From contig DAOMZR010000002.1 of the NCBI GenBank assembly GCA_035400585.1, positions 145,121 to 209,120 of the forward strand: a DNA stretch of 64,000 nucleotides, given 5' to 3'. This document shows positions 1 to 64,000 of this stretch, in pieces. This stretch comes from a bacterium. GTDB taxonomy: Bacteria > Patescibacteriota > Patescibacteriia > Patescibacteriales > UBA12465. The translations under genes were made by a program, and so were the position numbers. Each line of letters opens with the position of its first letter. Positions within the stretch are counted from its first letter, which is position 1. The notes under the pieces were generated by a model that worked only from the letters and a program-made list of their open reading frames with translations, was not told the DNA's origin and searched no databases.

Positions 1-421
1 CAACCAGCCCACCAACAATCACCGTCCAAACTGGAATTAAATACCATCTTAAATCAAAAACAAAAATTATAACCGAAAGAGAAATAATAAATAGATAAAA
101 AAACAATTCTAAAAAAGAAAAACCATGCTTCAAGGAGAGATAATAAGACAGGGCAAACAAAATACCAGTTATTAATTCTACTAGTGGATATTGCCAAGAA
201 ATTTTTTCATCACAAAAACGACATCTGCCTTTTAAAATTATAAAGCTTAGAAGGGGGATGTTGTCATACCATTTAAGTTCTTTGCCACAATTAGGACAGT
301 ATGATCTACCCAAAACAGTCTCCTCTTTGTATAAACGCCAAATCAAACAATTCAAAAAACTACCGATTATCAAGCCAAAAGCAAACATAAAAAAAATAAA
401 AAACAATTCCATTGTTAACAT
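1..421 (-). CDS. pilD: Type IV prepilin peptidase (A24 family), partial; the C-terminus runs off the window start
   Basis: The reverse-complement translation begins MLTMELFFIFFMFAFGLIIGSFLNCLIWRLYKEE..CPNCGKELKWYDNIPLLSF..GRCRFCDEKISWQYPLVEL. This has the GSFLN, CPxC and GRCRxC signatures of prepilin peptidases. ATG is at 421..419. Confidence 0.6.
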   Translation of the reverse strand, partial: MLTMELFFIFFMFAFGLIIGSFLNCLIWRLYKEETVLGRSYCPNCGKELKWYDNIPLLSFIILKGRCRFCDEKISWQYPLVELITGILFALSYYLSLKHGFSFLELFFYLFIISLSVIIFVFDLRWYLIPVWTVIVGGLV

Positions 422-443
422 ATATTTAAAATAAATTATATTA

Positions 444-2456
444 CTATTTTACACCATTATTATTAATTTTAAAATGAACACTGTTAATTTCGTAATCAAT
501 TAAACTTTTGTAATATATTAAACGATTACGACTAACATCACTTTCTATTTCACCACCTGGAAGCAGGCTGCTTACTTTATAAAACAGATTTAAAGATTCT
601 TCTAATTTATTAAAAATTATTTTATGTCTAGCATAATTAAGATAAAGATCGGGAAAGTTGGATGATTTTAAAATTAATTCCAAGAACTTATCTTCCGACT
701 TTTTTTCTTCACCTAAAACAGAAAATATTTTACTCTCAGCAAAATTCAAAAAAAACGAATTGCTATTACTTAAAATCTTTCTTTTTTCTATTCTGTTTAA
801 AACATTTTCTAGTTCTTTTTTGGCCAAATAATCCATTGATTTTTCGTAAAAATATCCTCTAGTATAGTTGCCAAAAATAGTATCCACCAAATAATAAGCA
901 TAATCATCATACATATAGCCCTTTTTATCTATATAGGAAAACATCAATATTCCTTCGCCAAACTTCCCCTGGCTTAAATATCTTTTTGCTTGAAAAAAAT
1001 AGTAATCATTAGTCAAAAAATCTGCCTGTTTTTTAATGCCAAAAATCGAAATAAATAATACTAAAATGAAAAACAAATATTTTAACAAAATAAATTTTTG
1101 TTTTTTATTGTAATCATCATTTTTGTCAGCCACAAACAAATCAGGGAAAAATATTTTAACATTTAAAACAATAGAAATTGATAATAAAACTAAAAACAAA
1201 ACAACAGAAGTTAGCGATGAAAAATTAAACTGCAAAAAAACAAAATAAGCCAAAAACGAAGACGACAAAGCAACGTTTAATTCCTTGTTGTCACTCTTAT
1301 TAATATTTTTTAATAACAATTTTGTTAATTGAAAAACAAGGAATATAAAAAAAACAAAACCAAAAACGCCCAGGGTTAATAAAACATCTAAAAAAACATT
1401 GTGTGATCTATCAAAAACAACGTTAACAACATTAAATTTACCCCAATCTTTCTCATAGTGAACAATCAAGGCTTCTCTCTGATTTTCCAGGCCGTGCCCT
1501 AAAGGCCTTTTTAAAAAAGCCTCAAAAGCTTTAGGCCACAACAGAGATCTGGAGGCCGTACTTCCGGAGTCAAAATTAAAAGAAGACAACACTCTCTGCT
1601 TAAAATCATTACTAACTGAAAATAAAAGCGAAAATAATAACAAAAAAGCAAAAAACGAAGTATAAAAAATTCTTTTATTATTTTTAAAATACAAAACCGC
1701 TAAATAAAAAATAAGACCAACGACAAAACCCAACCAAGCAGAGCGACTTCCTGAAAAAAATAAAGCAATTAGTTCAGAAGCAAAAACTAATAAATAAAAG
1801 CCTTTGCTTAAAAAACTTTTTTTCGATTTAAGTAGATAAAACGAAATTGGTAAAATTAAAATTAAAAACAAACCAAGAGAATTGGGCTGTCCGAGAGAAG
1901 AAAATGATCGACCAGTTAAACGAGCTGGCTCCGTCCATTGAAAAAAGTCAAGACCAAAAAATTGAAAAATAGCATAAATTGAAACAAAAAAACCAGAGAG
2001 AGTAATAGTAAAGAAGATTCTAAACATTCTGTTTTTATAATTATTAGAAATAATAATATCTACAACCAAAAAAACAAAAAATAGTAACAACAACAAATAA
2101 TTTAACCAGCCAAATTGCCTATCCAATGAACCATAAAAGGCCGCATAACGATCAATCGACCACATAATAGACAGCAAGGAAAAAATCAAAAAAACAAAAA
2201 CTGGCCAAAAATAGTTTTTAAATAAAATAAAAAAAATATTTTTAAATCTATTAAAATCGCTTACAAAAATCAACTTTAAGGAAGAAAATAACAGTAAAAC
2301 AAAAAACAAAGAACGAAAAATAAAAAACTTATGAAATTCAAATATTTCGTTTGTTTCTAAATAAAAACAGAAATAAAGAGGAACACAAAATATTATTAAC
2401 AAAAACAAGCCCTCTACCAAAAAATTTAAAAATTTACCGATATTAAATTTACTCAT
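444..2456 (-). CDS. Polytopic membrane protein, O-antigen ligase (Wzy_C)-like, with a C-terminal soluble domain
   Basis: The 670-aa ORF has about 10 or more TM helices. The GSRSAWLGFVVGL motif is typical of the O-antigen ligase/Wzy_C family. The family assignment is from the motif only. Confidence 0.45.
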   Translation of the reverse strand: MSKFNIGKFLNFLVEGLFLLIIFCVPLYFCFYLETNEIFEFHKFFIFRSLFFVLLLFSSLKLIFVSDFNRFKNIFFILFKNYFWPVFVFLIFSLLSIMWSIDRYAAFYGSLDRQFGWLNYLLLLLFFVFLVVDIIISNNYKNRMFRIFFTITLSGFFVSIYAIFQFFGLDFFQWTEPARLTGRSFSSLGQPNSLGLFLILILPISFYLLKSKKSFLSKGFYLLVFASELIALFFSGSRSAWLGFVVGLIFYLAVLYFKNNKRIFYTSFFAFLLLFSLLFSVSNDFKQRVLSSFNFDSGSTASRSLLWPKAFEAFLKRPLGHGLENQREALIVHYEKDWGKFNVVNVVFDRSHNVFLDVLLTLGVFGFVFFIFLVFQLTKLLLKNINKSDNKELNVALSSSFLAYFVFLQFNFSSLTSVVLFLVLLSISIVLNVKIFFPDLFVADKNDDYNKKQKFILLKYLFFILVLFISIFGIKKQADFLTNDYYFFQAKRYLSQGKFGEGILMFSYIDKKGYMYDDYAYYLVDTIFGNYTRGYFYEKSMDYLAKKELENVLNRIEKRKILSNSNSFFLNFAESKIFSVLGEEKKSEDKFLELILKSSNFPDLYLNYARHKIIFNKLEESLNLFYKVSSLLPGGEIESDVSRNRLIYYKSLIDYEINSVHFKINNNGVK

Positions 2457-2524
2457 ATATTTAATTATAACAAAAAGGACGAAAATTATAAAATTTTCGT
2501 CCTAAATAAGAAAAGCAAGTCAAT

Positions 2525-3466
2525 TTATTTTCTTCTTTTATCAAACATAACCAACAGAGAGCTAGCAATAAAAATAGAGCTATAAGTACCAACAAAAATT
2601 CCAATTGATAAAGCCAAGACAAAATCCATAATAGTTTTTCCGCCAAAAAATAAGATTGCAAGCAAAACTAGAAGGGTTGTAAAAGAAGTATTGATAGATC
2701 TTACTAAGGTTTGATTTATGCTTTTATCAATTGTGCCCACAAAAGAGTCATCGCTCTTTGGTAAATTTTCTCTAATTCTATCAAAAACGATAATAGTGTC
2801 ATTTACGCTATAGCCTAAAACAGTCAAAATAGCAGCTATAAAGGGGGTATTTATTTCAGTGCCATAAAATTTACCCAAGAAAGCAAAGACACCCAAAACA
2901 ATCAAAACATCATGAAACAAGGCAACTATGGCAGAAATGCCATAATTCCAAGAGGAAACTGGCTTAGAGACTTTTCTGAAAACAAAAGCAACATATAAAA
3001 TAATTAGAATCAAAACTATAGCAACGGTGTTAAAAGACTTACTTTTTAACTCCTTACCGATTGATGGTCCAACAGAATCAAAACGAAGTTCTTCAAAAAA
3101 AGTTTTAGCTTCTCCTTCATCGGTCTGATCAACGCTTGAACTATTCAAATCAAGAGCGTATTGATTTAGTCTTTCAAAAACTAAATCATGAGTACCATTG
3201 TCAATTTGTTTAAACTTAAGAATAAATGTTCCGTCTTCTGTCGGCTGAACAGATAAACTGCTTAAATTTAAATCATTCAATTTGTCCCTGATTTCAAACG
3301 CGCTAGGACTATTTTCTGAAAATTTTACTTCCATCAAACTGCCACCTGTGAAATCTATACCAAAATTAAAACCCCAAAGAAAAATAAAAACCATTGAGGT
3401 CGCCATCAATAAGGCAGATAAAGATAGCCAAATTTTTCTATTTTTTACAACTTTTAAATTCACCAT
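2525..3466 (-). CDS. secF: Protein translocase subunit SecF
   Basis: The 313-aa ORF has FGIDFTGGSLMEVKF and C-terminal TM helices characteristic of SecF. It lies directly downstream of secD. Confidence 0.85.
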   Translation of the reverse strand: MVNLKVVKNRKIWLSLSALLMATSMVFIFLWGFNFGIDFTGGSLMEVKFSENSPSAFEIRDKLNDLNLSSLSVQPTEDGTFILKFKQIDNGTHDLVFERLNQYALDLNSSSVDQTDEGEAKTFFEELRFDSVGPSIGKELKSKSFNTVAIVLILIILYVAFVFRKVSKPVSSWNYGISAIVALFHDVLIVLGVFAFLGKFYGTEINTPFIAAILTVLGYSVNDTIIVFDRIRENLPKSDDSFVGTIDKSINQTLVRSINTSFTTLLVLLAILFFGGKTIMDFVLALSIGIFVGTYSSIFIASSLLVMFDKRRK

Positions 3467-3482
3467 ATTGTTAAAATATTAA

Positions 3483-5417
3483 TTAATTTTTATCTTTTAT
3501 TTTAACGCCAAACAAGAATCCCATTTTTTCCATCTTTTTTCCCAAGAAAACCAACAAAAAGCTTCTGGTTATTACTATAGCGCTAAACATTGAAATTGAA
3601 ACACCAATGAATAAGGTTGTTCCGAATCCTTTTAAAACACCGGTTCCAAAGCTCATTAAAACCAAACACATTAGCAAAGTAGAAAAATTTCCATCTCTAA
3701 TCGAAGGCCAAGCACGTCTAGTTCCCTCGTCGACCGCATCCCTTAAACTTCTTCCCGATCTTACCTCTTCCTTAATTCTTTCAAATATTAAAACATTGGC
3801 ATCAACAGCCATTCCAATTGATAAAATAAAACCAGCAACACCGGCTAAAGTAAGAGTAACTGAATTTAATCCATAAACAAACAAAACAACTCCGATAGCG
3901 ACAAACAATATAGTAAGAGGAAAATCTAGTATTTTTAATTCATCAAAAGCCATCAAAATTAAAGCTACAAAAAGCAATCCAAAAGTCAAAGAAAAAGCTA
4001 AAGGCAAAGCTTTAAAAATGGCCAAAACACTTAAACCATAAATAATAAGAGAAAATACTGATGATAAACCAAAAAATCTATAAAATATCAACATGAACAA
4101 GGCCACTAAGATAATACCTATAATTCCAGCCTCTAAACTGTCAACAATAGATTGATGTCCTAAGGTAGCTCCCACTGTTTTTTGATTAATAAGTTCTATC
4201 GGAACTGGTAGAGCGCCAGCCTTCAATCTTTGCACCAACTCTTTGGCTTCATCAATAGTAAAATTACCACTAATAACTGCTTTTCCACCGGAAATTTTTT
4301 CATTAACATTAGGAACACTAATTGGATAATCATCTAAATAAATAGCTACTGGTCGACCAACATTTCTTTCTGTTATTTGTTCAAACAATTGTGAACCTTC
4401 TTCATCAAACTCCAAAGAAACTTCCGGTCGATTGTCATTAGGATTAAATTGCAAGACAGCTCTTTTCAGATTTTTTCCAGTTAATTCAGTATTCTTCCAG
4501 TTTTCTGACATACTTTTCAAATAATCTTCTGTCATTTTAATCAAAGCTATTTCTCGAACCTTGTATTCTTGTAATTTGGATTCTTCACCCATTCTTTTGT
4601 CTTCCAGTTTTAAAACTTTAATAAAGTTTTCATTTTCAAAAACACTAGAAATTTGGCCAACAGATAAATCTTTTACTAAATTATAGTTTTCTGGATCATT
4701 TTCGTTTATCCAGCCCAAATCGCCATTATTTTCTGTACCAGGAGAATTTGGATCATCAGAAACTTTAAGAGGGGTATTGTTGGCAATGGCTAATTGAGCA
4801 AAATCATTACCTTCATTTATTTTTTGTAATATTTCATCCATTTTAGTTTGAAGGCCTTGATTGTAATTATTCATCAAACTTAAAGATTGTTCGTCAATGC
4901 TAATATTTTCAGTATCTTGCTCTTTAAATTCCAATTTAGGAGTTTCGCCAATTTCCTTAATAGCATCATCTACATTTTTAATTCCAGCCAATTCAACTAT
5001 AATTCGATAATCATTATCTATGGTCTTGTTAATTTGAATTACCGGCTCACTAACACCAAAAGTATTCACCCTTCTTTCAATAACATCCCTAACGCCATCT
5101 AGTAAATCGTCTTTATCGGCATCGCTAATATTAGAAACATCGGCCTGATAAATTAATTGAGAGCCGCCTTGAAGATCCAATCCTAATCTGAATTGATTTT
5201 CTTTAATTTTTGGCAAAACAATAGTATTGCTAGTTTTTTCTGCTAGCCATGAAGAAAAAGCATTATACTTATAGTCTCCAATTTGGATAGCAACCAATAA
5301 AAAGAAAACGACCACTAAACCGAATATCCAGCCATTCTTTTTTTTGCTGGAAAAAAAACTTATTTTTTGTTTAGACATAATATATAGATAACTTATTATT
5401 TTAAAATCTAAAAACAA
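3483..5417 (-). CDS. secD: Protein translocase subunit SecD with a parvulin-like insert in the periplasmic P1 head
   Basis: The 644-aa ORF has LGLDLQGGSQLIYQAD, a VELAG..LEFK base, ..ISGG.AVISG..ALPVPIE and six C-terminal TM helices. Residues about 170-275 read INEGNDFAQLA..NGDLGWI..ENFIKVLKL, which resembles PpiC. Confidence 0.85.
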   Translation of the reverse strand: MFLDFKIISYLYIMSKQKISFFSSKKKNGWIFGLVVVFFLLVAIQIGDYKYNAFSSWLAEKTSNTIVLPKIKENQFRLGLDLQGGSQLIYQADVSNISDADKDDLLDGVRDVIERRVNTFGVSEPVIQINKTIDNDYRIIVELAGIKNVDDAIKEIGETPKLEFKEQDTENISIDEQSLSLMNNYNQGLQTKMDEILQKINEGNDFAQLAIANNTPLKVSDDPNSPGTENNGDLGWINENDPENYNLVKDLSVGQISSVFENENFIKVLKLEDKRMGEESKLQEYKVREIALIKMTEDYLKSMSENWKNTELTGKNLKRAVLQFNPNDNRPEVSLEFDEEGSQLFEQITERNVGRPVAIYLDDYPISVPNVNEKISGGKAVISGNFTIDEAKELVQRLKAGALPVPIELINQKTVGATLGHQSIVDSLEAGIIGIILVALFMLIFYRFFGLSSVFSLIIYGLSVLAIFKALPLAFSLTFGLLFVALILMAFDELKILDFPLTILFVAIGVVLFVYGLNSVTLTLAGVAGFILSIGMAVDANVLIFERIKEEVRSGRSLRDAVDEGTRRAWPSIRDGNFSTLLMCLVLMSFGTGVLKGFGTTLFIGVSISMFSAIVITRSFLLVFLGKKMEKMGFLFGVKIKDKN

Positions 5418-5570
5418 GACTAAAAACAGGTTAAAACACCTGTCTTTCTAATATACTATATTAAAAGAAGATAAAAATCAAGGGTTTCCCTGGTTGTAAA
5501 AGTGGATAATTTGTGTTAAAATACAAAATGAAATTATATCTAAGATTTCATTAAAAACTAATAAAAAAAT

Positions 5571-6149
5571 ATGACTTTAATACCAACGGTTATTGAAAAA
5601 AGCAGTCAGGGAGAAAGGGCTTACGACATTTATTCCAGACTATTAAAAGATAGGATAGTTTTTCTGGGCGAACAAATAAATGATTACACCGCCAATATTA
5701 TAATTGCTCAGTTACTATTTTTAGATGCCGAAGACAAAACAAAAGATATAAAATTTTACATTAATTCACCTGGTGGATCGGTTGTGGCTGGTTTAGCTAT
5801 TTATGATACAATGCAGTATGTAAAATGTGATGTTTCTACTATCTGCGTGGGAATGGCCGCTTCTATGGCTTCAATTCTTTTGGCAGCCGGGACTCCAGGC
5901 AAAAGAATGTCTTTGCCTAACAGTGAAATAATGATTCATCAAGTTATGGGTGGTTTTGAAGGCCAAGCTAGCGACATCAAAATACACGCCGAACACATAA
6001 TAAAAATAAAGGACAAAATGAATAGAATTTTAGCAAAACATACCGGGCGAAAAATTACAGAAATTGAGAAAGATAGTGACCGAGATTATTTTATGGGGGC
6101 TGAAGAGGCTAAAAAATACGGAATAATTGATAAAATAATCACAAAATAA
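5571..6149 (+). CDS. clpP: ATP-dependent Clp protease proteolytic subunit
   Basis: The 192-aa ORF contains [38 protein letters not shown] and [14 protein letters not shown], which carries the catalytic Ser. Confidence 0.9.
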
Positions 6150-6176
6150 TATTGAAAAGATTGTTAAGATAAACAA

Positions 6177-6212
6177 AAAAAGACCAAAATATTTGGTCTT
6201 TTTTTTATTTTT
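6177..6212. terminator. Bidirectional rho-independent terminator between convergent clpP and the 375-aa gene
   Basis: The hairpin AGACCAAATATTTGGTCT sits between an A-run and a T-run (aaaaaagaccaaaatatttggtctttttttt). Confidence 0.45.
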
Positions 6213-6224
6213 AAAATCAAACCG

Positions 6225-7352
6225 TTATTTCAATTTAAAGGAGTTAATCATCATTCTAAAAATATTATAATAACTAGCCATTTTATTTTCTGGAAAACTA
6301 TAAACTATACTATAAACATTTTCTTTTTTATCATCGGTTAAATAAAATGAGTAAAAGTCAGAACTATAGACGCCAGACCAACCTTCTTTTTCTATAACTG
6401 ACAAAGAATCAGCCACTTCAAAGAATCTAGAAAAATACCAAGACTCTATATTTTTCTTATCTTCATTTTTTTCAACTAAAACTTGAATAAATGAACTATC
6501 ATCGATTAAGAAAATAACCGAGGTGCCATCGGACAGAGCTTTAATTTCAAATTTTTTAGGATAAAAAATATCATAAGAAAATGAACCGTTTGAATGCTTG
6601 TCAATGTTCGGATTGGTTGATATAGCCCCCTGACCAGCTGGATTGTATAAATTAGTAAGCTCTGTTAAATCATCATAACCATCGCTATCACTGTCTACAC
6701 TAATATTATTAGTGCCCAAAAGACTTTCCTCGTCATCGTTCAAACCGTCACCATCAGTATCTGAAAAAGAATCAAACATAATAACATCATCTTGATTGAT
6801 GTTTTCTTCAGTTGTTGTGTTGGTTTCATCGGAAGTGTCTGTATTAATTATATCACTTGAACTAGCAACGTCTGTTTCGTCAATAAAGGGCAACTCATCA
6901 ATTTCATTTTGCTCATTTGATTGTTCTTCTATAGTGTTTTCTTCCGAGATATTTTTGTTTTCCAGTTCTTCACTTACAATATTATTATTGGTTTTATTAA
7001 TGTTTGATAAAAAACTAAATGAAGGCATTTTCAGAGAAAAATTTTGAGGATCTTTAATATAAGAAAAAACTGCATAGGCCAAAAAGGCGACGATAATAAC
7101 ACCAAAAAAAACAATTAAAAAACCGATTTTTTTCCCTTGATGTTTTTTTTCTTGTTGATTTTTTTCTTCCAAAACTGATCCTGAAAAATTGTCTGCTGAA
7201 TCACTTTTTTTAACAGCTGTTTCGAACCTTCCTGACTTATAACCCTTTGGCATTCTGTGAACATTAAAAACAGGATTTTTAATTTGTTTTTTTTCAGAAT
7301 CAACTGAACCATCGCTAGAATTTTCCTTCTTTAAGTTCTTATCATCAATCAT
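6225..7352 (-). CDS. Membrane-anchored protein with an acidic region carrying thrombospondin type-3-like Ca-binding repeats
   Basis: The 375-aa ORF has a single TM (GFLIVFFGVIIVAFLAYAVF), an extracellular D/E-rich region with DTDGDGLNDDEE and DSDSDGYDD, and a C-terminal globular domain. It is a paralog of the adjacent 263-aa protein. Confidence 0.55.
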   Translation of the reverse strand: MIDDKNLKKENSSDGSVDSEKKQIKNPVFNVHRMPKGYKSGRFETAVKKSDSADNFSGSVLEEKNQQEKKHQGKKIGFLIVFFGVIIVAFLAYAVFSYIKDPQNFSLKMPSFSFLSNINKTNNNIVSEELENKNISEENTIEEQSNEQNEIDELPFIDETDVASSSDIINTDTSDETNTTTEENINQDDVIMFDSFSDTDGDGLNDDEESLLGTNNISVDSDSDGYDDLTELTNLYNPAGQGAISTNPNIDKHSNGSFSYDIFYPKKFEIKALSDGTSVIFLIDDSSFIQVLVEKNEDKKNIESWYFSRFFEVADSLSVIEKEGWSGVYSSDFYSFYLTDDKKENVYSIVYSFPENKMASYYNIFRMMINSFKLK

Positions 7353-7363
7353 AAATAATAAAA

Positions 7364-8155
7364 TTAAAGACTAAATTTTTCTACTAAATTTGAAAATTTT
7401 TGTTTAAACATCTCTAAATTTTTAAATAAAGAAGTATCTATAACGCCACCACCCAATGGATTGTAGCCACTGTTCATCTCTTGTCCATCAAGATAAGTGT
7501 CCCCGTCTGTGTCTTGGTTTAATGGATCGGTTCCAATTATCAATACTTCTTCAGAGTCGCTTAAACCATCACCATCAGAATCAGGATTATATAAATTGGT
7601 TTTGTAAGTGTATGTTTCGTCGTAATCACTAAGGCCATCGTTGTCGGAATCTAAGTTTTTTAAAACATCTTCTGGTGATGGTTCGTCGCCCATAATATCG
7701 TCACTACTCGTTGCTTCATTTTCATCTATTAAAATATTTTCGTCGACAACAGTTGAACCTTCTGGTTCTCGATTGTTGTTTTGTTCTTCATTTGTCTCAC
7801 TTTCTTCTTGATTAACATTTTGTTGATTTGTCTGTTCTAATGCTTGTTTGTTTTGCATTGATTTTGGCAGAAGAATCTGAGAATAAACAAAGTAAGCACC
7901 AGCGCCAATCAAGGCAATAACGATTATAAAAATAAACATTTTTTTCAAAATACCGCTGCTCTTTTTTTCATCATCATACAAAGATGAGTTGGAAATTTTT
8001 TCATTTTTCAAGCCGTTGCCTGAACTCATTGCTGGAGGTTGATTATTAATTTGATTTCTAAAATTTTGACCGATATTTTTACTAGCTGAATTTGGATCAG
8101 TGTCGGCAAAAATATCGTCAACTCCGTCCGATTTTTTTTGTAAATTGTCGAACAT
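7364..8155 (-). CDS. Membrane-anchored protein with thrombospondin type-3-like Ca-binding repeats
   Basis: The 263-aa ORF has a single TM (IFIIVIALIGAGAYFVY) followed by DSDNDGLSDYDE, DSDGDGLSDSEE and DTDGDTYLDGQE repeats of the form DxDxDGxxDxxE. Confidence 0.55.
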   Translation of the reverse strand: MFDNLQKKSDGVDDIFADTDPNSASKNIGQNFRNQINNQPPAMSSGNGLKNEKISNSSLYDDEKKSSGILKKMFIFIIVIALIGAGAYFVYSQILLPKSMQNKQALEQTNQQNVNQEESETNEEQNNNREPEGSTVVDENILIDENEATSSDDIMGDEPSPEDVLKNLDSDNDGLSDYDETYTYKTNLYNPDSDGDGLSDSEEVLIIGTDPLNQDTDGDTYLDGQEMNSGYNPLGGGVIDTSLFKNLEMFKQKFSNLVEKFSL

Positions 8156-8234
8156 AAAATTTTTATTAATTTTAACTATTTTTATTAATTAAATTATAGC
8201 ACAAAAGATGTTTATATAAAATAACTTATATAAA

Positions 8235-11200
8235 TTATTGAAAACACATATAAGAACCACCAGAATCGTAACAACCAAAATCAGCATAAACATGTGTGTC
8301 ACTGCTTATAGTAAAAGAACAATAAGGCTGAGAGCCAAAACATGGACCAGTCCAATTTTCAAAAACAGTAGGAGAATATGCTGAAGCTTCTAGGTTAATT
8401 GTTGAACCATTGTTGACAGTATATTCACACATAAAGTCGGTGCAATTTCCTTTATATGAACCATTTTCTTGTACTGAGACATTTGATCCATATTCATAAC
8501 CATTGATAAAAACAGTGAGTGTTCTAGGCATTGAAAGTGTCGTAAAATTAGCAACCAAACTACTGTAAGCAGTGCCGGCGCTGTTTATAGCATAGGCTCT
8601 AACATAATACATTGAACCAGGGGTTAGGCCGGTTATATTAGACGTAAACGCTCCAGTTCCACTACCACTAACAATTTTAGTGCCAGTGCTTGTTGTAGGC
8701 AAAGTACTAGTTTTAGAATAGACAACGCCTCTTTCTGTGACAGTTGCCCCACCATCACTGGTTACATTACCACCCGACACAGCTGATCCGGTAGTAATAC
8801 TGCTGGTCGGAGCAATGGTAACCGTAGGCAAAGTAACCGCGCTAACCCATTTAGCATACAAAGTTATATTAGATGTTTGATTATAAATGGTCGAAGAAGT
8901 ATATCGAGTACCAGTACCATTTATGCCAGTAAACCAATCACTAAACATGCTTCCACTTTTGGTTGGCGTTGGTAAAGTTCCAATGGCGGAATTATAAGTT
9001 ACAATCTTGCTACTTGGTAAAACACTTCCCCCATCAGCGTTAAAAGATATTGTATAAGTATTAGCTGTCCATTTAGCATACAAAGTCACGCTAGCTGTTC
9101 CCATCGTATAACTAGCTCCGTTAGAATAAATAACCGAGCCAGTAGAAGACGTTGCCCAACCAGCAAAAGAATAACCGGGCTTAACAAATTGATTAAGGGT
9201 CAAATTAGCACTAGCCCCACTAATTATAGATTGACTAGCCATAGTTCCAGTAGCTGAAGCGTCATTTTTATCAAAAATAACAGAGTAGGTTATTGGGGTC
9301 CATTTAGCATACAAAGTAACCGGACTAGTTGTCATGTCCCAAGTTCTAGCACTACTCATTGAATTTGTATAATATTGCGAACCCAGACCACCAGTCTGAT
9401 TGTAATAGCCACCGAAAGAATAACCACTTCTTACCGGAGAAATAGCTGTCGGCATAGCCGATCCATAAGTGGCAACAACACTGCCAGTTCCACTGGTTCC
9501 ACCCTGAGAATCTAAATTGACTGTACTTATGAAGGGCGTCCATTTAGCATAAAGTATTAATCCTGTGCTCGGTATTTGAATCACTGCATTTGGCAAATAA
9601 TTAGAACCAGTTCCATCGGTTTTTGTATTCCAACCGACAAAATTATATCCAGTTTTAACCAATCCACCCTGTCCAGCAATTGTTACATTGGTGCCAGTAT
9701 CTCCTGTTTGAGTTGCCGGAGCTGTCCCCCCAGTTTGACCGTTGCCATTGTAACTAACCGATGAAGTCGTTTTGGTTGTAAAAGGAAAAGTTGATCCATA
9801 AACCGTCCCGAAAGAACTAGTGATATAGGATTTAACTGAATATTCTATGCCAGGAAATAAATTAGACATAGTTAAGGAAAAAGATCCAGAACAAGAAGAA
9901 GAAACAACTTTTGTTTCCGAGACAAAATGACTAGAATCATTAGACCAATATATTAAACCGCACTCTGAAATAGATACATTGCTTGGATTTGAGATTGTCC
10001 CACCAGAAGTAGCCGATGAACTAGTTATATTACTTACATTGGTTGTTGATATACTAGGGGCAACTGGCAAAACAAAAGTTTTGGTATCGCTACTAACACC
10101 AACTCTATCTCCATAAGAATCTCTATTCATGGCAAAGGATTTAAAATAATAAGTCACTCCTGGAGTAAATTTGGAGACAGAAACGCCCTTGCTGAAAGTT
10201 CCAATAGCGTAAGGACTGTTGGCTAAAATACAATTATTAACGTTTAAACTACAAGCACCGATGTACGTTTCTAGAGATGAAGCTGAAGTGCTCCAAACAA
10301 AACCCATTGCTAAAATAGCACTACCAGAAACTAAATCACCGCCACCATTGTCTGACAAATATCCACTAAAATTAATATTTCCACTAGCCAAGGTTTGTTG
10401 ATTGACAGTTACAACCGGATAATCAGCTCTAGTTTTAAAACTTTTGGTTGCTCCGTAAGAAATGCCTGCCTGATTAACCGCATAAGCTCTATAATAATAT
10501 AGATAATTTCTAGTTAAATCGGAAAGTGTGTGTATGTAAGAAGAATTGTCGGATATAGATGCTTCATAGCTACAACCATTATTAGACGCACAAGAGGAAA
10601 CATTAGCAATGCTCAAATTTGAAGATGCTGGCGAGGTTACACATCCTCTACCGCCAACATAATTGCCACCAGCAGATATTATGCGCCCGTTGCATTTAAA
10701 AGAATTCGAGGTTACGTCGGAATGAGATACCGTTTCTACCTCCGGTTTAGTAAAAACACTAAAATTATGAGTACCCTCGCTAGACATTCCAAAGCTATTG
10801 GTAATTTTAGCTTTTATGGTTTTTGCCCCCAAAGAATTAGCTACGCCAGATAAAGTTTTATTAGCAGCGCTAAAAGTTAAAAAACTTGGTTTTTCAATTA
10901 TATCTACTGTAATATATTCGCCCGGCTTGCTAGAAGATATCTCACAACTATAATTATTATTTAGAGCCACCGAATTAGAGCAGTTGTTAAAAACTATACT
11001 TGGAACATCGGCTGTAAAAGTAATATTAAAATTAACTGAGGTTTGCGCTTGATGAGGGTCTTTGGCTGTAATTTTAAAACGATGAGTACCAACGTGGCTA
11101 GAATTAAAAACATTAGGAGTGTTTATCGAATATTTGTTTTTAATCACTAAGGAATAGCTCTCTTTATTAGCATCTAAAATAGATAAAACCATTACCAACT

Positions 11201-12980
11201 TATTGTTAAATAAAGCGCTTCCAGTAAATTCAACTAATTTATCGACGTCAGGTTTTATTTCCCAAGTATTTACGCAATTATTTGATAAGTCTAATTGACA
11301 AACTATTAATGTTTGTAATTTACTCTTGTCGTTTATAGAGATTGGAAAAGAGAAGTCCTGACCAGAACTAAGATTACTGCTGTAGTTTGAACTAACCTGA
11401 ACTGAAGGATTTTGATTAGCTATATATATCGGAAAATTTTTGATTGTTTCATATCCAGAAGAATTCTTAACTGAAACTCCAATAATATATCTTTTGTTTT
11501 TTTCCTGAACAGTAGGAGAGTCTATTGGTTGAGAATCACCGGCAATAGTAGATTTTAATAAAATTGTTTCATCAGAATTAGTTAATTCACGAGCTGGATA
11601 TTTGTTTGGCGTCCAACTGGACCAGTTCGATTCAGAGCAATCGGTTATAATTGTATTATCTGGGTAAAGCGGTTTTCCTGGTATGCAACCAGAAACAACC
11701 CAACTAAGTGCTTGATCTCTTGGATCTTTAGCTTTTATATATCCCTCGAAAGAAGTCCCACTATGACCAGTCATTAAGGCTTCTTCGAAATAGGGGTTAT
11801 TATATTGTGGTAATTCATCATCCACTGGAATGTATGGAGGATTAAAGTCATCAGTGTTTTCACCAGATGGCAAGGTAAAAGATTCACCCCAATATTCTGA
11901 TGATTCCATTGGAGAATAAATACTAGCCGATAAGCCCTTCGGATCACTTACATAAGAAAAAACTGAACTGTATTCTGGTAAAACAAAATTAGTATAATTA
12001 ACTGGCTTTTCAGTACTTAAAAACACCGCCTTGTCATTTTCCCAACAAGTTAGAAGATCAAAATTTGAATTTTCATCATAGCAAGAACTTATTCTATTAA
12101 TAGAGTCGGTAACACCGGAAACGCTAATTTGGTTTAAAAATGTTTGCTGCCAACTTGGCCAAGAAGAAATAGCCACATAAGGAACATAGGTTCCGGACGA
12201 TAAAATAGGGTAGTGACCATTTAAGTTTTTATAAGCTTCTAATTTTGTTTTGATTATTTTTAATTTTTCCAATCTTTCCACATCTCTAATCAGCATTGAT
12301 TTTGGACTATCACAAAAAAGATTGTTTGGACAATCAGAATCTAATAAACAAGCCGGGGTATTGACTGGTTCTTTATTATAGTCATCTTCTTTTATTATAC
12401 ATCTGTTTTTTTGGTATATTTTCCCAACAACATTTACTTCCGAAGAGTCATTTAACAGGTGAGCTGAATCCTGCCCAACATAACCGCCACAAATATAACC
12501 ACTGGGACAATCTGTTTCTGACTTACAAATTTTACTAGAAATACTACAATGACCAATTTTATCTTTTAAGTTAGTATTCAATTTCCAATTTTTCAAAATT
12601 TTTCCAAAAATATCGATGGTATTATCATCAGCTTCTTGGTTATAAGAAATTAAATAAATATTAAAATAGATTTTATTATTTTCTAAATCAATATTAGCGG
12701 CTGAAATATATACAGTTCTGCCATCTCGAATTGCCTTATAGCCATCAACTATTAAAGACTGCGGGGATCCAGTAAACCCTTGCATTTTATACCATTGTTG
12801 AATGTTATAATTTTCCGGGTTTGGAATGACACGAATAGCAATAGCATCTGGGTCGTTTTCACCCAAAGAAGAAACACTGTCCTCTGAACTTGGTGCGGCC
12901 AAAACAAAAAGAGGAAGTATTAAAAAAAATAATAATACAAAAAAGCTTTTAAAAAAATTTACTCTCATTTTTTTAAACAT
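8235..12980 (-). CDS. Giant secreted surface protein (1581 aa) with FN3/Ig-like domains and four or more C-terminal Listeria-Bacteroides (Flg_new) repeats
   Basis: It has an N-terminal signal peptide (FFVLLFFLILPLFVLAAPSS). Modules ending in LYAKWT recur four times (GYNFVGWNTKTDGTGSNY..LYAKWT, GYSFGGYYNQTGG..LYAKWT, GYSFAGWATSSTG..LYAKWT, ..LYAKWV), which matches the Flg_new/List_Bact repeat pattern. Confidence 0.7.
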   Translation of the reverse strand: MFKKMRVNFFKSFFVLLFFLILPLFVLAAPSSEDSVSSLGENDPDAIAIRVIPNPENYNIQQWYKMQGFTGSPQSLIVDGYKAIRDGRTVYISAANIDLENNKIYFNIYLISYNQEADDNTIDIFGKILKNWKLNTNLKDKIGHCSISSKICKSETDCPSGYICGGYVGQDSAHLLNDSSEVNVVGKIYQKNRCIIKEDDYNKEPVNTPACLLDSDCPNNLFCDSPKSMLIRDVERLEKLKIIKTKLEAYKNLNGHYPILSSGTYVPYVAISSWPSWQQTFLNQISVSGVTDSINRISSCYDENSNFDLLTCWENDKAVFLSTEKPVNYTNFVLPEYSSVFSYVSDPKGLSASIYSPMESSEYWGESFTLPSGENTDDFNPPYIPVDDELPQYNNPYFEEALMTGHSGTSFEGYIKAKDPRDQALSWVVSGCIPGKPLYPDNTIITDCSESNWSSWTPNKYPARELTNSDETILLKSTIAGDSQPIDSPTVQEKNKRYIIGVSVKNSSGYETIKNFPIYIANQNPSVQVSSNYSSNLSSGQDFSFPISINDKSKLQTLIVCQLDLSNNCVNTWEIKPDVDKLVEFTGSALFNNKLVMVLSILDANKESYSLVIKNKYSINTPNVFNSSHVGTHRFKITAKDPHQAQTSVNFNITFTADVPSIVFNNCSNSVALNNNYSCEISSSKPGEYITVDIIEKPSFLTFSAANKTLSGVANSLGAKTIKAKITNSFGMSSEGTHNFSVFTKPEVETVSHSDVTSNSFKCNGRIISAGGNYVGGRGCVTSPASSNLSIANVSSCASNNGCSYEASISDNSSYIHTLSDLTRNYLYYYRAYAVNQAGISYGATKSFKTRADYPVVTVNQQTLASGNINFSGYLSDNGGGDLVSGSAILAMGFVWSTSASSLETYIGACSLNVNNCILANSPYAIGTFSKGVSVSKFTPGVTYYFKSFAMNRDSYGDRVGVSSDTKTFVLPVAPSISTTNVSNITSSSATSGGTISNPSNVSISECGLIYWSNDSSHFVSETKVVSSSCSGSFSLTMSNLFPGIEYSVKSYITSSFGTVYGSTFPFTTKTTSSVSYNGNGQTGGTAPATQTGDTGTNVTIAGQGGLVKTGYNFVGWNTKTDGTGSNYLPNAVIQIPSTGLILYAKWTPFISTVNLDSQGGTSGTGSVVATYGSAMPTAISPVRSGYSFGGYYNQTGGLGSQYYTNSMSSARTWDMTTSPVTLYAKWTPITYSVIFDKNDASATGTMASQSIISGASANLTLNQFVKPGYSFAGWATSSTGSVIYSNGASYTMGTASVTLYAKWTANTYTISFNADGGSVLPSSKIVTYNSAIGTLPTPTKSGSMFSDWFTGINGTGTRYTSSTIYNQTSNITLYAKWVSAVTLPTVTIAPTSSITTGSAVSGGNVTSDGGATVTERGVVYSKTSTLPTTSTGTKIVSGSGTGAFTSNITGLTPGSMYYVRAYAINSAGTAYSSLVANFTTLSMPRTLTVFINGYEYGSNVSVQENGSYKGNCTDFMCEYTVNNGSTINLEASAYSPTVFENWTGPCFGSQPYCSFTISSDTHVYADFGCYDSGGSYMCFQ

Positions 12981-12987
12981 AAATTTA

Positions 12988-15900
12988 TTAAGATATTTTT
13001 ATTAAAGAAAAGTCATCAATATAAAAATCACTACCGAGAGCAACCGTATCGGCATAACTTAGAGTTATAGCAAATTCCATCATTTTAGTATAATCACTTC
13101 TTAGCCATAAAGACATTTTGTCATTATATTCAAAAGTTTGAAAATAAGTTTGCCAGTCAACATAGTTGCCAGCCAATATATTTTTAGAAACAACGCCGGT
13201 ATAGCATTTAGTTTGAGCTGGTGATTGAACACAACAATAATTAGCTTGTTCTGAGCAAGGATATCCTCTTCCGCTAGCACAAGGATTTTGTCCCTCAAGA
13301 GGTGTCGGACTGAGCGCTCCATTTAACCAGACAAATGGCGATCTCAGGGCTGTTGGAGAAGACATGGCCATACACTGGCTAGACCAGCCAGAAGAGGGGG
13401 AAATATTAACAGTTATTTCTCCAACAGAATTACCTTTATAGTTAAACTTAACTGCGTATTTTTCGTTTTGTTTAAAATTCAAAGACAAAAGATTATATTT
13501 TAAACTAGCCCAAACAACTCTATTGGTATTCATCCAACAAAAACTCTCTCCTTCTTGATATATGGCTGGGGCTGTTTTTTTACAATCATCAGCATTGCTA
13601 AATCTGCAAGTTTTGTTTACATTGTCCCAAGTGCAACCAGACATGCTACTACAAAGAGCCTGGCCACATTTGCCAGGATAAACGTGTCCCGATTCTTGTT
13701 TAATCAGAACGCTTTTGTTTCCGGAGTTACTAGTCAAATTGCTAACCCCAATTGAAGAATATGTTTTCAGGGATTTTGACCATCCCGGTGGCAAACCGCT
13801 AATATCAACCGATTCAAAATCAATATTGTCAAATATATACTTAAACAAACTCACCGTTGGATCATTAAAATAAACAAAAACCTCTGATGATTTTTCACTT
13901 TCTTCTCCAGCTGGATTGATGGAACTTATAACAAAATAGAAAGTATCGTTTTGAGTTCCGGCCAAGCTGATAGTCACCTCAGTTGAATTATTTTGTGTTA
14001 AAATAGAATTACCATAAACACCAGAAACAGCACCCCTATAAACTTTATATTTAGAAACTTCACTGGCAGGAGCAGTCCAAGAAACTTTTATTAAACGATC
14101 TTCGTGAGAAAGTATTTCAACTTTTGGACTGGTTGGTTTATCGGAAATATTTGAACTAGTCGGGGTAACAGAAACAGTAGAAGAAAAACCAGTTTCAGCT
14201 AAATTTTCACTTAAAGCGGTTATTTTTATTTCATAAGAAATATAATTGGTAAGGTTGCTCAAAGTATAACTACATTTATATTTGTTATCTTCAATAGTGC
14301 AAACATTTGCTGGATCTACAACTTCTTCTTTATAAACACTCTCTTCGTTTGTTTTATAGTAAATTTTATACTTATCAACTAAAGAAGTTTCTGACTCCCA
14401 GATAATTTCAACCTCCCCTCCGTCTCCCGTGTCGTTAGATGAGATAGAATTAACAAATCTAGGAATTCTTTCTTTAAAGAAATAAGCTTCCTTCAAAAAG
14501 TTAGATATACAAAGTCCGCCCGCAGGGCAATCACCATCATTAGAACAAATTCTGCTAGGCAAATTACTACAAGTTCTTATTGGGCTTTCTCCTTTAATAA
14601 TTGCTAAGTTACTTAAAAACGCTGGAAGATCATCACTGGTTGTGTCTTCTCCAGAATCACGACAGTAGTAAAATTCATAATTATAATAACCAAAGGAACT
14701 GTCGGAATCTCTCCAAGGAGACCAAGTTCCATCATTTTTAACTGGCGGCCAAGGATTTTTACAAACAAAAACGTAAGCCATAACATTGCCAGCTGTGTTG
14801 TTGCCATCTAAAATAGTATTGGTATCGTCCATTTTTACTTTAGCAGCTATTGTAGTTTGAGCATCGCTAACATTTTCTTGAACAGCTATTAATCTTTTAT
14901 CACCATTTGTCGACCAAGAAACAACTTCGTCCTTAAATCCCAAAACGTCTTGAGATCCAATTATCCAATCCCAAGTCCAAGAATAGCCTAAGACTGGTTT
15001 TAAAATCTGATTATCTTTTGAAAGAGCATAAGAATAATATGCTTTATCATAATCTTTCTCAGAATCAAAAGTACTGCTATTTGAATCGTTGTCATTCTCT
15101 TTTATACTGTTTGTATTTTCAGGAAATAAATACGAATCTGGTGAAATCAAAACTTTATCAACGCTACATATTCCCCCTTGATCGGCTGGAGTATTCATAG
15201 TCGTAAATGAGAAAACGTGAGAGTTGACAAAATTTAAATTATTAAATCTTAAACGATTATCATCTCCCTCAACCCAGCTGGTATCGGAAATTTTATACCC
15301 ACGTCCGTTCATTCCAACTCCTTGATAGTTAAGTATACCGCTGGTACTGTCAAGCGCGGAATCACCTTTTACAACCACAAAATATTTTGCGCTTTCTTTT
15401 AATAAAGATTTTGGCTGAAAAATAGCCACCGTTGTTCCATCCGGATTATTTCTAAAATCAGTTGTGCCTAAAACAGAACAATAAATCTTGTCGCTAGAGG
15501 TTATATCCCCTACAACTCCAGCCAAGACATCAATTTTAAATACTCTGCTCAAATAATATAAAGGTTTTTTTATTAAATTTTTTAATTTTTCAAAAATAGT
15601 TAAATCGTTTTTGTAGCTTATAAAATATGTACCAGAAGAACAAACTGAGGAGTTTTCTTCTAATAAAAGAATGTTGTCTACAAAAGACATGTTATCCATT
15701 TTTTGATCAAAAGTAATAGAGATTGCTGCATTATGGCAAACTCCTTGTTGTTCGTTTGTCGGAGATGTTTCCGTAATGTTCGGCCTAGCCTGACAACAAG
15801 TATCAAAACCACAACCAACATTTTCTGGGTCTAAACCAGCGCTTGTACAGTCGGTGTCAGAACCACAACCACAACACAAACCTCTTTCTTGTCCAGAGCA

Positions 15901-18900
15901 ACTACCTTTGTCTCTATAACAAGAAAGTTTTTCGTTTATAGCTGAACACTGATCTGTGGCTGCATCAGGATCACAGCAACAAAAACCACAATCAGGGGCA
16001 GCACCCAATAAACCTGTATCAGTTAAACAATCTAATCTATTGCAAACATCGGAACAAACAGTTGTGGTGGTTGAGATATTATTAGCACAACTTTCGCCAA
16101 AACCAGCCGAAGAATCTTTACACGAACTGGTGCATATATCTAATTTCAGATATTTGCCGGTTGTGTTTGGATAATTAATGGCACAAAGATTATTGGTTGT
16201 ACTACAATCATATCTTTTACAATAGCCAACACTGCCACTAGTTTCGCCCACTTCAAACCTATCGCCAGAAGAACAAACAGAATATTTAGCATCCCAACAA
16301 CAACTATTATTAGAGACACACTCTGTAGCTGATGTTAGTTGTTTACAATTTTCATTACAAGATTTATCACAAGATTCTTTTGTTTTATAATCGCCAACAA
16401 CAGAAATGTTGTTGGAGCAAACTGTTGGATCCGAAGAGTCACAACTATAATAAGGACAATAGCCAATACTCGGAGAGCTACTTCCCCAAACAGAACTATC
16501 ACTAGCACCACCACGACAAACTCCCTCTACCTGATCCCAACAACAAGTCGTGTTATGTGCTTTACAAGAATCTTCACCTAAAGATGTACAATCCAAACAA
16601 GCACCAGTTGGATATTGTGTATTAACTTCACAATATTTTCCACTAGTACCAACACAATTACAAGCAAGATCATTTACCTGTGGTTGATTTTCGTCTATAT
16701 TACAACCACTGCATACGCCAAAATTTGTATTTTCAGTTCCAGGATTAGCACTAATTCCACAAGAATAAGAACAAACCAAAGGAGAGCAACAGGCAGGATT
16801 TCCGGTGCTAGTATTTTTATCTATTTCACAACAACATTGACAGGCGGGTTTGTCCGCCTTGATACATTTGTCATTAATACAGTTAGATCCACTAGGACAT
16901 AGCTTAGGAGAGGAACAAGTTCCGTCAGTAGAACAAACTGAATCACCAGAACAGATAGAACAAGTTGACGGTGATTCAATAGAAGCTACATCAATACATT
17001 TTCCACTAGAAATCATCGTCCATTGAACTCCATCAATTTTTGGACATAATGTATTTACAGATATTTCATAAAAGCTTTTTTCGCCAACCCCTTCTAGAGA
17101 ATATTTTTTACAAACAGCAATTTTGTTTTCCACACCAACGCCTTCTCCTAAATCATAGGAAACTGTTTTTGAACATGTCTGACCAGTAACAACACATTTA
17201 TCCGATTCCGCTAAATACTGGCAACTTTGACCATTGGTGCCACAATAAGAAAAAGAGGAGCAGTCTTGTTTGCAAACACCGACCTCAATTAAATTTTCTC
17301 CATTATATGAAGAACAAAGACCAGGGGAGTTTGGACAAACATAGCCCGTTGGACAAAAATTATAACTAGCACAACTAAAAATGTTGTCGTCTTCTTCTAT
17401 GTCAGTTGAATCAAAGCCAGTGTCAAATCCCCATTCAAAAACAGAGCTTTCTGGAGAACCGCTCAAACAATCATTAACATTAACGACACAAGCCCCTGGG
17501 TTAGTGGTTTGAGAACCACAACAAATTTCTCCGCTTAAACAATCTGAATTACTGGAACAAGATTTAACATTAAAATTTAAGCCATTACCAAGTAGCCCTC
17601 CTCGAGAAATTTTAACCGGACCAGTAATAGAATCTAAGGCCACTAGAGACTCTGATTTATCAGCTCCATCCTCAGAAACAACATTCAAATTGTTACTTGT
17701 TTTATTAAAATTAAAAATCGCTTTTGTGTCTTTTCCGCTTTCCTTAAAATATTCTCCCCAAAAAGAAACTTTTGTTGTGCCAGCTGGTCCGGAGTAAGGA
17801 CTAATTTTGCACAAACTTGGAAGAAGTGGGTAAGTGGAACTAGCCACAAAAGAATCTGTTGAAAGGATATCTTCCCATGTTCCTATTTTAAGTTTCAATT
17901 TATAATCAGAATTATTATAATCAATATTTTCTGGAACTTTTACTATTATTTGATCATCTTTCCAAACGGAATGCAAACAAACTAAAGGAAAATCAAAGCT
18001 AGCATTTATATCGCTACCATTATAAAAATAAACTTGACTATCACCTCTGCTGGCCCCAAACCCTGAACCATAAATACTAACATACTGACCGGACTTGCCA
18101 ATACTTGGCTCAAAAAAAGATATAGATGGTGCTTTTGGTGGTTCTGGTAATTTTTTAAAATCGATAAAATTACTTGGAACACTTGATGTTAGTTTTTTAG
18201 CAAAAGTACTAGTGTCTCCAGTTTTTAAATTTGGGGCAATTATTGTACCCGAAAGATCATTATTAAAAACATTAGGAGTAAAGCCAGAAACATTATTAGA
18301 ATAATTACCAAAATAAGCTTTACTATCATTAAGATTAACTCCATAATATAAAACTGAATCATTGGCCTTGGCTTCGGCTGGATTTATTCTACATAGCCCG
18401 GGGCGACTGATCGAATTTATTTTTATTGGAACAACCTGAGGACCATTTTCATCATCGCTACGATCTCTTTTTCCAGAAGCAGTAACAACCTCAACTGCAA
18501 CATTATCTGAAGGATTAAACCCGGTTGGAACCGCTACTATTATTTGAGTATTAGACCAAGTGTTTCCACAATAAGAATTAACCGAAGAAGGCATTATTCC
18601 GGCAACAAGAGAGTTGTTTGCTTGATTAATAAAATTAACACCAGAAAGAATTTCATTGTATTCGTCAAAATTATAGCCTTTAATTGTTACAAAATTTCCA
18701 GTGGCAGCATTAGGTGTTGTTATGTCACAAATACCGCTGGAACAATCATCATCTTGAGCACAAACTTTATTAATGTCATCTTGGCAAAAACCACCCAAAG
18801 GATTTATTCCTGTTACAACTGGACTGCCAGCACAAACACAAGACTCGCAAGTTAATCCATGACTTGGATTACAAATGCCTTCGCTTTGACAAGCTCCTGT

Positions 18901-19719
18901 TAATCCATCACCACAAGGTTCTCCTAATTCAGAAAAATTTTCTTCTTCTTCGCTAGGAGATTCGCAGGTGCAAGTATTAGCATTACAAACTAAATTTGGG
19001 TTTGAACAAGTTGGCTCAGCCTCATTATCACAAACACCGTTTGTTGTTTGACCGCAAGGATCACCAACCCCTTCTTGTACACATTTACATTCGTTATTAC
19101 AAAAAAGATTAGAATTACAAAGAGTGTTATCAGGAAGACAAGAATTTCCCAAACCAGAACTACACCACGAACCCTCACTTCCGGGTAAACAACTAGATCC
19201 AACACAAACTCCCCATTTATTATCAGAACAAGTTGAAATTCCTCCACAACCACAAGATTTGATGGAACCACTTTCACAATAAGTACTGCTGTTTATTCCC
19301 GTTGCATCACCTAACTGATTAAAAATTAAAGTTGTTATTCCCCAGGCAGACAAAATAATAGCCAAACCTATGGCACCCGATTTTAATATTCCCTTGGCTT
19401 TCGTTATTTTTTCTTCATTACCCTCCGACCTCATCCAAACAAAACCGCCGTAGATAACTATAGCTACGGCAATTATTCCTAAAATACTAAGAGAAACATT
19501 TATTATTTGTGAGGCTATTGTTCTGGGATCTCTGTCTGATAGATTTAATTCATTACCAACAAAACCTTGACCAAAATTATCTCCTTCTGAAGCCAAAACA
19601 TTAAAACTAAAAACACCAAAAAAAAGAAATAATAAAAGCAGAAAAAACGAAATTTTTCTTGAAATTTTTTTTCTATCAAACATAAAAAAATAAGACAATA
19701 TTTCTAAGATCTCTAGCAA
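12988..19719 (-). CDS. Giant cysteine-rich cell-surface protein (2243 aa) with an N-terminal membrane anchor, EGF-like Cys-rich arrays and FN3 domains
   Basis: It is a continuous 6.7-kb ORF. The N-terminus has TM helices (FFLLLLFLFFGVFSF; ILGIIAVAIVIYGGFVW; GAIGLAIILSAWGITTLIF), followed by long C-x-C-rich tracts (..CNCVGTSGKYCE..CLDCTSLGEDSC..) and C-terminal FN3-like modules (KYKIYYKTNEES.., KVSWTAPASEVSKYKVY). Confidence 0.7.
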   Translation of the reverse strand: MLEILEILSYFFMFDRKKISRKISFFLLLLFLFFGVFSFNVLASEGDNFGQGFVGNELNLSDRDPRTIASQIINVSLSILGIIAVAIVIYGGFVWMRSEGNEEKITKAKGILKSGAIGLAIILSAWGITTLIFNQLGDATGINSSTYCESGSIKSCGCGGISTCSDNKWGVCVGSSCLPGSEGSWCSSGLGNSCLPDNTLCNSNLFCNNECKCVQEGVGDPCGQTTNGVCDNEAEPTCSNPNLVCNANTCTCESPSEEEENFSELGEPCGDGLTGACQSEGICNPSHGLTCESCVCAGSPVVTGINPLGGFCQDDINKVCAQDDDCSSGICDITTPNAATGNFVTIKGYNFDEYNEILSGVNFINQANNSLVAGIMPSSVNSYCGNTWSNTQIIVAVPTGFNPSDNVAVEVVTASGKRDRSDDENGPQVVPIKINSISRPGLCRINPAEAKANDSVLYYGVNLNDSKAYFGNYSNNVSGFTPNVFNNDLSGTIIAPNLKTGDTSTFAKKLTSSVPSNFIDFKKLPEPPKAPSISFFEPSIGKSGQYVSIYGSGFGASRGDSQVYFYNGSDINASFDFPLVCLHSVWKDDQIIVKVPENIDYNNSDYKLKLKIGTWEDILSTDSFVASSTYPLLPSLCKISPYSGPAGTTKVSFWGEYFKESGKDTKAIFNFNKTSNNLNVVSEDGADKSESLVALDSITGPVKISRGGLLGNGLNFNVKSCSSNSDCLSGEICCGSQTTNPGACVVNVNDCLSGSPESSVFEWGFDTGFDSTDIEEDDNIFSCASYNFCPTGYVCPNSPGLCSSYNGENLIEVGVCKQDCSSFSYCGTNGQSCQYLAESDKCVVTGQTCSKTVSYDLGEGVGVENKIAVCKKYSLEGVGEKSFYEISVNTLCPKIDGVQWTMISSGKCIDVASIESPSTCSICSGDSVCSTDGTCSSPKLCPSGSNCINDKCIKADKPACQCCCEIDKNTSTGNPACCSPLVCSYSCGISANPGTENTNFGVCSGCNIDENQPQVNDLACNCVGTSGKYCEVNTQYPTGACLDCTSLGEDSCKAHNTTCCWDQVEGVCRGGASDSSVWGSSSPSIGYCPYYSCDSSDPTVCSNNISVVGDYKTKESCDKSCNENCKQLTSATECVSNNSCCWDAKYSVCSSGDRFEVGETSGSVGYCKRYDCSTTNNLCAINYPNTTGKYLKLDICTSSCKDSSAGFGESCANNISTTTTVCSDVCNRLDCLTDTGLLGAAPDCGFCCCDPDAATDQCSAINEKLSCYRDKGSCSGQERGLCCGCGSDTDCTSAGLDPENVGCGFDTCCQARPNITETSPTNEQQGVCHNAAISITFDQKMDNMSFVDNILLLEENSSVCSSGTYFISYKNDLTIFEKLKNLIKKPLYYLSRVFKIDVLAGVVGDITSSDKIYCSVLGTTDFRNNPDGTTVAIFQPKSLLKESAKYFVVVKGDSALDSTSGILNYQGVGMNGRGYKISDTSWVEGDDNRLRFNNLNFVNSHVFSFTTMNTPADQGGICSVDKVLISPDSYLFPENTNSIKENDNDSNSSTFDSEKDYDKAYYSYALSKDNQILKPVLGYSWTWDWIIGSQDVLGFKDEVVSWSTNGDKRLIAVQENVSDAQTTIAAKVKMDDTNTILDGNNTAGNVMAYVFVCKNPWPPVKNDGTWSPWRDSDSSFGYYNYEFYYCRDSGEDTTSDDLPAFLSNLAIIKGESPIRTCSNLPSRICSNDGDCPAGGLCISNFLKEAYFFKERIPRFVNSISSNDTGDGGEVEIIWESETSLVDKYKIYYKTNEESVYKEEVVDPANVCTIEDNKYKCSYTLSNLTNYISYEIKITALSENLAETGFSSTVSVTPTSSNISDKPTSPKVEILSHEDRLIKVSWTAPASEVSKYKVYRGAVSGVYGNSILTQNNSTEVTISLAGTQNDTFYFVISSINPAGEESEKSSEVFVYFNDPTVSLFKYIFDNIDFESVDISGLPPGWSKSLKTYSSIGVSNLTSNSGNKSVLIKQESGHVYPGKCGQALCSSMSGCTWDNVNKTCRFSNADDCKKTAPAIYQEGESFCWMNTNRVVWASLKYNLLSLNFKQNEKYAVKFNYKGNSVGEITVNISPSSGWSSQCMAMSSPTALRSPFVWLNGALSPTPLEGQNPCASGRGYPCSEQANYCCVQSPAQTKCYTGVVSKNILAGNYVDWQTYFQTFEYNDKMSLWLRSDYTKMMEFAITLSYADTVALGSDFYIDDFSLIKIS

Positions 19720-19787
19720 TCAAATTTTAACACAATTACAGCAATAAGTAAACAAATTAATTCATTAATTTTTCTTTTTAAAAAATG

Positions 19788-20534
19788 TTAAAAAATGAAC
19801 TTGTCAGCCAAGCTTCTGGCGACCTCTAATTCTTCAGGACTATTAACCCCAACAGCCTCTTCTGGTTCAACCTGAGAAAAACCAATAACAATTTTTTGAT
19901 TAAAAGCTATTTTAATTAAGTCGGTTAAATAATATTCGCTTTGATTATTATTGTTTTTAAGATTAATAATATTCTCAAACAACCATTTTTTATTAAAGCA
20001 AAAAAGGGCAGGATTAACATCTTTTATTTCTTTTATAGAATCTCCGGCATCTTTAAATTCGATTATTTCCTTAATTTCATTGCCGTTTTTAATGATTCTT
20101 CCCCAATAATAAAAATTTTTTCTCCAATCTTCAAAATCATTAACATTAACCGTCATCATTGAAACCTCAGATTTATGATTTTCAATTAATCTGTTTATAG
20201 AACTTTCTTTGTAAAAAGGATGATCGCCGTAAAGAACTATGATGTTTTCAACATTATCTTCTATTAATTCCTTAGCACTTAAAACAGCATGCCCCGTTCC
20301 TAGTTGTTCGGTTTGAATGGCATATTGTATGTCATAATTGTTTAAAGATTCAGATATTAATTTATGATTGTCTGGTGAAACAACCACTATTGGGGGAAGG
20401 TCTACCTTTGATTTTATAACTGAATTTATTAAATATTCTATCATTGGTCTGCCATTAATCGGCGATAAAACCTTTGGAATGTCAGAGTTCATTCTCTTGC
20501 CTTTACCGGCAGCTAAAATAATAACTTTATTCAT
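19788..20534 (-). CDS. Sugar-1-phosphate nucleotidyltransferase, stand-alone GlmU N-terminal-domain-like (UDP-GlcNAc pyrophosphorylase-like)
   Basis: The 248-aa ORF has VIILAAGKGKRMNSDIPKVL, QTEQLGTGHAV and VLYGDHPF, nearly colinear with the GlmU N-domain. It has no LbH acetyltransferase domain. Confidence 0.7.
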   Translation of the reverse strand: MNKVIILAAGKGKRMNSDIPKVLSPINGRPMIEYLINSVIKSKVDLPPIVVVSPDNHKLISESLNNYDIQYAIQTEQLGTGHAVLSAKELIEDNVENIIVLYGDHPFYKESSINRLIENHKSEVSMMTVNVNDFEDWRKNFYYWGRIIKNGNEIKEIIEFKDAGDSIKEIKDVNPALFCFNKKWLFENIINLKNNNNQSEYYLTDLIKIAFNQKIVIGFSQVEPEEAVGVNSPEELEVARSLADKFIF

Positions 20535-20537
20535 ATT

Positions 20538-21938
20538 TTATTGTAAATTAATAGATATTTCTTTAAGAAGGTTTAATGCTTTTTCTTTACTTGGTGCTTC
20601 ACAATAAATTCTAATAATCGGCTCTGTGTTAGATTTTCTTAGATGAACCCAAGATTTTTCTTTAGAAAAAACAATTTTTAAACCGTCGGACTTGGAAATC
20701 TCTAAGCCCTTGTATTTTCCCTCTATTTTATCAAACATTATATCAATATTCAAGCCTTTTTTAAGCTCAATCTTATGTTTAATTAAAAAATATTTTGGCA
20801 AACCATCTTTTAATTCAGATGCTTTTATTTTTAAACTACTTAAATAACTCAAAAATAAAGCGACACCAATTAAAGCATCTCTACCATAATGAAATTCTGG
20901 AAAAATAATTCCGCCATTTCCCTCGCCACCAATAACAGCTTTTTGTTTTTTCATTTCAGCCACAACATGCACTTCTCCCACTGGAGAAAAAAAACATTTC
21001 CCACTAAAATTTTCACTAACATCCCTTAAACCCAAAGAAGAGGATAAATTGGAAACAGTAACTTTTTTATATTTATTTTTAAATAATTTATAATTTTCTA
21101 AAACATATTTGGCAACTGAAATTAAAGTATTTTCTTCGCCAAAATAAACACCACGTTCATCAACAAACGACAGACGATCAACGTCTGGATCAACTGCTAT
21201 ACCTAGATCAGCTTTATTTTTTTTAACGGCCTTAAAAAGTTGTTTTAAATTTTGGTCTATCGGCTCTGGATTATGATTAAATTTTCCATTTATGGTTTCG
21301 TTAATAACAACAATATCTTTAATGCCCAAATTTTCTAACAACCTTTTAATTGCCAAGGAGCCGACAGAATTTATTCCATCAACCACTATTTTAAAATTTC
21401 TTTTTTTTATTGCCCCTTTTTTAATTAATGGTAGTTTTAAAATTTTTTTTATATGTATATCAGTATAAAAATATTTTTTTTCTATTTTACCTATGTTATC
21501 AATTGAAACAAAGGAAAAATTTTTTTCTTGAGCAATTTTTAAAACCATCTCACCCGAGTCTTTGCTTATAAACTCTCCTTTATTGTTTAAAAGTTTTAAA
21601 GCGTTCCACTCTTTTGGGTTGTGTGAGGCAGATATTATTATACCACCATCGGCTTTTTCCTCTACAACGGCAATTTCCACTGTTGGAGTGGATGCTAAAC
21701 CAATATCAACAACATCTATTCCTAAAAATATTAAACTGTTAATAACCAGATTAATAAAAGACTCTCCGCTAATACGGCCGTCTCGACCAACAACAATTTT
21801 GGCTTTTTTGTTTTTTTTTGTTTCCTTGATAAACTCACCGAAAGACAAGCAAAAATTTAAAAAATTTTGTGGGTTTAAATTATCATCGCCAGAACCAATA
21901 GTTCCTCTTATTCCCGATATAGAAGAAATTAAAGGCAT
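20538..21938 (-). CDS. Phosphohexomutase (phosphoglucosamine mutase-like)
   Basis: The 466-aa ORF has GIRGTIG, the active-site-Ser loop ISASHNPKEWNALK, and the GIAVDPDVDR metal-binding loop. Confidence 0.8.
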   Translation of the reverse strand: MPLISSISGIRGTIGSGDDNLNPQNFLNFCLSFGEFIKETKKNKKAKIVVGRDGRISGESFINLVINSLIFLGIDVVDIGLASTPTVEIAVVEEKADGGIIISASHNPKEWNALKLLNNKGEFISKDSGEMVLKIAQEKNFSFVSIDNIGKIEKKYFYTDIHIKKILKLPLIKKGAIKKRNFKIVVDGINSVGSLAIKRLLENLGIKDIVVINETINGKFNHNPEPIDQNLKQLFKAVKKNKADLGIAVDPDVDRLSFVDERGVYFGEENTLISVAKYVLENYKLFKNKYKKVTVSNLSSSLGLRDVSENFSGKCFFSPVGEVHVVAEMKKQKAVIGGEGNGGIIFPEFHYGRDALIGVALFLSYLSSLKIKASELKDGLPKYFLIKHKIELKKGLNIDIMFDKIEGKYKGLEISKSDGLKIVFSKEKSWVHLRKSNTEPIIRIYCEAPSKEKALNLLKEISINLQ

Positions 21939-21942
21939 ATTT

Positions 21943-22815
21943 TTATTTTTTTATTTTTCCGTAAACTCCAAAAAGCAAATCTAAATCTTTTTGTGAGTCT
22001 AATAAAAGTTGATTGTTAAAGCTGACAGCCGACTCTAAAAAATTAAGCGCCAACTTGCTTTGTTTGTCAATCAAATTTGATTCTTTATACATCTCAACTA
22101 AAGCTGCCATATCTTTTATAAAACAATGACCACCGGCACCACGTCCAGCTTTGCCCACCAACCCTCCTTGATGTTTTATCTGTAAATGACTGTGGCCAAT
22201 TCGGGAATCGTAACCAACCATCTCGCAAACTTTGTCATAATTAAGTTTTTTGGCTTTAGCTAAATTAAAAATAACATTAGCAAAAACAACTTTTAACATT
22301 AAAAAAGTATTCCCCATATATTTCGTCAATTCAGCTTCACGACAAGGAACAATAAAGTTATGTTTGGCTTTTGGCAACAATTCTAAAACATCTTTAGCTA
22401 CTTTAAAAGATTTTTTAGTATATCCAACAATGTTTCTCTCTGGAAAGCGAGCATCATTTTTAGCATTTTTTTCTGTCAAAAACTCTGGAGAATGAATTAT
22501 AAATTTTTTTGGATATAGTTTTTGCAATTTTTCAGTTGTACCAATTTTTATGGTTGATTTAATCACAACTGTTTTACCATCACCAATAAGCTTAATGACT
22601 TCTAACAAAATGCTGTCGTCAAAACCTTTAGGCGTGCTGGGGGTTGGAACAGCAATAAAAACAAAATCGCATTCAGCAATTTTTTCTTTATTTGCAGAGA
22701 AACCATTTTTACTATATCTAACAATTTTATAACCACGATCTTCAAAATCATCAGCCATGCTTTTTCCAATAAAACCTTGACCGATAAAACCAACTAAAAT
22801 TTTCTTTTTATTCAT
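21943..22815 (-). CDS. UDP-glucose/GDP-mannose dehydrogenase-family protein (short form)
   Basis: The 290-aa ORF has an N-terminal Rossmann motif (ILVGFIGQGFIGKSMA) and the catalytic-Cys motif GGHCFIKD. It ends about 60 aa after the Cys, so it is shorter than typical UGDH. Confidence 0.6.
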   Translation of the reverse strand: MNKKKILVGFIGQGFIGKSMADDFEDRGYKIVRYSKNGFSANKEKIAECDFVFIAVPTPSTPKGFDDSILLEVIKLIGDGKTVVIKSTIKIGTTEKLQKLYPKKFIIHSPEFLTEKNAKNDARFPERNIVGYTKKSFKVAKDVLELLPKAKHNFIVPCREAELTKYMGNTFLMLKVVFANVIFNLAKAKKLNYDKVCEMVGYDSRIGHSHLQIKHQGGLVGKAGRGAGGHCFIKDMAALVEMYKESNLIDKQSKLALNFLESAVSFNNQLLLDSQKDLDLLFGVYGKIKK

Positions 22816-22828
22816 ACACCAATTAATT

Positions 22829-23521
22829 TTATTTTTTTAATATTATATAATAATTAAAATTATCTTCCAAAAATTTTTCTATTTTAAATTTTGATTTTTT
22901 AAAAACACCCTTAAAACTGCCCTCAGAAAACGCATGATAATATCTCGGCCTAACTCCATTTTCTTTTTTACCCCAATTAAAAACTAGATCTCCCCAGTCT
23001 AGAAGTCTAAAATAAAATAAGTTTTTTAAAAAAGATTTTAAAGCCAAATAAAAAAAGTCTTTCCTCTGTCTTAATTTCCAAACACTAACAACCAAAAAAG
23101 AGCCCTCTTTCATTTTATCATAAACCTGATCCAAAAAATTTAATCTCAAATTATTGCCTGGAATATGATGAAAAACAGCCCAAGAAAAAATAAAATCAAA
23201 ATTGTTTTTCTCTAATTTATTTAGGTCCAAAATATTTAGAACTTGAAATTTGGCGCCATATTTTTCCTTAGCAAACTTAATTAGATTTTCACTGTTATCT
23301 ATTCCTAAATATTTTTTATCTTGACCCAGAATTTCTAAAAAACGACCATTGCCACAACCTAAATCTAAAATTTCATTTTCCGATGAAATATTTAGAGATT
23401 CAACAATTTCCAAAACCATCGGTTTCATTGGTTTTTTTCTAGTCTCATTAAAATCATCAGCTATAGTTTCATAATTATCGGCTACCAAGCTTAAAAGATG
23501 TTTTTTGGCTCTTTTGTTCAT
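22829..23521 (-). CDS. Class I SAM-dependent methyltransferase
   Basis: The 230-aa ORF has SAM-binding motif I (ILDLGCGNGRFLEIL). Confidence 0.65.
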   Translation of the reverse strand: MNKRAKKHLLSLVADNYETIADDFNETRKKPMKPMVLEIVESLNISSENEILDLGCGNGRFLEILGQDKKYLGIDNSENLIKFAKEKYGAKFQVLNILDLNKLEKNNFDFIFSWAVFHHIPGNNLRLNFLDQVYDKMKEGSFLVVSVWKLRQRKDFFYLALKSFLKNLFYFRLLDWGDLVFNWGKKENGVRPRYYHAFSEGSFKGVFKKSKFKIEKFLEDNFNYYIILKK

Positions 23522-23526
23522 TTTTT

Positions 23527-25317
23527 CTAAATTAAATATTCTTTTTGTCTAAAACTTTTAACACCTTCGAGTTCTGATTCTTCTTCATCAACACCTCGCA
23601 AACACTGATCACATTTGCCACAATTTTTTAAATAATTTTCACCAAAGTATCTTAAAATATATTTTTGACGACAACCAGAATAATAAGCGTAATTCTCCAT
23701 TTCGTTTAGTTTGTTTTCAGCCCTTTCTAATTTTTGAGACAAAGCTTTAAAATCCAGCTTCAAGTCATCAGGGCTAACCCTCTTTAAAATTCTAACTTCT
23801 GTTCCTCTGAAGGGCGGATTATATTCTACTAAATCTTTTTCAGCTAACTTTTTTATCATTCTTAAAATTGAATCTTTTTTTACGTTAATTAAATTAGCCA
23901 CGTCCTCTAAATTAATATCCCAACCCTTTTCCATTTCATCTTTAAAACGATCGTACATTTTATTTAAAGCTTCAATTTGAATCTTTGATCTAGAACTAAG
24001 GGAGCTCAGTAAAGTCCCAAAGTCAACCTTTGTTTTTAAAAAAGCGCTACCATTTTTATCGTTAGGCCTGGACAGATATCCTTCTTTTTCTAAAATTTTT
24101 AAAGCCGTTCCAATGGCCATATCAGGAACATTTTCTGAAAGCTCCTTTGATAATTCAGCATAGGTAAGTAAAATAGAGCCTTTGACAGCATCTTCTTCTT
24201 TGTTTAAAAGTGTTTGATATACCTTTACAATTAATTCTGGGGAAGGATTATCTCCTTTAATAAAAAATTCTCTTAAATATCTATCACTAGGGGAATAAAG
24301 AAGTAAACAAAAACTAGGAGTTCCGTCTCGACCAGCCCTGCCAGCCTCTTGATAATATGCTTCAATTGTTCCTGGCATGTCGTGATGAATAACAAACTTT
24401 ATATCCGACTTATTTATTCCCATTCCAAAGGCATTAGTAGCCACAACAACTTGAGCCTCGCCACTCATAAAATTGTTTTGAACCCAATCACGACTTTCAT
24501 TATCCATTCCAGCATGATAAGCCACCGCCTCTATTCCGTTTTCCAGTAGTCTTTCTAATATTTCATCGGCCTTTGATCTGGTTCCAACATAAACTATACC
24601 AGAACCACCATTTGCTCCAGATATTGCATCTAAAATAAAGTCTATTTTTCGATTGGTGCTCGAATGAATAACTCCGAATTGAATATTTTCTCTAGCAAAT
24701 CCAGTGACAATAACGTCTGGATTATTTAAATTTAATTGCTTAACTATATCTTCTCTCACTTCTGGCGTAGCGGTTGCTGTTAAAGCCACAACAGTTGGTT
24801 TTTTTAAAATCTCAATAGCTGTTTTTAATTTTAAATAACTTGGTCTAAAATCATGCCCCCAAGAACTAATACAGTGAGCTTCGTCAATGGCAAAAAGAGA
24901 AATTTCTACTTCTGACAAAGATTGCAAAAAAGGAAGACTATAGAATCTTTCGGGAGCTACATAAATAATTTTGTAAAAACCATTTTTAATTTCTTCCAAC
25001 CTTTTATTGGTTTCCGACAGAGAAATAGAAGAATTAATAAAAGTAGCTGGTATGCCTAATCTTGTCAAAGACTCAACTTGATCTTTCATTAAAGCAATAA
25101 GAGGGGAAACAACAATTGTCGCCCCTTCTAAAACCAAAGCTGGTAATTGAAAAATCAAAGACTTGCCACCACCGGTTGGCATAACAACCACCGTATCTTT
25201 TTTCTCTAAAATATTATCGATAGCTTGTTCTTGTCCTAAGCGAAAATTTTCGAAATTATAATATTTCTTTAAGAGATTCTTTATTTCTGTTTTTTTTGAA
25301 TTAATCAGGCTAGTCAT
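23527..25317 (-). CDS. recQ: ATP-dependent DNA helicase RecQ
   Basis: The 596-aa ORF has FRLGQEQAI, a Walker A ([18 protein letters not shown]), DEAH ([18 protein letters not shown]), and a C-terminal Zn-binding/winged-helix region (Cys cluster CGKCDQC). Confidence 0.85.
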
Positions 25318-26204
25318 TATAATTTGTTTTTTAATTTATAGACTGTTAGGGTGTTTTTTAAAACACAAGCAACGGTAACTGGTCCAATACCTCCTGGAAC
25401 TGGGGTAGCAATAAGATCTAAATTTTCCGTTTCAGACAAATCAACATCACCAAAAACTTTTTTATCTTTAGTCGTAATTCCAATATCAATAATAATCATT
25501 TTATTTTTTAAAAAATCTTTATTAATGAAATGCGGATTACCAACAGCCGTAATTAAAATATCACAAGATTTAACTCTATTTTTTATTTTATCAAGATCGC
25601 TTTGATTATTTTTAATTTTATTAAACTCTTCTGAGCAGATTGAGTCGATTTTAATATTGGATTTTTCTAAAAAATTTTTTACCTCTTCTTTAAATATTTC
25701 TGAATTATAAAACAAAAAGGCTGATTCTTTTTTAAAGCTATTATTAACACAATCTAAACTTTCTTTAATAGCCATCAACACTGGTGACAAAATCTCCTTT
25801 GGTCGGTCAAAGCAAAAACCATCAACATCTTTTGTTGGATTAATTTTTTTTAAAACCTCTTCGGTATTAAATTTTTTAGGAAGTGGGAGTTGAATTAAAA
25901 TACCATCAACACTCTTATCATTATTTAAAAATTCTATAGTTTTTATAAGATTTTCTTGGCCGTCTGTTTCGTCAATTAAGTATAAATTTGTATCTATTCC
26001 GACCCCTTTGGCCGATTTTTCCTTAAGTGAAACATAGAGACGAGAATCACTTCTATCTCCTGCTAAAATTATTGATAGGTTTGGTCTTCTTTCGTTCTTT
26101 TTAATTAAATCAAAAACCTCTTTGGCTATGCTATCTTTAATTTTCTCACCTATTTTTTTCCCATCTATTATTTTCATCTTATTTATAATTATTAAAACAA
26201 ACAT
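25317..26204 (-). CDS. folD: Bifunctional methylenetetrahydrofolate dehydrogenase/cyclohydrolase
   Basis: The 295-aa ORF has [36 protein letters not shown] and AVGNPHFI, which are FolD signatures. It overlaps the recQ start. Confidence 0.8.
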
Positions 26205-26280
26205 AGCCCCATAAGGAGCTTTGTTGTGTTTATATTTTAGATTAAAAAAACCTTACTGTCAAAAACCCTTTTATAGAAAG

Positions 26281-27402
26281 TTAATCCTTTATACATCTCA
26301 CAGAATAAGCAAACGGTCTGTAATATGTATCACGATAAATAAACGAATCAAAAATGCTTAAATCGCGTTGCCATGGGTATAAATCACCAGACGACAGCCA
26401 AAGGTCTGCACCGCTGCCAAAATTATAAAAAGAGCCATCTACACTATTTCTGTACCCGGAAGGCAACAAATTAAAACCACTCTGAGCACAGCCAAGAAAG
26501 TCATAACACCAAGAATCGCTTTTTAAAGAATCACCTTCATTTGTTCCTCTTTGTTCTATTGTGATGGTGTCTTTAGGAAATTGAATTTCACAATTAGAAT
26601 TACCCAGAAGAGAACAAACAGTTCTTTCCAAATCAGTAAATTCATAGTGAGTAGGGACGTGCCAACCATTAGGACAGGCTCCCTGACTACCCTCTACTGT
26701 TTCTCCGTTCATGGCAGAGCTCCATTAATAAAGTTTTCCGTGCAAATTACAATTACTAGAATTGTTATTATAACAACCACACCAACCCTCATCCGAACCA
26801 TTTACCCATGTGACAGAAGAGCAGCCATTATCATAATTAAGATTTTCTGCCATCCAAACTTGTGTTCCTATTTTTACCCAATTATATGTTTGGCTATCTC
26901 TTGTGTCTGTAAAAGTACCTGATGTTCCAGCAAAAGGATCTGATGGTTCGCTAAATTCACTACTACCGATTATTATTCCCCCCGGTGTCATTTGCTTAGC
27001 TCCTTCGGGTAGGTCTGACACTTGTTTTCCGGTACAAAAATCTATAGTATAGCTAGACCCATTATCTCTGGGAATATAAACATAAGTATTAGAGGCTTCT
27101 AAACAGTTGCCATCGGCTGGCGATGGAGCCAAAGGAATAGAATACATAAATATTTCCTGCGAAGAAGAAGAAACAATAACACCTCCATTCCACTCATCGG
27201 CTGTCGGATAACGGCTATTTTCACTAAAAAACAATTCTAGGGCAGTTTGAAGTTGTTTCATATCAGCCATTCTTTTAGCATCTCTAGCGTTTTGTCTAGC
27301 CTGTTGTAAGGCCACCACTGCTAGAGTAGCCAGTATTCCAATAATAGCTATTACTACTAAAAGTTCGATGAGGGTGAAAGCCTTTTTATTGGTGCTTAAC
27401 AT
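26281..27402 (-). pseudogene. Type IV pilin-like N-terminus fused to a FISUMP (Fibrobacter succinogenes major paralogous) domain, interrupted by one in-frame TAA at 26725..26727
   Basis: The 225-aa ORF (MLSTNKKAFTLIELLVVIAIIGILA..; ..VKIGTQVWMAENLNY..GKLY*) and the 143-aa ORF (..CPNGWHVPTHYEF..SVRCIKD) are in the same frame. The stop falls inside the conserved GRLYxW motif of a single FISUMP domain. Confidence 0.55.
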
Positions 27403-27488
27403 AAAATTAAATCACTTTTTAGAATTAATATTTTAAAAAGTAATTTTTAAATATTATATTTTATTATAATAAAGAAATAAACCTAAAA

Positions 27489-28733
27489 TTATTTTTTATA
27501 AATAGGGAACTTTGCACAAAGATTTTTTACTTTTTCTTTGATTTCGTTTAAAGCATTATCATCATTTTTATTTTTCAAGACCAAATCTATTAATTCTGTT
27601 GTTTGCAAAACTTCATTTTCTTTAAAACCACGAGTAGTGATGGCTGGAGTTCCAATTCTTATTCCTGATGGCTTCATTGGAGGGGCCGGATCATTAGGAA
27701 TAGTAGAGCGAGAAACGGAAATTCCTGCTTTTTCTAGAGCCTGTTCTGCTTCTAGACCAGAAATATTTTTATTTCTTAAATCTACAACCATTAAGTGATT
27801 ATCTGTTCCACCAGAGACTATATCGTAGCCTAGTTCTATAAATTTACTAGCCATGGTTTTAGCGTTTTTTATTATTTGCTCTGAATAAATTTTGAATTCT
27901 GGTTTAAGGGCTTCTTTAAAGGCAACCGCTTTAGCTGCTGTTATGTGATCATGTGGCCCACCCTGCATTCCAGGGAAAACAGCTCTATCAACTTGTTTGG
28001 CAAATTTTTCTTTGCACAAGATAAAGGCTCCACGTGGACCGCGAAGAGTTTTGTGGGTTGTACTAGACACCACATCAAAATAGGGGACCGGACTACTTAA
28101 ACATCCACCAGCAATAAGGCCGGCAATATGAGCAATGTCAGCAAAAGTATAAGCACCAATTTCGTCGGCAATCTCTTTAAATTTTTTCCAATCTAAATCA
28201 CGGGAATAAGCACTAAAGCCAGCAACTATCATTTTGGGTTTTTCCTTTAATGCCACCTCTCGAACTTTTTCCATATTAATTATTCCATTTTCAGCTACCT
28301 CATATTGAACAAAATTATATAATCTGCCAGAAAAATTAACACTATGACCATGAGATAAATGTCCTCCGTGGTCCAATTTTAGACCCAAAACTTTATCACC
28401 TGGTTCCAAAAAAGCCATATAAACAGCAGCGTTAGCCGGAGAGCCAGATAAAACCTGAACATTGGCATGTTCGGCACCAAAAAGTTTTTTTAATCTTTCA
28501 ATGGCTATAGTTTCTACTTCATCAATAACAGAATTGCCCCCATAATATCTTTTATTTGGATATCCCTCACTATATTTGTTATTTAAAGATGAAGCCATTG
28601 TTTCCAAAACAGCTTGAGAGGCATAATTTTCAGAAGCAATTAGCTCTAATTCATCTTCTTGTCTGTTTGTCTCCTTGTTTATTAAATCAAGAATTTCTTG
28701 ATCAATATTTTTTAAATTTTCAAAACTTGGCAT
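27489..28733 (-). CDS. glyA: Serine hydroxymethyltransferase
   Basis: The 414-aa ORF has [12 protein letters not shown], the PLP-Lys loop [15 protein letters not shown], and [13 protein letters not shown]. Confidence 0.9.
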
Positions 28734-28845
28734 ATATTATATTGATTACTAATTATAAACTACAAACTTATTTTAGCACATTTTGCGTCTTATAAAAATA
28801 ATTGAATCTGTTTATCTTTTTCTAAAAACAAAAAAATAAATTAAG

Positions 28846-30489
28846 TTAAAAATTTTTAACCATATAAGTATCTTTTAATTTATACCCCAACTTCCTATAA
28901 TACCCTCTAACACCAACCCCAGAAATAACGGCCAAGTCTTTAAATTTATTTTTTTGAGCAATCTTTTCAGCTTCAGCCATAAGTTTTTTACCTAAACCAC
29001 TATGCTGTACTTTCTTTTTGTCACCAACCGGCACAAGTTGTCCATAAACATGCAATTCCCTAACAATGGCCGAGCTAATCTTACTATTTCTATCAATTCT
29101 CAAACGACAAAAACCATATAATATTTTTTTATCTAAACTATCAAAACTAATAAAATATTCTTCTCCGCCGGAAGATTTATATTTTAAGATATTTAACTTC
29201 AAATCTTTTTCATTTATCAGCTTATCTTTTGCTTCGCGACATCTAATACAATTACAAACAACACCCCTGTCTTTCATTACTTGTCTTAAATTAGTAATTT
29301 TATTTCCAGCCTCAATTGATTCCCCGGGAATGTCTCTAATTAATCTAATTATTCTGGTATAAACTGGCACTATTTTTTTGGATTCAATTATCACTTTCTC
29401 TAGTTGTTTGTCTGAATATGCTTTATATTTTCCCTCTTTCCACCAACGGTATAACAGACTATCTTTAACAACCGTGGTTGGATAAAATTTAATTTGATCG
29501 GGTTGAAACCTCTCATCACTATAAAGCTCCTGAAACATTTTTATATCTTTTCTAGGATTGGAGCCAGGAAGGGCCGGCATAAAATGATAAGTAACTTTAA
29601 AACCAAATTGTTTTAATTTTTTAGTCGCCTCAGCAATTGTTTTTACATCATGACCTCTTTTATTTAATTTTAATATTTTATCGTCGACAGCCTGAACACC
29701 AATTTCAACTCGCGTACAACCAAGTTCTCTCATTTGCCACAACTCTTTATCATCTAAATAATCTGGTCTTGTTTCTAGGGTTAAGCCAATTATATTATAT
29801 TTAGCTTTTTCGTTTTTTTTCTGCTCTGTTTTTAGTAAATCTTTTACTTCCTCTAATCTCAATTTGTTAGAATATAAATATTTAAGAATTTTTTTAGGCT
29901 GAATCTGTTTCTCGCTTTTTTCAATGTTAATTTCTTTTTTTATTTTTTGATAATCGTTAGCAGCTTTAAAACAATTGAGTATATACCAATATTTATATTT
30001 TTCTGGCAGATAACTCCAAGTTCCACCAATAACTATTAATTCTATTTTATTGGGTTGATGCCCGTTATTTTCCAAAGCTCTAAGACGAAAAACAGTTTGT
30101 AAATAAGGGTTGTATTTTAAACGAATGGCTCTCATAACGGCTGGTTCGTTAGGCAGATAACTGACAGGGACGTCTGGTTTTTTAGGACAATAAGCACATT
30201 CTCCGGGACAAGGATAGGGCTTTGTTAGAACAGCAACCGGAGCCACACCGGAAAGGGTTCTTACTGCTCGCTTTTTTAAAAGAGAAACAAAAAAATCTCC
30301 GTGCTTTTTTTGCCAATCCTTGCTAATTTTATTTTTTTTAATTAATAAAAAATACTCCTTTAAAACATCGGAGTTTAATAAAAGTTTTAATTTATATTTC
30401 TTAGACAATAATCTTTTTAAAACATTGAAATCTTCTAAATTTTTTATTTTGGAAATCTGATTTATAATTTCTAATATTGCTTCTTGCAT
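28846..30489 (-). CDS. Elp3-family radical-SAM / GNAT acetyltransferase (tRNA wobble-uridine modification enzyme homolog)
   Basis: The 547-aa ORF has AVLTKPYPCPGECAYCPKKPDVPVSYLPNEPAVMRAIRLKYNPYLQTVFRLRALENNGH, a good match to the Elp3 radical-SAM core, plus a C-terminal GNAT fold (..SGVGVRGYYRKLGYK). Confidence 0.7.
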   Translation of the reverse strand: MQEAILEIINQISKIKNLEDFNVLKRLLSKKYKLKLLLNSDVLKEYFLLIKKNKISKDWQKKHGDFFVSLLKKRAVRTLSGVAPVAVLTKPYPCPGECAYCPKKPDVPVSYLPNEPAVMRAIRLKYNPYLQTVFRLRALENNGHQPNKIELIVIGGTWSYLPEKYKYWYILNCFKAANDYQKIKKEINIEKSEKQIQPKKILKYLYSNKLRLEEVKDLLKTEQKKNEKAKYNIIGLTLETRPDYLDDKELWQMRELGCTRVEIGVQAVDDKILKLNKRGHDVKTIAEATKKLKQFGFKVTYHFMPALPGSNPRKDIKMFQELYSDERFQPDQIKFYPTTVVKDSLLYRWWKEGKYKAYSDKQLEKVIIESKKIVPVYTRIIRLIRDIPGESIEAGNKITNLRQVMKDRGVVCNCIRCREAKDKLINEKDLKLNILKYKSSGGEEYFISFDSLDKKILYGFCRLRIDRNSKISSAIVRELHVYGQLVPVGDKKKVQHSGLGKKLMAEAEKIAQKNKFKDLAVISGVGVRGYYRKLGYKLKDTYMVKNF

Positions 30490-30570
30490 ACTTTTATTTT
30501 ATAATATAGACAAACATGCCACATTTTGTGGCTTAAATAATTATAACTTAAAAATTCAAAAACATAAACT

Positions 30571-31698
30571 ATGAAAAAAATTATTTATTTATTGGCATTT
30601 AGTTTCTTATTTTTTATTCCATCAATCGGTCAGGCTTATGTTATAAAATCAGCCGACTTTATTTACGTTGCTAAAGATGAAATAGTAGAAGGAAATCTTT
30701 ATTTCAGTGGCAAAAGCATTAATGTTGAGGGGCAAGTTACCGGTGATTTAATTGGTGTTGCGTCTAACATCCAAATTAATGGTCAAGTTAAGGGTGATTT
30801 AATAGGTGTCTCGCAAAACCTAGTAGTAAATGGCCAAATAGATGGGAGCTTAAGAGCTATTTCTAATGTGGGAAATATAAATGGCACTATCGGAAAAAAT
30901 ATTAATTTTTTGGGAGAAACAATTGTTTTAAACAAAAATAGTTTTGTTGGACAAGATTTGTTGATAAAAACAATCGGAGCAGAATTAAATGGTAAAATTA
31001 ATGGCAATGTACATGGCGGCTCCTATAATACTTTAATAAATGGTCAAATAGAAAAAGATATTAATTTAGTCGTTGATAATATTAAAAGAAAAAAATATTC
31101 TAGCAGTTTAGAGTTTGGCGAATTGGCAACTGTTGGTGGTAAGCTGGAATATAGAAGTGGAAATTCAGCTAAAATGAAAGATGGGGTTGTCAAAGGGGAA
31201 ATAAAACATAAAAACCCCGAGAAACAAGGAAACCAAAAAAACGATTTAGGAAAAATAATTTATTCTATTTTATCTTCCTTTTTAATCGCCGTTCTCTTGA
31301 ACCATCTACTAAAAGATAAGGTTGAAAAATTTAAAAAAGTTATTCTAGAAAAAAAATACAATCTAATATTGCCTGGGTCTATAATATTGTTGCTTGGTCC
31401 AATAGCCTTCTTAATTGTTTCTTTAACAGTTATCGGATTTCCAATAGCTTTAATTGGATTAATTTTTTGGGCAATAGCAATCTTTTTAAGCAGAATTCTG
31501 ATTTCAATGTTTGTCGGAGCTTATATTTTTGAAAAATTTAAAAAGAGAAGCGCTAATGTTTATCTAAAAATTTTTAGTGGTTTAATTATTGTGTTTTTAC
31601 TGTTTAATTTGCCCTTTGTCGGCTGGGCATTTTCTCTGACCAGTATAATTATTGGCCTAGGATCAATTTATTTAATAATTAGAAAAAAACATAACTAA
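30571..31698 (+). CDS. Membrane-anchored protein with a bactofilin-like beta-helical repeat domain
   Basis: The 375-aa ORF has a signal peptide, then repeated V(E/N)GQVxGDLIGV.. units (VEGQVTGDLIGVASNIQINGQVKGDLIGVSQNLVVNGQIDGSL), and three or four C-terminal TM helices. Confidence 0.5.
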   Translation: MKKIIYLLAFSFLFFIPSIGQAYVIKSADFIYVAKDEIVEGNLYFSGKSINVEGQVTGDLIGVASNIQINGQVKGDLIGVSQNLVVNGQIDGSLRAISNVGNINGTIGKNINFLGETIVLNKNSFVGQDLLIKTIGAELNGKINGNVHGGSYNTLINGQIEKDINLVVDNIKRKKYSSSLEFGELATVGGKLEYRSGNSAKMKDGVVKGEIKHKNPEKQGNQKNDLGKIIYSILSSFLIAVLLNHLLKDKVEKFKKVILEKKYNLILPGSIILLLGPIAFLIVSLTVIGFPIALIGLIFWAIAIFLSRILISMFVGAYIFEKFKKRSANVYLKIFSGLIIVFLLFNLPFVGWAFSLTSIIIGLGSIYLIIRKKHN

Positions 31699-31704
31699 AA
31701 AATT

Positions 31705-33081
31705 ATGCAAACCAATCCAACAATATTTAAAGCCTATGATATTAGGGGGGTATATAAAAAAGATTTAGACGAAAAAACAGCCTATAATCTCGGGTTGGCC
31801 TACGTTGAACTTAGAAAAAAAGATCTTAAAAAAAATAACTCTGCGAAAAAACTAAGAATTATAGTTGGCTCAGACATGAGAATTTCATCCCCTTCTTTAA
31901 AAAAACATTTAATTAAGGGGCTTTTAGACGCTGGGGTGGATGTGTCTGATATCGGAACCACATCAACACCAACCTTTTATTTTGCTGTGGCTAATTACAA
32001 ATACGACGGCGGAATAATGGTCAGCGCTTCACACAATCCAAAAGAGTGGAATGGTTTTAAGCTAACCAGGGAAAGAGCAATCCCAATTAGCGGTAACACC
32101 GGCATAGAGTTTCTAAAAGAAAAAATAATTAGTGGAAATTTAATAAAATCTAAAACAAAAGGAAAGCTAAATAAGAAAAAGAATGTTTTAAAAGATCAAA
32201 TTAAACACGACTTAAAACACGGAAATATTAAAAAGATAAAACCTTTAAAAATAGTAGTTGATCCGGCCAATGCAGTTGGTGGTTTGTTTATAAATGAACT
32301 TTTTAAACATTTACCAGGGAAATTGATAAAAATAAATTTTAAGTTAGATGGCAATTTTCCGGCCCACGAAGCGGACCCAATTAAAGAAGAAAATTTAGAA
32401 CAAATAAAAAAAGAAGTTATAAAACAAAAAGCTGACTTAGGGATAACAACCGATGGAGACGGAGATAGAATATTTTTTATAGACAATGAAGGAGAATTGA
32501 TTGATCAATCAATTATTAGAGGTCTTTTGTCTAAATTTTTTCTGAAAGAAAAACCTAAGTCTAAAATTGGTTTTGATGTTCGTCCTGGAAAAATAACCGA
32601 GGATTTAATTTTAGAAAACAATGGAAAGCCAACAAAAACTAGAGTCGGGCACTCTTTAATTAAAGAACAAATGCTTAAAGAAAATATATATTTTTCCGGG
32701 GAATCTTCCGGTCATTTTTTCTTAAACATGCCGATTGGTTGTTTTGAAGTTCCAAATATAGTTATTTTGAAACTTCTACAAGAATTTTCGGCTAGTGACC
32801 AAAAGATTTCTGAACAAGTTAAAATATATAAAAAATATTTTCACTCTGGCGAAATAAACAGGGAGGTAAAAGATAAAGAAAAAGTTTTTAAAGCCCTAGA
32901 AAAAAAATATAAAAATGGTAAAATAAACAAGCTCGATGGACTGAGTGTTTCTTTTAAAGATTTTTGGTTCAACGTCAGGGGGTCAAACACAGAAAATAAA
33001 ATGAGACTAAATTTAGAGGCAGTTAATAGAGAAATAATGGAAAAAAAGAAAAAAGAAGTGTTAAATATAATTGAAAAATAA
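31705..33081 (+). CDS. Phosphomannomutase/phosphoglucomutase (second phosphohexomutase paralog)
   Basis: The 458-aa ORF has AYDIRGVY, VSASHNPKEWNGFK and GITTDGDGDR. Confidence 0.8.
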   Translation: MQTNPTIFKAYDIRGVYKKDLDEKTAYNLGLAYVELRKKDLKKNNSAKKLRIIVGSDMRISSPSLKKHLIKGLLDAGVDVSDIGTTSTPTFYFAVANYKYDGGIMVSASHNPKEWNGFKLTRERAIPISGNTGIEFLKEKIISGNLIKSKTKGKLNKKKNVLKDQIKHDLKHGNIKKIKPLKIVVDPANAVGGLFINELFKHLPGKLIKINFKLDGNFPAHEADPIKEENLEQIKKEVIKQKADLGITTDGDGDRIFFIDNEGELIDQSIIRGLLSKFFLKEKPKSKIGFDVRPGKITEDLILENNGKPTKTRVGHSLIKEQMLKENIYFSGESSGHFFLNMPIGCFEVPNIVILKLLQEFSASDQKISEQVKIYKKYFHSGEINREVKDKEKVFKALEKKYKNGKINKLDGLSVSFKDFWFNVRGSNTENKMRLNLEAVNREIMEKKKKEVLNIIEK

Positions 33082-33121
33082 AAAGTTCAAAAAAATAAAA
33101 GTTCATTAAAAAATAAACGAC

Positions 33122-33385
33122 ATGGAGACTATATATATTTCTTTGGCTCTGGGAGCTATCGGTTGTAGTTCTGGATTTTTAATTTCCTTTTTACTCGAAT
33201 TTTGTCTACCATTAGTTTTTGTTAACTTTCCCAGAAAAAACGACCTAGCATTTACCATTTCTGTGATTGTGGTTATCGCCTCCAGAATAATATTAGGAAG
33301 TGGTTTGGGAATAAAATTTATGTTACTCATAGGTGTTTGCTGCTTTTTGGGATACAACTCACTTTTTTGGTTAACAAAAAAATAA
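33122..33385 (+). CDS. Small hydrophobic protein (about two or three TM helices), hypothetical
   Basis: The 87-aa ORF is followed immediately by a terminator hairpin. An overlapping 83-aa ORF lies on the opposite strand, so which strand is real is uncertain. Confidence 0.3.
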   Translation: METIYISLALGAIGCSSGFLISFLLEFCLPLVFVNFPRKNDLAFTISVIVVIASRIILGSGLGIKFMLLIGVCCFLGYNSLFWLTKK

Positions 33386-33407
33386 ACAGGTCTAGGCCTG
33401 TTTTTTT
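33385..33407 (+). terminator. Rho-independent terminator
   Basis: AACAGG-tctagg-CCTGTT is a 6-bp stem followed by a 7-nt T-run. Confidence 0.45.
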
Positions 33408-33426
33408 ATTTTAAAAACTAATTTTA

Positions 33427-34137
33427 TTAATATTTGCCGAAATCATAATCAATTATCTTTTTTTTCATTGGACCAAAAAACAAAACATATAAGCTTCCAT
33501 ATAAGATTTTAAAAAAAAGTTTCCAACGACCATCTTTCTCAAACCTTCTGGTAGAAAAAAATATTTTGGTTTTTTTGATTAGCCTAAATTTAGAAAATTT
33601 TGCCGCTTGTTCACAATAATGTTGGTCCTCGCCAATAAAAACATAATCTTTAAAGCCACCAATTTTTTTATGAATATCTTTTTTAACAATGATGGCAGCA
33701 CCCAAACCAACAGGCTTTATACATTGAGCCAAAAAAGCAAAAAAATTATAAAAACAATAATAAAACTTATAAAAAAATTTGTTTGATTCAAAATCTAAAT
33801 AAAAAGCAGCTATTCCGAGCTTTCTTTTGTTAAAATCTTCCAAGGTTTTTTTTAAAAAATCTTTATCATAAAATCTCGTATCAGCATCAAAAAACAAGAG
33901 AACATCCCCCTGAGCAATGTCGGCTCCATTGTTTCTTTGAATTGAGGCGTGTCTTTTGTTTTTATCACCCAAAACAACTTTGCAATTATATTTTTGGGCT
34001 ATTTCAACGGTTTTATCTTCTGAGTCGCCATCAGAAATTATGATCTCATAGTCGACGAAAGATTGTTCTTTTATCAAATCAAGTATTTTGCCCAAATATT
34101 TTTCTTCATTTAATGTTGGAATTATTATTGATAACAT
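33427..34137 (-). CDS. Family 2 glycosyltransferase
   Basis: The 236-aa ORF has LSIIIPTLNEEKYLGKIL..YEIIISDGDSEDKT..FFDADTRF, which are GT2 (GT-A fold) motifs. Confidence 0.75.
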   Translation of the reverse strand: MLSIIIPTLNEEKYLGKILDLIKEQSFVDYEIIISDGDSEDKTVEIAQKYNCKVVLGDKNKRHASIQRNNGADIAQGDVLLFFDADTRFYDKDFLKKTLEDFNKRKLGIAAFYLDFESNKFFYKFYYCFYNFFAFLAQCIKPVGLGAAIIVKKDIHKKIGGFKDYVFIGEDQHYCEQAAKFSKFRLIKKTKIFFSTRRFEKDGRWKLFFKILYGSLYVLFFGPMKKKIIDYDFGKY

Positions 34138-34138
34138 A

Positions 34139-35155
34139 TTATTTTATAATTTCCCTGGCCAAGTCTAAATAACTAGAATCATCAGCCACAATATCTCTAA
34201 AATACCACCACTCAACACCCCAAAGATAGGCTCTTCTAAAGCCAGTGTTGGCGGCAAACCTTGCGTTAGCTCTAAACTGCTCAAGACTAAAAGATTCTAA
34301 ATATTCGCGATTATTAACATCTAATATTTTTTCCATAGACAACCATGGCTCAGCCTGTAATTCAACTATAAAAACATTATCTACATTCAGTTTTAATATT
34401 TCAGCTTTTGTTTTATAAAAACCTTCGTTATACGGATATTTGATATATCCCAAAAAAGGATTATGCACAACTCGATACATTGTGGTGCCAAAAACATCGG
34501 CGATATCAGTTTCTCTTGACCACAAGCTCAACTCTCCAGTCGCTGAAATTATAATAGGTTTGGCATCCAGCTTCCTCACCAAATCTACTTCTTTTTTTAA
34601 GAAATCATAATCAGACTTAGGGCAAATACCAAAAGTATTTAAAAGTGGCTCATTTTCGACTTGAAAATAAGATATAGATTCATATTTTTTGAAAGTATTA
34701 ACCACCGACTCAAGCATTGTTGTGGTTTTTTCTTTTAAATATTCTTCATCTAAAATATTTATCCACTCAGGAATATGGCATTCTGGCCAGCGAGGCGTTC
34801 TCATGCCAAAACTCAAAATAAAATCGACATCTCTTTTTTCTCCCTCCTCGATCATAAAAACATAATCACTAAAATCAAAAACGCCTTCTTTTTTTTCTAT
34901 ATCATCCCAATAGACCGGCAATCTAATATATTTTATATCCAAATCATCAAGCATTTTTAAATAAACCGCTTTCCAATCTAACCCCAATTCTTCGGCATAT
35001 TTTTTAGAATAAGTTACCCCAAAAAAATCTGTCGGCAACTCTTCTTGCATATTTTTTGGATAATATTTAGGAAATTTAAGAACGTAAAAAAGAAATAATC
35101 CAAACAACAAGCAAAAAATTACAAAACCAATAATTTTTTTTATAAAAGAAATCAT
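34139..35155 (-). CDS. Membrane-anchored TIM-barrel glycoside-hydrolase-like protein (clan GH-A-like)
   Basis: The 338-aa ORF has an N-terminal TM, then YIRLPVYWDDIEKKEGVFDFS and YFQVENEP. The NEP acid/base motif is typical of GH5/GH42-type enzymes. Family not resolved. Confidence 0.35.
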   Translation of the reverse strand: MISFIKKIIGFVIFCLLFGLFLFYVLKFPKYYPKNMQEELPTDFFGVTYSKKYAEELGLDWKAVYLKMLDDLDIKYIRLPVYWDDIEKKEGVFDFSDYVFMIEEGEKRDVDFILSFGMRTPRWPECHIPEWINILDEEYLKEKTTTMLESVVNTFKKYESISYFQVENEPLLNTFGICPKSDYDFLKKEVDLVRKLDAKPIIISATGELSLWSRETDIADVFGTTMYRVVHNPFLGYIKYPYNEGFYKTKAEILKLNVDNVFIVELQAEPWLSMEKILDVNNREYLESFSLEQFRANARFAANTGFRRAYLWGVEWWYFRDIVADDSSYLDLAREIIK

Positions 35156-36102
35156 ATAGTTATAAAAAATAAACCAAAACCAATAATTAAAATTGCCAAA
35201 ACCTTTTTTAAAATTATACTAGAAGAAACATCTTCTTTTAATATTTTTGGAAAAAATAAAGAAAAAAAGATTCCAATAACTAGCAAGAAAGCATACTGTA
35301 CGCCCTGCAAGGCGTTTATCAATGCCACTGGTCCTAAATAAATTGCGTAATTCTGGATTATAAAAGCGACTGAACCAAGTAATTGATTAAAAATTATAAA
35401 GCCTTTTCCAACTTTAGCTGGGGTTTTTTCTTTTTTCTTAAAACTTTTGAAAATTTCTATTCTGGTTTTTTTATCCACCAGAAACAAAAGAGAAACAAAC
35501 AAACCTCCTAGCCTTATCCAAATGAAAGAGCTAAAAAAACTTTGTTGTTCATATGCATATTTGGTAGTTATAAAAAACAATGAATAAAAGAAAGCAGCCA
35601 TTATTGAAAAAAATAACCACTTTTTAGGGTAAGCTCCTTTAAAAAAAATTTTTAATTTAGCCAAAAAAACAGAAACCTTTTTTTTCTTACTAACTATAAA
35701 GGAAATTATAAAAGTTCCAATTATTAATAACAAAACTCCAAACCATTGATTCTTGCTAAAAGTTTCTTTTAAAAATAGAATTGAAAAAATTATTGTAAAA
35801 ATTGGAACCACCCCACCAATCACAACCACCACCCTTGAAGCCTCTCCATTTTTTAGTGATTCATACATTAGCCAAAGAGCAAAAACAAAAAATGCTCCCG
35901 CCAAAAAATTTACCACTAATAAAAAAACACCTGGCCATTCCAAAAACCAAGGTGCTAATAAAAAAACCAGCGACCCTAAAACACCAATAGTAAAAGCATA
36001 GGCTTTACTGCTTTTTAAAAGCTTATCAACAACAAACTTATCCCCTAAATTAACAACAGCCAACATTAAATAGGAAACAATCGTTAAAATTATCCAATTC
36101 AT
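35152..36102 (-). CDS. Integral membrane protein (about 10 TM; DMT/EamA-like topology)
   Basis: The 316-aa ORF is highly hydrophobic with two five-TM halves. The family call is tentative. Confidence 0.35.
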   Translation of the reverse strand: MNWIILTIVSYLMLAVVNLGDKFVVDKLLKSSKAYAFTIGVLGSLVFLLAPWFLEWPGVFLLVVNFLAGAFFVFALWLMYESLKNGEASRVVVVIGGVVPIFTIIFSILFLKETFSKNQWFGVLLLIIGTFIISFIVSKKKKVSVFLAKLKIFFKGAYPKKWLFFSIMAAFFYSLFFITTKYAYEQQSFFSSFIWIRLGGLFVSLLFLVDKKTRIEIFKSFKKKEKTPAKVGKGFIIFNQLLGSVAFIIQNYAIYLGPVALINALQGVQYAFLLVIGIFFSLFFPKILKEDVSSSIILKKVLAILIIGFGLFFITI

Positions 36103-36107
36103 AATAT

Positions 36108-37448
36108 TTACATTATTCTCGTTTTTTCTATTTCGTTTATTTTTCCGTGGAGAATAATATTTTCTATATTATATGTTCCCATTTTAGGAGCATTTAAAAA
36201 ACCTCTCATAGCAGCCTCTGCTAGCCAGCCAGAATTTAAAAAATCAAACAACCATTCATCTACATATTCTGGATTTTTACTATCAACACCGGCCCCAATT
36301 CCTAAAAGCCAACGACGATTATAATTTTCTTGAGAACCTATTGGCTCTGACATTATAATTGGAAGACCCAACCCAGAATAAAAACTAAGTTCTGATGGTT
36401 TTGTCCAGAGAATATCGGTTGTTCTTAGTGATAGATTAAATTTCTTAAAATATTCCATTTTATCTGGATTATAAATAATTTCTACCATTTCATTGTTGTG
36501 CAGAAATTCTTCTTTTAAAACCTTAGTATAAAAATCATAAACATCTTTTCTCGATCCAGCAACCAAATTTAATTTTATCTTTTTTTCAATAATTTTATTT
36601 TTTAATCTTCTAAGTATTGTCCTGCCAAGATACTTTTGAGCACCGGCACCGCCGACGGCAAATGTTAAGGTTAGTGGTCTGCTTGGTTTTTCTATTTTAC
36701 ATTTTGGACAAAGATAAGCTTCTATCAACTTTTCGTATTTATTTCGATAAGCTAAGAATGGATCTAAAACTGACAATCTTTTTATAAGGTCCTGTTTTAA
36801 AATTTTTTGATCATCTCCAATGTTTTCTTTTGGGAGGGGAAATCCAGTAACATAAATATTTTGCTCTTTAACGCCATAGAGAACAAGTCTTTCCTTAACT
36901 CTTGTGTTCGGTGCTAAATAAAAAACTTTACTGTTTGCTGGGTCAACAGGTGCCCAAGCTCGAGATATGTCAGAATCACAAATAACACAATAAATTTTTC
37001 CTTGATAATTATAATATTCTGCAAAATAAGCAGCCACAAAAAAAGTAGTTAACAGTGGTAATGGTTTTTTATTTAATTCGTTGATTAAGTTTTTTCCAAC
37101 GCCTCTCTTTACCTTTTTTAAAAAATGTTTTTGTTGAAAACTTGTTTCCGACAAATCTCTCCTGGGATAAAACGGATCTATTTTTTGAAAATAATCCATT
37201 ATAGAAAAAACCGCATCGCCAACCACGGGAATGGCTTTAAATTTTGAAACTGCTTCATAATTAATTCTGTCTTTTTCCCAAATTTTTTTTTCTTCTTCAC
37301 TTGCACCCAAATAATTGTTGGCAGTAATAACGCCGCCCTCTGCTAAATCTAAAAACGGATAAGCCGCCCTTTGATGGCCATATCCCATATCAACCGAAAC
37401 CAAATAAAACTTCTTATTACTTTTTGTTTTGCTTTCTTTTTTAATCAT
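36108..37448 (-). CDS. Putative GT-B glycosyltransferase (MGDG-synthase/UgtP, GT28-like)
   Basis: The 446-aa ORF has an N-terminal FYLVSVDMGYGHQRAAYPF (G-x-G-H-x-x-A-A motif of GT28 lipid glycosyltransferases) and a C-terminal ..VTGFPL.. region. Confidence 0.4.
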   Translation of the reverse strand: MIKKESKTKSNKKFYLVSVDMGYGHQRAAYPFLDLAEGGVITANNYLGASEEEKKIWEKDRINYEAVSKFKAIPVVGDAVFSIMDYFQKIDPFYPRRDLSETSFQQKHFLKKVKRGVGKNLINELNKKPLPLLTTFFVAAYFAEYYNYQGKIYCVICDSDISRAWAPVDPANSKVFYLAPNTRVKERLVLYGVKEQNIYVTGFPLPKENIGDDQKILKQDLIKRLSVLDPFLAYRNKYEKLIEAYLCPKCKIEKPSRPLTLTFAVGGAGAQKYLGRTILRRLKNKIIEKKIKLNLVAGSRKDVYDFYTKVLKEEFLHNNEMVEIIYNPDKMEYFKKFNLSLRTTDILWTKPSELSFYSGLGLPIIMSEPIGSQENYNRRWLLGIGAGVDSKNPEYVDEWLFDFLNSGWLAEAAMRGFLNAPKMGTYNIENIILHGKINEIEKTRIM

Positions 37449-37574
37449 TTTTTTAATAAAAGTGTTGATTTTTTATACCTTTTCCACAATTTATTAACTA
37501 AAAAATTTCTGCTAATTTTAGCAAAAATACAACGAATAAACGATTTATGTCCACAAAATAATGGACATTTTTAG

Positions 37575-37648
<74 letters not shown>

Positions 37649-37650
37649 AA

Positions 37651-37690
37651 AAAAGCCGTCTATTTAAAAACGGCTTTTTTAAGAAAAAAA
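37651..37690. terminator. Bidirectional terminator hairpin
   Basis: The sequence is aaaaaaGCCGTCtatttaaaaaCGGCtttttt. Confidence 0.45.
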
Positions 37691-37910
37691 TTATTTTTCC
37701 ATTGCAACTCTTATAATATAAGAGATTGTGTTCCAACAAATCGCAAAGGCGATTAAAAAGCCCAAAACGAAACCGGTAACCAAAGAAGCGAAGTCCTTAC
37801 CGATTTTAATTTCTTTTTTGTCATTCATAAAAATTAAAATTAATTTTTATTATTTTTAAATATTCTTAACAATTAAATTATAACTTATTTAGGTCAACTT
37901 AGCAATACTT

Positions 37911-39035
37911 TTACTGTCTTATTGGCATGACAATATACAAGAATTTTTCATCTTCTTTTGTTTGTATCTTACAGGGGGTGTTTTGATCAAGAAAAGAAAA
38001 CAAAATATCTTTTCCGAAAACATTATTTAAACCCTCCAAAAGATATTTATAGTTTATAAACAATTCTACCTCCTCCCCTTTTGTTTTACAGTCTATTTCA
38101 ATAAAATTTTCCCCCACCTGTGAAGAGTTTGAAAAAATAATTAATTTATCCTTTTTAACAGAAAGACCAACGTCATTTATTCCTGTTTTAGAAAAAAGCC
38201 CCGCCGTCTTTATAGCCCTAGTTATTTCGGTTTTGTCTACTAACAACTCGGTTTTTTTATTACTAGGGATTATTTGCTTATAATCAGGATAACTGCCAAC
38301 TATCAACCTAGAAACTAAAAGAGAAGATCCAAAAGAAAAGGAAATTTGATTGTCGTTAAAGCAGATTTTAATGCTATCCATATTTTCTATTTGTTCATCT
38401 TCTTTAAAATTATTTAAAATTCTTACAACCTCCTGTATTGTTTTTATCGGGACTATTATTTTTTTTCCATTTAAATCTTTGTCTGATTTAAAATCAATTT
38501 TTCTTTCAGCTAAGCGATAGCTATCCGTTCCAACCAAAAAAAGATCTTTATCAACAAAAGAAAAAAAGATGCCAGATATTTCTGGTCTACCCTCGCCAGA
38601 AGAAACGGCAAAAGAAACGCTCCCAATGTTTTTTTTAAAATCACTTGTTTTAACAAAAAAACAAGATTCATTTTCAATGGTTGGTATAAGCGGAAAATCA
38701 ACGCTTGTTTGTGTATTTATTTTTGTTCTATAGTTTTTACACTTTATTTTTAACTCATCATTTACTGTTTCTATTTCTATTTTTTCTTCTGGAAGCAAAG
38801 AAACATATTCATTTATTATTCTAGAATCAACGGTAAATTCACCCTCTTCTTCGACTTTTGATCTTAAAAAGTGAACTATACTAATTTCTAAATTAGTTGA
38901 GACCAACTCCAAGCCCTCTTTTTTAGCTCTAAACAAAATATTATTTAAAATTGGCAAATTAATATTTTTAGTTGTGAGGTGTCCAACTATGTTTAATCCT
39001 TGTTTTAAATTTTCTTTTAGACTAATTAGTCTCAT
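37911..39035 (-). CDS. dnaN: DNA polymerase III beta sliding clamp
   Basis: The 374-aa ORF starts MRLISLKENLKQGLNIVGHLTTKNINLPILNNILF, has a three-domain length, and sits immediately downstream of dnaA. Confidence 0.85.
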   Translation of the reverse strand: MRLISLKENLKQGLNIVGHLTTKNINLPILNNILFRAKKEGLELVSTNLEISIVHFLRSKVEEEGEFTVDSRIINEYVSLLPEEKIEIETVNDELKIKCKNYRTKINTQTSVDFPLIPTIENESCFFVKTSDFKKNIGSVSFAVSSGEGRPEISGIFFSFVDKDLFLVGTDSYRLAERKIDFKSDKDLNGKKIIVPIKTIQEVVRILNNFKEDEQIENMDSIKICFNDNQISFSFGSSLLVSRLIVGSYPDYKQIIPSNKKTELLVDKTEITRAIKTAGLFSKTGINDVGLSVKKDKLIIFSNSSQVGENFIEIDCKTKGEEVELFINYKYLLEGLNNVFGKDILFSFLDQNTPCKIQTKEDEKFLYIVMPIRQ

Positions 39036-39330
39036 ATTTTTTATAAATTTAATATATATAAATTAATAACTATAATAAGGATTGTTGATAACTTTTATAA
39101 TTGGTTTTTTTCTATTTTTTTGTTGGTGTTTTTTTAAATTTTGCCTGTTAACTTTCTTGTTAATTTTTTCTGATTGAAGTATGATTTTTTGTTGATAAAA
39201 TATTTTTTATTTTTTTTATTAACATCTTTTAATTTTTTATTAATAGTTTTTACACAAAATATTTTTTATTTTTCAACCACCGATTAACAGTTTATTAATT
39301 TCTTTTTACTCTTTATTAACAAGTTGTTCG
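39036..39330. promoter_or_regulatory. AT-rich dnaA-dnaN intergenic region with DnaA-box-like motifs (candidate oriC part or DnaA-regulated promoter)
   Basis: TGTTGATAA (the reverse complement TTATCAACA has one mismatch to TTATCCACA) occurs at about 39084 and 39207. There are also multiple TTATTAACA/TGTTAAC-like repeats. Confidence 0.45.
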
Positions 39331-40791
39331 TTATAATGATCCGTATAAAAGTTGTTTAATAGATATAATTTCCTGATTTAGTTTTTCGTTTTCTTCTTTT
39401 TCTTTGTTTATTTTGTTATAGGAGTGTATGGCGGTTGTATGGTCTCTTCCTCCGAGTTCTTCTCCTATTGTTGGGTAAGAGGTGTTTAGCTCCTCTCTCA
39501 TTAAGAAAATGGCAACCTGCCTTGGCAAAACCAATTCCTTTTTTCTTTTTTCTCCGAGAAGATCTTTATTGCTGATATTATAATATTGGCAAACAACCTC
39601 TATTATGTCTTTTGGTATAATGGGTTTTATTTGGTTATTGTTGGTTAGGTCGTTTAAAATGTTTTTAACCGTTCTGATATTTGGGCTAATATTGTGAAAT
39701 TCGTGATAGGCAATTACCTTGTTTAGGGCCCCCTCTAGTTCTCTTATATTATTTTGAATGCTGTTAGAAATATATTTTAATATTTCTTCCTCTAATATAT
39801 AATTTCTTTCTCTGGCTTTCTTTTCTAAAATTGCTATTTTAGTTTCAATGTCGGGTTTTCCTATGTCGGCCACCATTCCTGATTCAAAGCGAGAAATTAA
39901 CCTCTTTTCAATGGCTGGTATGGCCTTTGGGGGCCTGTCAGAAGAAAGAATAATTTGTTTGTCTCCTTGTTGTAATTGATTAAAGGTATGAAAAAACTCT
40001 TCTTGGGTTCCGTCTTTTCCACCCATAAACTGAACATCGTCTACTAAAAGCAAATCAACGTTACGATAAAGATTTTTGAATTCTTTTGCTCGGCCACTTT
40101 TAATGGAATCAATATAGTTGTTGGTAAATTGTTCACTGGTAGTATATAAAACCTTTTTGCTCATTTTAATAAATTCGTTTCCTACTGCTTGCAGTAAATG
40201 AGTTTTTCCGAGACCAACACCACCATATATAAATAATGGGTTATAAGATTTTCCTGGATTTTTTATAATTGCCTGGCAAGCAGCACAAGCCAACTCGTTG
40301 GCCTTGCCGATAATAAAGCTAGTAAAAGAGTATTTAGGATTAAGGCCAGAGTTGCCTAAATTAATTTTTTGTTCGTGATTTTCCTTGGTTGTTTCTTTTT
40401 CGGTTGGTTCTTTTGTTTTTTCAACTTCGTTTTTATTTTCCCCATGATCATTTTTTTGTTCTTTTGATGAAGATTCTTTTTTTTCTAAGTTTATTTTATA
40501 AACAATTTCTTTTATTTTTTTTTCGGTTATTTTTTCTAAAGAAGATTTTATAGCTTTATAATATTTTTGCTCCAACCATCTTTTGGCAAAATCGTTGGGA
40601 ACCGAGATGGTTACAATTTCTTCTTCTATACTATATATAAAAGTGTTTTTGAACCAGGTAATAAAGTTTGCTCTAGATATTCCTATTTCTAGTTCGCCAA
40701 GAACGGCTTGCCAAATTTGATCGTTGGTCATAGTTCTTTTTTTAAGTCTAAAAATTATTTTCATTATAGTAAAAAAAACGACTTTGAACAA
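39331..40791 (-). CDS. dnaA: Chromosomal replication initiator protein DnaA
   Basis: The 486-aa ORF has an AAA+ Walker A (GGVGLGKTHLLQAVGNE), a box VII region, and the C-terminal DNA-binding signature ..GGRDHTTAIHSYNKI. Confidence 0.9.
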   Translation of the reverse strand: MFKVVFFTIMKIIFRLKKRTMTNDQIWQAVLGELEIGISRANFITWFKNTFIYSIEEEIVTISVPNDFAKRWLEQKYYKAIKSSLEKITEKKIKEIVYKINLEKKESSSKEQKNDHGENKNEVEKTKEPTEKETTKENHEQKINLGNSGLNPKYSFTSFIIGKANELACAACQAIIKNPGKSYNPLFIYGGVGLGKTHLLQAVGNEFIKMSKKVLYTTSEQFTNNYIDSIKSGRAKEFKNLYRNVDLLLVDDVQFMGGKDGTQEEFFHTFNQLQQGDKQIILSSDRPPKAIPAIEKRLISRFESGMVADIGKPDIETKIAILEKKARERNYILEEEILKYISNSIQNNIRELEGALNKVIAYHEFHNISPNIRTVKNILNDLTNNNQIKPIIPKDIIEVVCQYYNISNKDLLGEKRKKELVLPRQVAIFLMREELNTSYPTIGEELGGRDHTTAIHSYNKINKEKEENEKLNQEIISIKQLLYGSL

Positions 40792-41176
40792 TTACTTTTT
40801 TTGTTTAGCAATTGTTTATAAGATGTGAATAAGTTTTTTTTGTTTTTATGAGGGGTTTAAAAATTTTTATAAAATAAGTTTATATTTTTTTAAAATTATT
40901 TTTTAGTTTTTCTTTTTTGTTATAATAAAAACATAAAGATAAAAAGCTCTATTTTTATATAATGTGTATTAATGAATTTTTGGTTAGAGCTTTTTGGAAA
41001 ATATTTAAAATAAGCAGATAAATGATTTTGAACAACTGATATAAAAATTTAAATAAATTTACTTTAGTCGTGTGGTGAAATAGCGGCAATTTAAGTGAGC
41101 CAATGGTTTTTTCGTTTGCTTTACAATAAGATAAAGTTTACTTGACAATAGTATAATTTTACTTTACAATATAAAT
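40792..41176. promoter_or_regulatory. AT-rich region upstream of dnaA, candidate oriC / dnaA promoter
   Basis: The 385-bp intergenic region is less than 20% GC. TGTGAATAA at 40824..40832 has one mismatch to a DnaA box. Gene-strand polarity switches here. Confidence 0.4.
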
Positions 41177-42202
41177 ATGAACAAAAAAAAAGGTAAAATT
41201 AAAGAATTTATCTATAAAAATATATCTCAACACCCCGGAAATATTGTTGCTTTAGTGGCGGAAAATTTTGGTATTTCAAGACAGGGTGCTTATTTGTATG
41301 TTGCTGAAGAAGTGAAAAAGGGCAATATTATAAAAGTTGGACATACAAGATCGGTTCGTTATTTTTTGATTGGTGGCGACAAAATTGAATTTAGTCTCAA
41401 AATAAAATCGGGACTAGAGGAGGATAAGGTTTGGTCAAAATATGTTAAACCAATGATTTTGAAATATGATAACAATGTTCAAAAAATTGTTAATTATGGT
41501 TTTACAGAAATGTATAATAACGCAATTGATCATTCCGGTGGTACCGTTATACATAGTAAGATTCAAATAGTTAATAATAAAATAATAATTATTATAATGG
41601 ACAATGGTGTGGGAATTTTTAAAAAAATTCAAGAAGCTTTATGTTTAGATTCTGTTAGAGAGTCAATTCTCCATTTGTCTAAGGGAAAGTTTACTACTGA
41701 TCCAACCAAACATACGGGTGAAGGTATTTTTTTTACTTCAAGGGTGTTTGATCATTTTTCGATACTTTCCAGTGATATGTATTATGGTTTTGAAAACGAA
41801 GACTGGTGTCTTTCCAATGAAAAAAAAGAGAGTTTTGGTCAAGGCACTTTAATACAAATGATAGTTTCTGTTTATTCAAAAAAAAGCCCGAAAGAAATAA
41901 TGGATAAATATGCCGATCAAGAAATCGGCTTCGGCAAAACAATAGTTGCGGTGGCTTTGAGTTCCGATCCTAACGATCCCCATGTATCAAGATCTCAGGC
42001 TAAGCGCTTGATGATGGGGCTAGATAAATTTAAAACTGTAATATTAGATTTTAAAAATGTAATTTCAGTTGGCCAAGCTTTTGTTGATGAAATATTTCGA
42101 GTCTTTAAAAATGAACATCCCGACATAAACATTCAATATGTTAATGCTAATGATGAGGTTAAAAACATGATAAAAAGAGGTTTATCAGTGATCAAATTAT
42201 AG
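41177..42202 (+). CDS. Fusion protein: N-terminal winged HTH, GHKL-type (histidine-kinase-like) ATPase, and C-terminal STAS-like (DUF4325-like) domain
   Basis: The 341-aa ORF has an N-box (EMYNNAIDHSGG), a G1 box (DNGVGIF) and a G2 box (GEGIFFTS). The C-terminal VILDFKNVISVGQAFVDEIF resembles a STAS/anti-sigma-antagonist-like fold. The N-terminal 60 aa are HTH-like. Confidence 0.55.
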   Translation: MNKKKGKIKEFIYKNISQHPGNIVALVAENFGISRQGAYLYVAEEVKKGNIIKVGHTRSVRYFLIGGDKIEFSLKIKSGLEEDKVWSKYVKPMILKYDNNVQKIVNYGFTEMYNNAIDHSGGTVIHSKIQIVNNKIIIIIMDNGVGIFKKIQEALCLDSVRESILHLSKGKFTTDPTKHTGEGIFFTSRVFDHFSILSSDMYYGFENEDWCLSNEKKESFGQGTLIQMIVSVYSKKSPKEIMDKYADQEIGFGKTIVAVALSSDPNDPHVSRSQAKRLMMGLDKFKTVILDFKNVISVGQAFVDEIFRVFKNEHPDINIQYVNANDEVKNMIKRGLSVIKL

Positions 42203-42220
42203 ATTTTTATTAAAAAACCA

Positions 42221-42255
42221 AAATAAAAAAACTCACTTTATAGTGAGTTTTTTAT
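42221..42255 (+). terminator. Rho-independent terminator after the 41177..42202 gene
   Basis: The sequence is aaaaaaACTCACTttatAGTGAGTttttt. Confidence 0.5.
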
Positions 42256-42388
42256 GTGGGCGCACAAGGACTCGGTCACGGTAGCTAAGCCTCGCTTAAC
42301 TGCTTCGCAGTTTACGCTCGCCAAGCTCCCCGACCCGGCCTCGGCGGTGCACAAGCGCACATCGCCTCCGGCTTTCGAGTCCTTGTGC
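42256..42388. other. GC-rich (about 65% GC) 130-bp element bounded by a perfect 13-bp inverted repeat; its first 19 nt duplicate the 3' end of adjacent tRNA-Val
   Basis: GTGGGCGCACAAGGACTCG (42256-74) is identical to tRNA-Val 42442-60. The inverted repeat is GCACAAGGACTCG (42262-74) / CGAGTCCTTGTGC (42376-88). The interior is full of short GC hairpins (CTGCGAAGCAG, GTGCACAAGCGCAC). Confidence 0.5.
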
Positions 42389-42442
42389 AAACAAACATAA
42401 AACAAAAATCATCCAAATAAATTTGGATGATTTGTTGTGTAG

Positions 42443-42516
42443 TGGGCGCACAAGGACTCGAACCCTGGACCCCTTCGGTGTAAACGAAGTGCTCTAGCCA
42501 ACTGAGCTATGCGCCC
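42443..42516 (-). tRNA. tRNA-Val (anticodon TAC)
   Basis: GGGCGCATAGCTCAGTTGGCTAGAGCACTTCGTTTACACCGAAGGGGTCCAGGGTTCGAGTCCTTGTGCGCCCA forms a cloverleaf. The anticodon loop is TTTACAC. Confidence 0.85.
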
Positions 42517-42530
42517 TAAATTGTGTCTTG

Positions 42531-42615
42531 TGGGCGAGAGAAGATTTGAACTTCCACGGCCACAATGGCCACAAACCCCTCAAGCTTGCGTGTCTACCAA
42601 TTTCACCACTCGCCC
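42531..42615 (-). tRNA. tRNA-Leu (anticodon GAG), class II with a long variable arm
   Basis: GGGCGAGTGGTGAAATTGGTAGACACGCAAGCTTGAGGGGTTTGTGGCCATTGTGGCCGTGGAAGTTCAAATCTTCTCTCGCCCA has a 3-bp D-stem, a GGCC/GGCC variable stem, and a TTCAAAT T-loop. Confidence 0.75.
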
Positions 42616-42631
42616 GCTCTCAGGAAAATTA

Positions 42632-42976
42632 CTAAGAATTTTTTACAACCCTTTCCTTTAATTTTCTTTTAAAATCTGAGTTTTTTAAGAAATAAAGTTT
42701 TGATCTTCTAACCGATGCTTCCTTTTTGATTTCTATTTTGGTGATAGTTGGTAAGTTTAATGGAAATATTTTTTCCACACCCACTCCATCAGAAATTTTT
42801 CTAACAGTTATTGTTCCACCAATTTCATTTCCGTGTTTTTTGGCAATAATAATTCCTTCAAAATATTGAACCCTCTCTTTTTCTTCTCCTTTGGTATTCA
42901 ATTCTTTTATTTTTTGATAAACTCTGATAGTCATTCCAGGTTTTAAATTTTCTATGGTTTCTTTTAAGTCTTTCAT
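42632..42976 (-). CDS. rplS: 50S ribosomal protein L19
   Basis: The 114-aa ORF has RVYQKIKE..RVQYFEGIIIAKKHGNEIGGTITVRKISDGVGVEKIFPLNLP. Confidence 0.85.
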   Translation of the reverse strand: MKDLKETIENLKPGMTIRVYQKIKELNTKGEEKERVQYFEGIIIAKKHGNEIGGTITVRKISDGVGVEKIFPLNLPTITKIEIKKEASVRRSKLYFLKNSDFKRKLKERVVKNS

Positions 42977-43059
42977 ATATTTAAGTTTTTATAAACCAGA
43001 TAATTAGTTTTAACTAAAAAATAAGGAAAAATATGTTTCCTCCTTCACATAATATGCTT

Positions 43060-43641
43060 TTATTTATTTTTTGTCAATGCCCCTTCTTTTAGTTTATTTT
43101 CAATAAAATTGTAAACCTTTTCAAAAACCTCATTAATACTTAATTTATCGGTGTTAATCACAAAATCATAGTTTTTTAAATCATAAACATCAATTCCAAA
43201 ATATTTTTCGTATCTGATTTTATCACTCTTGTATCTTTCTTGAACGCTTTTAACAACATCTTCTAGGTTGTTTAAATTTTTATCTTCATTTCTGTCATTT
43301 TCTTTCTTGAGGCTTTCAAATATTCTTTCAGCTCCTATTTTTTGGTCAACTTCTATGTATATTTTTAAAGAATGCGGAATAAAATACCAGGACGTGCGCC
43401 CCTCTATTATAAAATTATCAAGCTTTTGTCCCAGTTCTTTTTGGTAGTTATCAACCTCCAGGTCTGTTGATGGGTCGTTTTCTCCGAGTTTGTTATATTC
43501 AGCTAAGGTTAATCCCTTTTTTAGAGCGGCCTCTCTTCTTAAACCCCCCATATAATATCTGGGCCAATTCATTTTTTCTGACAACATTTTGGCAATTGTG
43601 CTTTTGCCGGATCCATGAGAACCGCTAATTGATATTATCAT
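43060..43641 (-). CDS. P-loop nucleotide kinase, archaeal-type cytidylate kinase-like
   Basis: The 193-aa ORF begins MIISISGSHGSGKSTIAKMLSEK (Walker A at the extreme N-terminus). Its size and layout are typical of short (d)CMP kinases. Confidence 0.5.
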   Translation of the reverse strand: MIISISGSHGSGKSTIAKMLSEKMNWPRYYMGGLRREAALKKGLTLAEYNKLGENDPSTDLEVDNYQKELGQKLDNFIIEGRTSWYFIPHSLKIYIEVDQKIGAERIFESLKKENDRNEDKNLNNLEDVVKSVQERYKSDKIRYEKYFGIDVYDLKNYDFVINTDKLSINEVFEKVYNFIENKLKEGALTKNK

Positions 43642-43810
43642 TTTTTTATAATTATCTTATTATAAAATACAGTTTATATTATTTTTTTAAAAATAACAAA
43701 TTTAACGAACGAATTGACAAAAAAATAACTTTCCAATATAATAAAAACTAGGACGAAAAAAATCGTCTCGTTTTGATGTTTTTAAATAAAAATGTAATTT
43801 ATATAATAAT

Positions 43811-43948
43811 ATGCCAAAGAGAACGTATCAACCAAACGCCAAAAGAGCAAAAAAGAAACATGGTTTTTTAAAGAGAATGAGAACAAAGGATGGGCAAGAT
43901 GTAATAAAAAGAAGAAAACAAAAAGGACGAAAAAAATTAACCAAATAG
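43811..43948 (+). CDS. rpmH: 50S ribosomal protein L34
   Basis: The ORF translates to [45 protein letters not shown] (45 aa). It is too short for the ORF track and lies directly upstream of rnpA. Confidence 0.85.
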
Positions 43949-43951
43949 TTC

Positions 43952-44317
43952 TTGCGGTTAAACATAAACAATAAAATGTTTAATCAAAAAAATAGATTGA
44001 GAAAAACTAAAGAAATAGAAAGTGCCTTTAAGATTGGCCGAAGTTTTTATAATAACATTTTAGGGTTTAAGGTAATAAAAAACGACCTGGAAGAGAGTCG
44101 TTTTTGTATAATAATTTCCTCTAAGATTAGCAAAAAAGCTGTTGTTAGAAACAAAATAAAAAGAAGAATTAGATATATTATAAATAGCGACTTGACAAAA
44201 ATTAAAAAAAGTTTTGATGTTATTGTTATTGTAAATAAAAATATTATTGATTTAGATTTTAGTGATTTAAAAAACTCTGTAGTTGATTCTCTAGAGAAGC
44301 TTAATCTTTATGTTTGA
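43952..44317 (+). CDS. rnpA: Ribonuclease P protein component
   Basis: The 121-aa ORF has ..[41 protein letters not shown]. It follows rpmH. Confidence 0.8.
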
Positions 44318-44576
44318 TTTTTTAAAAAAGTTATATTTTTTTCCAAGAAAGGCAATTGTTTTTTTAATCAGTGTTTATCAAAAAACACTTTCTTTTGATC
44401 ATGGACCATTAAAATATTTATATCCGCATGGTTTTTGTCGTTTTACTCCGACCTGTTCTCAATATGGAATAGAGGCCTTCTCTAAATATGGAGTTATTAA
44501 AGGGGGTATAATGACTTGTTGGAGAATTATAAGGTGCAACCCGTTTAATAAGGGGGGGCATGATCCAGTAAAATAA
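44310..44576 (+). CDS. yidD: Membrane protein insertion efficiency factor YidD
   Basis: The 88-aa ORF has [47 protein letters not shown]. It overlaps the rnpA stop. Confidence 0.85.
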
Positions 44577-44602
44577 TTTATATAATTAATTAAGTAAAAT
44601 AT

Positions 44603-45340
44603 ATGCAAATTTTTCAAACATTTTTTTATCAACCAATATTAAATCTTTTGGTTTTTTTATATAATATTTTTGGTGATTTAGGGGTTGCTATTATATTGCT
44701 TACCATAGTTGTTAAGTTAATATTATTGCCATTATCTAAAAAATCAATAAAATCTCAAAAAGCACTACAGGATTTACAGCCTAAAATTGATGAGTTAAAG
44801 AAAAAACATAAAGGCAACCAGCAAGCCCTTAGTATGGAGCTAATGTCTTTATACAAAGAAAACAAAGTTAATCCATTTTCTTCTTGCTTACCACTATTAA
44901 TACAATTGCCTTTCTTTATAGCTATTTTTAGAGTTTTCCGTGATGGTTTTGCACAAAATCATTTAGATCTTCTATATTCTTTTGTAAAAAACCCGGAAAC
45001 AATAAACGTTATTTCTTTGGGATTCTTTAATTTAGCAGAAAAAAGCGTTGTTTTGGCTGTTTTGGCTGGTTTGGCCCAGTTTTGGCAAGCAAAAATGATG
45101 AGCACTAAAAAACCAATTATTGATAGTTCATCTTCAAAGGATGAAAGCATGACCGCTATTATGAACAAACAGATGCTTTATGTGATGCCAGCAGTTACGG
45201 TTTTTATAGGCATGACCATGCCAGCAGGATTAACTTTTTATTGGTTTTTAACTACACTGCTTACAGCTTTACAACAAAAATTAGTTTTTAAAAGCAAAGA
45301 TATCGAAAACAAAATTCCAGAAGTAAAGGTTATAAAGTAA
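44603..45340 (+). CDS. yidC: Membrane protein insertase YidC/Oxa1 family (short form)
   Basis: The 245-aa ORF has ..QPKIDELKKKHKGNQQALSMELMSLYKENKVNPFSSCLPLLIQLPFFIA.., which is a YidC core. It follows yidD. Confidence 0.8.
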   Translation: MQIFQTFFYQPILNLLVFLYNIFGDLGVAIILLTIVVKLILLPLSKKSIKSQKALQDLQPKIDELKKKHKGNQQALSMELMSLYKENKVNPFSSCLPLLIQLPFFIAIFRVFRDGFAQNHLDLLYSFVKNPETINVISLGFFNLAEKSVVLAVLAGLAQFWQAKMMSTKKPIIDSSSSKDESMTAIMNKQMLYVMPAVTVFIGMTMPAGLTFYWFLTTLLTALQQKLVFKSKDIENKIPEVKVIK

Positions 45341-45378
45341 TAAATAGAATAATAAAATTTTTGGTTTAAATATATAAT

Positions 45379-45409
45379 AAAAAAATGTTCTACGTAGAAC
45401 ATTTTTTTA
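45379..45409. terminator. Perfect palindrome ATGTTCTACGTAGAACAT flanked by A- and T-runs (bidirectional terminator-like)
   Basis: aaaaaaATGTTCTACGTAGAACATttttttt lies downstream of yidC. Confidence 0.5.
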
Positions 45410-45479
45410 TTATATATAATTAGGTTGTTATATTTAAAAATATTTTTTTTGTTTTTTATATGACTTTATATAAATTTAA

Positions 45480-45501
45480 AATTGTTCTACGTAGAACAAT
45501 T
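45480..45501. terminator. Second copy of the GTTCTACGTAGAAC palindrome, a 22-nt perfect palindrome
   Basis: AATTGTTCTACGTAGAACAATT abuts the stop of the minus-strand gene 45502..46224. Confidence 0.45.
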
Positions 45502-46224
45502 TTAAAATGTCCTGTCCTTACCAACAACAAAAGTAATTTTTTTATCACTTATTGAAATTGTTGCTGGTAAACTTATTTGTACTGAATTATCTAGAAGTAT
45601 ACTGAAATTGTTATTGGTTATTTCTATTGCCTTATTTATTGGTAAAATGGTTTTGTCTTTGTTTTTATTAAATACAAAAAATTCCAATCTATCATCTTGA
45701 GGTGAAGATTTTGTGTTTTTTGAAAATAGATCTTTATCGGCTAGATTTACTATCTTATATATTGTTTCTTTTTGGGAAAAAACAGAATAGGAATTGTCTA
45801 TTTTTATAGAGGTGTCCTTGTTGGTTATTTGACAATTACTTATGAAAAATAAATGATTTATTTTTCCAAGCTTAATGCTTTCGGTTCTTCGGGCCGAAAG
45901 TATAAAGGCAGCATCTTTTTCATTTTCAATTCCCAGGGATTCTGCTATTAAGTTATCTTTTCCAATTGGAACAATAAAAATAGGAATATTTTGGCTAATA
46001 TTAGCTAAAATATTTACAACAAGGTTGGCGGTTCTATCGTTTCCTAGTATTATAATTGTTTTGGCGCCGCTATTTATTTCTTTTTCTATTGATTCCGCTG
46101 GATTTTTAATTGAATTTAAATAAAGAATTTTTCCTTGAAGGCCTAATTTATTTATTTGTTCTTCAAATTTTCTGGTTTTCTTCTTGTATTTTTCTGTTAC
46201 GGCGTCATAAATAAAAACGTTCAT
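45502..46224 (-). CDS. DAGK_cat / YegS-like lipid-kinase-fold protein with a degenerate GGDGT motif
   Basis: The 240-aa ORF has ..IIILGNDRTANLVVNIL..IFIVPIGKDNLIAESLGI.., which aligns to the diacylglycerol-kinase catalytic domain but with GGDGT replaced by GNDRT. Confidence 0.4.
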   Translation of the reverse strand: MNVFIYDAVTEKYKKKTRKFEEQINKLGLQGKILYLNSIKNPAESIEKEINSGAKTIIILGNDRTANLVVNILANISQNIPIFIVPIGKDNLIAESLGIENEKDAAFILSARRTESIKLGKINHLFFISNCQITNKDTSIKIDNSYSVFSQKETIYKIVNLADKDLFSKNTKSSPQDDRLEFFVFNKNKDKTILPINKAIEITNNNFSILLDNSVQISLPATISISDKKITFVVGKDRTF

Positions 46225-46247
46225 AATTTGTTTTTATTTTTGTAGTA

Positions 46248-46640
46248 TTATTCGTTGTTTGTTTCTAAGCTTTCTTCTCTTCTGTTTTTTTGACCACTTA
46301 TTATTACTCTGCCATTTATTTCAGCCCCTCTTTCAATGGATATTTGAGAACATTCGATGTCGCCCAGTATTTTAGCACTTTCGCCAATGGCTAAGTATTC
46401 TGAAACGGAAAGATTTCCTACAATATTGCCCTTAACCATCATTTCTTGGGCAGAAATATTAGCATTTATTTTTGATTTTTCTCCAACTAAAACGGCCCCT
46501 CTAGTTTTTATTTCTCCTTCCAAAGAGCCATTAATTATTAAATTTCCGTTGCTTTCAAAATTTCCCTTTACTAAAACCGATTCTCCAATTATTGTTTCCG
46601 CCTCGGTAAAATTTTCAAAATTTTGATCTTTTTTAAACAT
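46248..46640 (-). CDS. Bactofilin (polymer-forming cytoskeletal protein)
   Basis: The 130-aa ORF has TIIGESVLVKGNFESNGNLIINGSLEGEIKTRGAVLVGEKSKINANISAQEMMVKGNIVGNLS, which is the bactofilin beta-helical repeat. Confidence 0.75.
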   Translation of the reverse strand: MFKKDQNFENFTEAETIIGESVLVKGNFESNGNLIINGSLEGEIKTRGAVLVGEKSKINANISAQEMMVKGNIVGNLSVSEYLAIGESAKILGDIECSQISIERGAEINGRVIISGQKNRREESLETNNE

Positions 46641-46785
46641 AGATTTAGAATTAATTTATTAAATGAGACCATGATTTATAATATAATTTTAGGCTAATAT
46701 TAGTCTTTTGTCAAAAATTGTGATTGACTTTTACCCCTTCTCTTGTTAAATTATTAAATATTAACAAGTTGTTTGATTTATTTTT

Positions 46786-46857
46786 GTCCCCATAGTTTAA
46801 TGGATAAAACGGGAATCTCCTAAGTTCTAAATCCACGTTCGATTCGTGGTGGGGACA
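46786..46857 (+). tRNA. tRNA-Arg (anticodon CCT)
   Basis: GTCCCCATAGTTTAATGGATAAAACGGGAATCTCCTAAGTTCTAAATCCACGTTCGATTCGTGGTGGGGACA has anticodon loop CTCCTAA and a perfect T-arm CCACG/CGTGG. Confidence 0.8.
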
Positions 46858-46870
46858 CTTTTTAAAATAT

Positions 46871-47647
46871 ATGGATAATTTAAATTTTGAAAACAAAAGG
46901 GGAGTTGAACAGGAAATCAATTATTTAGGATCAATTAATAATCGAAAATATGTAGAAAATGTAGAAAAAAAGTTAACAGATTTTTTGGCTATAAATTATT
47001 TGATTGAAAACAAAAGTTGTAAAGATCCAAAGTCTTTTTTAGTCTGGCTTAAGAACGAAAAAAAAGAAATGTTTGAACGGTTGACGAGAGAAATTGATTT
47101 AAAACTTAGAGAAATAATGGACAAACGCGTTGTTAAAAATAGACATATTTTTTTAAGAGAAATTAATGAAAACGATCAATTTGAAATAATAGAAAAAAGC
47201 CAAGCAAATGGATTTGATCCTTGTGATCCTAAAACTGATTTTGCCAATGACTTGCATGCCACTATTGTAGAAGAGATGAGCGGCGAATATTCTGACTTAG
47301 AATATTATTCTGCTGGCGGATCTCATCTTGATTATTGTGGTGTTGACGCCTTTTTTAAATTTAAATATTTAAATGACCACGGAGAAGAAGACTTTGTTAG
47401 GGTTTGTCTAGATTTAACTAGTAATACTTTAGAAAACAAGAATATTAATAAAACCGAAAAAATAAAAAATGGTGGGAAGTCTTTGACAGATTTAGTTTTG
47501 TTTATTGAAGATGAAGAATATAATAGAAAAAAACACGAAAAAAAGATAAAAGATTTTTCTAAACAAATAATAGAAATAATCGGAACAAAAATTGATGAAA
47601 AGAAAAAAGAAAAAAAAGTTTCAACTCAAAAAAATTTTTATACCTAA
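46871..47647 (+). CDS. Hypothetical protein
   Basis: The 258-aa ORF is charged/K-rich with no recognisable motifs. A weak terminator-like hairpin follows it. Confidence 0.45.
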   Translation: MDNLNFENKRGVEQEINYLGSINNRKYVENVEKKLTDFLAINYLIENKSCKDPKSFLVWLKNEKKEMFERLTREIDLKLREIMDKRVVKNRHIFLREINENDQFEIIEKSQANGFDPCDPKTDFANDLHATIVEEMSGEYSDLEYYSAGGSHLDYCGVDAFFKFKYLNDHGEEDFVRVCLDLTSNTLENKNINKTEKIKNGGKSLTDLVLFIEDEEYNRKKHEKKIKDFSKQIIEIIGTKIDEKKKEKKVSTQKNFYT

Positions 47648-47736
47648 TTTCTTTTATTAGTATTAAAATAAAAAAAGACAGTTTTATCAACCGTCTTTTT
47701 TTTATTTGATAATTTTTGATTTGTCTTAATAACTCT

Positions 47737-50622
47737 CTAATTTATATTTATTGTGACTTGGTTGCTTTTTTTAACCAAACCGTTCCAATCATAGAATTCA
47801 GCATAAAGTTTATAGGTGCCACTTTCTGGCAACATTTCCCACTCTGTTTCTATGGTTTTATTCAAAATGGCATCTATGGTTTTTATTTTGTTAACGCTGT
47901 CCGTGTTTTCATCTTTAATAAATAAATCTATCTTAATAATTTGATCTGGATTGGTAACTATCATTTTAATTGGTAATGGAAAATCGGCCGAACTTAAAGC
48001 CAAACCACTTGTGGGATATATTAGATTAAGGTTTGATGGTAATTTTTCGGTGTTTTTATCTAACATTAAATTAAACTCTAGAGACTTTTCGGCGCAATTT
48101 AAAGCATCGTCACAAACTATAACTTTTAAATTATAATAGCCGTTATTTAGAAATGAAATGTTCTTGTTTAAGTCAAAGGGATAGGATGTTTTTCTATCTA
48201 ATAAATTTCCATTGATATAATATTCAACCTTATAAATTCCTCTAGGAGCTGTAGCCTGTAATTCGACTACAAAATTTTCATTAGCAATCACAGAATTATC
48301 TTCAATATTTTTAATTGAAAAAACTGGTATGTTTTCTGGATCATAAATATTTTGAGCTTGATTTAATATTTCTGGATTATAATTTTCATCTTGTTTTTTT
48401 GCCCATTCCAAAACTCTGTCTTCCCATAATCTAAATTGAGGATCTTTTTCTGGATTATCCGGCGCTGGTCCAAGTGGATCTTCTTTATCTACGTAATACA
48501 AAATGGAGTGATGATCGGCAAAAAATACTTCTTCAACTAACTCATTAGGAGTACTTTCGGTGGCAATATCTCCGGTTTCTTTGTTTATTTTTATTGTCTT
48601 TCCAACTGGTTCGCCATCAATTAAGGCTTTGCCAGTTTTTTCTATTTGTGGTTCGGAAAAACTTTCGGCTGGTTTTTTGTCTAAAGCATTTTTCATAAAT
48701 TCATTCCAAATCGGTGCAGCCACCACACTGCCATCAGCACCTCTTTTCATCTCAGTATTATCGTTATTGCCAACCCAAACACCAGCGACAAGAGATGGCG
48801 TATAACCAATAGTCCAAGCATCTCTAAAATTATTAGTAGTTCCGGTTTTAGCTGCTACGGGTCTGTCGGCTAAAACCAAATTATTTCTTTCTCCAAAAAT
48901 GAAAGATCTGGCCCCATTATCGGATAAAACACTATTTATCATTTTAGCTATGTTTGGTTCTAAAACTTTTTTTCTTCTTTCCTGAAATTCTTCTAAAACC
49001 TTTCCTTCTTTATCTTCCACTTTTAAAACAACGCTGGTTGGACTTATTTCTCCTTCTTGAGCAAAAATACTATAAGCATTAACATGTTCTAATAATTTTA
49101 CTTCGGCTCCACCCAAAACTAAGGAAAGTCCGTAATTGTCTGGATTAGTTAAAGTCGTATATCCAGCATCTTTGGCTAAAGATATAACATTATCTATACC
49201 AGCTAAATACAAAGCTTTTACTGCTGGTATGTTTAAAGATCCGGCCAAAGCTTTTCTTATAGATATTGGACCGCTTTCTTGTCCGTTGTAGTTGTTTGGT
49301 TCATAGGCTTTCCCAGAGGCAGAAAAATTGGTTATAACATCGTAAAGTATGGAATTGGGGTTAAAACCTTTTTTAAATAGCGTTGCGTAAACCAAAGGCT
49401 TCATCGAAGATCCTGGTTGTCTTGGTCTTAAGGCAACATTTACTTGGCCATCTATATCCTGATTAAAATAATCTTTAGAACCAACCATGGCTAGAACTTG
49501 TCCGTTTTTTGGATCAATGGCAACTAGCGAGGCATTACTAGCATTAAATTTTGTAGCGTTTTCTTCTACGCGATTTTTAATTGCTTCTTCGGCTATTTTT
49601 TGTTTTTCTAAATCAAGTGTTGTGTATATTTTAAGACCGCCTTGCTCTAATTCTTTTGTTCCGTATTTTTCTGCTAAAACCTCTTTAACATACATTACAA
49701 AGTGGGGGGCCAAGATATTGGTTTCTGGTCCTTTAAAAACAAGTTCATATTTTTTAGCTTCTTCTTTTTCTTCTTCACTAATATAGCCTTGTTCTTGCAT
49801 CAAATCTAAAATATATTGTTGTCTTCCTATTAACAAATCCCTGTTTGGACCATAGGGTGAATATCTACTTGGCGCTTGAGGAAGCGCTGCCAGTAATGCT
49901 CCTTCGGCCAAATTTAAATCTCTGGCTGATTTGCCAAAATATTTTTGGCTGGCTGCCTCTACTCCATAAGCATTAGATCCATAAGGAATTTCATTTAAAT
50001 ACATTTGTAATATCTCGTCTTTGCTGAACTTTTTTTCTATTCTCTGAGCTATAATCATTTCTTTTATTTTTCTGGAATATTTTTTTTCTGATGTAAGTAG
50101 AGAATTTTTAACAAATTGTTGAGTTAGGGTTGATGCTCCAGCCTTTTTACCATACAAAACGTTAGTAATTACAGTTCTAGCAATAGCCAAAAAACTAACT
50201 CCTTTGTGTTTGTAAAAATTTTTATCTTCGATAGCGATAGTTGCTTGTTGAACATAGTCTGGTATTTCTGATAAATTTACCAAAGTTCTTTTTTCCTCTC
50301 CGTGAAATTCATATAAAATATTTTCACCGGTACGGTCATAAATAATTGTGCTTTGAGCTATTTCTCTTTCGATTAGTTGGTTTGGATTTGGCAAATCTTT
50401 AGACAACCAAAGAACAGTTGCCAAAGAAACAACGACACCCAAAAGGAATAAAAATAAAACAGATTTAATAAAAACCCTGTTGGACAGAATGGCAATAAAT
50501 ATGTTTTTTTTATTTTTTTTCTGGGGGTTTAAAACGTTGTTTTTTCTATAAATCATTTTTATTTTTTTGGGTCGATAGTACTGAGATCCAGAAAATTTTT
50601 TCTTTATATCTTTTTTTATCAT
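47737..50622 (-). CDS. Class A penicillin-binding protein (transglycosylase + transpeptidase) with C-terminal Ig-like domains
   Basis: The 961-aa ORF has an N-terminal TM, a GT51 region (ATIAIEDKNFYKHKGVS), a TP region (PGSSMKPLVYA with SxxK, SLN, KTGTT), and a C-terminal extension of about 250 aa. Confidence 0.85.
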   Translation of the reverse strand: MIKKDIKKKFSGSQYYRPKKIKMIYRKNNVLNPQKKNKKNIFIAILSNRVFIKSVLFLFLLGVVVSLATVLWLSKDLPNPNQLIEREIAQSTIIYDRTGENILYEFHGEEKRTLVNLSEIPDYVQQATIAIEDKNFYKHKGVSFLAIARTVITNVLYGKKAGASTLTQQFVKNSLLTSEKKYSRKIKEMIIAQRIEKKFSKDEILQMYLNEIPYGSNAYGVEAASQKYFGKSARDLNLAEGALLAALPQAPSRYSPYGPNRDLLIGRQQYILDLMQEQGYISEEEKEEAKKYELVFKGPETNILAPHFVMYVKEVLAEKYGTKELEQGGLKIYTTLDLEKQKIAEEAIKNRVEENATKFNASNASLVAIDPKNGQVLAMVGSKDYFNQDIDGQVNVALRPRQPGSSMKPLVYATLFKKGFNPNSILYDVITNFSASGKAYEPNNYNGQESGPISIRKALAGSLNIPAVKALYLAGIDNVISLAKDAGYTTLTNPDNYGLSLVLGGAEVKLLEHVNAYSIFAQEGEISPTSVVLKVEDKEGKVLEEFQERRKKVLEPNIAKMINSVLSDNGARSFIFGERNNLVLADRPVAAKTGTTNNFRDAWTIGYTPSLVAGVWVGNNDNTEMKRGADGSVVAAPIWNEFMKNALDKKPAESFSEPQIEKTGKALIDGEPVGKTIKINKETGDIATESTPNELVEEVFFADHHSILYYVDKEDPLGPAPDNPEKDPQFRLWEDRVLEWAKKQDENYNPEILNQAQNIYDPENIPVFSIKNIEDNSVIANENFVVELQATAPRGIYKVEYYINGNLLDRKTSYPFDLNKNISFLNNGYYNLKVIVCDDALNCAEKSLEFNLMLDKNTEKLPSNLNLIYPTSGLALSSADFPLPIKMIVTNPDQIIKIDLFIKDENTDSVNKIKTIDAILNKTIETEWEMLPESGTYKLYAEFYDWNGLVKKSNQVTININ

Positions 50623-50724
50623 TTTTTTACTTTTTTATTTTTGTTTTTTAAAATCAAAAAATCTGTTAATATGTTAAATATAATATAATATTAACAAAAT
50701 AAGCCTAATTTCGCAATAGATTAT

Positions 50725-51876
50725 TTGTTTTTAAATATGAACAAAAAAAGATTTTTTTTAGTTTTTATACTTGTTTTTACTGTTTTTTTATTTTCTAGTG
50801 AAATCGTGTTGGCCAGTAACTCCAATAAGAGTGGCGATATAATTTTTAAAGCCAAAGTAGTAGACATTATAAAAGAAGAAGAGAAGAAAAATGATGATGG
50901 AAAAATAATAAAACAACAAAATCTTCTTCTTTTAGGGCTAGACAAAGAATTCAAAAATAAAGAAATAGTGTTTAATGGTATCGGAAATATTGAAATTATA
51001 GGCAATAATATTTATAAGAAAGGACAGACTCTTTTTGTTTTGGCTTCCTGGGATCAGACAAGCAATCAATATAATTATTATATAACTGATCGCTCTAGAA
51101 GTGATGTTTTGATTTTTATAAGTGTTCTCTTTGTTTTATTTCTTTTATTGGTTAGTGGTTTCAAGGGTTTGCGCTCTGTTATTTCTTTGATTTTAACTTT
51201 TTTGATTATTATTTTTTTTATTGTGCCGAGAATATTAGATGGGGCTAATCCAGTTTTAATAACGTCTATCGGTTCTTTTTTAATATTATTTTCGGTTGTA
51301 TATTTGACAGAAGGATTTAACGTTAAATCGCACATATCCTCCTTGTCGATTTTCTTAAGCCTATCTTTGGTTATTGGAATCTCTTGGCTATTTATTAATT
51401 TAGGAAAGCTTTCGGGTGCCTTTAGTGAAGATGTTTTTATACTTTTAAATATAGGCCAAAATGCAATTAATTTTAAAGGGTTTCTTTTGGCTGGGGTAAT
51501 TATTGGAACCTTAGGTGTAATAGATGATATTATTATTTCTCAGGTTGTTTCTGTTGAACAAATAGTTGAATCCAATCCTCATCAAGATTGGAAAGATGTT
51601 TTTAAAAAAGCACACAAAATAGGAGTCTCTCACATTGCTTCAATGACCAATACTTTGTTTTTGGCCTATGCGGGCGTTTCTTTGCCGGTCTTAATATTGT
51701 TCGTAAGTCCAGATAACCCTTTCAGCAGTTTAGAACAAATAATTAGTAATGAGGCTATTAGTACAGAAATAATAAGAGCTTTAAGTGGAAGTATTGGTAT
51801 AATATTATCAGTTCCGTTGTCTACCTTTTTAGCGTCTTGGTGGTTTGTTCGGAGAAAAAGAAAAGATATTAATTAA
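50725..51876 (+). CDS. Polytopic membrane protein, YibE/F-like
   Basis: The 383-aa ORF has a signal peptide, a soluble N-domain, and six or more TM helices. The family assignment is tentative. Confidence 0.4.
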   Translation: MFLNMNKKRFFLVFILVFTVFLFSSEIVLASNSNKSGDIIFKAKVVDIIKEEEKKNDDGKIIKQQNLLLLGLDKEFKNKEIVFNGIGNIEIIGNNIYKKGQTLFVLASWDQTSNQYNYYITDRSRSDVLIFISVLFVLFLLLVSGFKGLRSVISLILTFLIIIFFIVPRILDGANPVLITSIGSFLILFSVVYLTEGFNVKSHISSLSIFLSLSLVIGISWLFINLGKLSGAFSEDVFILLNIGQNAINFKGFLLAGVIIGTLGVIDDIIISQVVSVEQIVESNPHQDWKDVFKKAHKIGVSHIASMTNTLFLAYAGVSLPVLILFVSPDNPFSSLEQIISNEAISTEIIRALSGSIGIILSVPLSTFLASWWFVRRKRKDIN

Positions 51877-51914
51877 CAAAAAGCGACGAATAATCGTCGC
51901 TTTTTATTTTTGTG

Positions 51915-51986
51915 AGCGGGTAGGGGGAATCGAACCCCCATCCTCAGCTTGGAAGGCTGATATAAAAGCCATTATACGATACCCGC
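51915..51986 (-). tRNA. tRNA-Gly (anticodon TCC)
   Basis: The minus strand reads GCGGGTATCG..ATCAGCCTTCCAAGCTGAGGATGGGGGTTCGATTCCCCCTACCCGCT. The anticodon stem is TCAGC/GCTGA with loop CTTCCAA. Confidence 0.75.
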
Positions 51987-51993
51987 TAAATTG

Positions 51994-52067
51994 CGGAACG
52001 GACGGGACTCGAACCCGCGACCTCCTGCGTGACAGGCAGGCGTTCTAACCAACTGAACTACCGCTCC
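51994..52067 (-). tRNA. tRNA-Asp (anticodon GTC)
   Basis: GGAGCGGTAGTTCAGTTGGTTAGAACGCCTGCCTGTCACGCAGGAGGTCGCGGGTTCGAGTCCCGTCCGTTCCG has anticodon loop CTGTCAC and discriminator G. Confidence 0.85.
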
Positions 52068-52117
52068 ATATAAAATGTTGTTCCAAAGCAAAAAAATAAT
52101 AGCAAAAAAATTTGGGC

Positions 52118-52146
52118 TTGTCAAAAACATTTTTATAATGTATAAT
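52118..52146 (+). promoter_or_regulatory. Sigma-70-like promoter (TTGTCA-17 bp-TATAAT) upstream of the dksA-family gene
   Basis: -35 TTGTCA is at 52118-23 and -10 TATAAT is at 52141-46 after a 17-bp spacer. A second TATAAT lies at 52134-39. Confidence 0.4.
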
Positions 52147-52232
52147 GGGTCTTAATAAAGGCTGTAAAAAAGGCCTGGTTTTTAGAATTTATTAGAAGAT
52201 TTTAATAGGATTAAAATTTCCTAAAAGAAAGT

Positions 52233-52610
52233 ATGATTGACGCAAAAAAAGTTGAAAAAATAAAGAAAGATCTCCTAGAAAGGAAGAAACAAATTCTGGC
52301 CGATCTTAGTGATTTGTCAAAGAAAGATCTACATGAAACTGACAATAGAATAGCCAAATTTCCAGAGTATGGAGATAAACCAGACGAAAATGCTCAAGAA
52401 ATAAGTGAGTATTCAACCACTGTTGTGGCCGAGAAAGTTTTGGAAAAAACATTAGAAGAAATTGACTCTGCTTTAAACAGAATAGAAAACGGAACCTATA
52501 GTGTCTGTAAATATTGTGGTGGAGAAATTAGTGAAAAAAGATTAGAGGCTAGGCCAACGGCCAGTTCTTGTATTGAATGTAAAACAAGATTGCAAGAGGA
52601 AAATGAATAA
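52233..52610 (+). CDS. DksA/TraR-family C4 zinc-finger protein
   Basis: The 125-aa ORF has a coiled-coil N-terminus and CKYCGGEISEKRLEARPTASSCIECK. Confidence 0.7.
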   Translation: MIDAKKVEKIKKDLLERKKQILADLSDLSKKDLHETDNRIAKFPEYGDKPDENAQEISEYSTTVVAEKVLEKTLEEIDSALNRIENGTYSVCKYCGGEISEKRLEARPTASSCIECKTRLQEENE

Positions 52611-53079
52611 ATATTTTTTTAAAAAATATCAAATTATTAATATAGCTATTTTTTCATTAATAGCTATATTTTTTATATTGGATAGATTGTTAAAAAAAAT
52701 ATCTTTACACGATCAAGTACAAAGAGAAATTTTTGGAAGCGTTTTTAAATTTAGTTTTACTGCTAATAAATATATAGCCTTCTCTTTGCCAATAGGTGGT
52801 TTGTTTTTAATTATTCTTGTTGGCGGCATCTTGTTGTTTTTTTTGTTTTATTTAATATTTCTTTTTTATAAAAAAAGATATAAAGAATTTTTTGGCTTTC
52901 TGGCTGTTTTTTTGGGGGCTTTAAGTAATTTTATTGATAGGATCGTTTACTCCTTTGTGGTTGATTATTTTGATCTAATTTATTTTACGGTTTTCAATCT
53001 AGCGGATGTTTTGATATTTTTAGGTTCAATTTTTTTAATTTATTTTTATTTTAAAGACGAAATAAATAAAAAATTATAA
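52573..53079 (+). CDS. lspA: Lipoprotein signal peptidase (signal peptidase II)
   Basis: The 168-aa ORF has four TM helices and NFIDRIVYSFVVDYFDLIYFTVFNLADVLIFLGS, which includes the catalytic Asp of the FNxAD motif. Its start overlaps the preceding gene. Confidence 0.75.
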   Translation: MNVKQDCKRKMNKYFFKKYQIINIAIFSLIAIFFILDRLLKKISLHDQVQREIFGSVFKFSFTANKYIAFSLPIGGLFLIILVGGILLFFLFYLIFLFYKKRYKEFFGFLAVFLGALSNFIDRIVYSFVVDYFDLIYFTVFNLADVLIFLGSIFLIYFYFKDEINKKL

Positions 53080-53183
53080 AATTGGAGTAGTTGACTTTTG
53101 TTTATCTCTTTGTTAAATTACTTAATGTTAGACGTTGGTTTTGCTCTTTTTTATTTTCTGTAAAACATTTTTTGTTAGTATTT

Positions 53184-53255
53184 GTCCCTGTAGTTCAATG
53201 GATAGAACATCAGCCTTCTAAGCTGAATATCTAGGTTCGATTCCTAGCGGGGACA
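53184..53255 (+). tRNA. tRNA-Arg (anticodon TCT)
   Basis: GTCCCTGTAGTTCAATGGATAGAACATCAGCCTTCTAAGCTGAATATCTAGGTTCGATTCCTAGCGGGGACA has anticodon loop CTTCTAA. Confidence 0.8.
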
Positions 53256-53324
53256 CACGTTTTGGTTTAAAGATTTTTTTAAATCTTCCTAATATTTGGG
53301 ACATATTATTCCAAATTTGTTTTT

Positions 53325-53855
53325 ATGATCTATCTTTTCTCTTTTTTTCTAATTGTTTTGGTTTTTGTCCTAGTTTTCTCTTCGATTCAGTTTTATAATA
53401 TTGTTTTTAGGGGTTTTGCTCCTTTTATTTCCACTAAATTTGAAGCCATTTTAACTATTTTAAAAGACTTAAATTTAAAAGGAAGTGAGCATGTTTATGA
53501 GTTGGGTTCAGGGAAGGCTGGTTTTTTAAGAGCAATTGAACAGAGGTTTGGAAATAAAAATTTGATTGGAATTGAATATTCTTTCTTTCCCTATATTTTA
53601 GCCAAAATTCAAATTGCCCTTTCAGGAAGCTCAATTAAAATTATAAGAAAAGACATGTTTAAGGTTAGCTTGAAAGAGGCAGATGTTCTTTATTGTTTTC
53701 TTAGTCCAGAAATGATGATTAAATTGGAAAAAAAGTTTAAAACAGAATGTCGTCCCGGAACAATTGTTATTAGTTATCATTTTAGACTGCCAAATCTTGA
53801 ACCAGAAAGAGTTTTGAAAGAAAGTAATGACAATATTTATTTTTACCGAATTTAA
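53325..53855 (+). CDS. Small SAM-dependent methyltransferase-like protein
   Basis: The 176-aa ORF has an N-terminal TM and VYELGSGKAGFLRAIEQ, a motif-I-like G-x-G loop. The call is tentative. Confidence 0.4.
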   Translation: MIYLFSFFLIVLVFVLVFSSIQFYNIVFRGFAPFISTKFEAILTILKDLNLKGSEHVYELGSGKAGFLRAIEQRFGNKNLIGIEYSFFPYILAKIQIALSGSSIKIIRKDMFKVSLKEADVLYCFLSPEMMIKLEKKFKTECRPGTIVISYHFRLPNLEPERVLKESNDNIYFYRI

Positions 53856-53886
53856 TTTTTAAATATTTCGGTTGATGGTGGCTATA

Positions 53887-53962
53887 GTTTAGCGGCTAGA
53901 ACGTCGGGTTGTGGTCCCGAAGATGAGGGTTCGATTCCCTCTAGCTACCCCATAATGAAGCA
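53887..53962 (+). tRNA. tRNA-His (anticodon GTG) with an encoded G-1 and an encoded 3' CCA
   Basis: G-GTGGCTATAGTTTAGCGGCTAGAACGTCGGGTTGTGGTCCCGAAGATGAGGGTTCGATTCCCTCTAGCTAC-C-CCA has anticodon loop TTGTGGT and discriminator C pairing with G-1. Confidence 0.85.
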
Positions 53963-54032
53963 TATAAAAATAACCCTAATATTATGGTTATTTTTTTAGA
54001 CTTATCAGACTCCTGGTGAGAGATAAATTGGT

Positions 54033-54060
54033 TGACAAAACATAATATTTATAGTAATAT
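54033..54060 (+). promoter_or_regulatory. Candidate promoter (TTGACA-16 bp-TAATAT)
   Basis: It lies upstream of the 54107..54328 ORF. Confidence 0.3.
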
Positions 54061-54106
54061 ATATTCACTAAACGATATTGTTTAGCGACCATTAAAAAAT
54101 AAAAAA

Positions 54107-54328
54107 ATGGCACAGAGTGTAGTTTTAACAGAAGAAAGAAAGGGCCAAATAGCCCTGCTCATCTTAAAACATGACTTCACCCAAAAAGCTCAGACTCTTA
54201 ACAGAACAGATGTTATGAGAAAAATTGGCCAAGGTGCTGAACAGCTAAAGGACCAAGGTGTCACAAAAGAAGAATTGATCGAACTCTATAAAGAATTTAT
54301 TGAAGAAGCTGTAAAAAAACTTTTTTAG
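54107..54328 (+). CDS. Small hypothetical protein (73 aa)
   Basis: It is flanked by a promoter-like element upstream and a terminator hairpin downstream (GGCTCGCaataacatCGCGAGCCttttttt, about 54441-54472). Confidence 0.4.
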   Translation: MAQSVVLTEERKGQIALLILKHDFTQKAQTLNRTDVMRKIGQGAEQLKDQGVTKEELIELYKEFIEEAVKKLF

Positions 54329-54550
54329 ATCTTCTTTTAGGAGAAAGTAATCAAGGTTAGACAATAGGTCGCTAAAAGGGTAATTGCTTTTCCTTGTTTT
54401 ATAAGCTTAAAGCAGAACAAGAACCTCTCCTCATTACAATCTTCTAGGGCTCGCAATAACATCGCGAGCCTTTTTTTGTATTAATTCGCCAAATATTCTA
54501 TTAAAAAAGTTTTCCAAGTTTTGCGCTTAGCCACCCCAATAAAAAAAGAG

Positions 54551-54585
54551 GGCCTTGCAGACCCTCTTTTTTGTTTTTCAGTATT
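54551..54585. terminator. Bidirectional terminator hairpin
   Basis: aaaaaAGAGGGccttgcagaCCCTCTtttttg lies between convergent genes. Confidence 0.45.
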
Positions 54586-55575
54586 TTATTTTTTAACTAA
54601 TTTTTTGCCATTTATAATTCTTTCTTTTTGCTCCTTTCCTCTATATTGAAGCGGAGGAGAACAAAACACTAACAAGCAGCCACTTCCGTCTTTAATTAAT
54701 TCTTTATTTCCCTTTAGTGAACTATCAACAAATACTTTGTTCATTTTTCCTAAATCCATATTACCTTCTGCTTTCATTATGTATTTTATAGTAGCATTTT
54801 TTTTATCAGGAAAATAACTTACTACAAAGTTTTCATTTTTAAAACTTTCTTTTTCCCATTTAAAATTTTCCGAAATTAATCTTCTATTTATTATTCTTAC
54901 AAATTCTTCTGGTAGATTATTTTTTAATTCGTCAATTAATTCTTCAATTTGTTCATTGTTCATTTTTTGTCCGTCAGCAAATGATACATCTTTTTTGTCT
55001 AACTTTCCTTTTAAAGCGTTTTTGAACATGTCTATTTCAAAATCAGAATAATCAGAAATATCTTCTTTTTCTACTTTCTTATTTTCTTTTTTATCCGTCT
55101 CTTTTGTTTTTTTAATAGAGTCGAATAAAATGTTTTCATTTTCAAATCCACCTTGTTTTTCTTCTTGAGCTTCTTCGTAGGTCTTAATAAAATTTTCTAA
55201 ATTATTTTGATTGTCAAAATTGTCTAAAAATTTTTGATTTTCTTTTTCTATCTCTAAGTCGTCTTGTTCACCATAGAAATAAGATAAATCATCGAATTTG
55301 TCTTCTTTCTTTTTTAATTTATTATTAGGATAAAGTTCTTCGTGCTTTTTTTCAAACTTTTTATATTGTCCAGAATAAGAGTAATCTTTTTCATTTATGG
55401 GATCGTAGTCCATTTTTTTCTTGTCTAAAATCTCTCCGTTTGGACTATAACCCATTTTTTTGAGTTCTTTTTCTCTTTCAATTTTCTTTTCTTCTTCGCT
55501 AACAACCTTGTCTATCTTTCCTGTGTTTTTATCAATTTTTAATCCTTGAGCTTTAAAAAAATCTCCAATTTTCAT
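54586..55575 (-). CDS. Hypothetical K/E-rich protein
   Basis: The 329-aa ORF is low-complexity and charged, with a C-terminal Cys-containing region (GSGCLLVFCSPPLQY). Confidence 0.4.
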   Translation of the reverse strand: MKIGDFFKAQGLKIDKNTGKIDKVVSEEEKKIEREKELKKMGYSPNGEILDKKKMDYDPINEKDYSYSGQYKKFEKKHEELYPNNKLKKKEDKFDDLSYFYGEQDDLEIEKENQKFLDNFDNQNNLENFIKTYEEAQEEKQGGFENENILFDSIKKTKETDKKENKKVEKEDISDYSDFEIDMFKNALKGKLDKKDVSFADGQKMNNEQIEELIDELKNNLPEEFVRIINRRLISENFKWEKESFKNENFVVSYFPDKKNATIKYIMKAEGNMDLGKMNKVFVDSSLKGNKELIKDGSGCLLVFCSPPLQYRGKEQKERIINGKKLVKK

Positions 55576-55715
55576 ATTTTTAAATTAATTGTAAATATTT
55601 TTATTATTGTAATATATCAATTTTTTGATGTTTTGTCAAGTATTTTAAGGTCTTTTGCGAGGTTGACTTTTATTGTTTATAGTGTTTAAATGTTTAGAAA
55701 CGTTCATTAAAATAA

Positions 55716-56123
55716 ATGTTTAACCAAAATATATCGCTTATGACAAAGATTATTTTAAGAGCTATTTTTAGTTTAGCTCTAATTTCCGTTTTTTTCTGGG
55801 GAGCCGGTGAACTCTTGGCAAGCAATGATTTTGCCAGTAGTATTGTTAACAGAGAAATAAACATTTATCTCTTGGCCTCCGTTTTGAGTCTTTTTTTGGT
55901 AATTAATTTTTTTTCAAAGGTGAAAAGAATAAAAATTATTTTACCCAATATTTTATCAATTGCCAGTATAGTGATTTTATTAGTGGCCGTATCCTTGCCA
56001 ATTTTGTCAGAGGTCGGTTATTATTCTGGTAAAATGGCCGGGGATGTTATTTTTTTTGTTATATTGGTTATTTCTGGTTTAATCCCTCTTCTTTATAAAT
56101 TCAAGTTAGAGGGCGATATTTAA
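55716..56123 (+). CDS. Small integral membrane protein (four TM)
   Basis: The 135-aa ORF is hydrophobic. A terminator (ATCCGAACtcttGTTCGGATttttt) follows at about 56131-56160. Confidence 0.45.
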   Translation: MFNQNISLMTKIILRAIFSLALISVFFWGAGELLASNDFASSIVNREINIYLLASVLSLFLVINFFSKVKRIKIILPNILSIASIVILLVAVSLPILSEVGYYSGKMAGDVIFFVILVISGLIPLLYKFKLEGDI

Positions 56124-56851
56124 TTTTTTTGATCCGAACTCTTGTTCGGATTTTTTATTTGGAATAAAAAATTATTAAAATTATTTTCATTTATTTTTTC
56201 GATTTCAATTGCTTTTTTAATTTTATACTTTCCAATCTCAGTTCTTCTTAATTCTTGAAGATGAGCTCCACATTTTAATTTCTTTCCTAAATCATCGGCG
56301 ATAGTTCTAATGTAAGTACCACTGGAACAATGTATTTTCAGTTTTAATATTGGCCAGTTGTATTTTATAATTTTTATATAAAAAATTTTTATTTTTTGTG
56401 GTTTTCTTTTTATTTCAATATTTTTTCTAGCCAATTCATATAATTTTTTTCCTCCAACCTTTTTGGCGCTATACATCGGTGGTATTTGAGTTTTCTTGTT
56501 TGCTAAAATGACTATATTTTTTTGGATATTTTCCTTGGTTGGTTTTTTGCCTTGATATTCAAAAATTGTCTGTCCGCAACGATCATAGGTGTCGGTTGAT
56601 TTTCCCAAAAAAACATCAGCTTCATATTTTTTATCAAGCTTCAAAAATAAATTAATATTTTTAGTTGCCCCACGACTTATTCCTAAAATCATTAATCCCG
56701 AGGCAAAGGGGTCCAGTGTGCCAGCGTGTCCAATTTTTTTAATTCCTGTTATTTTTCTTAGTTGGTTAACAATAGAATGAGAACTTGGACCACTTTTTTT
56801 GTCTATGAGTATAAAGCCACAATCTTTTTTATTTTGTTTCAATTGTTTCAT
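56120..56851 (-). CDS. truB: tRNA pseudouridine(55) synthase
   Basis: The 243-aa ORF has GFILIDKKSGPSSHSIVNQLRKITGIKKIGHAGTLDPFASGLMILGI, which includes the catalytic Asp. Confidence 0.85.
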   Translation of the reverse strand: MKQLKQNKKDCGFILIDKKSGPSSHSIVNQLRKITGIKKIGHAGTLDPFASGLMILGISRGATKNINLFLKLDKKYEADVFLGKSTDTYDRCGQTIFEYQGKKPTKENIQKNIVILANKKTQIPPMYSAKKVGGKKLYELARKNIEIKRKPQKIKIFYIKIIKYNWPILKLKIHCSSGTYIRTIADDLGKKLKCGAHLQELRRTEIGKYKIKKAIEIEKINENNFNNFLFQIKNPNKSSDQKN

Positions 56852-57530
56852 TTGTTGTAGGGGCTATATTGTTCTTTTTTTGGTATTCTAATTTAATATC
56901 GTACAAAACTTTCTTTAATTCGTAGGGGTTTTTTACGTGATAAAGTACTGCTTCGTAGCCGTCACTACCGGCGGTACTTATTGATAAAGTCCCACTCTTA
57001 ATAATTCTTTCTAAAAATGATTGATTAACTCCTATATCAGTTATTTGATTATAGTAGATTGTTTTGATAGAAGTTTCTAGCCAGCCTCTTTTTACTATTA
57101 TCCTTTGATCAGTAAAAAGGAATTCGTTAGATATTCTTAAATAAAAAACATTATAAAAAATTATGCCGGGAGCTATAATTAGTAGAAATATTATGGCCAG
57201 TATCATCCAAATACTTATAATCCATTGCCCCACTTCTTCAACATCTATAATATTTAAATATTGGGACAATTTATCAGAAAGATTTGTTTGATCCAATATT
57301 TCTTCATAAGGCGTTGATGGTGTTTGACTTATAATATTTTTTCCAACAGGAATTACTATTAGTTGAGCTTTATCTATAAAAAACAAACCAATCGATATTC
57401 CGAGAAAAATGGCCAACCACTTTATTAATAAAGCAATTATTCTTATTTTTATATAGCGATTGCAAATCGAAAAATATTTTATTATTTTTTCGTCTTGTCC
57501 GAGACTTTTTTTAATTATTTTGCTCATCAT
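56829..57530 (-). CDS. Membrane protein with a bacterial PH-like (bPH_2/YdbS-type) domain
   Basis: The 233-aa ORF has two TM helices and RGWLETSIKTIYYNQITDIGVNQSFLERIIKSGTLSI. Confidence 0.45.
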   Translation of the reverse strand: MMSKIIKKSLGQDEKIIKYFSICNRYIKIRIIALLIKWLAIFLGISIGLFFIDKAQLIVIPVGKNIISQTPSTPYEEILDQTNLSDKLSQYLNIIDVEEVGQWIISIWMILAIIFLLIIAPGIIFYNVFYLRISNEFLFTDQRIIVKRGWLETSIKTIYYNQITDIGVNQSFLERIIKSGTLSISTAGSDGYEAVLYHVKNPYELKKVLYDIKLEYQKKNNIAPTTNETIETK

Positions 57531-57614
57531 ATTTTCATAATAACAAAGTTTTTCAAAAAAATAAAACTATGTTAAAATTTATTTAAAATTAAATAATCAT
57601 CTCTATTTATTACT

Positions 57615-59306
57615 ATGAAAGATCAAAATAAAAAAGGAAAATATAAAATTGCTTATTTTAGTATGGAAATAGCCTTGGAAAATGATATTAAAACTTATGC
57701 TGGCGGTTTGGGTGTTTTAGCTGGAGATACTTTGAGATCGGCCGCTGATCTTGGTTTGCCAATGTTAGGAGTTACTTTGTTAAATGATCTTGGTTATTTT
57801 AAACAAAAAATAGGATTAAATGGTCAGGAAGAATTAAAGTCAAACTATAATTTGTCAAAATTAAAAAAACTACCAAACAAGATTAAAATTAAAATTGGAA
57901 AAGACGATGTCTGGGTTGGTGTTTGGCAGTATTTAATTAATGGTAGGGGCGAATATCCTGTTCCTGTTTACCTGCTTGATACTAATATTTCCGGCAATTC
58001 GCCGAAATATTCCAGTCTAACTGGACAGCTTTATGGCTCGGGCAGAGATTATCGTTTAATGCAAGAAATTGTTTTGGGAAGGGGCGGGGTTAAAATATTA
58101 CAATCTTTAGGCCATAAACATCTAAGAAAGTTTCATATTAACGAAGGTCATGGCAGTTTGGCGGCGGTTGAATTATTTTCGGCCTCCAAAGAAAAAAGAA
58201 ACGAAGATAAAATTGAAGAGGTTAGAAGAAAGTGTGTTTTTACAACCCACACTCCCGTAGATGCCGGACACGATATTTTTCCTTTAGACTTTTTTTTAGA
58301 ATATCAAAATGATTTTCCTTATAAGTTAAAAAATTTAGTAGACAATAAAATTGTTAATATGACCAAGGTCGGCTTATTTTTTAGTAATTTTATAAATGGG
58401 GTTGCCTTGAGTCATCAAAAAGTTTCCAACAAAATGTTTCCCGAATATCCAATACACGCGATAACCAACGGTGTTCATTCAGAAACTTGGACGTCACCAG
58501 CTTTTCAAAAAATTTATGATAAATATATTCCTAATTGGAGAAATTCTAATTTATCATTAAGAAATGTTTTTAACATTCCCCTATCTGTTATTTGGCAGGC
58601 ACATCAAAAGTCAAAAAAACAATTGATTAATTATATTTATAAGAAACAAAAAACAAAACTTGATCAAGATGTTTTTACTATTGGATTTGCCAGAAGATTT
58701 ACTGGGTATAAAAGATCTAATCTTTTGTTTCAAGACATAAAAAGACTTTTGAGTATTCATCATAATTTTGGCCAAATTCAAATTATTTATGCCGGGAAAG
58801 CACATCCTAACGATATTGATGGTAAAAAGTTCATTAAGGACATTTTAGAAATAAAAGAAAAATATAAAAATGAAATAAAAGTTATTTTTTTAGAAGGATA
58901 TGAAATGAATTTAGCCAAACTAATGGTGGCCGGTGTTGATATTTGGCTAAACACGCCACTTCCTCCAAATGAAGCCTCTGGAACTAGTGGAATGAAGGCG
59001 GCCCATAATGGAGTTCCGCATTTTAGTACTTTAGATGGTTGGTGGATTGAAGGATATATTAAAGATAAAACTGGTTGGGCTATTGGCAAAAGAAGAAAAG
59101 GATCAAGCTTGGCAGAATTAAACAAGAAGGATGCCGAAAGCTTGTATTATACTTTGGAAAATAAAATATTGCCTCGTTATTACGGTAATTTAAAAAAATG
59201 GCAAGAAACAATGCAGCATACAATTGCTATAAATGCTTCATTTTTTAATACAGAAAGAATGCTCCAGCAATATATACAAGAAAATTATTTTGTTAGTGGA
59301 AATTAA
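57615..59306 (+). CDS. Alpha-glucan (glycogen/maltodextrin) phosphorylase, GT35 short form
   Basis: The 563-aa ORF has EIALENDIKTYAGGLGVLAGDTLRSAADLGLPMLGVTLL, INEGH and NGVHSETW. Confidence 0.75.
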   Translation: MKDQNKKGKYKIAYFSMEIALENDIKTYAGGLGVLAGDTLRSAADLGLPMLGVTLLNDLGYFKQKIGLNGQEELKSNYNLSKLKKLPNKIKIKIGKDDVWVGVWQYLINGRGEYPVPVYLLDTNISGNSPKYSSLTGQLYGSGRDYRLMQEIVLGRGGVKILQSLGHKHLRKFHINEGHGSLAAVELFSASKEKRNEDKIEEVRRKCVFTTHTPVDAGHDIFPLDFFLEYQNDFPYKLKNLVDNKIVNMTKVGLFFSNFINGVALSHQKVSNKMFPEYPIHAITNGVHSETWTSPAFQKIYDKYIPNWRNSNLSLRNVFNIPLSVIWQAHQKSKKQLINYIYKKQKTKLDQDVFTIGFARRFTGYKRSNLLFQDIKRLLSIHHNFGQIQIIYAGKAHPNDIDGKKFIKDILEIKEKYKNEIKVIFLEGYEMNLAKLMVAGVDIWLNTPLPPNEASGTSGMKAAHNGVPHFSTLDGWWIEGYIKDKTGWAIGKRRKGSSLAELNKKDAESLYYTLENKILPRYYGNLKKWQETMQHTIAINASFFNTERMLQQYIQENYFVSGN

Positions 59307-59331
59307 TACTAATTATATTTAATAATAAATT

Positions 59332-62061
59332 ATGGTAATAGAAAAAAATGATAAAAAAGTAATGTGGTATTCATTAGATATTAAGGATGTTTTTAAAACA
59401 TTAAAATCATCTGAAGATGGTTTAAGTTCTCAAGAAGTTTTTGACAGGCAAAAAGAATTTGGTTTAAACAAACTACCAGAACGCAAGGTTCCTAATATTT
59501 TTATTATTTTTTTACATCAATTTTTAAGCCCATTGATTTATGTATTAATTTTCGCTGGCTCTATATCTCTTTTTTTAGGAGAAATAACCGATGCTCTTTT
59601 TATTTTTGGTGCCATAGTTTTTAATGCTTTAATTGGTGCTTGGCAGGAAAATAAAGCTGAAAAAAATGCAGCTTCTTTGCAAAATCTTTTAAAAATAAAA
59701 GCCAGAGTTAAAAGACATGGAATCGAAAAAGATATTGATGCCGAAGATTTGGTTGTTGGGGATATAGTGTTTTTGGAATCAGGATCGAAAGTTCCAGCAG
59801 ATTTAAGATTATTTGAAAGTAAAAATTTACTCGTTGATGAGTCTTTTTTAACTGGTGAGTCAGAAGCTGTTATCAAGGATACTCTTAAATTAAAGAAAGA
59901 AATAGCCGTTAGCAAAAGAAATAATATGGTTTTTGCCGGTGCTTCAGTTATTTCTGGCCGGGCTCAAGGAGTTGTTGTTGAGGTTGGGTTAAATACCGAG
60001 GTTGGTCAAATTGCCGACATTATTTTATCTTCCCAAAAAACAAAATCACCATTAATAATAAGAATGGAGGGTTTTACAAAAAAAGTTTCCTATATCATAT
60101 TATTTCTTTATGCTCTTTTCGCAATAATTTCTATTTTAAAAGGAGTGGCACCACTGGAAGTTTTCTTTTTGGTTGTTGCTTTGGCAGTTTCCTCCATACC
60201 AGAAGGCCTGCCAGTGGCCTTAACCGTGGCTTTGTCAGTTGCTACTAACAGAATGTCAAAAAGAAATGTTGTTGTTAGAAAGCTAACCGCCGTTGAAGGT
60301 CTTGGAAGTTGCACAATGATTGCTAGCGACAAAACTGGAACCTTAACTGTTAACCAACAAACAGCTAAGTTAATTTATTTGCCCGACGGAACCGAAATTA
60401 ATATTTCTGGCCAAGGATATAATGGAATTGGCTCTCTTGAAGTGGATGGTTTAAGCGATAATAACAAAAAAAATATTTTTGAAATTATTAAAAATTCCAC
60501 TTTGAGTAATGAAGGAAAATTATGGAGATCAAAAAAGGTTTGGCACTATCATGGTGATTCAATGGATGTAGCTTTTTTATCGATGACTTATAAGGCCGGT
60601 TTTTCCGTCGAAGATATTAATGATTCTGTGGATCATTTATTAGATATTCCCTATGAATCAGAAAGAAGATATTCGGCTAAAATTTATCGTGATAAAAATT
60701 CTAATCAATTTAAAATAGCTGTTAAAGGCTCTGTTAGTCGAGTTTTGGATTTTTGTTCCAAATCCAGTTTAATAGAAAACCCCCTGGAATTGGACAAAAA
60801 CAAAATAAAAAAAGAAGGAGAAAGATTGGCCTCTTTGGGATATCGTGTTTTAGCCGTGGCTTATGGCAGTTTTAATTTTGCAGAATCTGATTTAAAAAAG
60901 TTCGATGAGAAAAAAATAAAAGATTTACATTTCTTGTCCCTAGTTTGTTTTATAGATCCTCTGAGAAAAAATTCAAAACAAGCCGTGGAAGAGTGTAAAA
61001 GGGCCGGCATAAAAGTTATAATGATCACTGGTGATCATCCAGCCACTGCCTTGTTTATTGCCAAAGAGCTTGGTATTGCTCGCTCTGAAAAAGATGTTAT
61101 TACTGGAGAAAAGCTTGGCTTGGCTGATTTAGAAATTACCCCTGAATTTGTTACCTTAGTAAAAAAAACTAGCGTTTTTGCAGGGGTTTCTCCTTTACAA
61201 AAATTAAAAATAGTTAATGCCTTGGTTAAAATGGGCCATTTTGTAGCTGTAACTGGCGATGGAGTAAATGATGCCCCAGCGCTTAAACAAGCTAATATTG
61301 GTGTTGCTATGGGGTCAGGAACTGATGTTGCCAAGGAAACATCAACCATGATAGTAGTTGATGATAATTTTGCTTCCATCGTAGCCGGAGTCGAAGAAGG
61401 TCGTTTTGCTTATGATAATATTCGTAAGGTTATTTATTTTGTTATTTCTAGTGGTGTGGCAGAAATATTTATTTTTTTGATGGCGGTTATTTTAAATTTA
61501 CCCCTACCACTTTTTGCAGCTCAGCTTCTTTGGTTAAATCTTGTAACTAATGGAATTCAAGACATATCTTTATCTTTTGAGTCCGGTGAAAAAGGTGTAA
61601 TGAATAGACCCCCAAGATCGCCAAAAGAAAATATTTTTGATAAATTAATGACCCAACAAACATTAATTTCTGGTTTATTTATTGGAGCCATTAGTTTTGT
61701 CGTTTGGTATTATTTGTTGAAGGTTCTAAACTGGGAGGAGTCTTTGGCTAGAAATTTTTTATTGATGCTGATGGTTTTCTTTCAAAACATACATGCTTTA
61801 AATTGTCGTTCAGAATCAAATTCAACCTTTAAAATGCCAATTAAAAGAAATTTCTTAATTTTTGTCGGTATTCTTTCGGCTCAGTTATTGCATATTTTTG
61901 CGACTTATAATCCATTTTTGCGCAAAGTTCTAAATACTCAGCCAATATCCCTTGAAGAGTGGTTTTATTTATTATTAATATCTTCTTCTGTTTTGTGGAT
62001 AATGGAAATCTTTAAGATAGTTAAAAAGAAAATGAAAAATAATTTTTCTAAAAATGTTTAA
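59332..62061 (+). CDS. Cation-transporting P-type ATPase (type IIA/IIB, Ca2+-ATPase-like)
   Basis: The 909-aa ORF has TGES, the phosphorylation site CSDKTGTLT, the TGDGVNDAPALK hinge, and PEGLP in TM4, which is typical of Ca-ATPases. Confidence 0.85.
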   Translation: MVIEKNDKKVMWYSLDIKDVFKTLKSSEDGLSSQEVFDRQKEFGLNKLPERKVPNIFIIFLHQFLSPLIYVLIFAGSISLFLGEITDALFIFGAIVFNALIGAWQENKAEKNAASLQNLLKIKARVKRHGIEKDIDAEDLVVGDIVFLESGSKVPADLRLFESKNLLVDESFLTGESEAVIKDTLKLKKEIAVSKRNNMVFAGASVISGRAQGVVVEVGLNTEVGQIADIILSSQKTKSPLIIRMEGFTKKVSYIILFLYALFAIISILKGVAPLEVFFLVVALAVSSIPEGLPVALTVALSVATNRMSKRNVVVRKLTAVEGLGSCTMIASDKTGTLTVNQQTAKLIYLPDGTEINISGQGYNGIGSLEVDGLSDNNKKNIFEIIKNSTLSNEGKLWRSKKVWHYHGDSMDVAFLSMTYKAGFSVEDINDSVDHLLDIPYESERRYSAKIYRDKNSNQFKIAVKGSVSRVLDFCSKSSLIENPLELDKNKIKKEGERLASLGYRVLAVAYGSFNFAESDLKKFDEKKIKDLHFLSLVCFIDPLRKNSKQAVEECKRAGIKVIMITGDHPATALFIAKELGIARSEKDVITGEKLGLADLEITPEFVTLVKKTSVFAGVSPLQKLKIVNALVKMGHFVAVTGDGVNDAPALKQANIGVAMGSGTDVAKETSTMIVVDDNFASIVAGVEEGRFAYDNIRKVIYFVISSGVAEIFIFLMAVILNLPLPLFAAQLLWLNLVTNGIQDISLSFESGEKGVMNRPPRSPKENIFDKLMTQQTLISGLFIGAISFVVWYYLLKVLNWEESLARNFLLMLMVFFQNIHALNCRSESNSTFKMPIKRNFLIFVGILSAQLLHIFATYNPFLRKVLNTQPISLEEWFYLLLISSSVLWIMEIFKIVKKKMKNNFSKNV

Positions 62062-62518
62062 AATTAAAATATTTATTTTTTTATTTTTGTGTTTGTTTGT
62101 TTTTTTGCTTTTTTACTTTTTTCGTTCAAGACCTGTGGATAAAACAGAGTTTCAGGAAAGTCTTTTAGCTAAAATAAAAATTAGTAATATAGAAATTGAA
62201 GTTGAGCCAGTCATTTCTGACCACAAACAGTACCTTGGTTTAAGCAACCGAGAATCAATTTCTGATAATTTTGGTATGCTTTTTTTGTTTCCCGACAAAA
62301 GGGTGAGGTCGTTTGTCATGCGCGACATGAACTTTACTCTTGATATTGTTTTTATTAATGAAAATGAAATAGTTGGTATTTATAAAAATCTTCCATTTGA
62401 TCAAAAAAATCAAGAAAAAATTTATAATTCGCCCGTGCCAGTTGATAAAGTTTTGGAGTTGAGGGGTGGCTTTTGTGATCTTCATAAAATTTCTGTTGGC
62501 GACTTTTTATCTTTTTGA
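62054..62518 (+). CDS. DUF192-family protein
   Basis: The 154-aa ORF has a signal/TM and GLSNRESISDNFGMLFLFPDKRVRSFVMRDMNFTLDIVFINENEIVGI. It overlaps the ATPase stop. Confidence 0.6.
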   Translation: MFKIKIFIFLFLCLFVFLLFYFFRSRPVDKTEFQESLLAKIKISNIEIEVEPVISDHKQYLGLSNRESISDNFGMLFLFPDKRVRSFVMRDMNFTLDIVFINENEIVGIYKNLPFDQKNQEKIYNSPVPVDKVLELRGGFCDLHKISVGDFLSF

Positions 62519-62639
62519 TTTTTCTTGATTTTTATTGTTGTTTTATTTTTTTTATGTTATAATTAATTTAGATTTAAGTTTAAATTATATAGGAATTGGT
62601 CGGTTCCTATTCTAAACAATAAAATAATTTTTCAAAATT

Positions 62640-62813
62640 ATGAAAAAGGTAGCTAAAAAGAAAGTTGCAAAGAAACCAGTAGCTAAAAAGAAAGTTGCAA
62701 AGAAACCAGTAGCTAAAAAGAAAGTTGCAAAGAAACCAGTAGCTAAAAAGAAAGTTGTAAAGAAAGTTGCAAAGAAACCAGTAGCTAAAAAGAAAGTTGC
62801 AAAAAAGAAATAG
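62640..62813 (+). CDS. Lysine-rich histone-H1-like / nucleoid-associated repeat protein (57 aa)
   Basis: It translates to MKKVAKKKVAKKPVAKKKVAKKPVAKKKVAKKPVAKKKVVKKVAKKPVAKKKVAKKK. It is absent from the ORF track, which instead shows the antisense artefact 62612..62872. A terminator hairpin follows at about 62831-62860. Confidence 0.55.
   Translation: MKKVAKKKVAKKPVAKKKVAKKPVAKKKVAKKPVAKKKVVKKVAKKPVAKKKVAKKK
62651..62806 (+). repeat. Tandem 30-nt repeat (about 4.5 copies) encoding VAKKKVAKKP units
   Basis: The unit agctaaaaagaaagttgcaaagaaaccagt repeats at 62651, 62681 and 62711. The fourth copy has a 12-nt internal duplication. Confidence 0.8.
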
Positions 62814-62948
62814 TTTTTCTTAAAAACAAGGGCGCTGTTAATTTGGAGCGCTTTTGTTTTTGGTGGGAACAATTTGATTTTGTCTGTTAAAAGTTTTATA
62901 ATTAATTAGTTTTAATTTTAAGCATTACGCTACTTCTTTAGTTGAGTT

Positions 62949-64000
62949 ATGTATTTAGAAAAATTAGAGTTGCAAGGATTTAAATCCTTTGCCAATAAAA
63001 ACAAATTAGTTTTTTCTGGAATTATAAACGGAAAAAAAAGAGGCATAACTTCTGTTGTCGGACCCAATGGTTCTGGCAAATCAAATATTGCTGACGCTAT
63101 ACGTTGGGTTTTGGGGGAACAGAGCTCTAAGCTTCTTCGCAGTAAAAAAAGCGATGATGTTATTTTTGTTGGTTCAGACAAAAAGGCCAGATTAAATTTT
63201 GCTGAAGTTTCTCTTTTTTTAAACAATCAAGATCCTAATTTTAAGTTTAAAGATGTTTATATAGAGGGTAGTGGCGAAAACAATGGAGACGGAGAAAGTA
63301 AAAAAAATACAGAATCAGATAGCGTTGATGCTTTTTTAATGTTGCCAGAAATAGTTATAACCAGGCGCGTTTATAGGGATGGCCACAGTGAATATTTAAT
63401 TAATAATAATAAAGTTCGTTTAAGTGATGTTCAGATATTTTTAGCCAAGGCTAGTTTTGGACAAAAAACTTATAGTGTGATTGGACAAGGAATGGTGGAA
63501 AATTTTTTAAATACTAGTCCGGCCGAAAGAAAATCTTTTTTTGATGAGGCTACTGGCGTCAAACAATATCAAATCAAAAGAGATTTGTCTTTGGGAAAAC
63601 TAGAAACAAGCCAAGAAAATTTAGGCCAGGTTGAAATGTTGCTTAATGAAATAGAGCCTCGTTTAAATAGCTTAACTAGACAAGTTGGCAAGCTTAAAAA
63701 AAGAGAGCACTTAGAAGAAGAGCTGAAAAATCACCAGATAAATTATTACGGTTCTTTGTGGCAAGAGATAAATGAAAAGTTGCAAATTCTTAAAAAAGAT
63801 ATTCAAGAAAACGAAGAGGCCAAAGATAAAATAAAGTTAATCTTAAAAGATAAAAAAAACGAAATAGAAAAAATAAATCAAGAATCTTCTTTAAACGACG
63901 AATTTTTAAAGTTACAGAACGATCTTTCAGCTACTAAAAATGAACTTAATAATTTAGAAAAACAACAAGAACTTATCAGTTCCTGGGAGCTTCTTAGATC
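62949..64000 (+). CDS. smc: Chromosome segregation protein SMC, N-terminal part (continues beyond the window)
   Basis: The ORF starts MYLEKLELQGFKSFANK..VVGPNGSGKSNIADAIRWVLGEQS (Walker A) and continues as coiled-coil to the window end. It is not in the ORF track because it has no stop in the window. Confidence 0.8.
   Translation, partial: MYLEKLELQGFKSFANKNKLVFSGIINGKKRGITSVVGPNGSGKSNIADAIRWVLGEQSSKLLRSKKSDDVIFVGSDKKARLNFAEVSLFLNNQDPNFKFKDVYIEGSGENNGDGESKKNTESDSVDAFLMLPEIVITRRVYRDGHSEYLINNNKVRLSDVQIFLAKASFGQKTYSVIGQGMVENFLNTSPAERKSFFDEATGVKQYQIKRDLSLGKLETSQENLGQVEMLLNEIEPRLNSLTRQVGKLKKREHLEEELKNHQINYYGSLWQEINEKLQILKKDIQENEEAKDKIKLILKDKKNEIEKINQESSLNDEFLKLQNDLSATKNELNNLEKQQELISSWELLR

Follow-up and report, generated by a model that had tools for sequence, protein, structure and literature searches.

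The analysed window is a 64,000-nucleotide stretch of a contig from a patescibacterium of the candidate phyla radiation. It carries a secD gene on the minus strand at 3483..5378, which starts with an ATG at 5378 and encodes 631 aa followed by a stop codon. The mechanically derived open reading frame at this position (3483..5417, minus) extends to a TTG at 5417 and comprises 644 aa; its translation is exactly that quoted in the first-pass annotation, while the public gene calls place the start at the ATG. Two residue numberings are therefore in use: window positions 4593-4910 correspond to residues 170-275 of the 644-aa frame, and residues given below alongside feature coordinates refer to the 631-aa protein. 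The SecD equivalog model TIGR01129 (secD) was passed with 363.4 bits against a cut-off of 244.4, and hmmscan of the whole protein returned the Pfam domains SecD_1st, SecDF_P1_head and SecD_SecF_C. The N-terminal part of the P1 base (SecD_1st, PF21760, residues 95-155; 4914..5096, minus; 57.7 bits, E 8e-16) aligns with residues 30-116 of Thermus thermophilus SecDF and ends in an invariant 'LEFKE'. The P1 head subdomain is intact (residues 295-392, or 308-405 in the 644-aa numbering; 4203..4496, minus) and matched PF22599 (SecDF_P1_head) with 102.8 bits and an E value of 1.3e-29; residues 298-446 align with T. thermophilus SecDF 159-307. The C-terminal transmembrane bundle (residues 405-611; 3546..4166, minus) was assigned from PF02355 and MMPL matches and from the helices of the AF2 model, and the TM4 motif 'GMAVDANVLIFER' with the essential Asp was found at residue 522. 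An extra, lineage-specific hydrophobic hairpin was also observed in this bundle (residues 447-489, window 3912-4040); it has no T. thermophilus counterpart and was found in 61 of 71 related SecDs. The secF gene (2525..3466, minus; PF02355 195.1 bits, plus Sec_GG) lies directly downstream in the same orientation, and the gene order ClpP (divergent)-SecD-SecF-Wzy_C is kept in relatives. In Foldseek, the full AF2 model matched the SecDF structures 5XAN, 5YHF and 3AQP (E ~1e-21). With TM1, P1 base, P1 head, a TM bundle containing the essential Asp and secF downstream, the SecD is complete and presumably functional. Fifteen public contigs, independent of one another, encode exactly this 631-aa protein (P0001), which, together with orthologues in at least 24 species representatives, ruled out an assembly chimera or artefact.

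The P1 base is separated from the P1 head by a lineage-specific insert of roughly 138 aa (residues 155-292; 4503..4916, minus). It is bounded by 'LEFKE' and by 'WKNTELTG', the first head strand, both invariant in an alignment of 71 sequences, and it is made up of a long helix, a parvulin-like body, a trailing strand and a short helix. The parvulin (PpiC-type PPIase) homology region covers residues 158-261 (4596..4907, minus), as delimited by PF13616, PF00639, hhalign and a PDB profile search, and includes alpha1, alpha2, the 'ENNGDLGW' beta2 strand, alpha4 and the beta3-beta4 hairpin ('NFIKVLKLEDK'). The first-pass annotation had proposed a parvulin-like domain of the PpiC type within the periplasmic P1 region of a genuine SecD, and the TIGR01129 and Pfam matches bear this out. 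It had also placed the domain where the P1 head normally sits, and here the evidence runs the other way. The head is present just downstream and strongly conserved, and the comparison with T. thermophilus SecDF, which had been suggested as a check, locates the insertion at the junction of the P1 base and P1 head. Replacement of the head by the insert was thus rejected.

The hmmscan check proposed for the two Rotamase families gave matches for both. Rotamase_3 (PF13616) covered residues 171-274 of the 644-aa frame with 37.6 bits (cut-off 22.5, E 3.6e-9), and Rotamase (PF00639) covered residues 187-273 with 35.2 bits (cut-off 21.7). When the insert was excised, the scores were 41.4 and 38.7 bits, respectively. 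A profile built from 28 orthologous inserts and searched against the PDB matched SurA (E 8e-11), the PpiD parvulin domain 2KGJ (1.5e-8) and PrsA 1ZK6 (6.7e-8). The best PDB match of the module in a single-sequence search was 2KGJ, the catalytically inactive parvulin domain of PpiD. The module most resembles non-catalytic parvulins of the PpiD and SurA P1 type, in line with the PpiD/SurA-like chaperone module suggested in the first-pass annotation. Comparison of the module with canonical parvulin domains by hhalign yielded a probability of 97.6 % (E 3.6e-12). Given the Pfam matches over cut-off, the PDB profile matches and the hhalign result, the similarity to parvulins is far beyond chance at the sequence level. 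A narrow HMM, built from those canonical parvulin domains that form a second module in some relatives, detected neither the window insert nor any other open reading frame of the window; the insert and this second module were linked by profile-profile comparison only. Pfam hmmscan gave no SurA_N, SurA_N_2, SurA_N_3 or Trigger_C match in SecD at E <= 1.

The insert was modelled by AF2 with pLDDT values of 83-95 within the full-length protein, and with a pLDDT of 88.5 and a pTM of 0.77 when modelled alone. The order of the predicted secondary structure elements is that of a parvulin from alpha1 onward, followed by a hairpin of beta4 and the trailing strand. The N-terminal beta1 is absent from the module, and Pfam profile coverage begins at position 15/16. 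The colinearity with PpiC noted in the first-pass annotation accordingly holds from helix alpha1 onward and does not extend to beta1. The conserved trailing strand 'QEYKVREIALI' (residues 270-280; 4539..4571, minus), defined by the AF2 strands and the HMMER alignment, was aligned by HMMER with beta1 of SurA P2 ('TEVHARHILL'), and in tandem relatives, in which the module is followed by a second parvulin, it reads 'EYxVSHILIK'. In the AF2 model, strands 252-263 and 270-280 are long and consecutive, with a 6-residue loop between them. Because the trailing strand pairs with beta4 in this confident model, it probably fills the beta1 slot, which would make the module a circularly permuted parvulin fold. 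An in-silico permutation that moved the strand in front of the body did not improve the Rotamase_3 score of the window sequence (41.8 versus 41.4 bits). The same operation on the tandem relative P0056 gave a modest gain of 5.5 bits and extended the Rotamase_3 coverage to the beta1 region. Foldseek with the isolated insert model did not recover the parvulin fold.

The catalytic residues were assessed against the dual-histidine motif of Pin1 and its hydrophobic proline pocket, which are His59/His157 and Leu122/Met130/Phe134, respectively, in the Pin1 numbering of the literature. The His157 equivalent is Lys254 ('NFIKV' against 'GYHII', with F at G, I at Y and K at H) and the His59 equivalent is Glu276 on the trailing strand. 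The catalytic His is thus absent, as had been proposed, although the residue in its place is Lys and not the Phe implied by the earlier alignment. The proline pocket has Asp in place of Met130 and Asn in place of Phe134, leaving Leu122 as the only one of the three residues kept. Among 40 single-module sequences, the His157 equivalent was variable, with 13 different residues and His in 1/40, and the His59 equivalent on the trailing strand was Glu or Gln in most cases and never His (0/40). Almost certainly, the PPIase-like part of SecD in the window lineage has no canonical active site, and a chaperone-type rather than an isomerase role is plausible. An active, non-canonical prolyl isomerase, catalysing cis/trans isomerisation of emerging secretory proteins through other residues, is improbable. 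The Pfam PPIase models are matched over their cut-offs, PGAP names the protein a peptidylprolyl isomerase, and mutational studies indicate that catalysis does not strictly depend on the double-His motif of Pin1. However, the unconserved His157 equivalent and the substituted pocket argue against such activity, the PpiD parvulin domain, the closest solved relative in the single-sequence search, is reported to lack PPIase activity, and relatives that need catalysis appear to have a separate canonical parvulin beside the module. The database name 'peptidylprolyl isomerase', already given to such SecDs by NCBI (PGAP), is misleading, as the proteins are SecD.

The survey of SecD orthologues that the first-pass annotation had suggested found the module in related Patescibacteria, in a genome-collection scan that used a narrow insert alignment. 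At the same locus, orthologous SecDs carry no module, one module, or the module plus a canonical His-His parvulin, and dozens of Patescibacteria species have kept the fusion. Whether or not SecD carries the module, it lies in the ClpP | SecD-SecF-Wzy_C neighbourhood, and the two kinds of SecD are orthologous. The canonical second parvulin of the tandem relatives has both His residues and matches PEB4, PrsA and Pin1-type structures with E values down to 3e-17. The nearest non-SecD relatives of the module are SurA-type proteins with two parvulins, and SurA_N_3 was carried by 38 of the 68 closest representative proteins. No stand-alone parvulin gene was found within +/-10 kb of secD in insert-less relatives.

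Within the module, 'DF..LA', 'ENDGDLGW' (with W in 39/40) and 'EYKVR.I' are conserved, and the sequences indicate that purifying selection acts on it. The mean pairwise identity of the insert is 44 %, versus 72-78 % for the rest of SecD. Further-degenerate inserts without a Pfam match were found in P0079, P0082 and P0088, and insert-less orthologues have a low-complexity linker of 28-82 aa at the insertion site. In an NJ tree, degenerate and insert-less SecDs were interspersed among insert-bearing ones, which suggests repeated loss of the module among the relatives. Its faster evolution in comparison to the rest of SecD and its decay or loss in related lineages imply that SecD can dispense with it in the long term. 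These observations, together with the loss of catalytic and pocket residues, would also be expected if the insert were the decaying remnant of a once-functional PPIase, persisting only as a folded linker within a loop that tolerates changes in length, with no role in substrate binding. This explanation is unlikely, since ENDGDLGW, DF..LA, a G and EYKVR are nearly invariant in the main clade (~35 diverse sequences) and the AF2 fold is compact and confident (pLDDT 88.5). Such motifs and such a fold are unexpected for a neutral linker, and the linkers of sister lineages are of low complexity.

Our preferred reading, to which we assign a probability of roughly 0.6, is that SecD acquired a SurA/PpiD-like parvulin module that now serves as a non-catalytic substrate-binding or holdase unit at the junction of the P1 base and head. 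A parvulin of this type would have been gained within Patescibacteria, in the loop leading from the P1 base to the mobile head, in an originally tandem arrangement of which the window organism keeps only the first, degenerate module. The module would have kept its parvulin helices, along with the 'GDLGW' strand and the hairpin formed by beta3 and beta4. Beta1, the two catalytic histidines and all but one of the three proline-pocket residues would have been lost, with the strand following beta4 taking the beta1 slot to give a circular permutation. It may offer unfolded secretory chains an additional binding or holdase surface, or act as a hand-over station, without isomerase activity, and would do in cis what PpiD and the SurA P1 domain do in trans. 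Contacts between PpiD and SecD have been reported for E. coli and Vibrio, and the literature also questions what the parvulin domain of PpiD itself contributes. Cross-links to SecD have been found for Mpn444, a surface PPIase of Mycoplasma (bioRxiv 10.1101/2024.09.05.611430), and the P1-head cavity binds pre-proteins (PMC5974789).

The site of insertion also bears on an improbable alternative, in which the module does not bind substrates and instead docks to another envelope component (SecYEG, YidC, the cell wall or the pilus machinery) or controls how the P1 head swings. The polypeptide links the P1 base to the P1 head at two points, and the module is inserted precisely at one of them; movement of these two subdomains against each other is a key element of the working model of SecDF. 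SurA P1 has a regulatory role towards the SurA chaperone core. Nevertheless, no partner is evident in a neighbourhood that consists only of secF, clpP and cell-surface genes, and the module is lost in orthologues without visible change in synteny. The same splicing into the base-to-head connection suggests an extension of the substrate-binding reading, which we regard as unlikely, namely that a circularly permuted, non-catalytic parvulin is carried on SecD P1 as a 'motor-mounted holdase'. The proton-driven swing of the head would then move the module relative to the SecY exit. If true, substrate capture and chaperone hand-over would be mechanically coupled in one polypeptide. The series of none, one and two modules would represent a PpiD/SurA-like function that the translocon of minimal-genome bacteria took over and later gave up.

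Literature searches found no description of a SecD-parvulin fusion, and the arrangement is apparently undescribed. The covalent fusion into the substrate-gripping P1 constitutes 'Rosetta-stone' evidence that SecD and a dead parvulin act side by side on the same substrate. It bears on the transfer of emerging chains from SecDF to extracytoplasmic chaperones, as well as on the purpose of catalytically dead parvulins such as those of PpiD and SurA P1. The variants with none, one or two modules provide a compact system (SecDF alone) for structural dissection of the cooperation between SecD and parvulins.

In comparison to the known SecD/SecDF motors (T. thermophilus 3AQP/5YHF, D. radiodurans 5XAN and E. 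coli SecD), the window protein shares TM1, the P1 base and head, the Asp motif of the TM bundle and the downstream secF. It differs in the parvulin-like module of roughly 138 aa between P1 base and head and in the hydrophobic hairpin of ~44 aa between canonical TM3 and TM4. The parvulin-like domain of E. coli PpiD (2KGJ) shares the 'G(G)D(L/M)GW' strand with the window module and likewise lacks His at the 'GxH' position, where PpiD has Leu and the window SecD has Lys. Both PpiD and the window module lie on the extracytoplasmic side of the Sec translocon, and physical contact of PpiD with SecD is documented. PpiD is, however, a protein in its own right that crosses the membrane once and holds its parvulin domain within a SurA-like chaperone domain, whereas the window module is covalently part of SecD and has neither a SurA_N-like domain nor the N-terminal beta1. 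SurA (1M5Y), with an inactive P1 and an active P2 parvulin, was the best profile match of the module (8e-11). The tandem SecD relatives are collinear with SurA P1-P2, at 30-35 % identity over about 76-80 % of the tandem, and in both cases a degenerate first module precedes a catalytic-type second one. SurA is a soluble periplasmic protein of diderms with N- and C-terminal chaperone segments, whereas the window protein has only the P1-like module, placed inside SecD, and its lineage is generally considered to lack an outer membrane. PrsA, the lipoprotein foldase of Gram-positive bacteria, and the Mycoplasma surface PPIases Mpn444/Mpn436 have parvulin domains that act on freshly translocated proteins at the outer face of the cytoplasmic membrane, and PrsA domains were matched by the insert profile. 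All of these are stand-alone lipoproteins that possess active sites along with chaperone domains, while the window module is fused into SecD and devoid of the catalytic residues.

The window protein is a complete SecD. It scored 363 bits against the NCBIfam secD equivalog domain (cut-off 244), and Pfam assigned SecD_1st, the N-terminal part of the P1 base, to residues 95-155 and SecDF_P1_head to residues 295-392 (102.8 bits, E = 1.3e-29), together with a SecD_SecF_C match. In phmmer alignments with T. thermophilus SecDF, residues 60-152 corresponded to 30-116 and residues 298-446 to 159-307, and the essential-Asp TM4 motif was found. Foldseek searches with the full-length AF2 model (pLDDT 80.9) recovered three crystal structures of SecDF (5XAN, 5YHF and 3AQP, with E values of about 1e-21), as well as the isolated P1 domain 3AQO, the last with about 110 extra alignment columns. 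The P1 head was among the best-conserved parts of SecD (76% mean pairwise identity), and secF (2525-3466) directly followed secD. The first-pass annotation had placed the parvulin-like region where the P1 head normally sits; since the host SecD is complete, head included, this placement was wrong, and the T. thermophilus alignment likewise showed the head region aligned, not replaced. The mechanical secD ORF (3483..5417, - strand) begins with TTG and encodes 644 residues, of which 170-275 correspond to window 4593-4910; the peptide strings quoted earlier were found exactly in its translation. Every public gene call, that of the identical protein P0001 among them, uses the ATG at 5378, for a length of 631 residues; this numbering is used here otherwise. 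The TTG lies 13 codons 5' of this ATG (5378-5417, - strand), no obvious Shine-Dalgarno sequence preceded either start (5378-5417 and 5440-5480, - strand), and a promoter-like pair, TTGATT...TATAGT, was located on the same strand ~70-100 nt upstream of the ATG. The window has a low G+C content (about 30%), and the nearest named relatives were Candidatus Falkowbacteria and 'Patescibacteria group' MAGs, which places the organism in the candidate phyla radiation (CPR).

The insert limits were drawn from an alignment of 71 close SecD homologues. The insert comprised residues 155-292, between the invariant 'LEFKE' of the last SecD_1st strand and the 'WKNTELTG' that starts the head. The proposed PpiC-type domain was borne out by the Rotamase profiles: whole SecD matched Rotamase_3 (PF13616) with 37.6 bits and Rotamase (PF00639) with 35.2 bits, and the excised insert with 41.4 and 38.7 bits, respectively, all above the gathering scores. 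The top PDB match of the single insert sequence was the parvulin-like domain of E. coli PpiD (2KGJ), while a profile of 28 orthologous inserts matched SurA (P1 and P2, E = 8e-11), PpiD (1.5e-8) and PrsA (6.7e-8). hhalign paired the insert with the canonical second parvulin domain of related SecDs at 97.6% probability (E = 3.6e-12). The parvulin similarity is thus real. AF2 modelled the insert with pLDDT 83-95 in the full-length protein, and with pLDDT 88.5 and pTM 0.77 in isolation. The model opened with two helices, one long (163-188) and one short (193-200), and an extended loop; next came the 'GDLGW' strand (220-224), a third helix (229-235), the long strand 'NFIKVLKLEDK' (252-263), a six-residue loop, a second long strand 'QEYKVREIALI' (270-280) and a short closing helix (284-290). 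This is the parvulin order from alpha1 onward; the N-terminal beta1, bearer of the first catalytic His, was missing, and the Pfam profiles were matched only from position 15/16.

The trailing strand was conserved as 'EYKVR.I.L.K', with Arg in 33 of 40 sequences, and HMMER paired it with beta1 of SurA P2 ('TEVHARHILL'). In canonical parvulins, beta1 lies antiparallel and adjacent to beta4, which makes the trailing strand, coming straight back from beta4, the simplest filler of the beta1 slot. We therefore reason that the module may be a circularly permuted parvulin. Foldseek comparison of the isolated insert model with the PDB recovered no parvulin (best E = 0.14). Placing the trailing strand N-terminally in silico brought no Pfam gain for the window sequence; the same permutation of the tandem relative P0056 (trailing strand 'EYEVSHILIK') gained 5.5 bits, and coverage reached the beta1 region.

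The close homologues fell into three classes at precisely the base/head insert position. Proteins of 510-566 residues carried no module but a 28-82-residue low-complexity linker; those of 590-645 residues, including the window protein, carried one degenerate module and the trailing strand, and took in further-decayed modules without a Pfam match; those of 683-744 residues carried a degenerate module, a canonical parvulin and the trailing strand, which often bore His. The second parvulin of the tandem class had both histidines ('IKASHLLI...GDLGWF...FGYHLIYK') and matched PEB4, PrsA and Pin1-type structures (E down to 3e-17). Tandem SecDs were P0056, P0071, P0102 and P0121 (loci L035/L036, gene 3313-5397), in which a beta1-like strand with His came after the second module; their body-beta1-body-beta1 order resembles SurA P1-P2 shifted in register. 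One tandem-type SecD came from GCA_000397945.1, where secA, secD and secF were contiguous. The module-free and single-module genes shared their neighbourhood (giant surface proteins, a TSP3-repeat protein, divergent clpP, secD, secF and a Wzy_C protein), which ruled out paralogy and identified them as orthologues differing by a domain indel. In a rough, midpoint-rooted NJ tree of the SecD core, indicative only, the window's single-module clade was monophyletic, and decayed and insert-less forms were scattered among insert-bearing SecDs, a pattern suggestive of an old insertion that later decayed or was lost repeatedly. One rival reading takes the module for a decaying relic or spacer. The module did evolve faster than the rest of SecD (mean pairwise identity 44% versus 72-78%); nevertheless, its near-invariant motifs (DF..LA, ENDGDLGW, the Gly before beta3 and EYKVR) and confidently predicted compact fold are not the signature expected of a neutral linker. 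When one genome from each GTDB species was scanned, 24 representatives had the full single-module insert, and their informative record titles were Patescibacteria or Falkowbacteria. Many (loci L002, L003, L006, L007 and others) were titled 'uncultured Gammaproteobacteria bacterium', the tandem-type P0102 was labelled Actinobacteria and the partial P0299 Nitrospirota; these records are probably mislabelled or mis-binned, not true occurrences outside CPR. The nearest non-SecD relatives of the module were SurA-type proteins with two parvulins: in a set of 68 of the best 50%-identity representatives, SurA_N_3 was present in 38 and SecD_1st in 11, and SurA proteins aligned with the tandem insert at 30-35% identity over about 76-80% of its length. 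This similarity points to a SurA/PpiD-like origin.

A second lineage-specific insertion was noted at residues 447-489 (window 3912-4040, - strand), a hydrophobic stretch of about 44 residues (LPLAFSLTFGLLFVALILMAFDELKILDFPLTILFVAIGVVLFVYGL). AF2 modelled it as two helices, which would add a TM hairpin between canonical TM3 and TM4, directly ahead of the essential-Asp TM4. It had no counterpart in the aligned T. thermophilus SecDF and occurred in 61 of 71 related Patescibacteria SecDs, regardless of parvulin class. A series of cell-surface genes upstream of the divergent clpP (6225-19719, - strand) encoded a 375-residue protein without a Pfam match, a 263-residue TSP3-repeat protein and giant products of 1581 residues (Flg_new repeats according to JGI) and 2243 residues. 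The surface-gene block with clpP/secD-secF-Wzy_C was syntenic in distant Patescibacteria, where its giant proteins bear T4SS_pilin and TIG domains.

The catalytic positions were mapped by HMMER and hhalign and counted over 40 single-module sequences. The His of 'GYHII' (Pin1 His157) was replaced by Lys254; 13 different residues occupied this position in the family, with His in a single sequence. The N-terminal counterpart of the beta1 His (Pin1 His59) was absent, and its equivalent on the trailing strand was Glu276; family members mostly have Glu or Gln there, and none has His. The missing catalytic His reported earlier was thus confirmed. In the proline pocket, Leu122 was retained (in 'GDLGW'), and Met130 and Phe134 were replaced by Asp and Asn. 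This residue pattern argues against canonical isomerase activity; a non-canonical active PPIase is a rival reading. In tandem relatives, the second module would contribute true isomerase activity. SecD topology puts the module on the extracytoplasmic side, spliced into one of the chain connections that join the static base of P1 to its mobile head. The P1-head cavity touches emerging pre-proteins, and the SecDF working model centres on the swing of the head (PMC5974789); a Mycoplasma surface parvulin PPIase cross-links to SecD (bioRxiv 10.1101/2024.09.05.611430). Because of this position and the Mycoplasma cross-link, the module is most likely a built-in part of SecD that offers unfolded chains a non-catalytic binding/holdase surface or serves as a hand-over station; a docking or regulatory module is another rival reading. 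NCBI names these SecDs 'peptidylprolyl isomerase' and JGI 'protein-export membrane protein SecD'. PGAP gave the former name to full-length SecDs including P0001 (HPV65655.1, HNV12371.1) and 'MMPL family transporter' to one relative; it is apparently the inserted domain that determines the product name, masking the SecD identity. A full-text search of the published literature found no description of a SecD-parvulin fusion. Both parts belong to well-known families; the novelty lies in their being joined covalently, in the probable permutation and in the series of orthologues with none, one or two modules. In its residue pattern, the window module is like the non-catalytic parvulin domains, such as that of PpiD.

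Follow-up and report, generated by a model that had tools for sequence, protein, structure and literature searches.

The DNA studied was part of contig DAOMZR010000002.1 of assembly GCA_035400585.1, from which a stretch of 64,000 nt (referred to simply as the window) was analysed. It belongs to a tiny-genome groundwater bacterium of the Falkowbacteria-type Patescibacteria. The named homologues come mostly from Candidatus Falkowbacteria, with contigs and chromosomes of 0.6–1.0 Mb, in agreement with an earlier, sequence-only reading that had taken the organism to be streamlined. A cassette of four minus-strand genes, G1, G2, S1 and S2, occupies positions 6225–19719 (Table 1). The gaps between them are 7 nt (G1/G2), 79 nt (G2/S1) and 11 nt (S1/S2), and G1 and G2 together make up 17.9% of the window. 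Composition and topology analysis predicted that all four products are exposed at the envelope, either secreted or membrane-anchored. The sequence-only reading had described just such a row of close-set genes, with the two giants taking about 18% of the window.

Table 1. Coordinates of the cassette and its features within the window
Feature	Positions	Strand	Remarks
G1, giant protein	12988..19683	-	2231 aa (2243 aa with upstream TTG 19719); 134 Cys; ~1900-aa conserved core, then variable tip
G1 signal-peptide-like N-terminus, MFDRKKISRKISFFLLLLFLFFGVFSFNVLA|SEG	19585..19683	-	first hydrophobic segment aa 19-45, TTG numbering
G1 VirB2-like T4SS_pilin two-helix membrane hairpin	19324..19524	-	aa 66-132; Pfam PF18895
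G1 Cys-rich region I	18700..19302	-	aa ~140-340; 24 Cys across 101-300 bins, mostly conserved
G1 IPT/TIG-type Ig-like repeat region	17560..18699	-	aa ~341-720; Pfam TIG at aa 531-614
G1 Cys-rich region II	15805..17559	-	aa ~721-1305; about 95 Cys, nearly all family-invariant
G1 Big_5 / bacterial Ig-like stalk domains	14770..15804	-	aa ~1306-1650
G1 family signature	14485..14769	-	aa ~1651-1745; C-x-NPWPP ... W ... YN[YF]xFYYCRD ... DDLPA
G1 tandem fibronectin type III domains	13870..14442	-	aa ~1760-1950; Pfam fn3, E 3.4e-8
G1 variable tip	12991..13863	-	aa ~1953-2243; ~290-aa unannotated module
G2, secreted protein	8235..12980	-	1581 aa; conserved N-terminal base, variable distal part
G2 conserved N-terminal module	11931..12848	-	aa ~45-350; without Pfam family
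G2 Ig-like (He_PIG/PKD-like) domains	10731..11483	-	aa ~500-750; Pfam He_PIG E 3e-4; moderate conservation
G2 Listeria-Bacteroides (Flg_new) repeats	8841..9728	-	aa ~1083-1379; four copies; Pfam E 3.6e-38; TIGR02543 also matches
S1, single-pass membrane protein	7364..8155	-	263 aa
S1 transmembrane segment	7868-7963	-	aa 65-96
S1 TSP3 Ca-binding repeats	7457-7660	-	Pfam TSP3_bac E 3.5e-14
S2, single-pass membrane protein	6225..7352	-	375 aa
S2 transmembrane segment	7053-7139	-	aa 72-100
S2 TSP3 repeats	6639-6767	-	acidic linker precedes
S2 C-terminal PsbP-like domain	6228-6605	-	PF01789
Terminator-like bidirectional hairpin	6175..6205	.	14-bp stem; between convergent stops of S2 and clpP
Promoter-like site	19724..19752	-	TTTACT-17-TAAAAT with upstream TG; consensus match only; just upstream of G1

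The four open reading frames were found as previously given, except for the length of G1. Read from a TTG (12988–19719) it has 2243 aa; the true start is most likely the ATG at 19683 (MFDRKK...), since the resulting length of 2231 aa equals that of a 99%-identical protein (P0001) from an independent assembly. By our own calculation, stops make up about 8% of random codons in DNA of 30% GC, so that open reading frames of this length cannot be due to chance. No DNA-level repeat structure was found over the locus, which speaks against an assembly artefact, and a sister strain, assembled independently, keeps the same four reading frames intact; the repeat collapse and frameshifts feared earlier were thus not borne out. 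In comparison with the sister strain, pN/pS was 0.07 for G1, 0.08 for G2 and 0.07–0.11 across all four genes, showing that purifying selection acts on each of them at a level similar to that of the housekeeping neighbours. The hairpin at 6175–6205 likely marks the 3′ end of the transcription unit, and no terminator-like hairpin comparable to it was seen in the three internal gaps. The evidence for a promoter upstream of G1 is weak, as the number of promoter-like matches in this AT-rich region (72) barely exceeds that in shuffled sequence (58.6 ± 9.2).

G1 is rich in Cys (6.0%) and contains a signal-peptide-like segment, presumably cut at MFDRKKISRKISFFLLLLFLFFGVFSFNVLA|SEG, and two further hydrophobic helices. 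These helices (aa 67-97 and 115-134, joined by a K/R/E-rich loop) matched PF18895 with an E-value of 6.3e-11 and a score of 42.6 bits (cut-off 26.6) in an alignment that takes in positions 6-71 of the 71 in the profile; in NCBIfam, a pilin-like protein of a mycoplasma ICE was matched weakly. It may be noted that this hairpin had gone unmentioned in the sequence-only reading. It is the best-conserved part of G1, with a mean column identity in the family of 58% against 28% for the whole protein, and contains invariant small residues. In 57 of 69 related loci, a hairpin-bearing paralogue of ~900 aa lies directly upstream of G1; in the one pair compared, the hairpin (~55% identity) was the sole region that the two proteins had in common. 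The match to PF18895, the high conservation and the sharing with the paralogue argue for helices that pack specifically within the membrane, beyond plain anchoring. The hairpin profile showed no sequence similarity to solved T4SS pilins, all six frames of the window held no further pilin-hairpin ORF, and no T4SS machinery was found near the locus.

Of ~120 Cys residues in the G1 core, nearly all are kept family-wide. The Cys-rich segments matched neither EGF nor any other Pfam family at E ≤ 1, and the EGF-like arrays proposed earlier are accordingly not supported, while the FN3 domains proposed with them were recovered together with TIG and Big_5 domains. The family profile matched the TIG of cyclodextrin glucanotransferases and chain 8co1_Q2 in the TIG region, and the tandem FN3 of titin, RPTP and fibronectin with E-values as low as 1e-18. 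Such stalk folds (Ig-like, TIG, FN3) are generic for bacterial adhesins and S-layers; the matches included intimin, invasin and Lig adhesins, and no enzyme fold was found among them. The family signature shows the highest conservation outside the hairpin (identity 0.59 in the 1651-1700 bin), with its DDLPA part modelled as a loop at low confidence (pLDDT below 50). The family comprises at least 227 clusters of the same architecture. Conservation extends over the core (aa 50-1950), and most orthologues lack the last ~290 aa. This terminal module, for which no Pfam match was obtained at E ≤ 1, is C-terminal on G1 in the clade of the window and in L011 and L012, is inserted at aa ~300-585, just after Cys-rich region I, in many other G1 orthologues, and is C-terminal on the G2-type proteins L076, P0230 and P0371.

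G2 has an N-terminal signal peptide only. Identity at aa 45-350 is 0.5–0.65 across 57 orthologues, and aa 750-1581 are variable. The AlphaFold2 model of the N-terminal module (pLDDT 84.7, pTM 0.83) shows a predicted fold with a PsbP/Mog1/DUF1795-like subdomain and another resembling a pilin head group; Foldseek against the PDB gave no match. The module occurs in 1358 cluster representatives, nearly always at the N-terminus. In contrast to this base, the C-terminal domains vary within the family (at least 437 clusters) and include FISUMP, VWA, He_PIG and LamG. The profile of the Ig-like region gave weak PKD matches. The Flg_new repeats reported earlier were found in four copies, with a short DNA motif recurring every 222-231 nt, and the lineage-specific variable part also holds FN3-like domains. 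The alignment shows gaps in the Flg_new region for most orthologues, and the repeats, which sit in the variable C-terminal part, turn up in just 1 of the 120 homologues listed; their combination with the other domains therefore does not define the locus, contrary to the earlier suggestion. Judged from the sequences, the Flg_new repeats of G2 and the last ~290 aa of G1 are lineage-specific tips.

S1 consists of a conserved N-terminal motif (MFDNL...VDDIFADTD), the transmembrane segment, an acidic linker and the TSP3 repeats. The motif, predicted to be cytoplasmic, is kept in 55 of 71 orthologues, and the S1 gene comes after G1 or G2 in essentially every informative locus. For S2, the TSP3_bac score was 18.6 bits (cut-off 25), and TSP3_bac was matched by 42 of 52 family members. 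PsbP was matched by 21 of the 52 (best E 3.9e-6), the S2 of the window itself reaching E 0.013, and cyanobacterial PsbP (2xb3) against the family profile gave E 0.087. The S2 family has 71 clusters. Each of the two small proteins has one transmembrane segment, in line with the earlier description of both as membrane proteins.

When species-level genomes were scanned, the motif [NG][YFI][EK][FL]YYCRD picked up relatives in 144, and 56 loci were informative for gene order. The order G1-G2-S1-S2 was kept in 43 of these, which answers the earlier call for a synteny check, and nine more had G1-S1-S2, only G2 being missing. The conserved elements are the G1 hairpin, the ~1900-aa Cys-rich core, the G2 N-module and the two TSP3 membrane proteins, one with a PsbP-like domain. 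The neighbours vary by clade, upstream (PGM-NTP versus relA and the ~900-aa paralogue) as well as downstream (clpP-secDF versus ybeY, dagK, ftsA), yet G1-(G2)-S1-S2 stays contiguous and co-directional. The conserved order, the lack of internal terminators and the strong hairpin after S2 support the conclusion that the four genes behave as one unit. No description of this cassette was found in the literature searched.

We read the locus as the variant, in this genome, of a four-gene cassette that is passed on vertically in Falkowbacteria-type Patescibacteria. Its most likely product, a proposal to which we give an even chance, is a surface fibre or adhesin complex that is rooted in the membrane and stabilised by Ca2+. 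G1 would be exported by Sec and, after cleavage of its signal peptide, held in the cytoplasmic membrane by the VirB2-like hairpin. The Pfam match and the hydropathy of the hairpin are compatible with a topology having the N-terminus out, the loop in and the C-terminus out. Some 2100 aa would then stick outward as a TIG/Ig-like/FN3 stalk, probably extended, with two disulfide- or metal-stabilised Cys-rich blocks and a swappable end of ~290 aa; the domains, the conserved Cys and the mobility of the module were all seen in the sequences. Secreted G2, with its conserved base and variable tip, may dock by its N-module (PsbP-like and pilin-head-like) and display a lineage-specific tip, here FN3-like and Flg_new. 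From homology and strict co-occurrence, S1 and S2 are predicted to be bitopic, with extracellular TSP3 repeats that bind Ca2+. These repeats and the PsbP-like domain of S2 could form a membrane-proximal platform holding or assembling G1 and G2, and the cytoplasmic motif of S1 may couple the complex to an intracellular partner. The adhesin-like architecture seen in the sequence-only reading (Ig-like/TIG/FN3 stalk, variable distal modules) thus fits, while the host attachment that it had added is carried here as a conjecture. The tips showed no diversifying selection on the short timescale separating the two strains, which are very close and have few differences, a pattern that an arms race over host range would not lead one to expect. 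A core of ~35% identity, fixed length and ~100 invariant Cys would suit a structural envelope element equally well, and the dissimilarity of the hairpin profile to solved T4SS pilins likewise counts against the model.

The cassette could instead be a structural layer of the envelope, S-layer-like or a cell-wall scaffold, with G1 as a membrane-anchored pillar or lattice, S1 and S2 as Ca2+-dependent tethers and G2 as an outer-layer component, and would be needed for the integrity or shape of a minimal-wall cell. A highly conserved core of fixed length under strong purifying selection would agree with this, as would the position of the cassette among core genes for the envelope and division (secDF, clpP, Wzy_C, prepilin peptidase, ftsA and ftsZ) across the lineage, and Ca2+-binding TSP3 repeats would suit a Ca-dependent lattice. 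We consider it unlikely, as S-layer proteins are typically Cys-poor, unlike G1, and swapped distal modules (FISUMP, VWA, LamG, Flg_new) are typical of ligand-binding adhesins rather than lattices; the Ig-like matches, being generic, extend to adhesins as noted above. It is improbable that the four genes merely encode functionally unrelated surface proteins, adjacent through frozen gene order and forming no complex. The clpP, secD, secF and Wzy_C genes are just as syntenic across relatives, so the co-occurrence could partly reflect such freezing, and co-transcription rests only on spacing and the terminator scan. The flanks, however, change between clades while the cassette remains together, the same ~290-aa module has been exchanged between G1 and G2, and PsbP-like folds are common to S2 and G2.

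A further explanation, which appears quite unlikely, is that G1 (and the ~900-aa paralogue in other lineages) serves as a genuine subunit of a T4SS-type pilus. The hairpins would be pulled out of the membrane by a VirB4-type machine encoded at another locus and, with or without small pilins, would assemble into a conjugative-type pilus. Both ends of the pilin are exposed on the outer surface in the solved structures of the F- and T-pilus, and F-pilin tolerates C-terminal peptide fusions; with the C-terminus outward, the giant stalks could stud the filament or cap it, and the accessory or tip factors would be S1, S2 and G2. The above-threshold match over nearly the whole profile and the unusual conservation of the hairpin favour this, and the tandem hairpin-sharing genes recall the Patescibacteria pilin arrays of 2–11 genes. 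T4SS and VirB2-like pilins occur widely among Patescibacteria, and Southlakia cannot do without them (PMC12102498; PMC10633639; PMC12857230). Against it, no VirB4, VirB6, VirB3 or coupling-protein gene was present among the window ORFs scanned (most ≥100 aa), nor any of them in the Pfam tables covering ±10 kb around six related loci, and the hairpin stands alone in the window. T4SS loci of the class ABY1 have been reported beside comF, recG and radA, all absent from the window. An extension of 2100 aa per subunit would also be sterically hard to fit in a tightly packed helical pilus, and similarity to solved pilins is lacking.

Among known systems, G1 shares the signal peptide and two-helix hairpin with VirB2/TrbC-like T4SS_pilin proteins, such as the essential array of Southlakia epibionticum. 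PF18895 has only 71 positions, whereas G1 has 2231 aa, ~2100 of them predicted to be extracellular, and has no VirB4, VirB6 or other T4SS gene as a neighbour; pilin arrays have a reported average identity of ~25%, as against 58% column identity for the G1 hairpin. A long Ig-like stalk, distal binding modules, Ca2+ and module swapping are shared with the giant Ca2+-stabilised repeat adhesins (RTX/LapA/MpIBP) of Gram-negative bacteria (see ref. 39 of PMC13059738). Unlike those, G1 and G2 have no RTX or T1SS signal among the listed Pfam matches; export would go by a Sec signal peptide and retention by a cytoplasmic-membrane hairpin in a monoderm cell, the Ca sites are on separate small TSP3 proteins and not in the stalk, and the Cys content is extreme. 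G2 differs from type IV pilins and T2SS pseudopilins (EpsG/GspG) in its ordinary Sec signal peptide, without class III (N_methyl) leader or alpha1-N helix; no sequence-level match to them was found, and structural scores were marginal. Membership of S2 in the PsbP/Mog1/DUF1795/DcrB/LpqN fold of extracytoplasmic proteins lies below the Pfam cut-off for the window protein, and no function can be transferred, the fold being a generic interaction platform. S1 has TSP3 repeats in common with Myxococcus CglD (gliding adhesion complex; NCBIfam E 1.8e-6) and MtsD (cell-cell cohesion; 2.7e-5). These matches are confined to the repeats and far under the family cut-offs (26 bits versus 400), and CglD and MtsD are lipoproteins of over 600 aa, whereas S1 is a small bitopic protein.

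Returning to the fibre or adhesin complex, the cassette recalls the Cys-rich extracellular proteins of Peregrinibacteria and the very large surface proteins of Absconditicoccaceae. These, too, are CPR/Patescibacteria proteins that exceed 1500 aa, carry signal peptides or transmembrane segments, are rich in Cys or have adhesion domains, and have been proposed to act in attachment; they come from other lineages, are compared here by description, and the portions consulted describe no VirB2-like anchor or four-gene cassette (PMC4736985; PMC13059738). Giant surface proteins with adhesion domains have repeatedly been proposed as host-recognition factors of Patescibacteria (PMC4736985; PMC13059738), and epibiotic growth of a cultured Saccharibacterium requires adhesins and VirB2-like pilins (PMC10633639). 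The distal modules of G1 and G2 would bind to structures on the surface of a host or other partner cell, and the complex would most likely attach to other cells via these swappable binding tips.

Four consecutive minus-strand ORFs, termed here G1, G2, S1 and S2, make up the cassette. Their tight spacing, pointed out in the sequence-only reading, was confirmed, with intergenic gaps of 7 nt (G1-G2), 79 nt (G2-S1) and 11 nt (S1-S2). The start of G1 was revised: the upstream sequence and P0001, a homologue from an independent assembly (2231 aa, 99% identical to G1), indicate that the first giant begins not at the TTG but at the ATG at 19683, and is 2231 aa long. A terminator-like bidirectional hairpin with a 14-bp stem lies beyond S2, and none was found in the three internal gaps. 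The promoter scan was uninformative, the DNA being AT-rich. Mis-assembly, repeat collapse and frameshifted fragments, which had been raised as a danger, were ruled out, since a search for tandem or long direct DNA repeats at the cassette found none, and since all four ORFs are intact and identical in length in the independently assembled sister strain L087 (Logan ERR7570003).

Positions of the cassette, of segments of G1 and of neighbouring features (aa positions of G1 are counted on the 2243-aa form)
Feature	Position	Strand	Length or basis
G1 ORF	12988-19719	-	2243 aa from TTG start (ORF list)
G2 ORF	8235-12980	-	1581 aa (ORF list)
S1 ORF	7364-8155	-	263 aa (ORF list)
S2 ORF	6225-7352	-	375 aa (ORF list)
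G1 Cys-rich block I	aa ~140-340		composition
G1 TIG-type Ig-like domains	aa ~341-720		Pfam, family profile
G1 Cys-rich block II	aa ~721-1305		~95 Cys
G1 Big_5 / Ig-like domains	aa ~1306-1650		Pfam
G1 signature segment	aa ~1651-1745		conservation profile
G1 two FN3 domains	aa ~1760-1950		Pfam, family profile
G1 unannotated tip	aa ~1953-2243		~290 aa, no Pfam
S1 cytoplasmic motif	8080-8155	-	aa 1-25
S2 cytoplasmic motif	7240-7260	-	aa ~32-38
Terminator-like hairpin	6175-6205		14-bp stem
Wzy_C protein gene	444-2456	-	670 aa
secD	3483-5417	-	isomerase insert at aa 171-274
Nucleotide-sugar genes	19788-22815	-
Pilin-FISUMP gene	26281-27402	-	in-frame TAA at 26725-26727
dnaN-dnaA pair	37911-40791	-	cumulative GC-skew minimum coincides

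By composition and hydropathy, G1 contains 134 Cys (6.0%) and three N-terminal hydrophobic segments (aa 19-45, 67-97 and 115-134), namely a signal peptide and two more helices. G2 has a signal peptide and no other hydrophobic segment. In S1 and S2, about 65-72 aa of cytoplasmic N-terminus precede a single transmembrane segment. At aa 66-132 of G1, a Pfam scan matched T4SS_pilin (PF18895), the family of VirB2/TrbC-like pilins that is typical of Patescibacteria (E 6.3e-11; 42.6 bits, cut-off 26.6). This domain had been overlooked in the sequence-only reading. The match spans profile positions 6-71 of 71 and coincides with the two hydrophobic helices behind the signal peptide, between which lies the loop RSEGNEEKITKAKGILKSG. 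Because this loop is charged, about 2100 aa of G1 would be expected outside the cell. PF18895 is precomputed on nearly all of the 120 G1 homologues listed, one of them also carrying PF04956, and in NCBIfam a pilin-like protein of a mycoplasma ICE matched below the threshold. This two-helix hairpin is the best-conserved part of G1, with a mean column identity of 58% compared to 28% for the whole protein and with invariant Gly and Ala positions.

Unlike a small pilin that consists of the hairpin alone, G1 has 2231 aa, about 2100 of which follow the hairpin. VirB4, VirB3, VirB6 and other T4SS components were not found among the window ORFs scanned, nor was T4SS machinery found within 10 kb on either side of six related loci; membership of a T4SS locus was rejected on these grounds. 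Run over all frames of the window, a profile of the G1 hairpin detected no pilin-like ORF besides G1, and at the sequence level it matched no solved T4SS pilin at E ≤ 10. In class ABY1, a T4SS is reported to adjoin comF, recG and radA, and none of these three genes occurs in the window. The sections drawn on here of papers on the T4SS of Patescibacteria (PMC12102498, PMC12857230, PMC10633639) describe VirB2-like pilins found with PF18895, in arrays of 2-11 pilin genes and essential in Southlakia; giant hairpin-anchored proteins are not mentioned in those sections.

The Cys arrays of G1 had been called EGF-like. EGF families gave no match to full-length G1 at E ≤ 0.01, nor, even at E ≤ 1, to its Cys-rich segments when these were searched alone (aa 140-350 and aa 700-1310), and the label was rejected at the sequence level. 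The FN3 label holds for G1, where fn3 scored 34 bits at aa 1770-1846 (cut-off 25) and where the family profile, with E-values as low as 1e-18, matched the tandem FN3 domains of titin, RPTP and fibronectin; in G2, fn3 stayed below the cut-off at 23.6 bits. A homology search placed G1 in a family of at least 227 clusters, almost all of 1.8-2.4 kaa and with the same PF18895, TIG, Big_5 and fn3 architecture. When 29 sequences were aligned, aa ~50-1950 were conserved, including nearly every cysteine (about 100 are invariant in the stalk), and the last ~290 aa were absent in most members. The motif [NG][YFI][EK][FL]YYCRD of the signature segment recovered relatives in 144 species-representative genomes. 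Homology between this signature (aa ~1640-1745) and the N-terminal module of G2 looked suggestive in BLASTP (E 3e-5 over 61 aa) and is unproven: profile-profile comparison matched only a 25-column Cys motif, and when the run was focused, the register changed and Prob was 14%. The C-termini of G1 (…DDFSLIKIS) and G2 (…GGSYMCFQ) carry no LPXTG signal, hydrophobic segment or charged tail, the hydrophobic segments of both proteins being N-terminal only, and the class of sortase-anchored adhesins was thereby ruled out.

Over 57 orthologues of G2, aa ~45-350 are 50-65% identical, the He_PIG/PKD-like Ig domains (aa 500-750) are moderately conserved, and aa 750-1581 are mostly unalignable. Within the last region lie four stretches of Flg_new repeats (PF09479; E 3.6e-38; 130 bits, cut-off 27), also matched by TIGR02543 (E 2.3e-16). 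The Listeria-Bacteroides repeats claimed earlier are thus present in G2, but they are no trait of the cassette at large, as Flg_new occurs in one of the 120 G2 homologues listed. Homologues of the conserved part form at least 437 clusters, with FISUMP, VWA, He_PIG or LamG as C-terminal modules. When 1.84 billion cluster representatives were scanned, the N-terminal module was found in 1358 proteins (1212 at E ≤ 1e-10); these are 0.9-2 kaa long, and the module nearly always occupies residues ~30-330. G2 lacks the marks of a type IV pilin or pseudopilin, which are a class III signal peptide with its N-methylation motif and the hydrophobic alpha1-N helix. The pattern points to a new type of base in G2, made up of two subdomains.

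TSP3_bac (PF18884) matched S1 with two repeats at 52.7 bits (cut-off 25; E 3.5e-14). The S2 of the window has two TSP3-type motifs and scored 18.6 bits, under the same cut-off, and 42 of 52 members of its family match (best E 1.7e-11). Inspection of the sequence shows the motifs DTDGDGLNDDEE and DSDSDGYDDLTE. The TSP3-like sites proposed earlier were therefore borne out, and by homology the repeats of S1 and S2 would bind Ca2+. The conserved C-terminal domain of S2 matched PsbP (PF01789) in 21 of 52 family members (best E 3.9e-6), and the second-best PDB sequence match of the family was a cyanobacterial PsbP (E 0.087). This domain and the first subdomain of the G2 base are candidates for a PsbP/Mog1-like fold. 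The cytoplasmic N-terminus of S1 bears the motif MF[DE]xL...VDDIFA[DE][TS]D in 55 of 71 orthologues. A cytoplasmic motif H-x-M-P-K was also seen in S2 (40 of 68 orthologues).

The comparison of synteny that the sequence-only reading had proposed was carried out on 86 related loci, in which ORFs were called and classified by the window proteins. The order G1-G2-S1-S2, in the same orientation, was kept in 43 of the 56 informative loci, i.e., those in which the giant is followed by 7 kb or more of sequence; nine had G1-S1-S2 without G2 and four were minor variants. In 45 of the 56, clpP comes next after the cassette. Directly upstream of G1, 57 of 69 loci encode a paralogue of about 900 aa, and in the one pair compared, the part common to it and G1 is the hairpin only, at about 55% identity. 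This paralogue is missing there in the sub-clade of the window, where PGM and NTP-transferase genes are found instead. It may be noted that in other lineages (L003, L006, L012 and others) the median gaps are 407 nt for G2-S1 and 214 nt for S1-S2, and that in most of them these gaps hold additional short ORFs (about 60-105 aa) that match no Pfam family. Such ORFs are absent from the window, where the two gaps measure 79 and 11 nt.

The ~290-aa module is C-terminal on G1 in L011, in L012 and in the clade of the window. Many other G1 orthologues (e.g., P0020-P0031, L041, L047, L066) have it as an insertion at aa ~300-585, and the G2-type proteins L076, P0230 and P0371 carry it at the C-terminus. 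Its presence on both types indicates that G1 and G2 are alternative display scaffolds for that module.

When compared with the sister strain, pN/pS was 0.07 for G1 (31 aa differences), 0.08 for G2, 0.11 for S1 and 0.09 for S2; neighbouring housekeeping genes gave 0-0.09. The cassette genes are functional and constrained by purifying selection. Diversifying selection on the tips was not seen between these two close strains, the tip pN/pS of 0.52 being meaningless as it reflects two substitutions only. Synonymous divergence over positions 1-30500 is strongly mosaic (range 0-0.43): it is 0 in the NTP-transferase and the first ~700 codons of G1, 0.26 in Cys-rich block II, 0.31 in S2 and 0.43 in clpP. 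Such a pattern suggests recent homologous recombination within the population.

The window has a GC content of about 30%, and dnaA and dnaN lie close to the cumulative GC-skew minimum, so that it spans the replication origin; the cassette is about 20-33 kb from dnaA. Named homologues are mostly from Candidatus Falkowbacteria (Patescibacteria/Parcubacteria group), on contigs or chromosomes of 0.6-1.0 Mb. Downstream of the cassette are clpP (convergent), secD with a PPIase insert, secF and a gene for a Wzy_C protein (O-antigen-ligase / O-oligosaccharyltransferase-type); upstream are nucleotide-sugar genes (NTP transferase, PGM/PMM, UDP-glucose dehydrogenase-like), a methyltransferase gene, recQ and folD. 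The insert in the P1 region of SecD is a PpiC-type peptidyl-prolyl isomerase domain (Rotamase/Rotamase_3), kept in the relatives L001 and L087; through this fusion, export of the large secreted proteins of the adjacent genes would be linked to a foldase. The Ser and Thr content of G1 and G2 is high (19-24%). The layout of the Wzy_C and nucleotide-sugar genes hints that G1 and G2 could be glycosylated.

Further upstream, a type IV pilin gene combines an N_methyl leader with a C-terminal FISUMP (Fib_succ_major) domain, a module that in relatives makes up the tip of G1 and G2. The gene is interrupted by one in-frame TAA (…GKLY*WSSAM…), which leaves two ORFs, of 225 aa and 143 aa. It is wholly missing from L087, where the gap between SHMT and folD is 98 nt, and it could be a variable adhesin-pilin that was gained recently or is in decay. 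In L001 (positions 1-1683; ENA ERZ15185028, a 600-kb contig), a pair resembling a diversity-generating retroelement (bAvd and reverse transcriptase) lies directly upstream of SHMT, near the site of the interrupted gene and on the opposite side of SHMT. No such pair is present at the corresponding position of the window.

A membrane-rooted modular surface fibre is the most economical reading of the cassette, and we hold it with moderate confidence. G1 would be anchored through the VirB2-like hairpin, with its long disulfide-rich Ig/FN3 stalk pointing outward, and the secreted G2 would dock via its conserved base. S1 and S2 would form a Ca2+-binding, membrane-proximal platform, and the variable distal modules would bind the surface of a partner. 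Domain content, predicted export, conservation pattern, unity of the cassette and exchange of modules are the observed part of this account; its topology, assembly, Ca2+ binding and ligand are what we infer. The locus described in the sequence-only reading thus stands as an observation, and its interpretation as a host-attachment or cell-cell interaction apparatus in part only.

The same hairpins might instead build a genuine T4SS-type pilus, to which the conservation of the hairpin and the tandem paralogy would point; with no machinery nearby and a steric problem to be met, we consider this quite improbable. A structural envelope layer, suggested by the conserved core, is also unlikely, if a little less so, given the swapping of tips and the high Cys content. 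S-layer proteins form a self-assembling lattice and are typically abundant and Cys-poor, with an SLH-type wall anchor. Compared with these, the 6% Cys of G1 is atypical; its S-layer similarity is only generic (Ig-like domains against SbsC, SbsB and Sap), and Pfam listed no SLH domain. That the four are merely unrelated neighbours has very little probability: the flanks vary between clades and the cassette stays contiguous, which would not be expected if gene order were simply frozen.

Much of bacterial diversity belongs to the Patescibacteria, which are thought to live attached to other cells; 'pili-like' appendages have been seen on CPR cells. To our knowledge, only for a few cultured Saccharibacteria are the contact molecules known. 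In Peregrinibacteria (PMC4736985) and Absconditicoccaceae (PMC13059738), large surface proteins that are Cys-rich or bear adhesion domains have been noted and proposed as attachment factors. A literature search for the cassette returned only general remarks on large surface proteins and small pilin arrays. The cassette, a solid and conserved locus, has apparently not been described before and gives rise to hypotheses that can be tested. Giant modular surface proteins are known from CPR bacteria, and the cassette is no categorical surprise; its function as a surface fibre is proposed from sequence. What sets it apart is the anchor, the two unannotated conserved modules and the two obligate small partners.

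It is a long shot that the hairpins of G1 and the paralogue are true polymerising pilin modules of a previously unseen surface filament of these ultra-small monoderm bacteria. If so, a T4SS-type pilin bundle would form the shaft or base, each subunit bearing a disulfide-rich stalk of about 2000 aa and a swappable binding module; G2 would dock by a pilin-head-like or PsbP-like module, and S1/S2 would be a Ca2+-dependent base. The long-sought identity of some of the 'pili-like' appendages would then be at hand, and T4SS pilins would have a second role that does not depend on a T4SS locus.

The cassette takes up about 1.5% of a genome of about 0.6-1 Mb, and its conservation in at least 144 species-level genomes under purifying selection speaks for its importance to the organism. 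It unites a T4SS-type pilin hairpin with a giant stalk that has about 100 invariant cysteines and exchangeable tips. The N-terminal module of G2 (1358 cluster representatives, no Pfam family) and the mobile ~290-aa tip module merit definition as families. If the cassette is an attachment organelle, the hairpin, the YYCRD/DDLPA signature, the G2 N-terminal module and the TSP3 proteins would be concrete targets, and the possible meaning of 'VirB2-like pilin' matches in Patescibacteria genomes would be widened.

Follow-up and report, generated by a model that had tools for sequence, protein, structure and literature searches.

Analysis of a 64-kb stretch of DNA (64,000 nt; here called the window), from an ultrasmall, probably epibiotic member of the Patescibacteria, revealed an uninterrupted open reading frame at 12988..19719 on the minus strand, listed by the ORF program with 2,243 codons from a TTG. 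This mechanical frame (gene B) reaches the TTG at 19719, a candidate start that lies directly behind a promoter-like -10 box. Orthologues begin MFD/MFN-(R/K)K, and from the sequence the ATG at 19683 (MFDRKK...) is the likely start; the 2,243 aa given in an earlier sequence-only reading of this DNA hold for the reading frame, but the protein is likely to be 2,231 aa long. The surroundings are chromosomal and syntenic, adjoining secDF, clpP and wzy-like genes, with dnaA about 20 kb away. Of 75 loci, 42-58 preserve the gene order (A)-B-C-D-E, and a terminator-like hairpin beyond gene E is probably the end of the B-C-D-E transcription unit, as judged from its sequence. The features of the locus are as follows.

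19724..19752, minus strand: promoter-like site upstream of gene B (TTTACT-17-TAAAAT with TG); a consensus match only, such matches showing no enrichment over shuffles in this region
12988..19683, minus strand: gene B, giant pilin-fusion coding sequence, 2,231 aa from the ATG at 19683; stop codon at 12988-12990
19591..19683, minus strand: Sec-type signal peptide, aa 1-31, with basic n-region, hydrophobic core and ...NVLA/SEG; from sequence and hydropathy, cleavage site set by eye
19300..19524, minus strand: VirB2-like pilin hairpin, aa 54-128; helix 1, conserved charged loop WMRSEGNEEKITKAK, helix 2
18727..19278, minus strand: Cys-rich block 1, aa 136-319, 28 Cys; from Cys pattern, alignment and periodicity
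17584..18726, minus strand: three to four IPT/TIG beta-sandwich domains, aa 320-700; Pfam TIG in three stretches, E 7e-10
15793..17559, minus strand: Cys-rich block 2, aa 709-1297, 78 Cys, nearly all invariant; family-specific, AF2 pLDDT 80.7
13894..15792, minus strand: about six Ig-like beta-sandwich domains, aa 1298-1930; Pfam Big_5 and fn3, AF2 pLDDT 82.3
12991..13893, minus strand: distal module of about 300 aa, aa 1931-2231, 12 Cys; from alignment and comparison of its position among relatives
8235..12980, minus strand: gene C, 1,581-aa secreted protein, beginning 7 nt past gene B
7364..8155, minus strand: gene D, acidic, Cys-free, single-pass membrane protein carrying bacterial TSP3 repeats of Ca-binding type
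6225..7352, minus strand: gene E, likewise an acidic membrane protein of the single-pass type; it has a TSP3 repeat, and its C-terminal domain of about 180 aa is conserved
6175..6205, no strand assigned: 14-bp hairpin resembling a bidirectional terminator, where gene E meets the convergent clpP; consensus match only

The sequence-only reading described a multi-helix membrane anchor at the N-terminus, and hydropathy analysis does find three hydrophobic segments (signal peptide at aa 6-34, helices at aa 55-86 and 98-122), but their identity is that of a Sec signal peptide followed by a pilin hairpin. The helix pair flanking a short charged loop is likewise present, the string quoted for it, GGFVWMRSEGNEEKITKAKGILKSGAIGLAIILSAWGITTLIF, lying at aa 79-121 from the ATG (nt 19321-19449). 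The protein matches the Pfam family PF18895 (T4SS_pilin) at 42.6 bits (E 6e-11; gathering score 26.6), the alignment of aa 54-120 spanning positions 6-71 of the 71-position profile; with the NCBIfam model NF045849 (Mycoplasma ICE pilin-like) the score of 27.5 bits does not reach the required 40. Stand-alone PF18895 pilins of 124-133 aa, arranged in 6-gene tandem arrays, align end to end with the gene B N-terminus at 41-48% identity and terminate at the equivalent of aa ~128; the small pilins stop at ...ATxQ, and at the same point the giant runs on as ...ATG-INSSTYCESG. The most conserved 50-aa bin of the whole protein lies in this module, cytoplasmic loop included, which exceeds what a passive anchor would need and fits contact with an assembly machine. 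Judged by its sequence, the anchor is a complete VirB2-like type IV secretion system (T4SS) pilin module and not a generic anchor, and gene B appears to encode a modular VirB2-type pilin with about 2,100 extracellular residues grafted where stand-alone pilins end. A search of the PDB with the pilin-module profile matched no solved VirB2 or TraA chain. Pfam gave no match to PF04956, a label precomputed for a few relatives (P0037, P0049 and P0083), or to N_methyl (PF07963), which is found in another gene of the window. There is no LPxTG-like motif anywhere in the protein, whose C-terminus reads ...DFYIDDFSLIKIS; PrgB-type sortase-anchored T4SS adhesins differ in carrying a C-terminal LPXTG.

After the pilin module come three 6-Cys modules, three to four IPT/TIG domains, a 590-aa Cys block, about six Ig/FN3-like domains and the distal module of about 300 aa. 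Block 1, which has no Pfam match, consists of three tandem ~35-aa C-x7-C-x5-7-C-x5-7-C-x2-4-C-x-C modules (only about one relative in four has the one at aa 189-218) and a 4-Cys element abutting the first TIG domain. This last arrangement, within an extracellular stalk rich in disulfides, presumably resembles the PSI-IPT of plexin, Met and integrin ectodomains; PSI, EGF and plexin families gave no Pfam match at E<=10. The TIG region holds two near-invariant and putatively paired sets of Cys (aa 372/431 and 569/625). Block 2 is confidently modelled, and no known fold was detected for it in Pfam (no match), the PDB (best Foldseek E 0.24) or BFVD (best E 0.15); a search with it returned matches within the giant family only. 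Everything modelled 3' of block 2 is beta-sandwich, comprising a Big_5 domain, unnamed sandwiches with the invariant motif CxNPWP...W.PW.D...YYCRD...DDLP, a small 4-Cys knot and two FN3 domains, and the model of aa 1298-1930 matched multi-Ig/FN3 ectodomains in Foldseek (E 1e-15). The FN3 modules of the sequence-only reading were thus recovered, as two stretches of Pfam fn3, and its very large extracellular stalk behind a membrane anchor is borne out by the TIG, Big_5 and FN3 sandwiches and by a hydropathy topology that places all sequence beyond aa 122 outside the cell.

We counted 134 cysteines (6.0% of 2,231 aa) where "hundreds" had been announced: 28 at aa 136-319, 78 at aa 709-1297 and 28 scattered elsewhere. 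In an alignment of 34 sequences at ~35-40% identity, 111 of the 134 are conserved in at least 80% of sequences, and alignment columns of Cys average 0.87 identity, as compared with 0.34 for columns of other residues, a pattern far removed from chance. Mapping the periodicity, as had been proposed, brought out little repetition: a single ~82-aa duplication (z 10.5) and the three ~35-aa modules of six Cys in tandem (z 3-5), with the rest unique. An EGF-like or knottin-like spacing had also been suggested; neither Pfam (E<=10) nor Foldseek supports it. Total Cys is even in 94 of 120 homologues, and the gene B protein has 7 His, 7 CxxC and 11 CC motifs. Because the Cys are near-invariant, their counts mostly even and His almost absent, the disulfide bonding that the earlier reading had raised as a condition is probable, and the ectodomain would be oxidised to roughly 60-67 disulfides. 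As for the machinery, no DsbA, VKOR or other disulfide-forming enzyme is encoded in the 64-kb window; across the Patescibacteria, an MdbA-like oxidoreductase adjoining VKOR is reported to be enriched (bioRxiv 10.1101/335083).

The giant family is confined to Patescibacteria (Falkowbacteria and relatives), with about 165 clusters among 1.84 billion representatives, and our literature search found no mention of such giant pilin fusions. Its core, aa 1-1930 of the gene B protein, is highly conserved. The distal module, in contrast to this core, is variable and shifts position: here it forms the C-terminus, other members carry it inserted at aa ~295-583, in one locus (L034) it belongs to the adjacent protein, and relatives carry Fib_succ_major, Laminin_G_3, CBM_4_9, Malectin or VWA in its stead. 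It has no PDB match and no significant Pfam match, with a CBM_4_9 hint in one member (E 0.04), and no ligand-binding site was identified in the gene B protein. Among the operon partners, gene C has a conserved N-terminal region of ~430-740 aa and four Listeria-Bacteroides repeats, and in three loci (L005, L074 and L075) this region is fused into the giant protein; genes D and E are kept downstream in 58 loci. Partner A, a second pilin-fusion protein of about 900 aa, is encoded next to gene B in most genomes and is missing from the clade of the window, so the composition of the complex is not uniform.

We think it somewhat probable that the gene B protein is a membrane-rooted, disulfide-stiffened adhesin stalk with a pilin-type anchor, the membrane-rooted form being its default state. 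The Sec pathway would export the protein and leave the hairpin in the cytoplasmic membrane; hydropathy and what is known of VirB2 and TraA suggest that the hairpin loop is cytoplasmic, with both ends outside. The outcome would be a stalk, stiff and resistant to proteases, in which the two Cys-rich blocks break up a series of about ten Ig-like domains; by a rough estimate from domain count it may be tens of nanometres long. At its far end this stalk may display an interchangeable module whose ligand would sit on a substrate or a host cell; we infer ligand binding because modules are shuffled at this position and lectin, CBM, VWA and Fib_succ_major modules occur there in relatives, which also points to diversifying pressure, and the adhesion role itself is suggested by the types of domain. 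The giant probably works with C, D, E and, in most genomes, A. The conserved gene order is observed directly, and the gene fusions suggest that the partners interact physically.

It is also possible, although on balance unlikely, that the protein is borne on a pilus: T4SS machinery, with VirB4 and its partners encoded elsewhere in the genome, would pull the hairpin from the membrane and co-polymerise it with small VirB2-like pilins, so that a conjugative-type pilus would display the ectodomain at its tip or at scattered points along its length. Such a protein would be the T4SS counterpart of modular type IV pilins like S. sanguinis PilB. F-type pilins have their C-terminus on the pilus exterior, and the identity and full colinearity with stand-alone array pilins, as well as the conservation of the pilin module and its loop, would fit such a role. 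Even the small PF18895 pilins are not known to polymerise into a T4SS-dependent filament. VirB4 is reported from about 80% of Patescibacteria genomes, often with non-adjacent pilin genes, no PrgB-like adhesin was detected in the Patescibacterial T4SS (PMC12102498), and type IV pili offer a precedent for modular pilins (PMC8179133). However, the 64-kb window encodes no VirB4, VirB6, VirB3 or coupling-protein family, no tandem pilin array and no small pilin, none of 75 loci has a small pilin within 10 kb, and the precomputed Pfam labels within 10 kb of gene B relatives (four annotated loci) include no T4SS family. A 2,100-aa appendage could not pack at each subunit position, the pilin-module profile matches no solved VirB2 or TraA, and the membrane anchors of the operon partners suggest a complex at the surface of the cell. 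Broader still, and put forward tentatively as an unlikely extension, Patescibacterial VirB2-type pilins would be modular, the giant and its ~900-aa partner would be loaded on a T4SS filament, and the 590-aa block would contain a new disulfide-rich fold or folds. If so, the filament would bear an adhesin stalk of 2,100 residues and ~65 disulfides, the first modular T4SS pilin, and these epibionts, whose T4SS has reportedly yielded no adhesin, would have a candidate for it in the giant; in one cultured species, Southlakia epibionticum, the T4SS and tandem pilin array are reported to be essential (PMC12102498, PMC10633639).

It seems improbable to us that the protein and its operon partners serve as a constitutive surface layer or spacer that recognises no particular ligand, for instance by anchoring an S-layer or stabilising the envelope. 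The syntenic chromosomal setting of the operon beside housekeeping genes and the conserved core would suit a structural scaffold, and the acidic TSP3 partners of Ca-binding type could cross-link an envelope layer, but the distal module varies and is shuffled, and relatives have lectin, CBM and VWA modules, both of which point to ligand recognition, and 6% Cys would be unusual for S-layer proteins. Less probable still is that the Cys coordinate metals (Zn, Fe-S or metallothionein-like) or that the protein acts outside the cell as an enzyme or a carrier of toxins. The Cys content with its CC and CxxC motifs could be read as metal-binding, and the variable C-terminal module superficially resembles polymorphic toxins; yet 7 His and 7 CxxC in 2,231 aa argue against metal sites, the region is extracellular by topology, and even Cys totals predominate. 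In some relatives the head module lies inside the protein, gene C rather than a small immunity-like gene follows, and the region beyond the Cys block is modelled as beta-sandwich throughout. Neither a cleaved signal peptide as the sole hydrophobic segment nor a match to a known enzyme family, the two observations that would have spoken against a stalk, was found, and Pfam and NCBIfam gave no catalytic or toxin family.

Among known systems, the stand-alone PF18895 pilins of Patescibacteria are among the closest to the favoured pilin-anchored stalk, with a colinear N-terminal ~128 aa that shares the signal peptide, two helices and charged loop; they differ in being 120-150 aa long and encoded in arrays, often near virB4, whereas gene B encodes 2,231 aa in a different operon. 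Large surface proteins of the Absconditicoccaceae, as far as described in the portion of the report available (PMC13059738), are also >1,500 aa, membrane- or surface-targeted and furnished with FN3 and adhesion-type domains in an ultrasmall episymbiont, but there is no word in that portion of a VirB2-like N-terminus or of a framework of ~130 conserved Cys, and we found no sequence relationship to them, block 2 matching the giant family alone. Modular type IV pilins such as PilB of Streptococcus sanguinis likewise carry a bulky functional module on the C-terminus of a small pilin, and this module is proposed to serve adhesion from the tip of the filament (PMC8179133). They belong to an unrelated superfamily with a class III signal peptide, the N_methyl motif and PilB/PilC machinery, in contrast to the Sec signal peptide and VirB2-type hairpin of the gene B protein, and its graft is 5-20 times larger. 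A Fib_succ_major domain is nevertheless common to a type IV pilin encoded in the window (26281-27402) and relatives of the giant.

The sequence-only reading had described a 2,243-aa protein at 12988-19719, and the minus-strand frame is indeed unbroken for 2,243 codons from a TTG. However, this TTG sits immediately past a promoter-like -10 box, and orthologues of the protein (here called B) start MFD/MFN-(R/K)K; we therefore took the ATG at 19683 as the likely start, which gives 2,231 aa, and residues are numbered from it. The G+C of the window is 28-38%, and genes including dnaA, dnaN, rnpA, and yidC are present; it is therefore chromosomal DNA close to a replication origin. With dnaN, dnaA, rpl19, rnpA, and yidC clustered at 37911-45340 and the cumulative GC-skew minimum at 38-40 kb, this region is the probable origin, about 20 kb from the B gene. 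According to the literature, some Patescibacteria place type IV secretion system (T4SS) genes near the origin.

A hydropathy scan of B revealed three hydrophobic segments (aa 6-34, aa 55-86, and aa 98-122), the first of which is a signal peptide ending ...NVLA/SEG; the hydrophobic string quoted in the earlier reading lies at aa 79-121. The segments bear out an N-terminal membrane anchor, but rather than being generic it is a complete VirB2-like pilin, matching Pfam PF18895 (T4SS_pilin) at aa 54-120 with 42.6 bits (gathering score, 26.6); NCBIfam gave a sub-threshold match to a Mycoplasma ICE "pilin-like conjugal transfer protein." Searching with the first 129 aa retrieved stand-alone PF18895 proteins of 124-143 aa, seven of which (124-133 aa) align with B from first to last residue at 41-48% identity. 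These small pilins stop at ...ATxQ, and at exactly that point B runs on as ...ATG-INSSTYCESG. No other part of B is as well conserved as the pilin module and its cytoplasmic loop. A PDB search with the module profile returned spurious Pizza-protein matches and no solved VirB2 or TraA sequence, so kinship with classical conjugative pilins rests on the Pfam family and published structure-based annotation.

The small pilins matching B are encoded in tandem arrays of six genes each, those closest in sequence to the N terminus of B being at 10001-12785 of a relative's locus (L076) and on the contig of protein P0259. The L076 array adjoins an SHMT-FolD-RecQ block that is also found near the B gene in the window, and no virB4 lies within 10 kb of this array. 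Tandem pilin arrays have been described for Patescibacteria and proved essential in Southlakia epibionticum (PMC12102498, PMC10633639, PMC12857230).

Beyond the pilin module, B continues in the following order:

aa 136-319: Cys block 1, three tandem ~35-aa modules C-x7-C-x5-7-C-x5-7-C-x2-4-C-x-C and a 4-Cys element
aa 320-700: IPT/TIG region of 3-4 domains
aa 709-1297: Cys block 2
aa 1298-1930: Ig-like region including Big_5 and two FN3 domains, in agreement with the FN3 modules noted earlier
aa 1931-2231: distal (head) module

Pfam searches at E<=10 on nine sub-segments of B left both Cys blocks and the head module unmatched, and a PDB sequence search with full-length B turned up no more than marginal FN3/Ig matches. 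AlphaFold2 models, built on a 39-sequence alignment of homologues, reached a pLDDT of 80.7 for aa 690-1320 and 82.3 for aa 1290-1960. The latter model resembles Ig/FN3 ectodomain chains such as PTP-delta Ig1-Fn2 (E 1e-15, ~700 columns), so that this part of B is predicted to consist of some six beta-sandwiches in a row and shows no sign of an enzyme. A Trp/Pro-rich motif, C-x-NPWP...W-x-PW-x-D...YYCRD...DDLP, at aa 1640-1690 (window ~14614-14766) is nearly invariant within a moderately conserved Ig-like region, and could be an inter-subunit contact or processing site.

The cysteines are fewer than the "hundreds" first reported: B has 134 (6.0%), concentrated at aa 136-319 (28) and aa 709-1297 (78). 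EGF-like or knottin-like spacing had also been suggested, but no known Cys-rich domain was matched by Pfam in either block. Periodicity in the Cys pattern is weak, limited to the three block 1 modules (z 3-5 versus shuffles) and one ~82-aa duplication (aa 1029-1112 versus 1113-1190, z 10.5); the rest is unique sequence. Of the 134 Cys, 111 are kept in at least 80% of 34 family members that are roughly 35-40% identical, and alignment columns average 0.87 identity at Cys versus 0.34 at other residues. Because the Cys are conserved, their total is even in most homologues (94/120), His residues and CxxC motifs number only 7 each in B, and the Cys-rich part is extracellular by topology, we favor disulfides over metal sites, with an estimate from sequence of about 60-67 putative bonds. 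The genes expected of a disulfide-forming system were not found nearby: the 64-kb window contains no gene for Dsb, VKOR, or thioredoxin. According to Méheust et al. (10.1101/335083), an MdbA-like oxidoreductase, often adjoining VKOR, is enriched across Patescibacteria. A thioredoxin-fold lipoprotein near the L076 pilin array was set aside because neither the window nor any other locus encodes an equivalent.

When full-length B was searched for homologues, at least 136 clusters (1,500-3,700 aa) came up, and almost every one combines PF18895 with TIG, Big_5, or fn3. Those with a name are annotated "hypothetical" or "IPT/TIG domain-containing" and come from Falkowbacteria, Parcubacteria, Pacebacteria, or the "Patescibacteria group"; databases list the family as uncharacterized. 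When Cys block 2 was scored against 1.84 billion representatives, only 165 matches were obtained. Most are full-length proteins (roughly 1,400-2,800 aa) in which the block occupies a similar internal place, about aa 600-1,800, and the shorter ones look like fragments; block 2 is therefore specific to the B family.

GTDB species representatives yielded 69 loci, and we compared all 75 fetched loci by ORF calling and HMM/BLAST. B belongs to a collinear gene cluster, A-B-C-D-E:

A, 7234-9975 of locus L003, with counterparts in about 50 other loci and so in most genomes: ~850-980 aa, pilin module (PF18895) and Big_5, 2-3% Cys, directly upstream of B
B, window 12988-19683, minus strand: pilin-fusion protein
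C, window 8235-12980: secreted protein, 950-1,580 aa among loci
D, window 7364-8155: acidic single-pass membrane protein with TSP3 repeats
E, window 6225-7352: second protein of the D type (acidic, single-pass, TSP3-repeat), its C-terminal domain conserved

A is missing from the clade to which the window belongs (window, L001, L002, L007-L011, and L066), and in L005, L074, and L075 B incorporates the N-terminal region of C. We also considered whether aa 1400-1760 of B are homologous to the C N terminus, and rejected this; only a short C-x5-DC-x4-C motif is in common (E 3e-4), which is not evidence of paralogy. In the window, B-C-D-E are separated by 7, 79, and 11 nt. The set is framed by a promoter-like site upstream of B and by a 14-bp hairpin past E, both consensus matches not enriched over shuffles, which would make an operon plausible.

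Only about one in four aligned relatives shares the last ~300 aa of B, and the distal module appears from these alignments to be exchangeable. In the window's clade it forms the C terminus, whereas P0031, P0051, P0038, P0108, L027, L032, and L037 have it as an insertion at aa ~295-583, and in L034 it is located at the end of C instead; other members carry Fib_succ_major, Laminin_G_3, CBM_4_9, Malectin, or VWA in its stead. The module itself had no significant match (CBM_4_9 and PCMD hints at E ~0.04, each in 1 of 10 members), and a PDB search with its profile returned nothing. A homologue search seeded with the module alone was likewise empty although full-length proteins 99% identical exist, an outcome that seems due to the word and length prefilter. 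Fib_succ_major also occurs, with an N_methyl motif, in a modular type IV pilin at 26281-27402 (minus strand), which is broken into two ORFs by one in-frame TAA (26725-26727) inside a conserved GKLY*W motif. Its L001 orthologue is a single intact 352-aa protein; the split gene is a pseudogene, a strain polymorphism, or a sequencing error.

With modest confidence, we lean toward B being an adhesin stalk rooted in the membrane. Sec would export the protein and the hairpin would be retained in the membrane, oxidative folding of the ectodomain would yield a stiff stalk tens of nanometers long, the distal module would bind a ligand, and B may work in a surface complex alongside A, C, D, and E. The main rival, possible though rather unlikely, is that the pilin module serves as it does in small pilins and B enters a T4SS filament, either at the tip or as a minor subunit. 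Conservation of the module and loop above all other parts of B, its roughly 45% identity to the array pilins, the precedent of modular type IV pilins (PMC8179133), and the failure of a patescibacterial T4SS survey to detect any adhesin (PMC12102498) speak for such loading. Against it stand steric limits on packing, the membrane anchoring of B's partners, and the gene neighborhood: VirB4, VirB6, and coupling-protein families are missing from the window and from the Pfam labels within 10 kb in four annotated relatives' loci, and no small pilin lies anywhere in the window, or within 10 kb in any of the 75 loci. A non-specific envelope scaffold fits the data less well than a membrane-rooted adhesin and seems improbable, and a metal-binding protein, enzyme, or toxin, which also fits less well, is very improbable. 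No LPxTG-like sortase signal is present in B.

Patescibacteria may make up at least a quarter of bacterial diversity and seem to live attached to host cells; B is a concrete, testable candidate for this attachment. It joins the same pilin module as small pilins to a very large ectodomain, predicted to be rigid and ligand-presenting, a fusion maintained in a conserved operon across an entire lineage, and the module offers a handle on whether such pilins form filaments. If B is a static surface adhesin, its function is ordinary and its anchor unusual. The T4SS is essential in the one patescibacterial species tested, and the survey reports small VirB2-like pilins but "no adhesins" and tallies PF18895 matches as small proteins (PMC12102498). 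Large surface proteins with adhesion domains have already been noted in Patescibacteria (PMC13059738); the portions of these papers available as open-access full text make no mention of a VirB2-type pilin with a giant ectodomain. Compared with modular pilins and giant adhesins, B adds a family-specific, putatively disulfide-rich region whose fold has no known match, and these 590 aa without structural relatives in Pfam, PDB, or BFVD should interest structural biologists.

Several other genes in the window stood out. SecD (3483-5417, minus strand) has a PPIC-type peptidyl-prolyl isomerase (Rotamase) domain inserted between its P1 subdomains, with the same matches in L001 and not in the more distant L003. 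A 547-aa radical SAM and GNAT acetyltransferase protein of Elp3-like architecture (28846-30489, minus strand) occupies the same position in relatives. Finally, a candidate 57-aa ORF (62640-62813, plus strand) is nearly all KKVAKKPVAKK repeats and thus rich in Lys, Ala, and Pro, a composition like that of histone H1; read from the opposite strand, the same stretch would give a Phe/Ala/Thr repeat.
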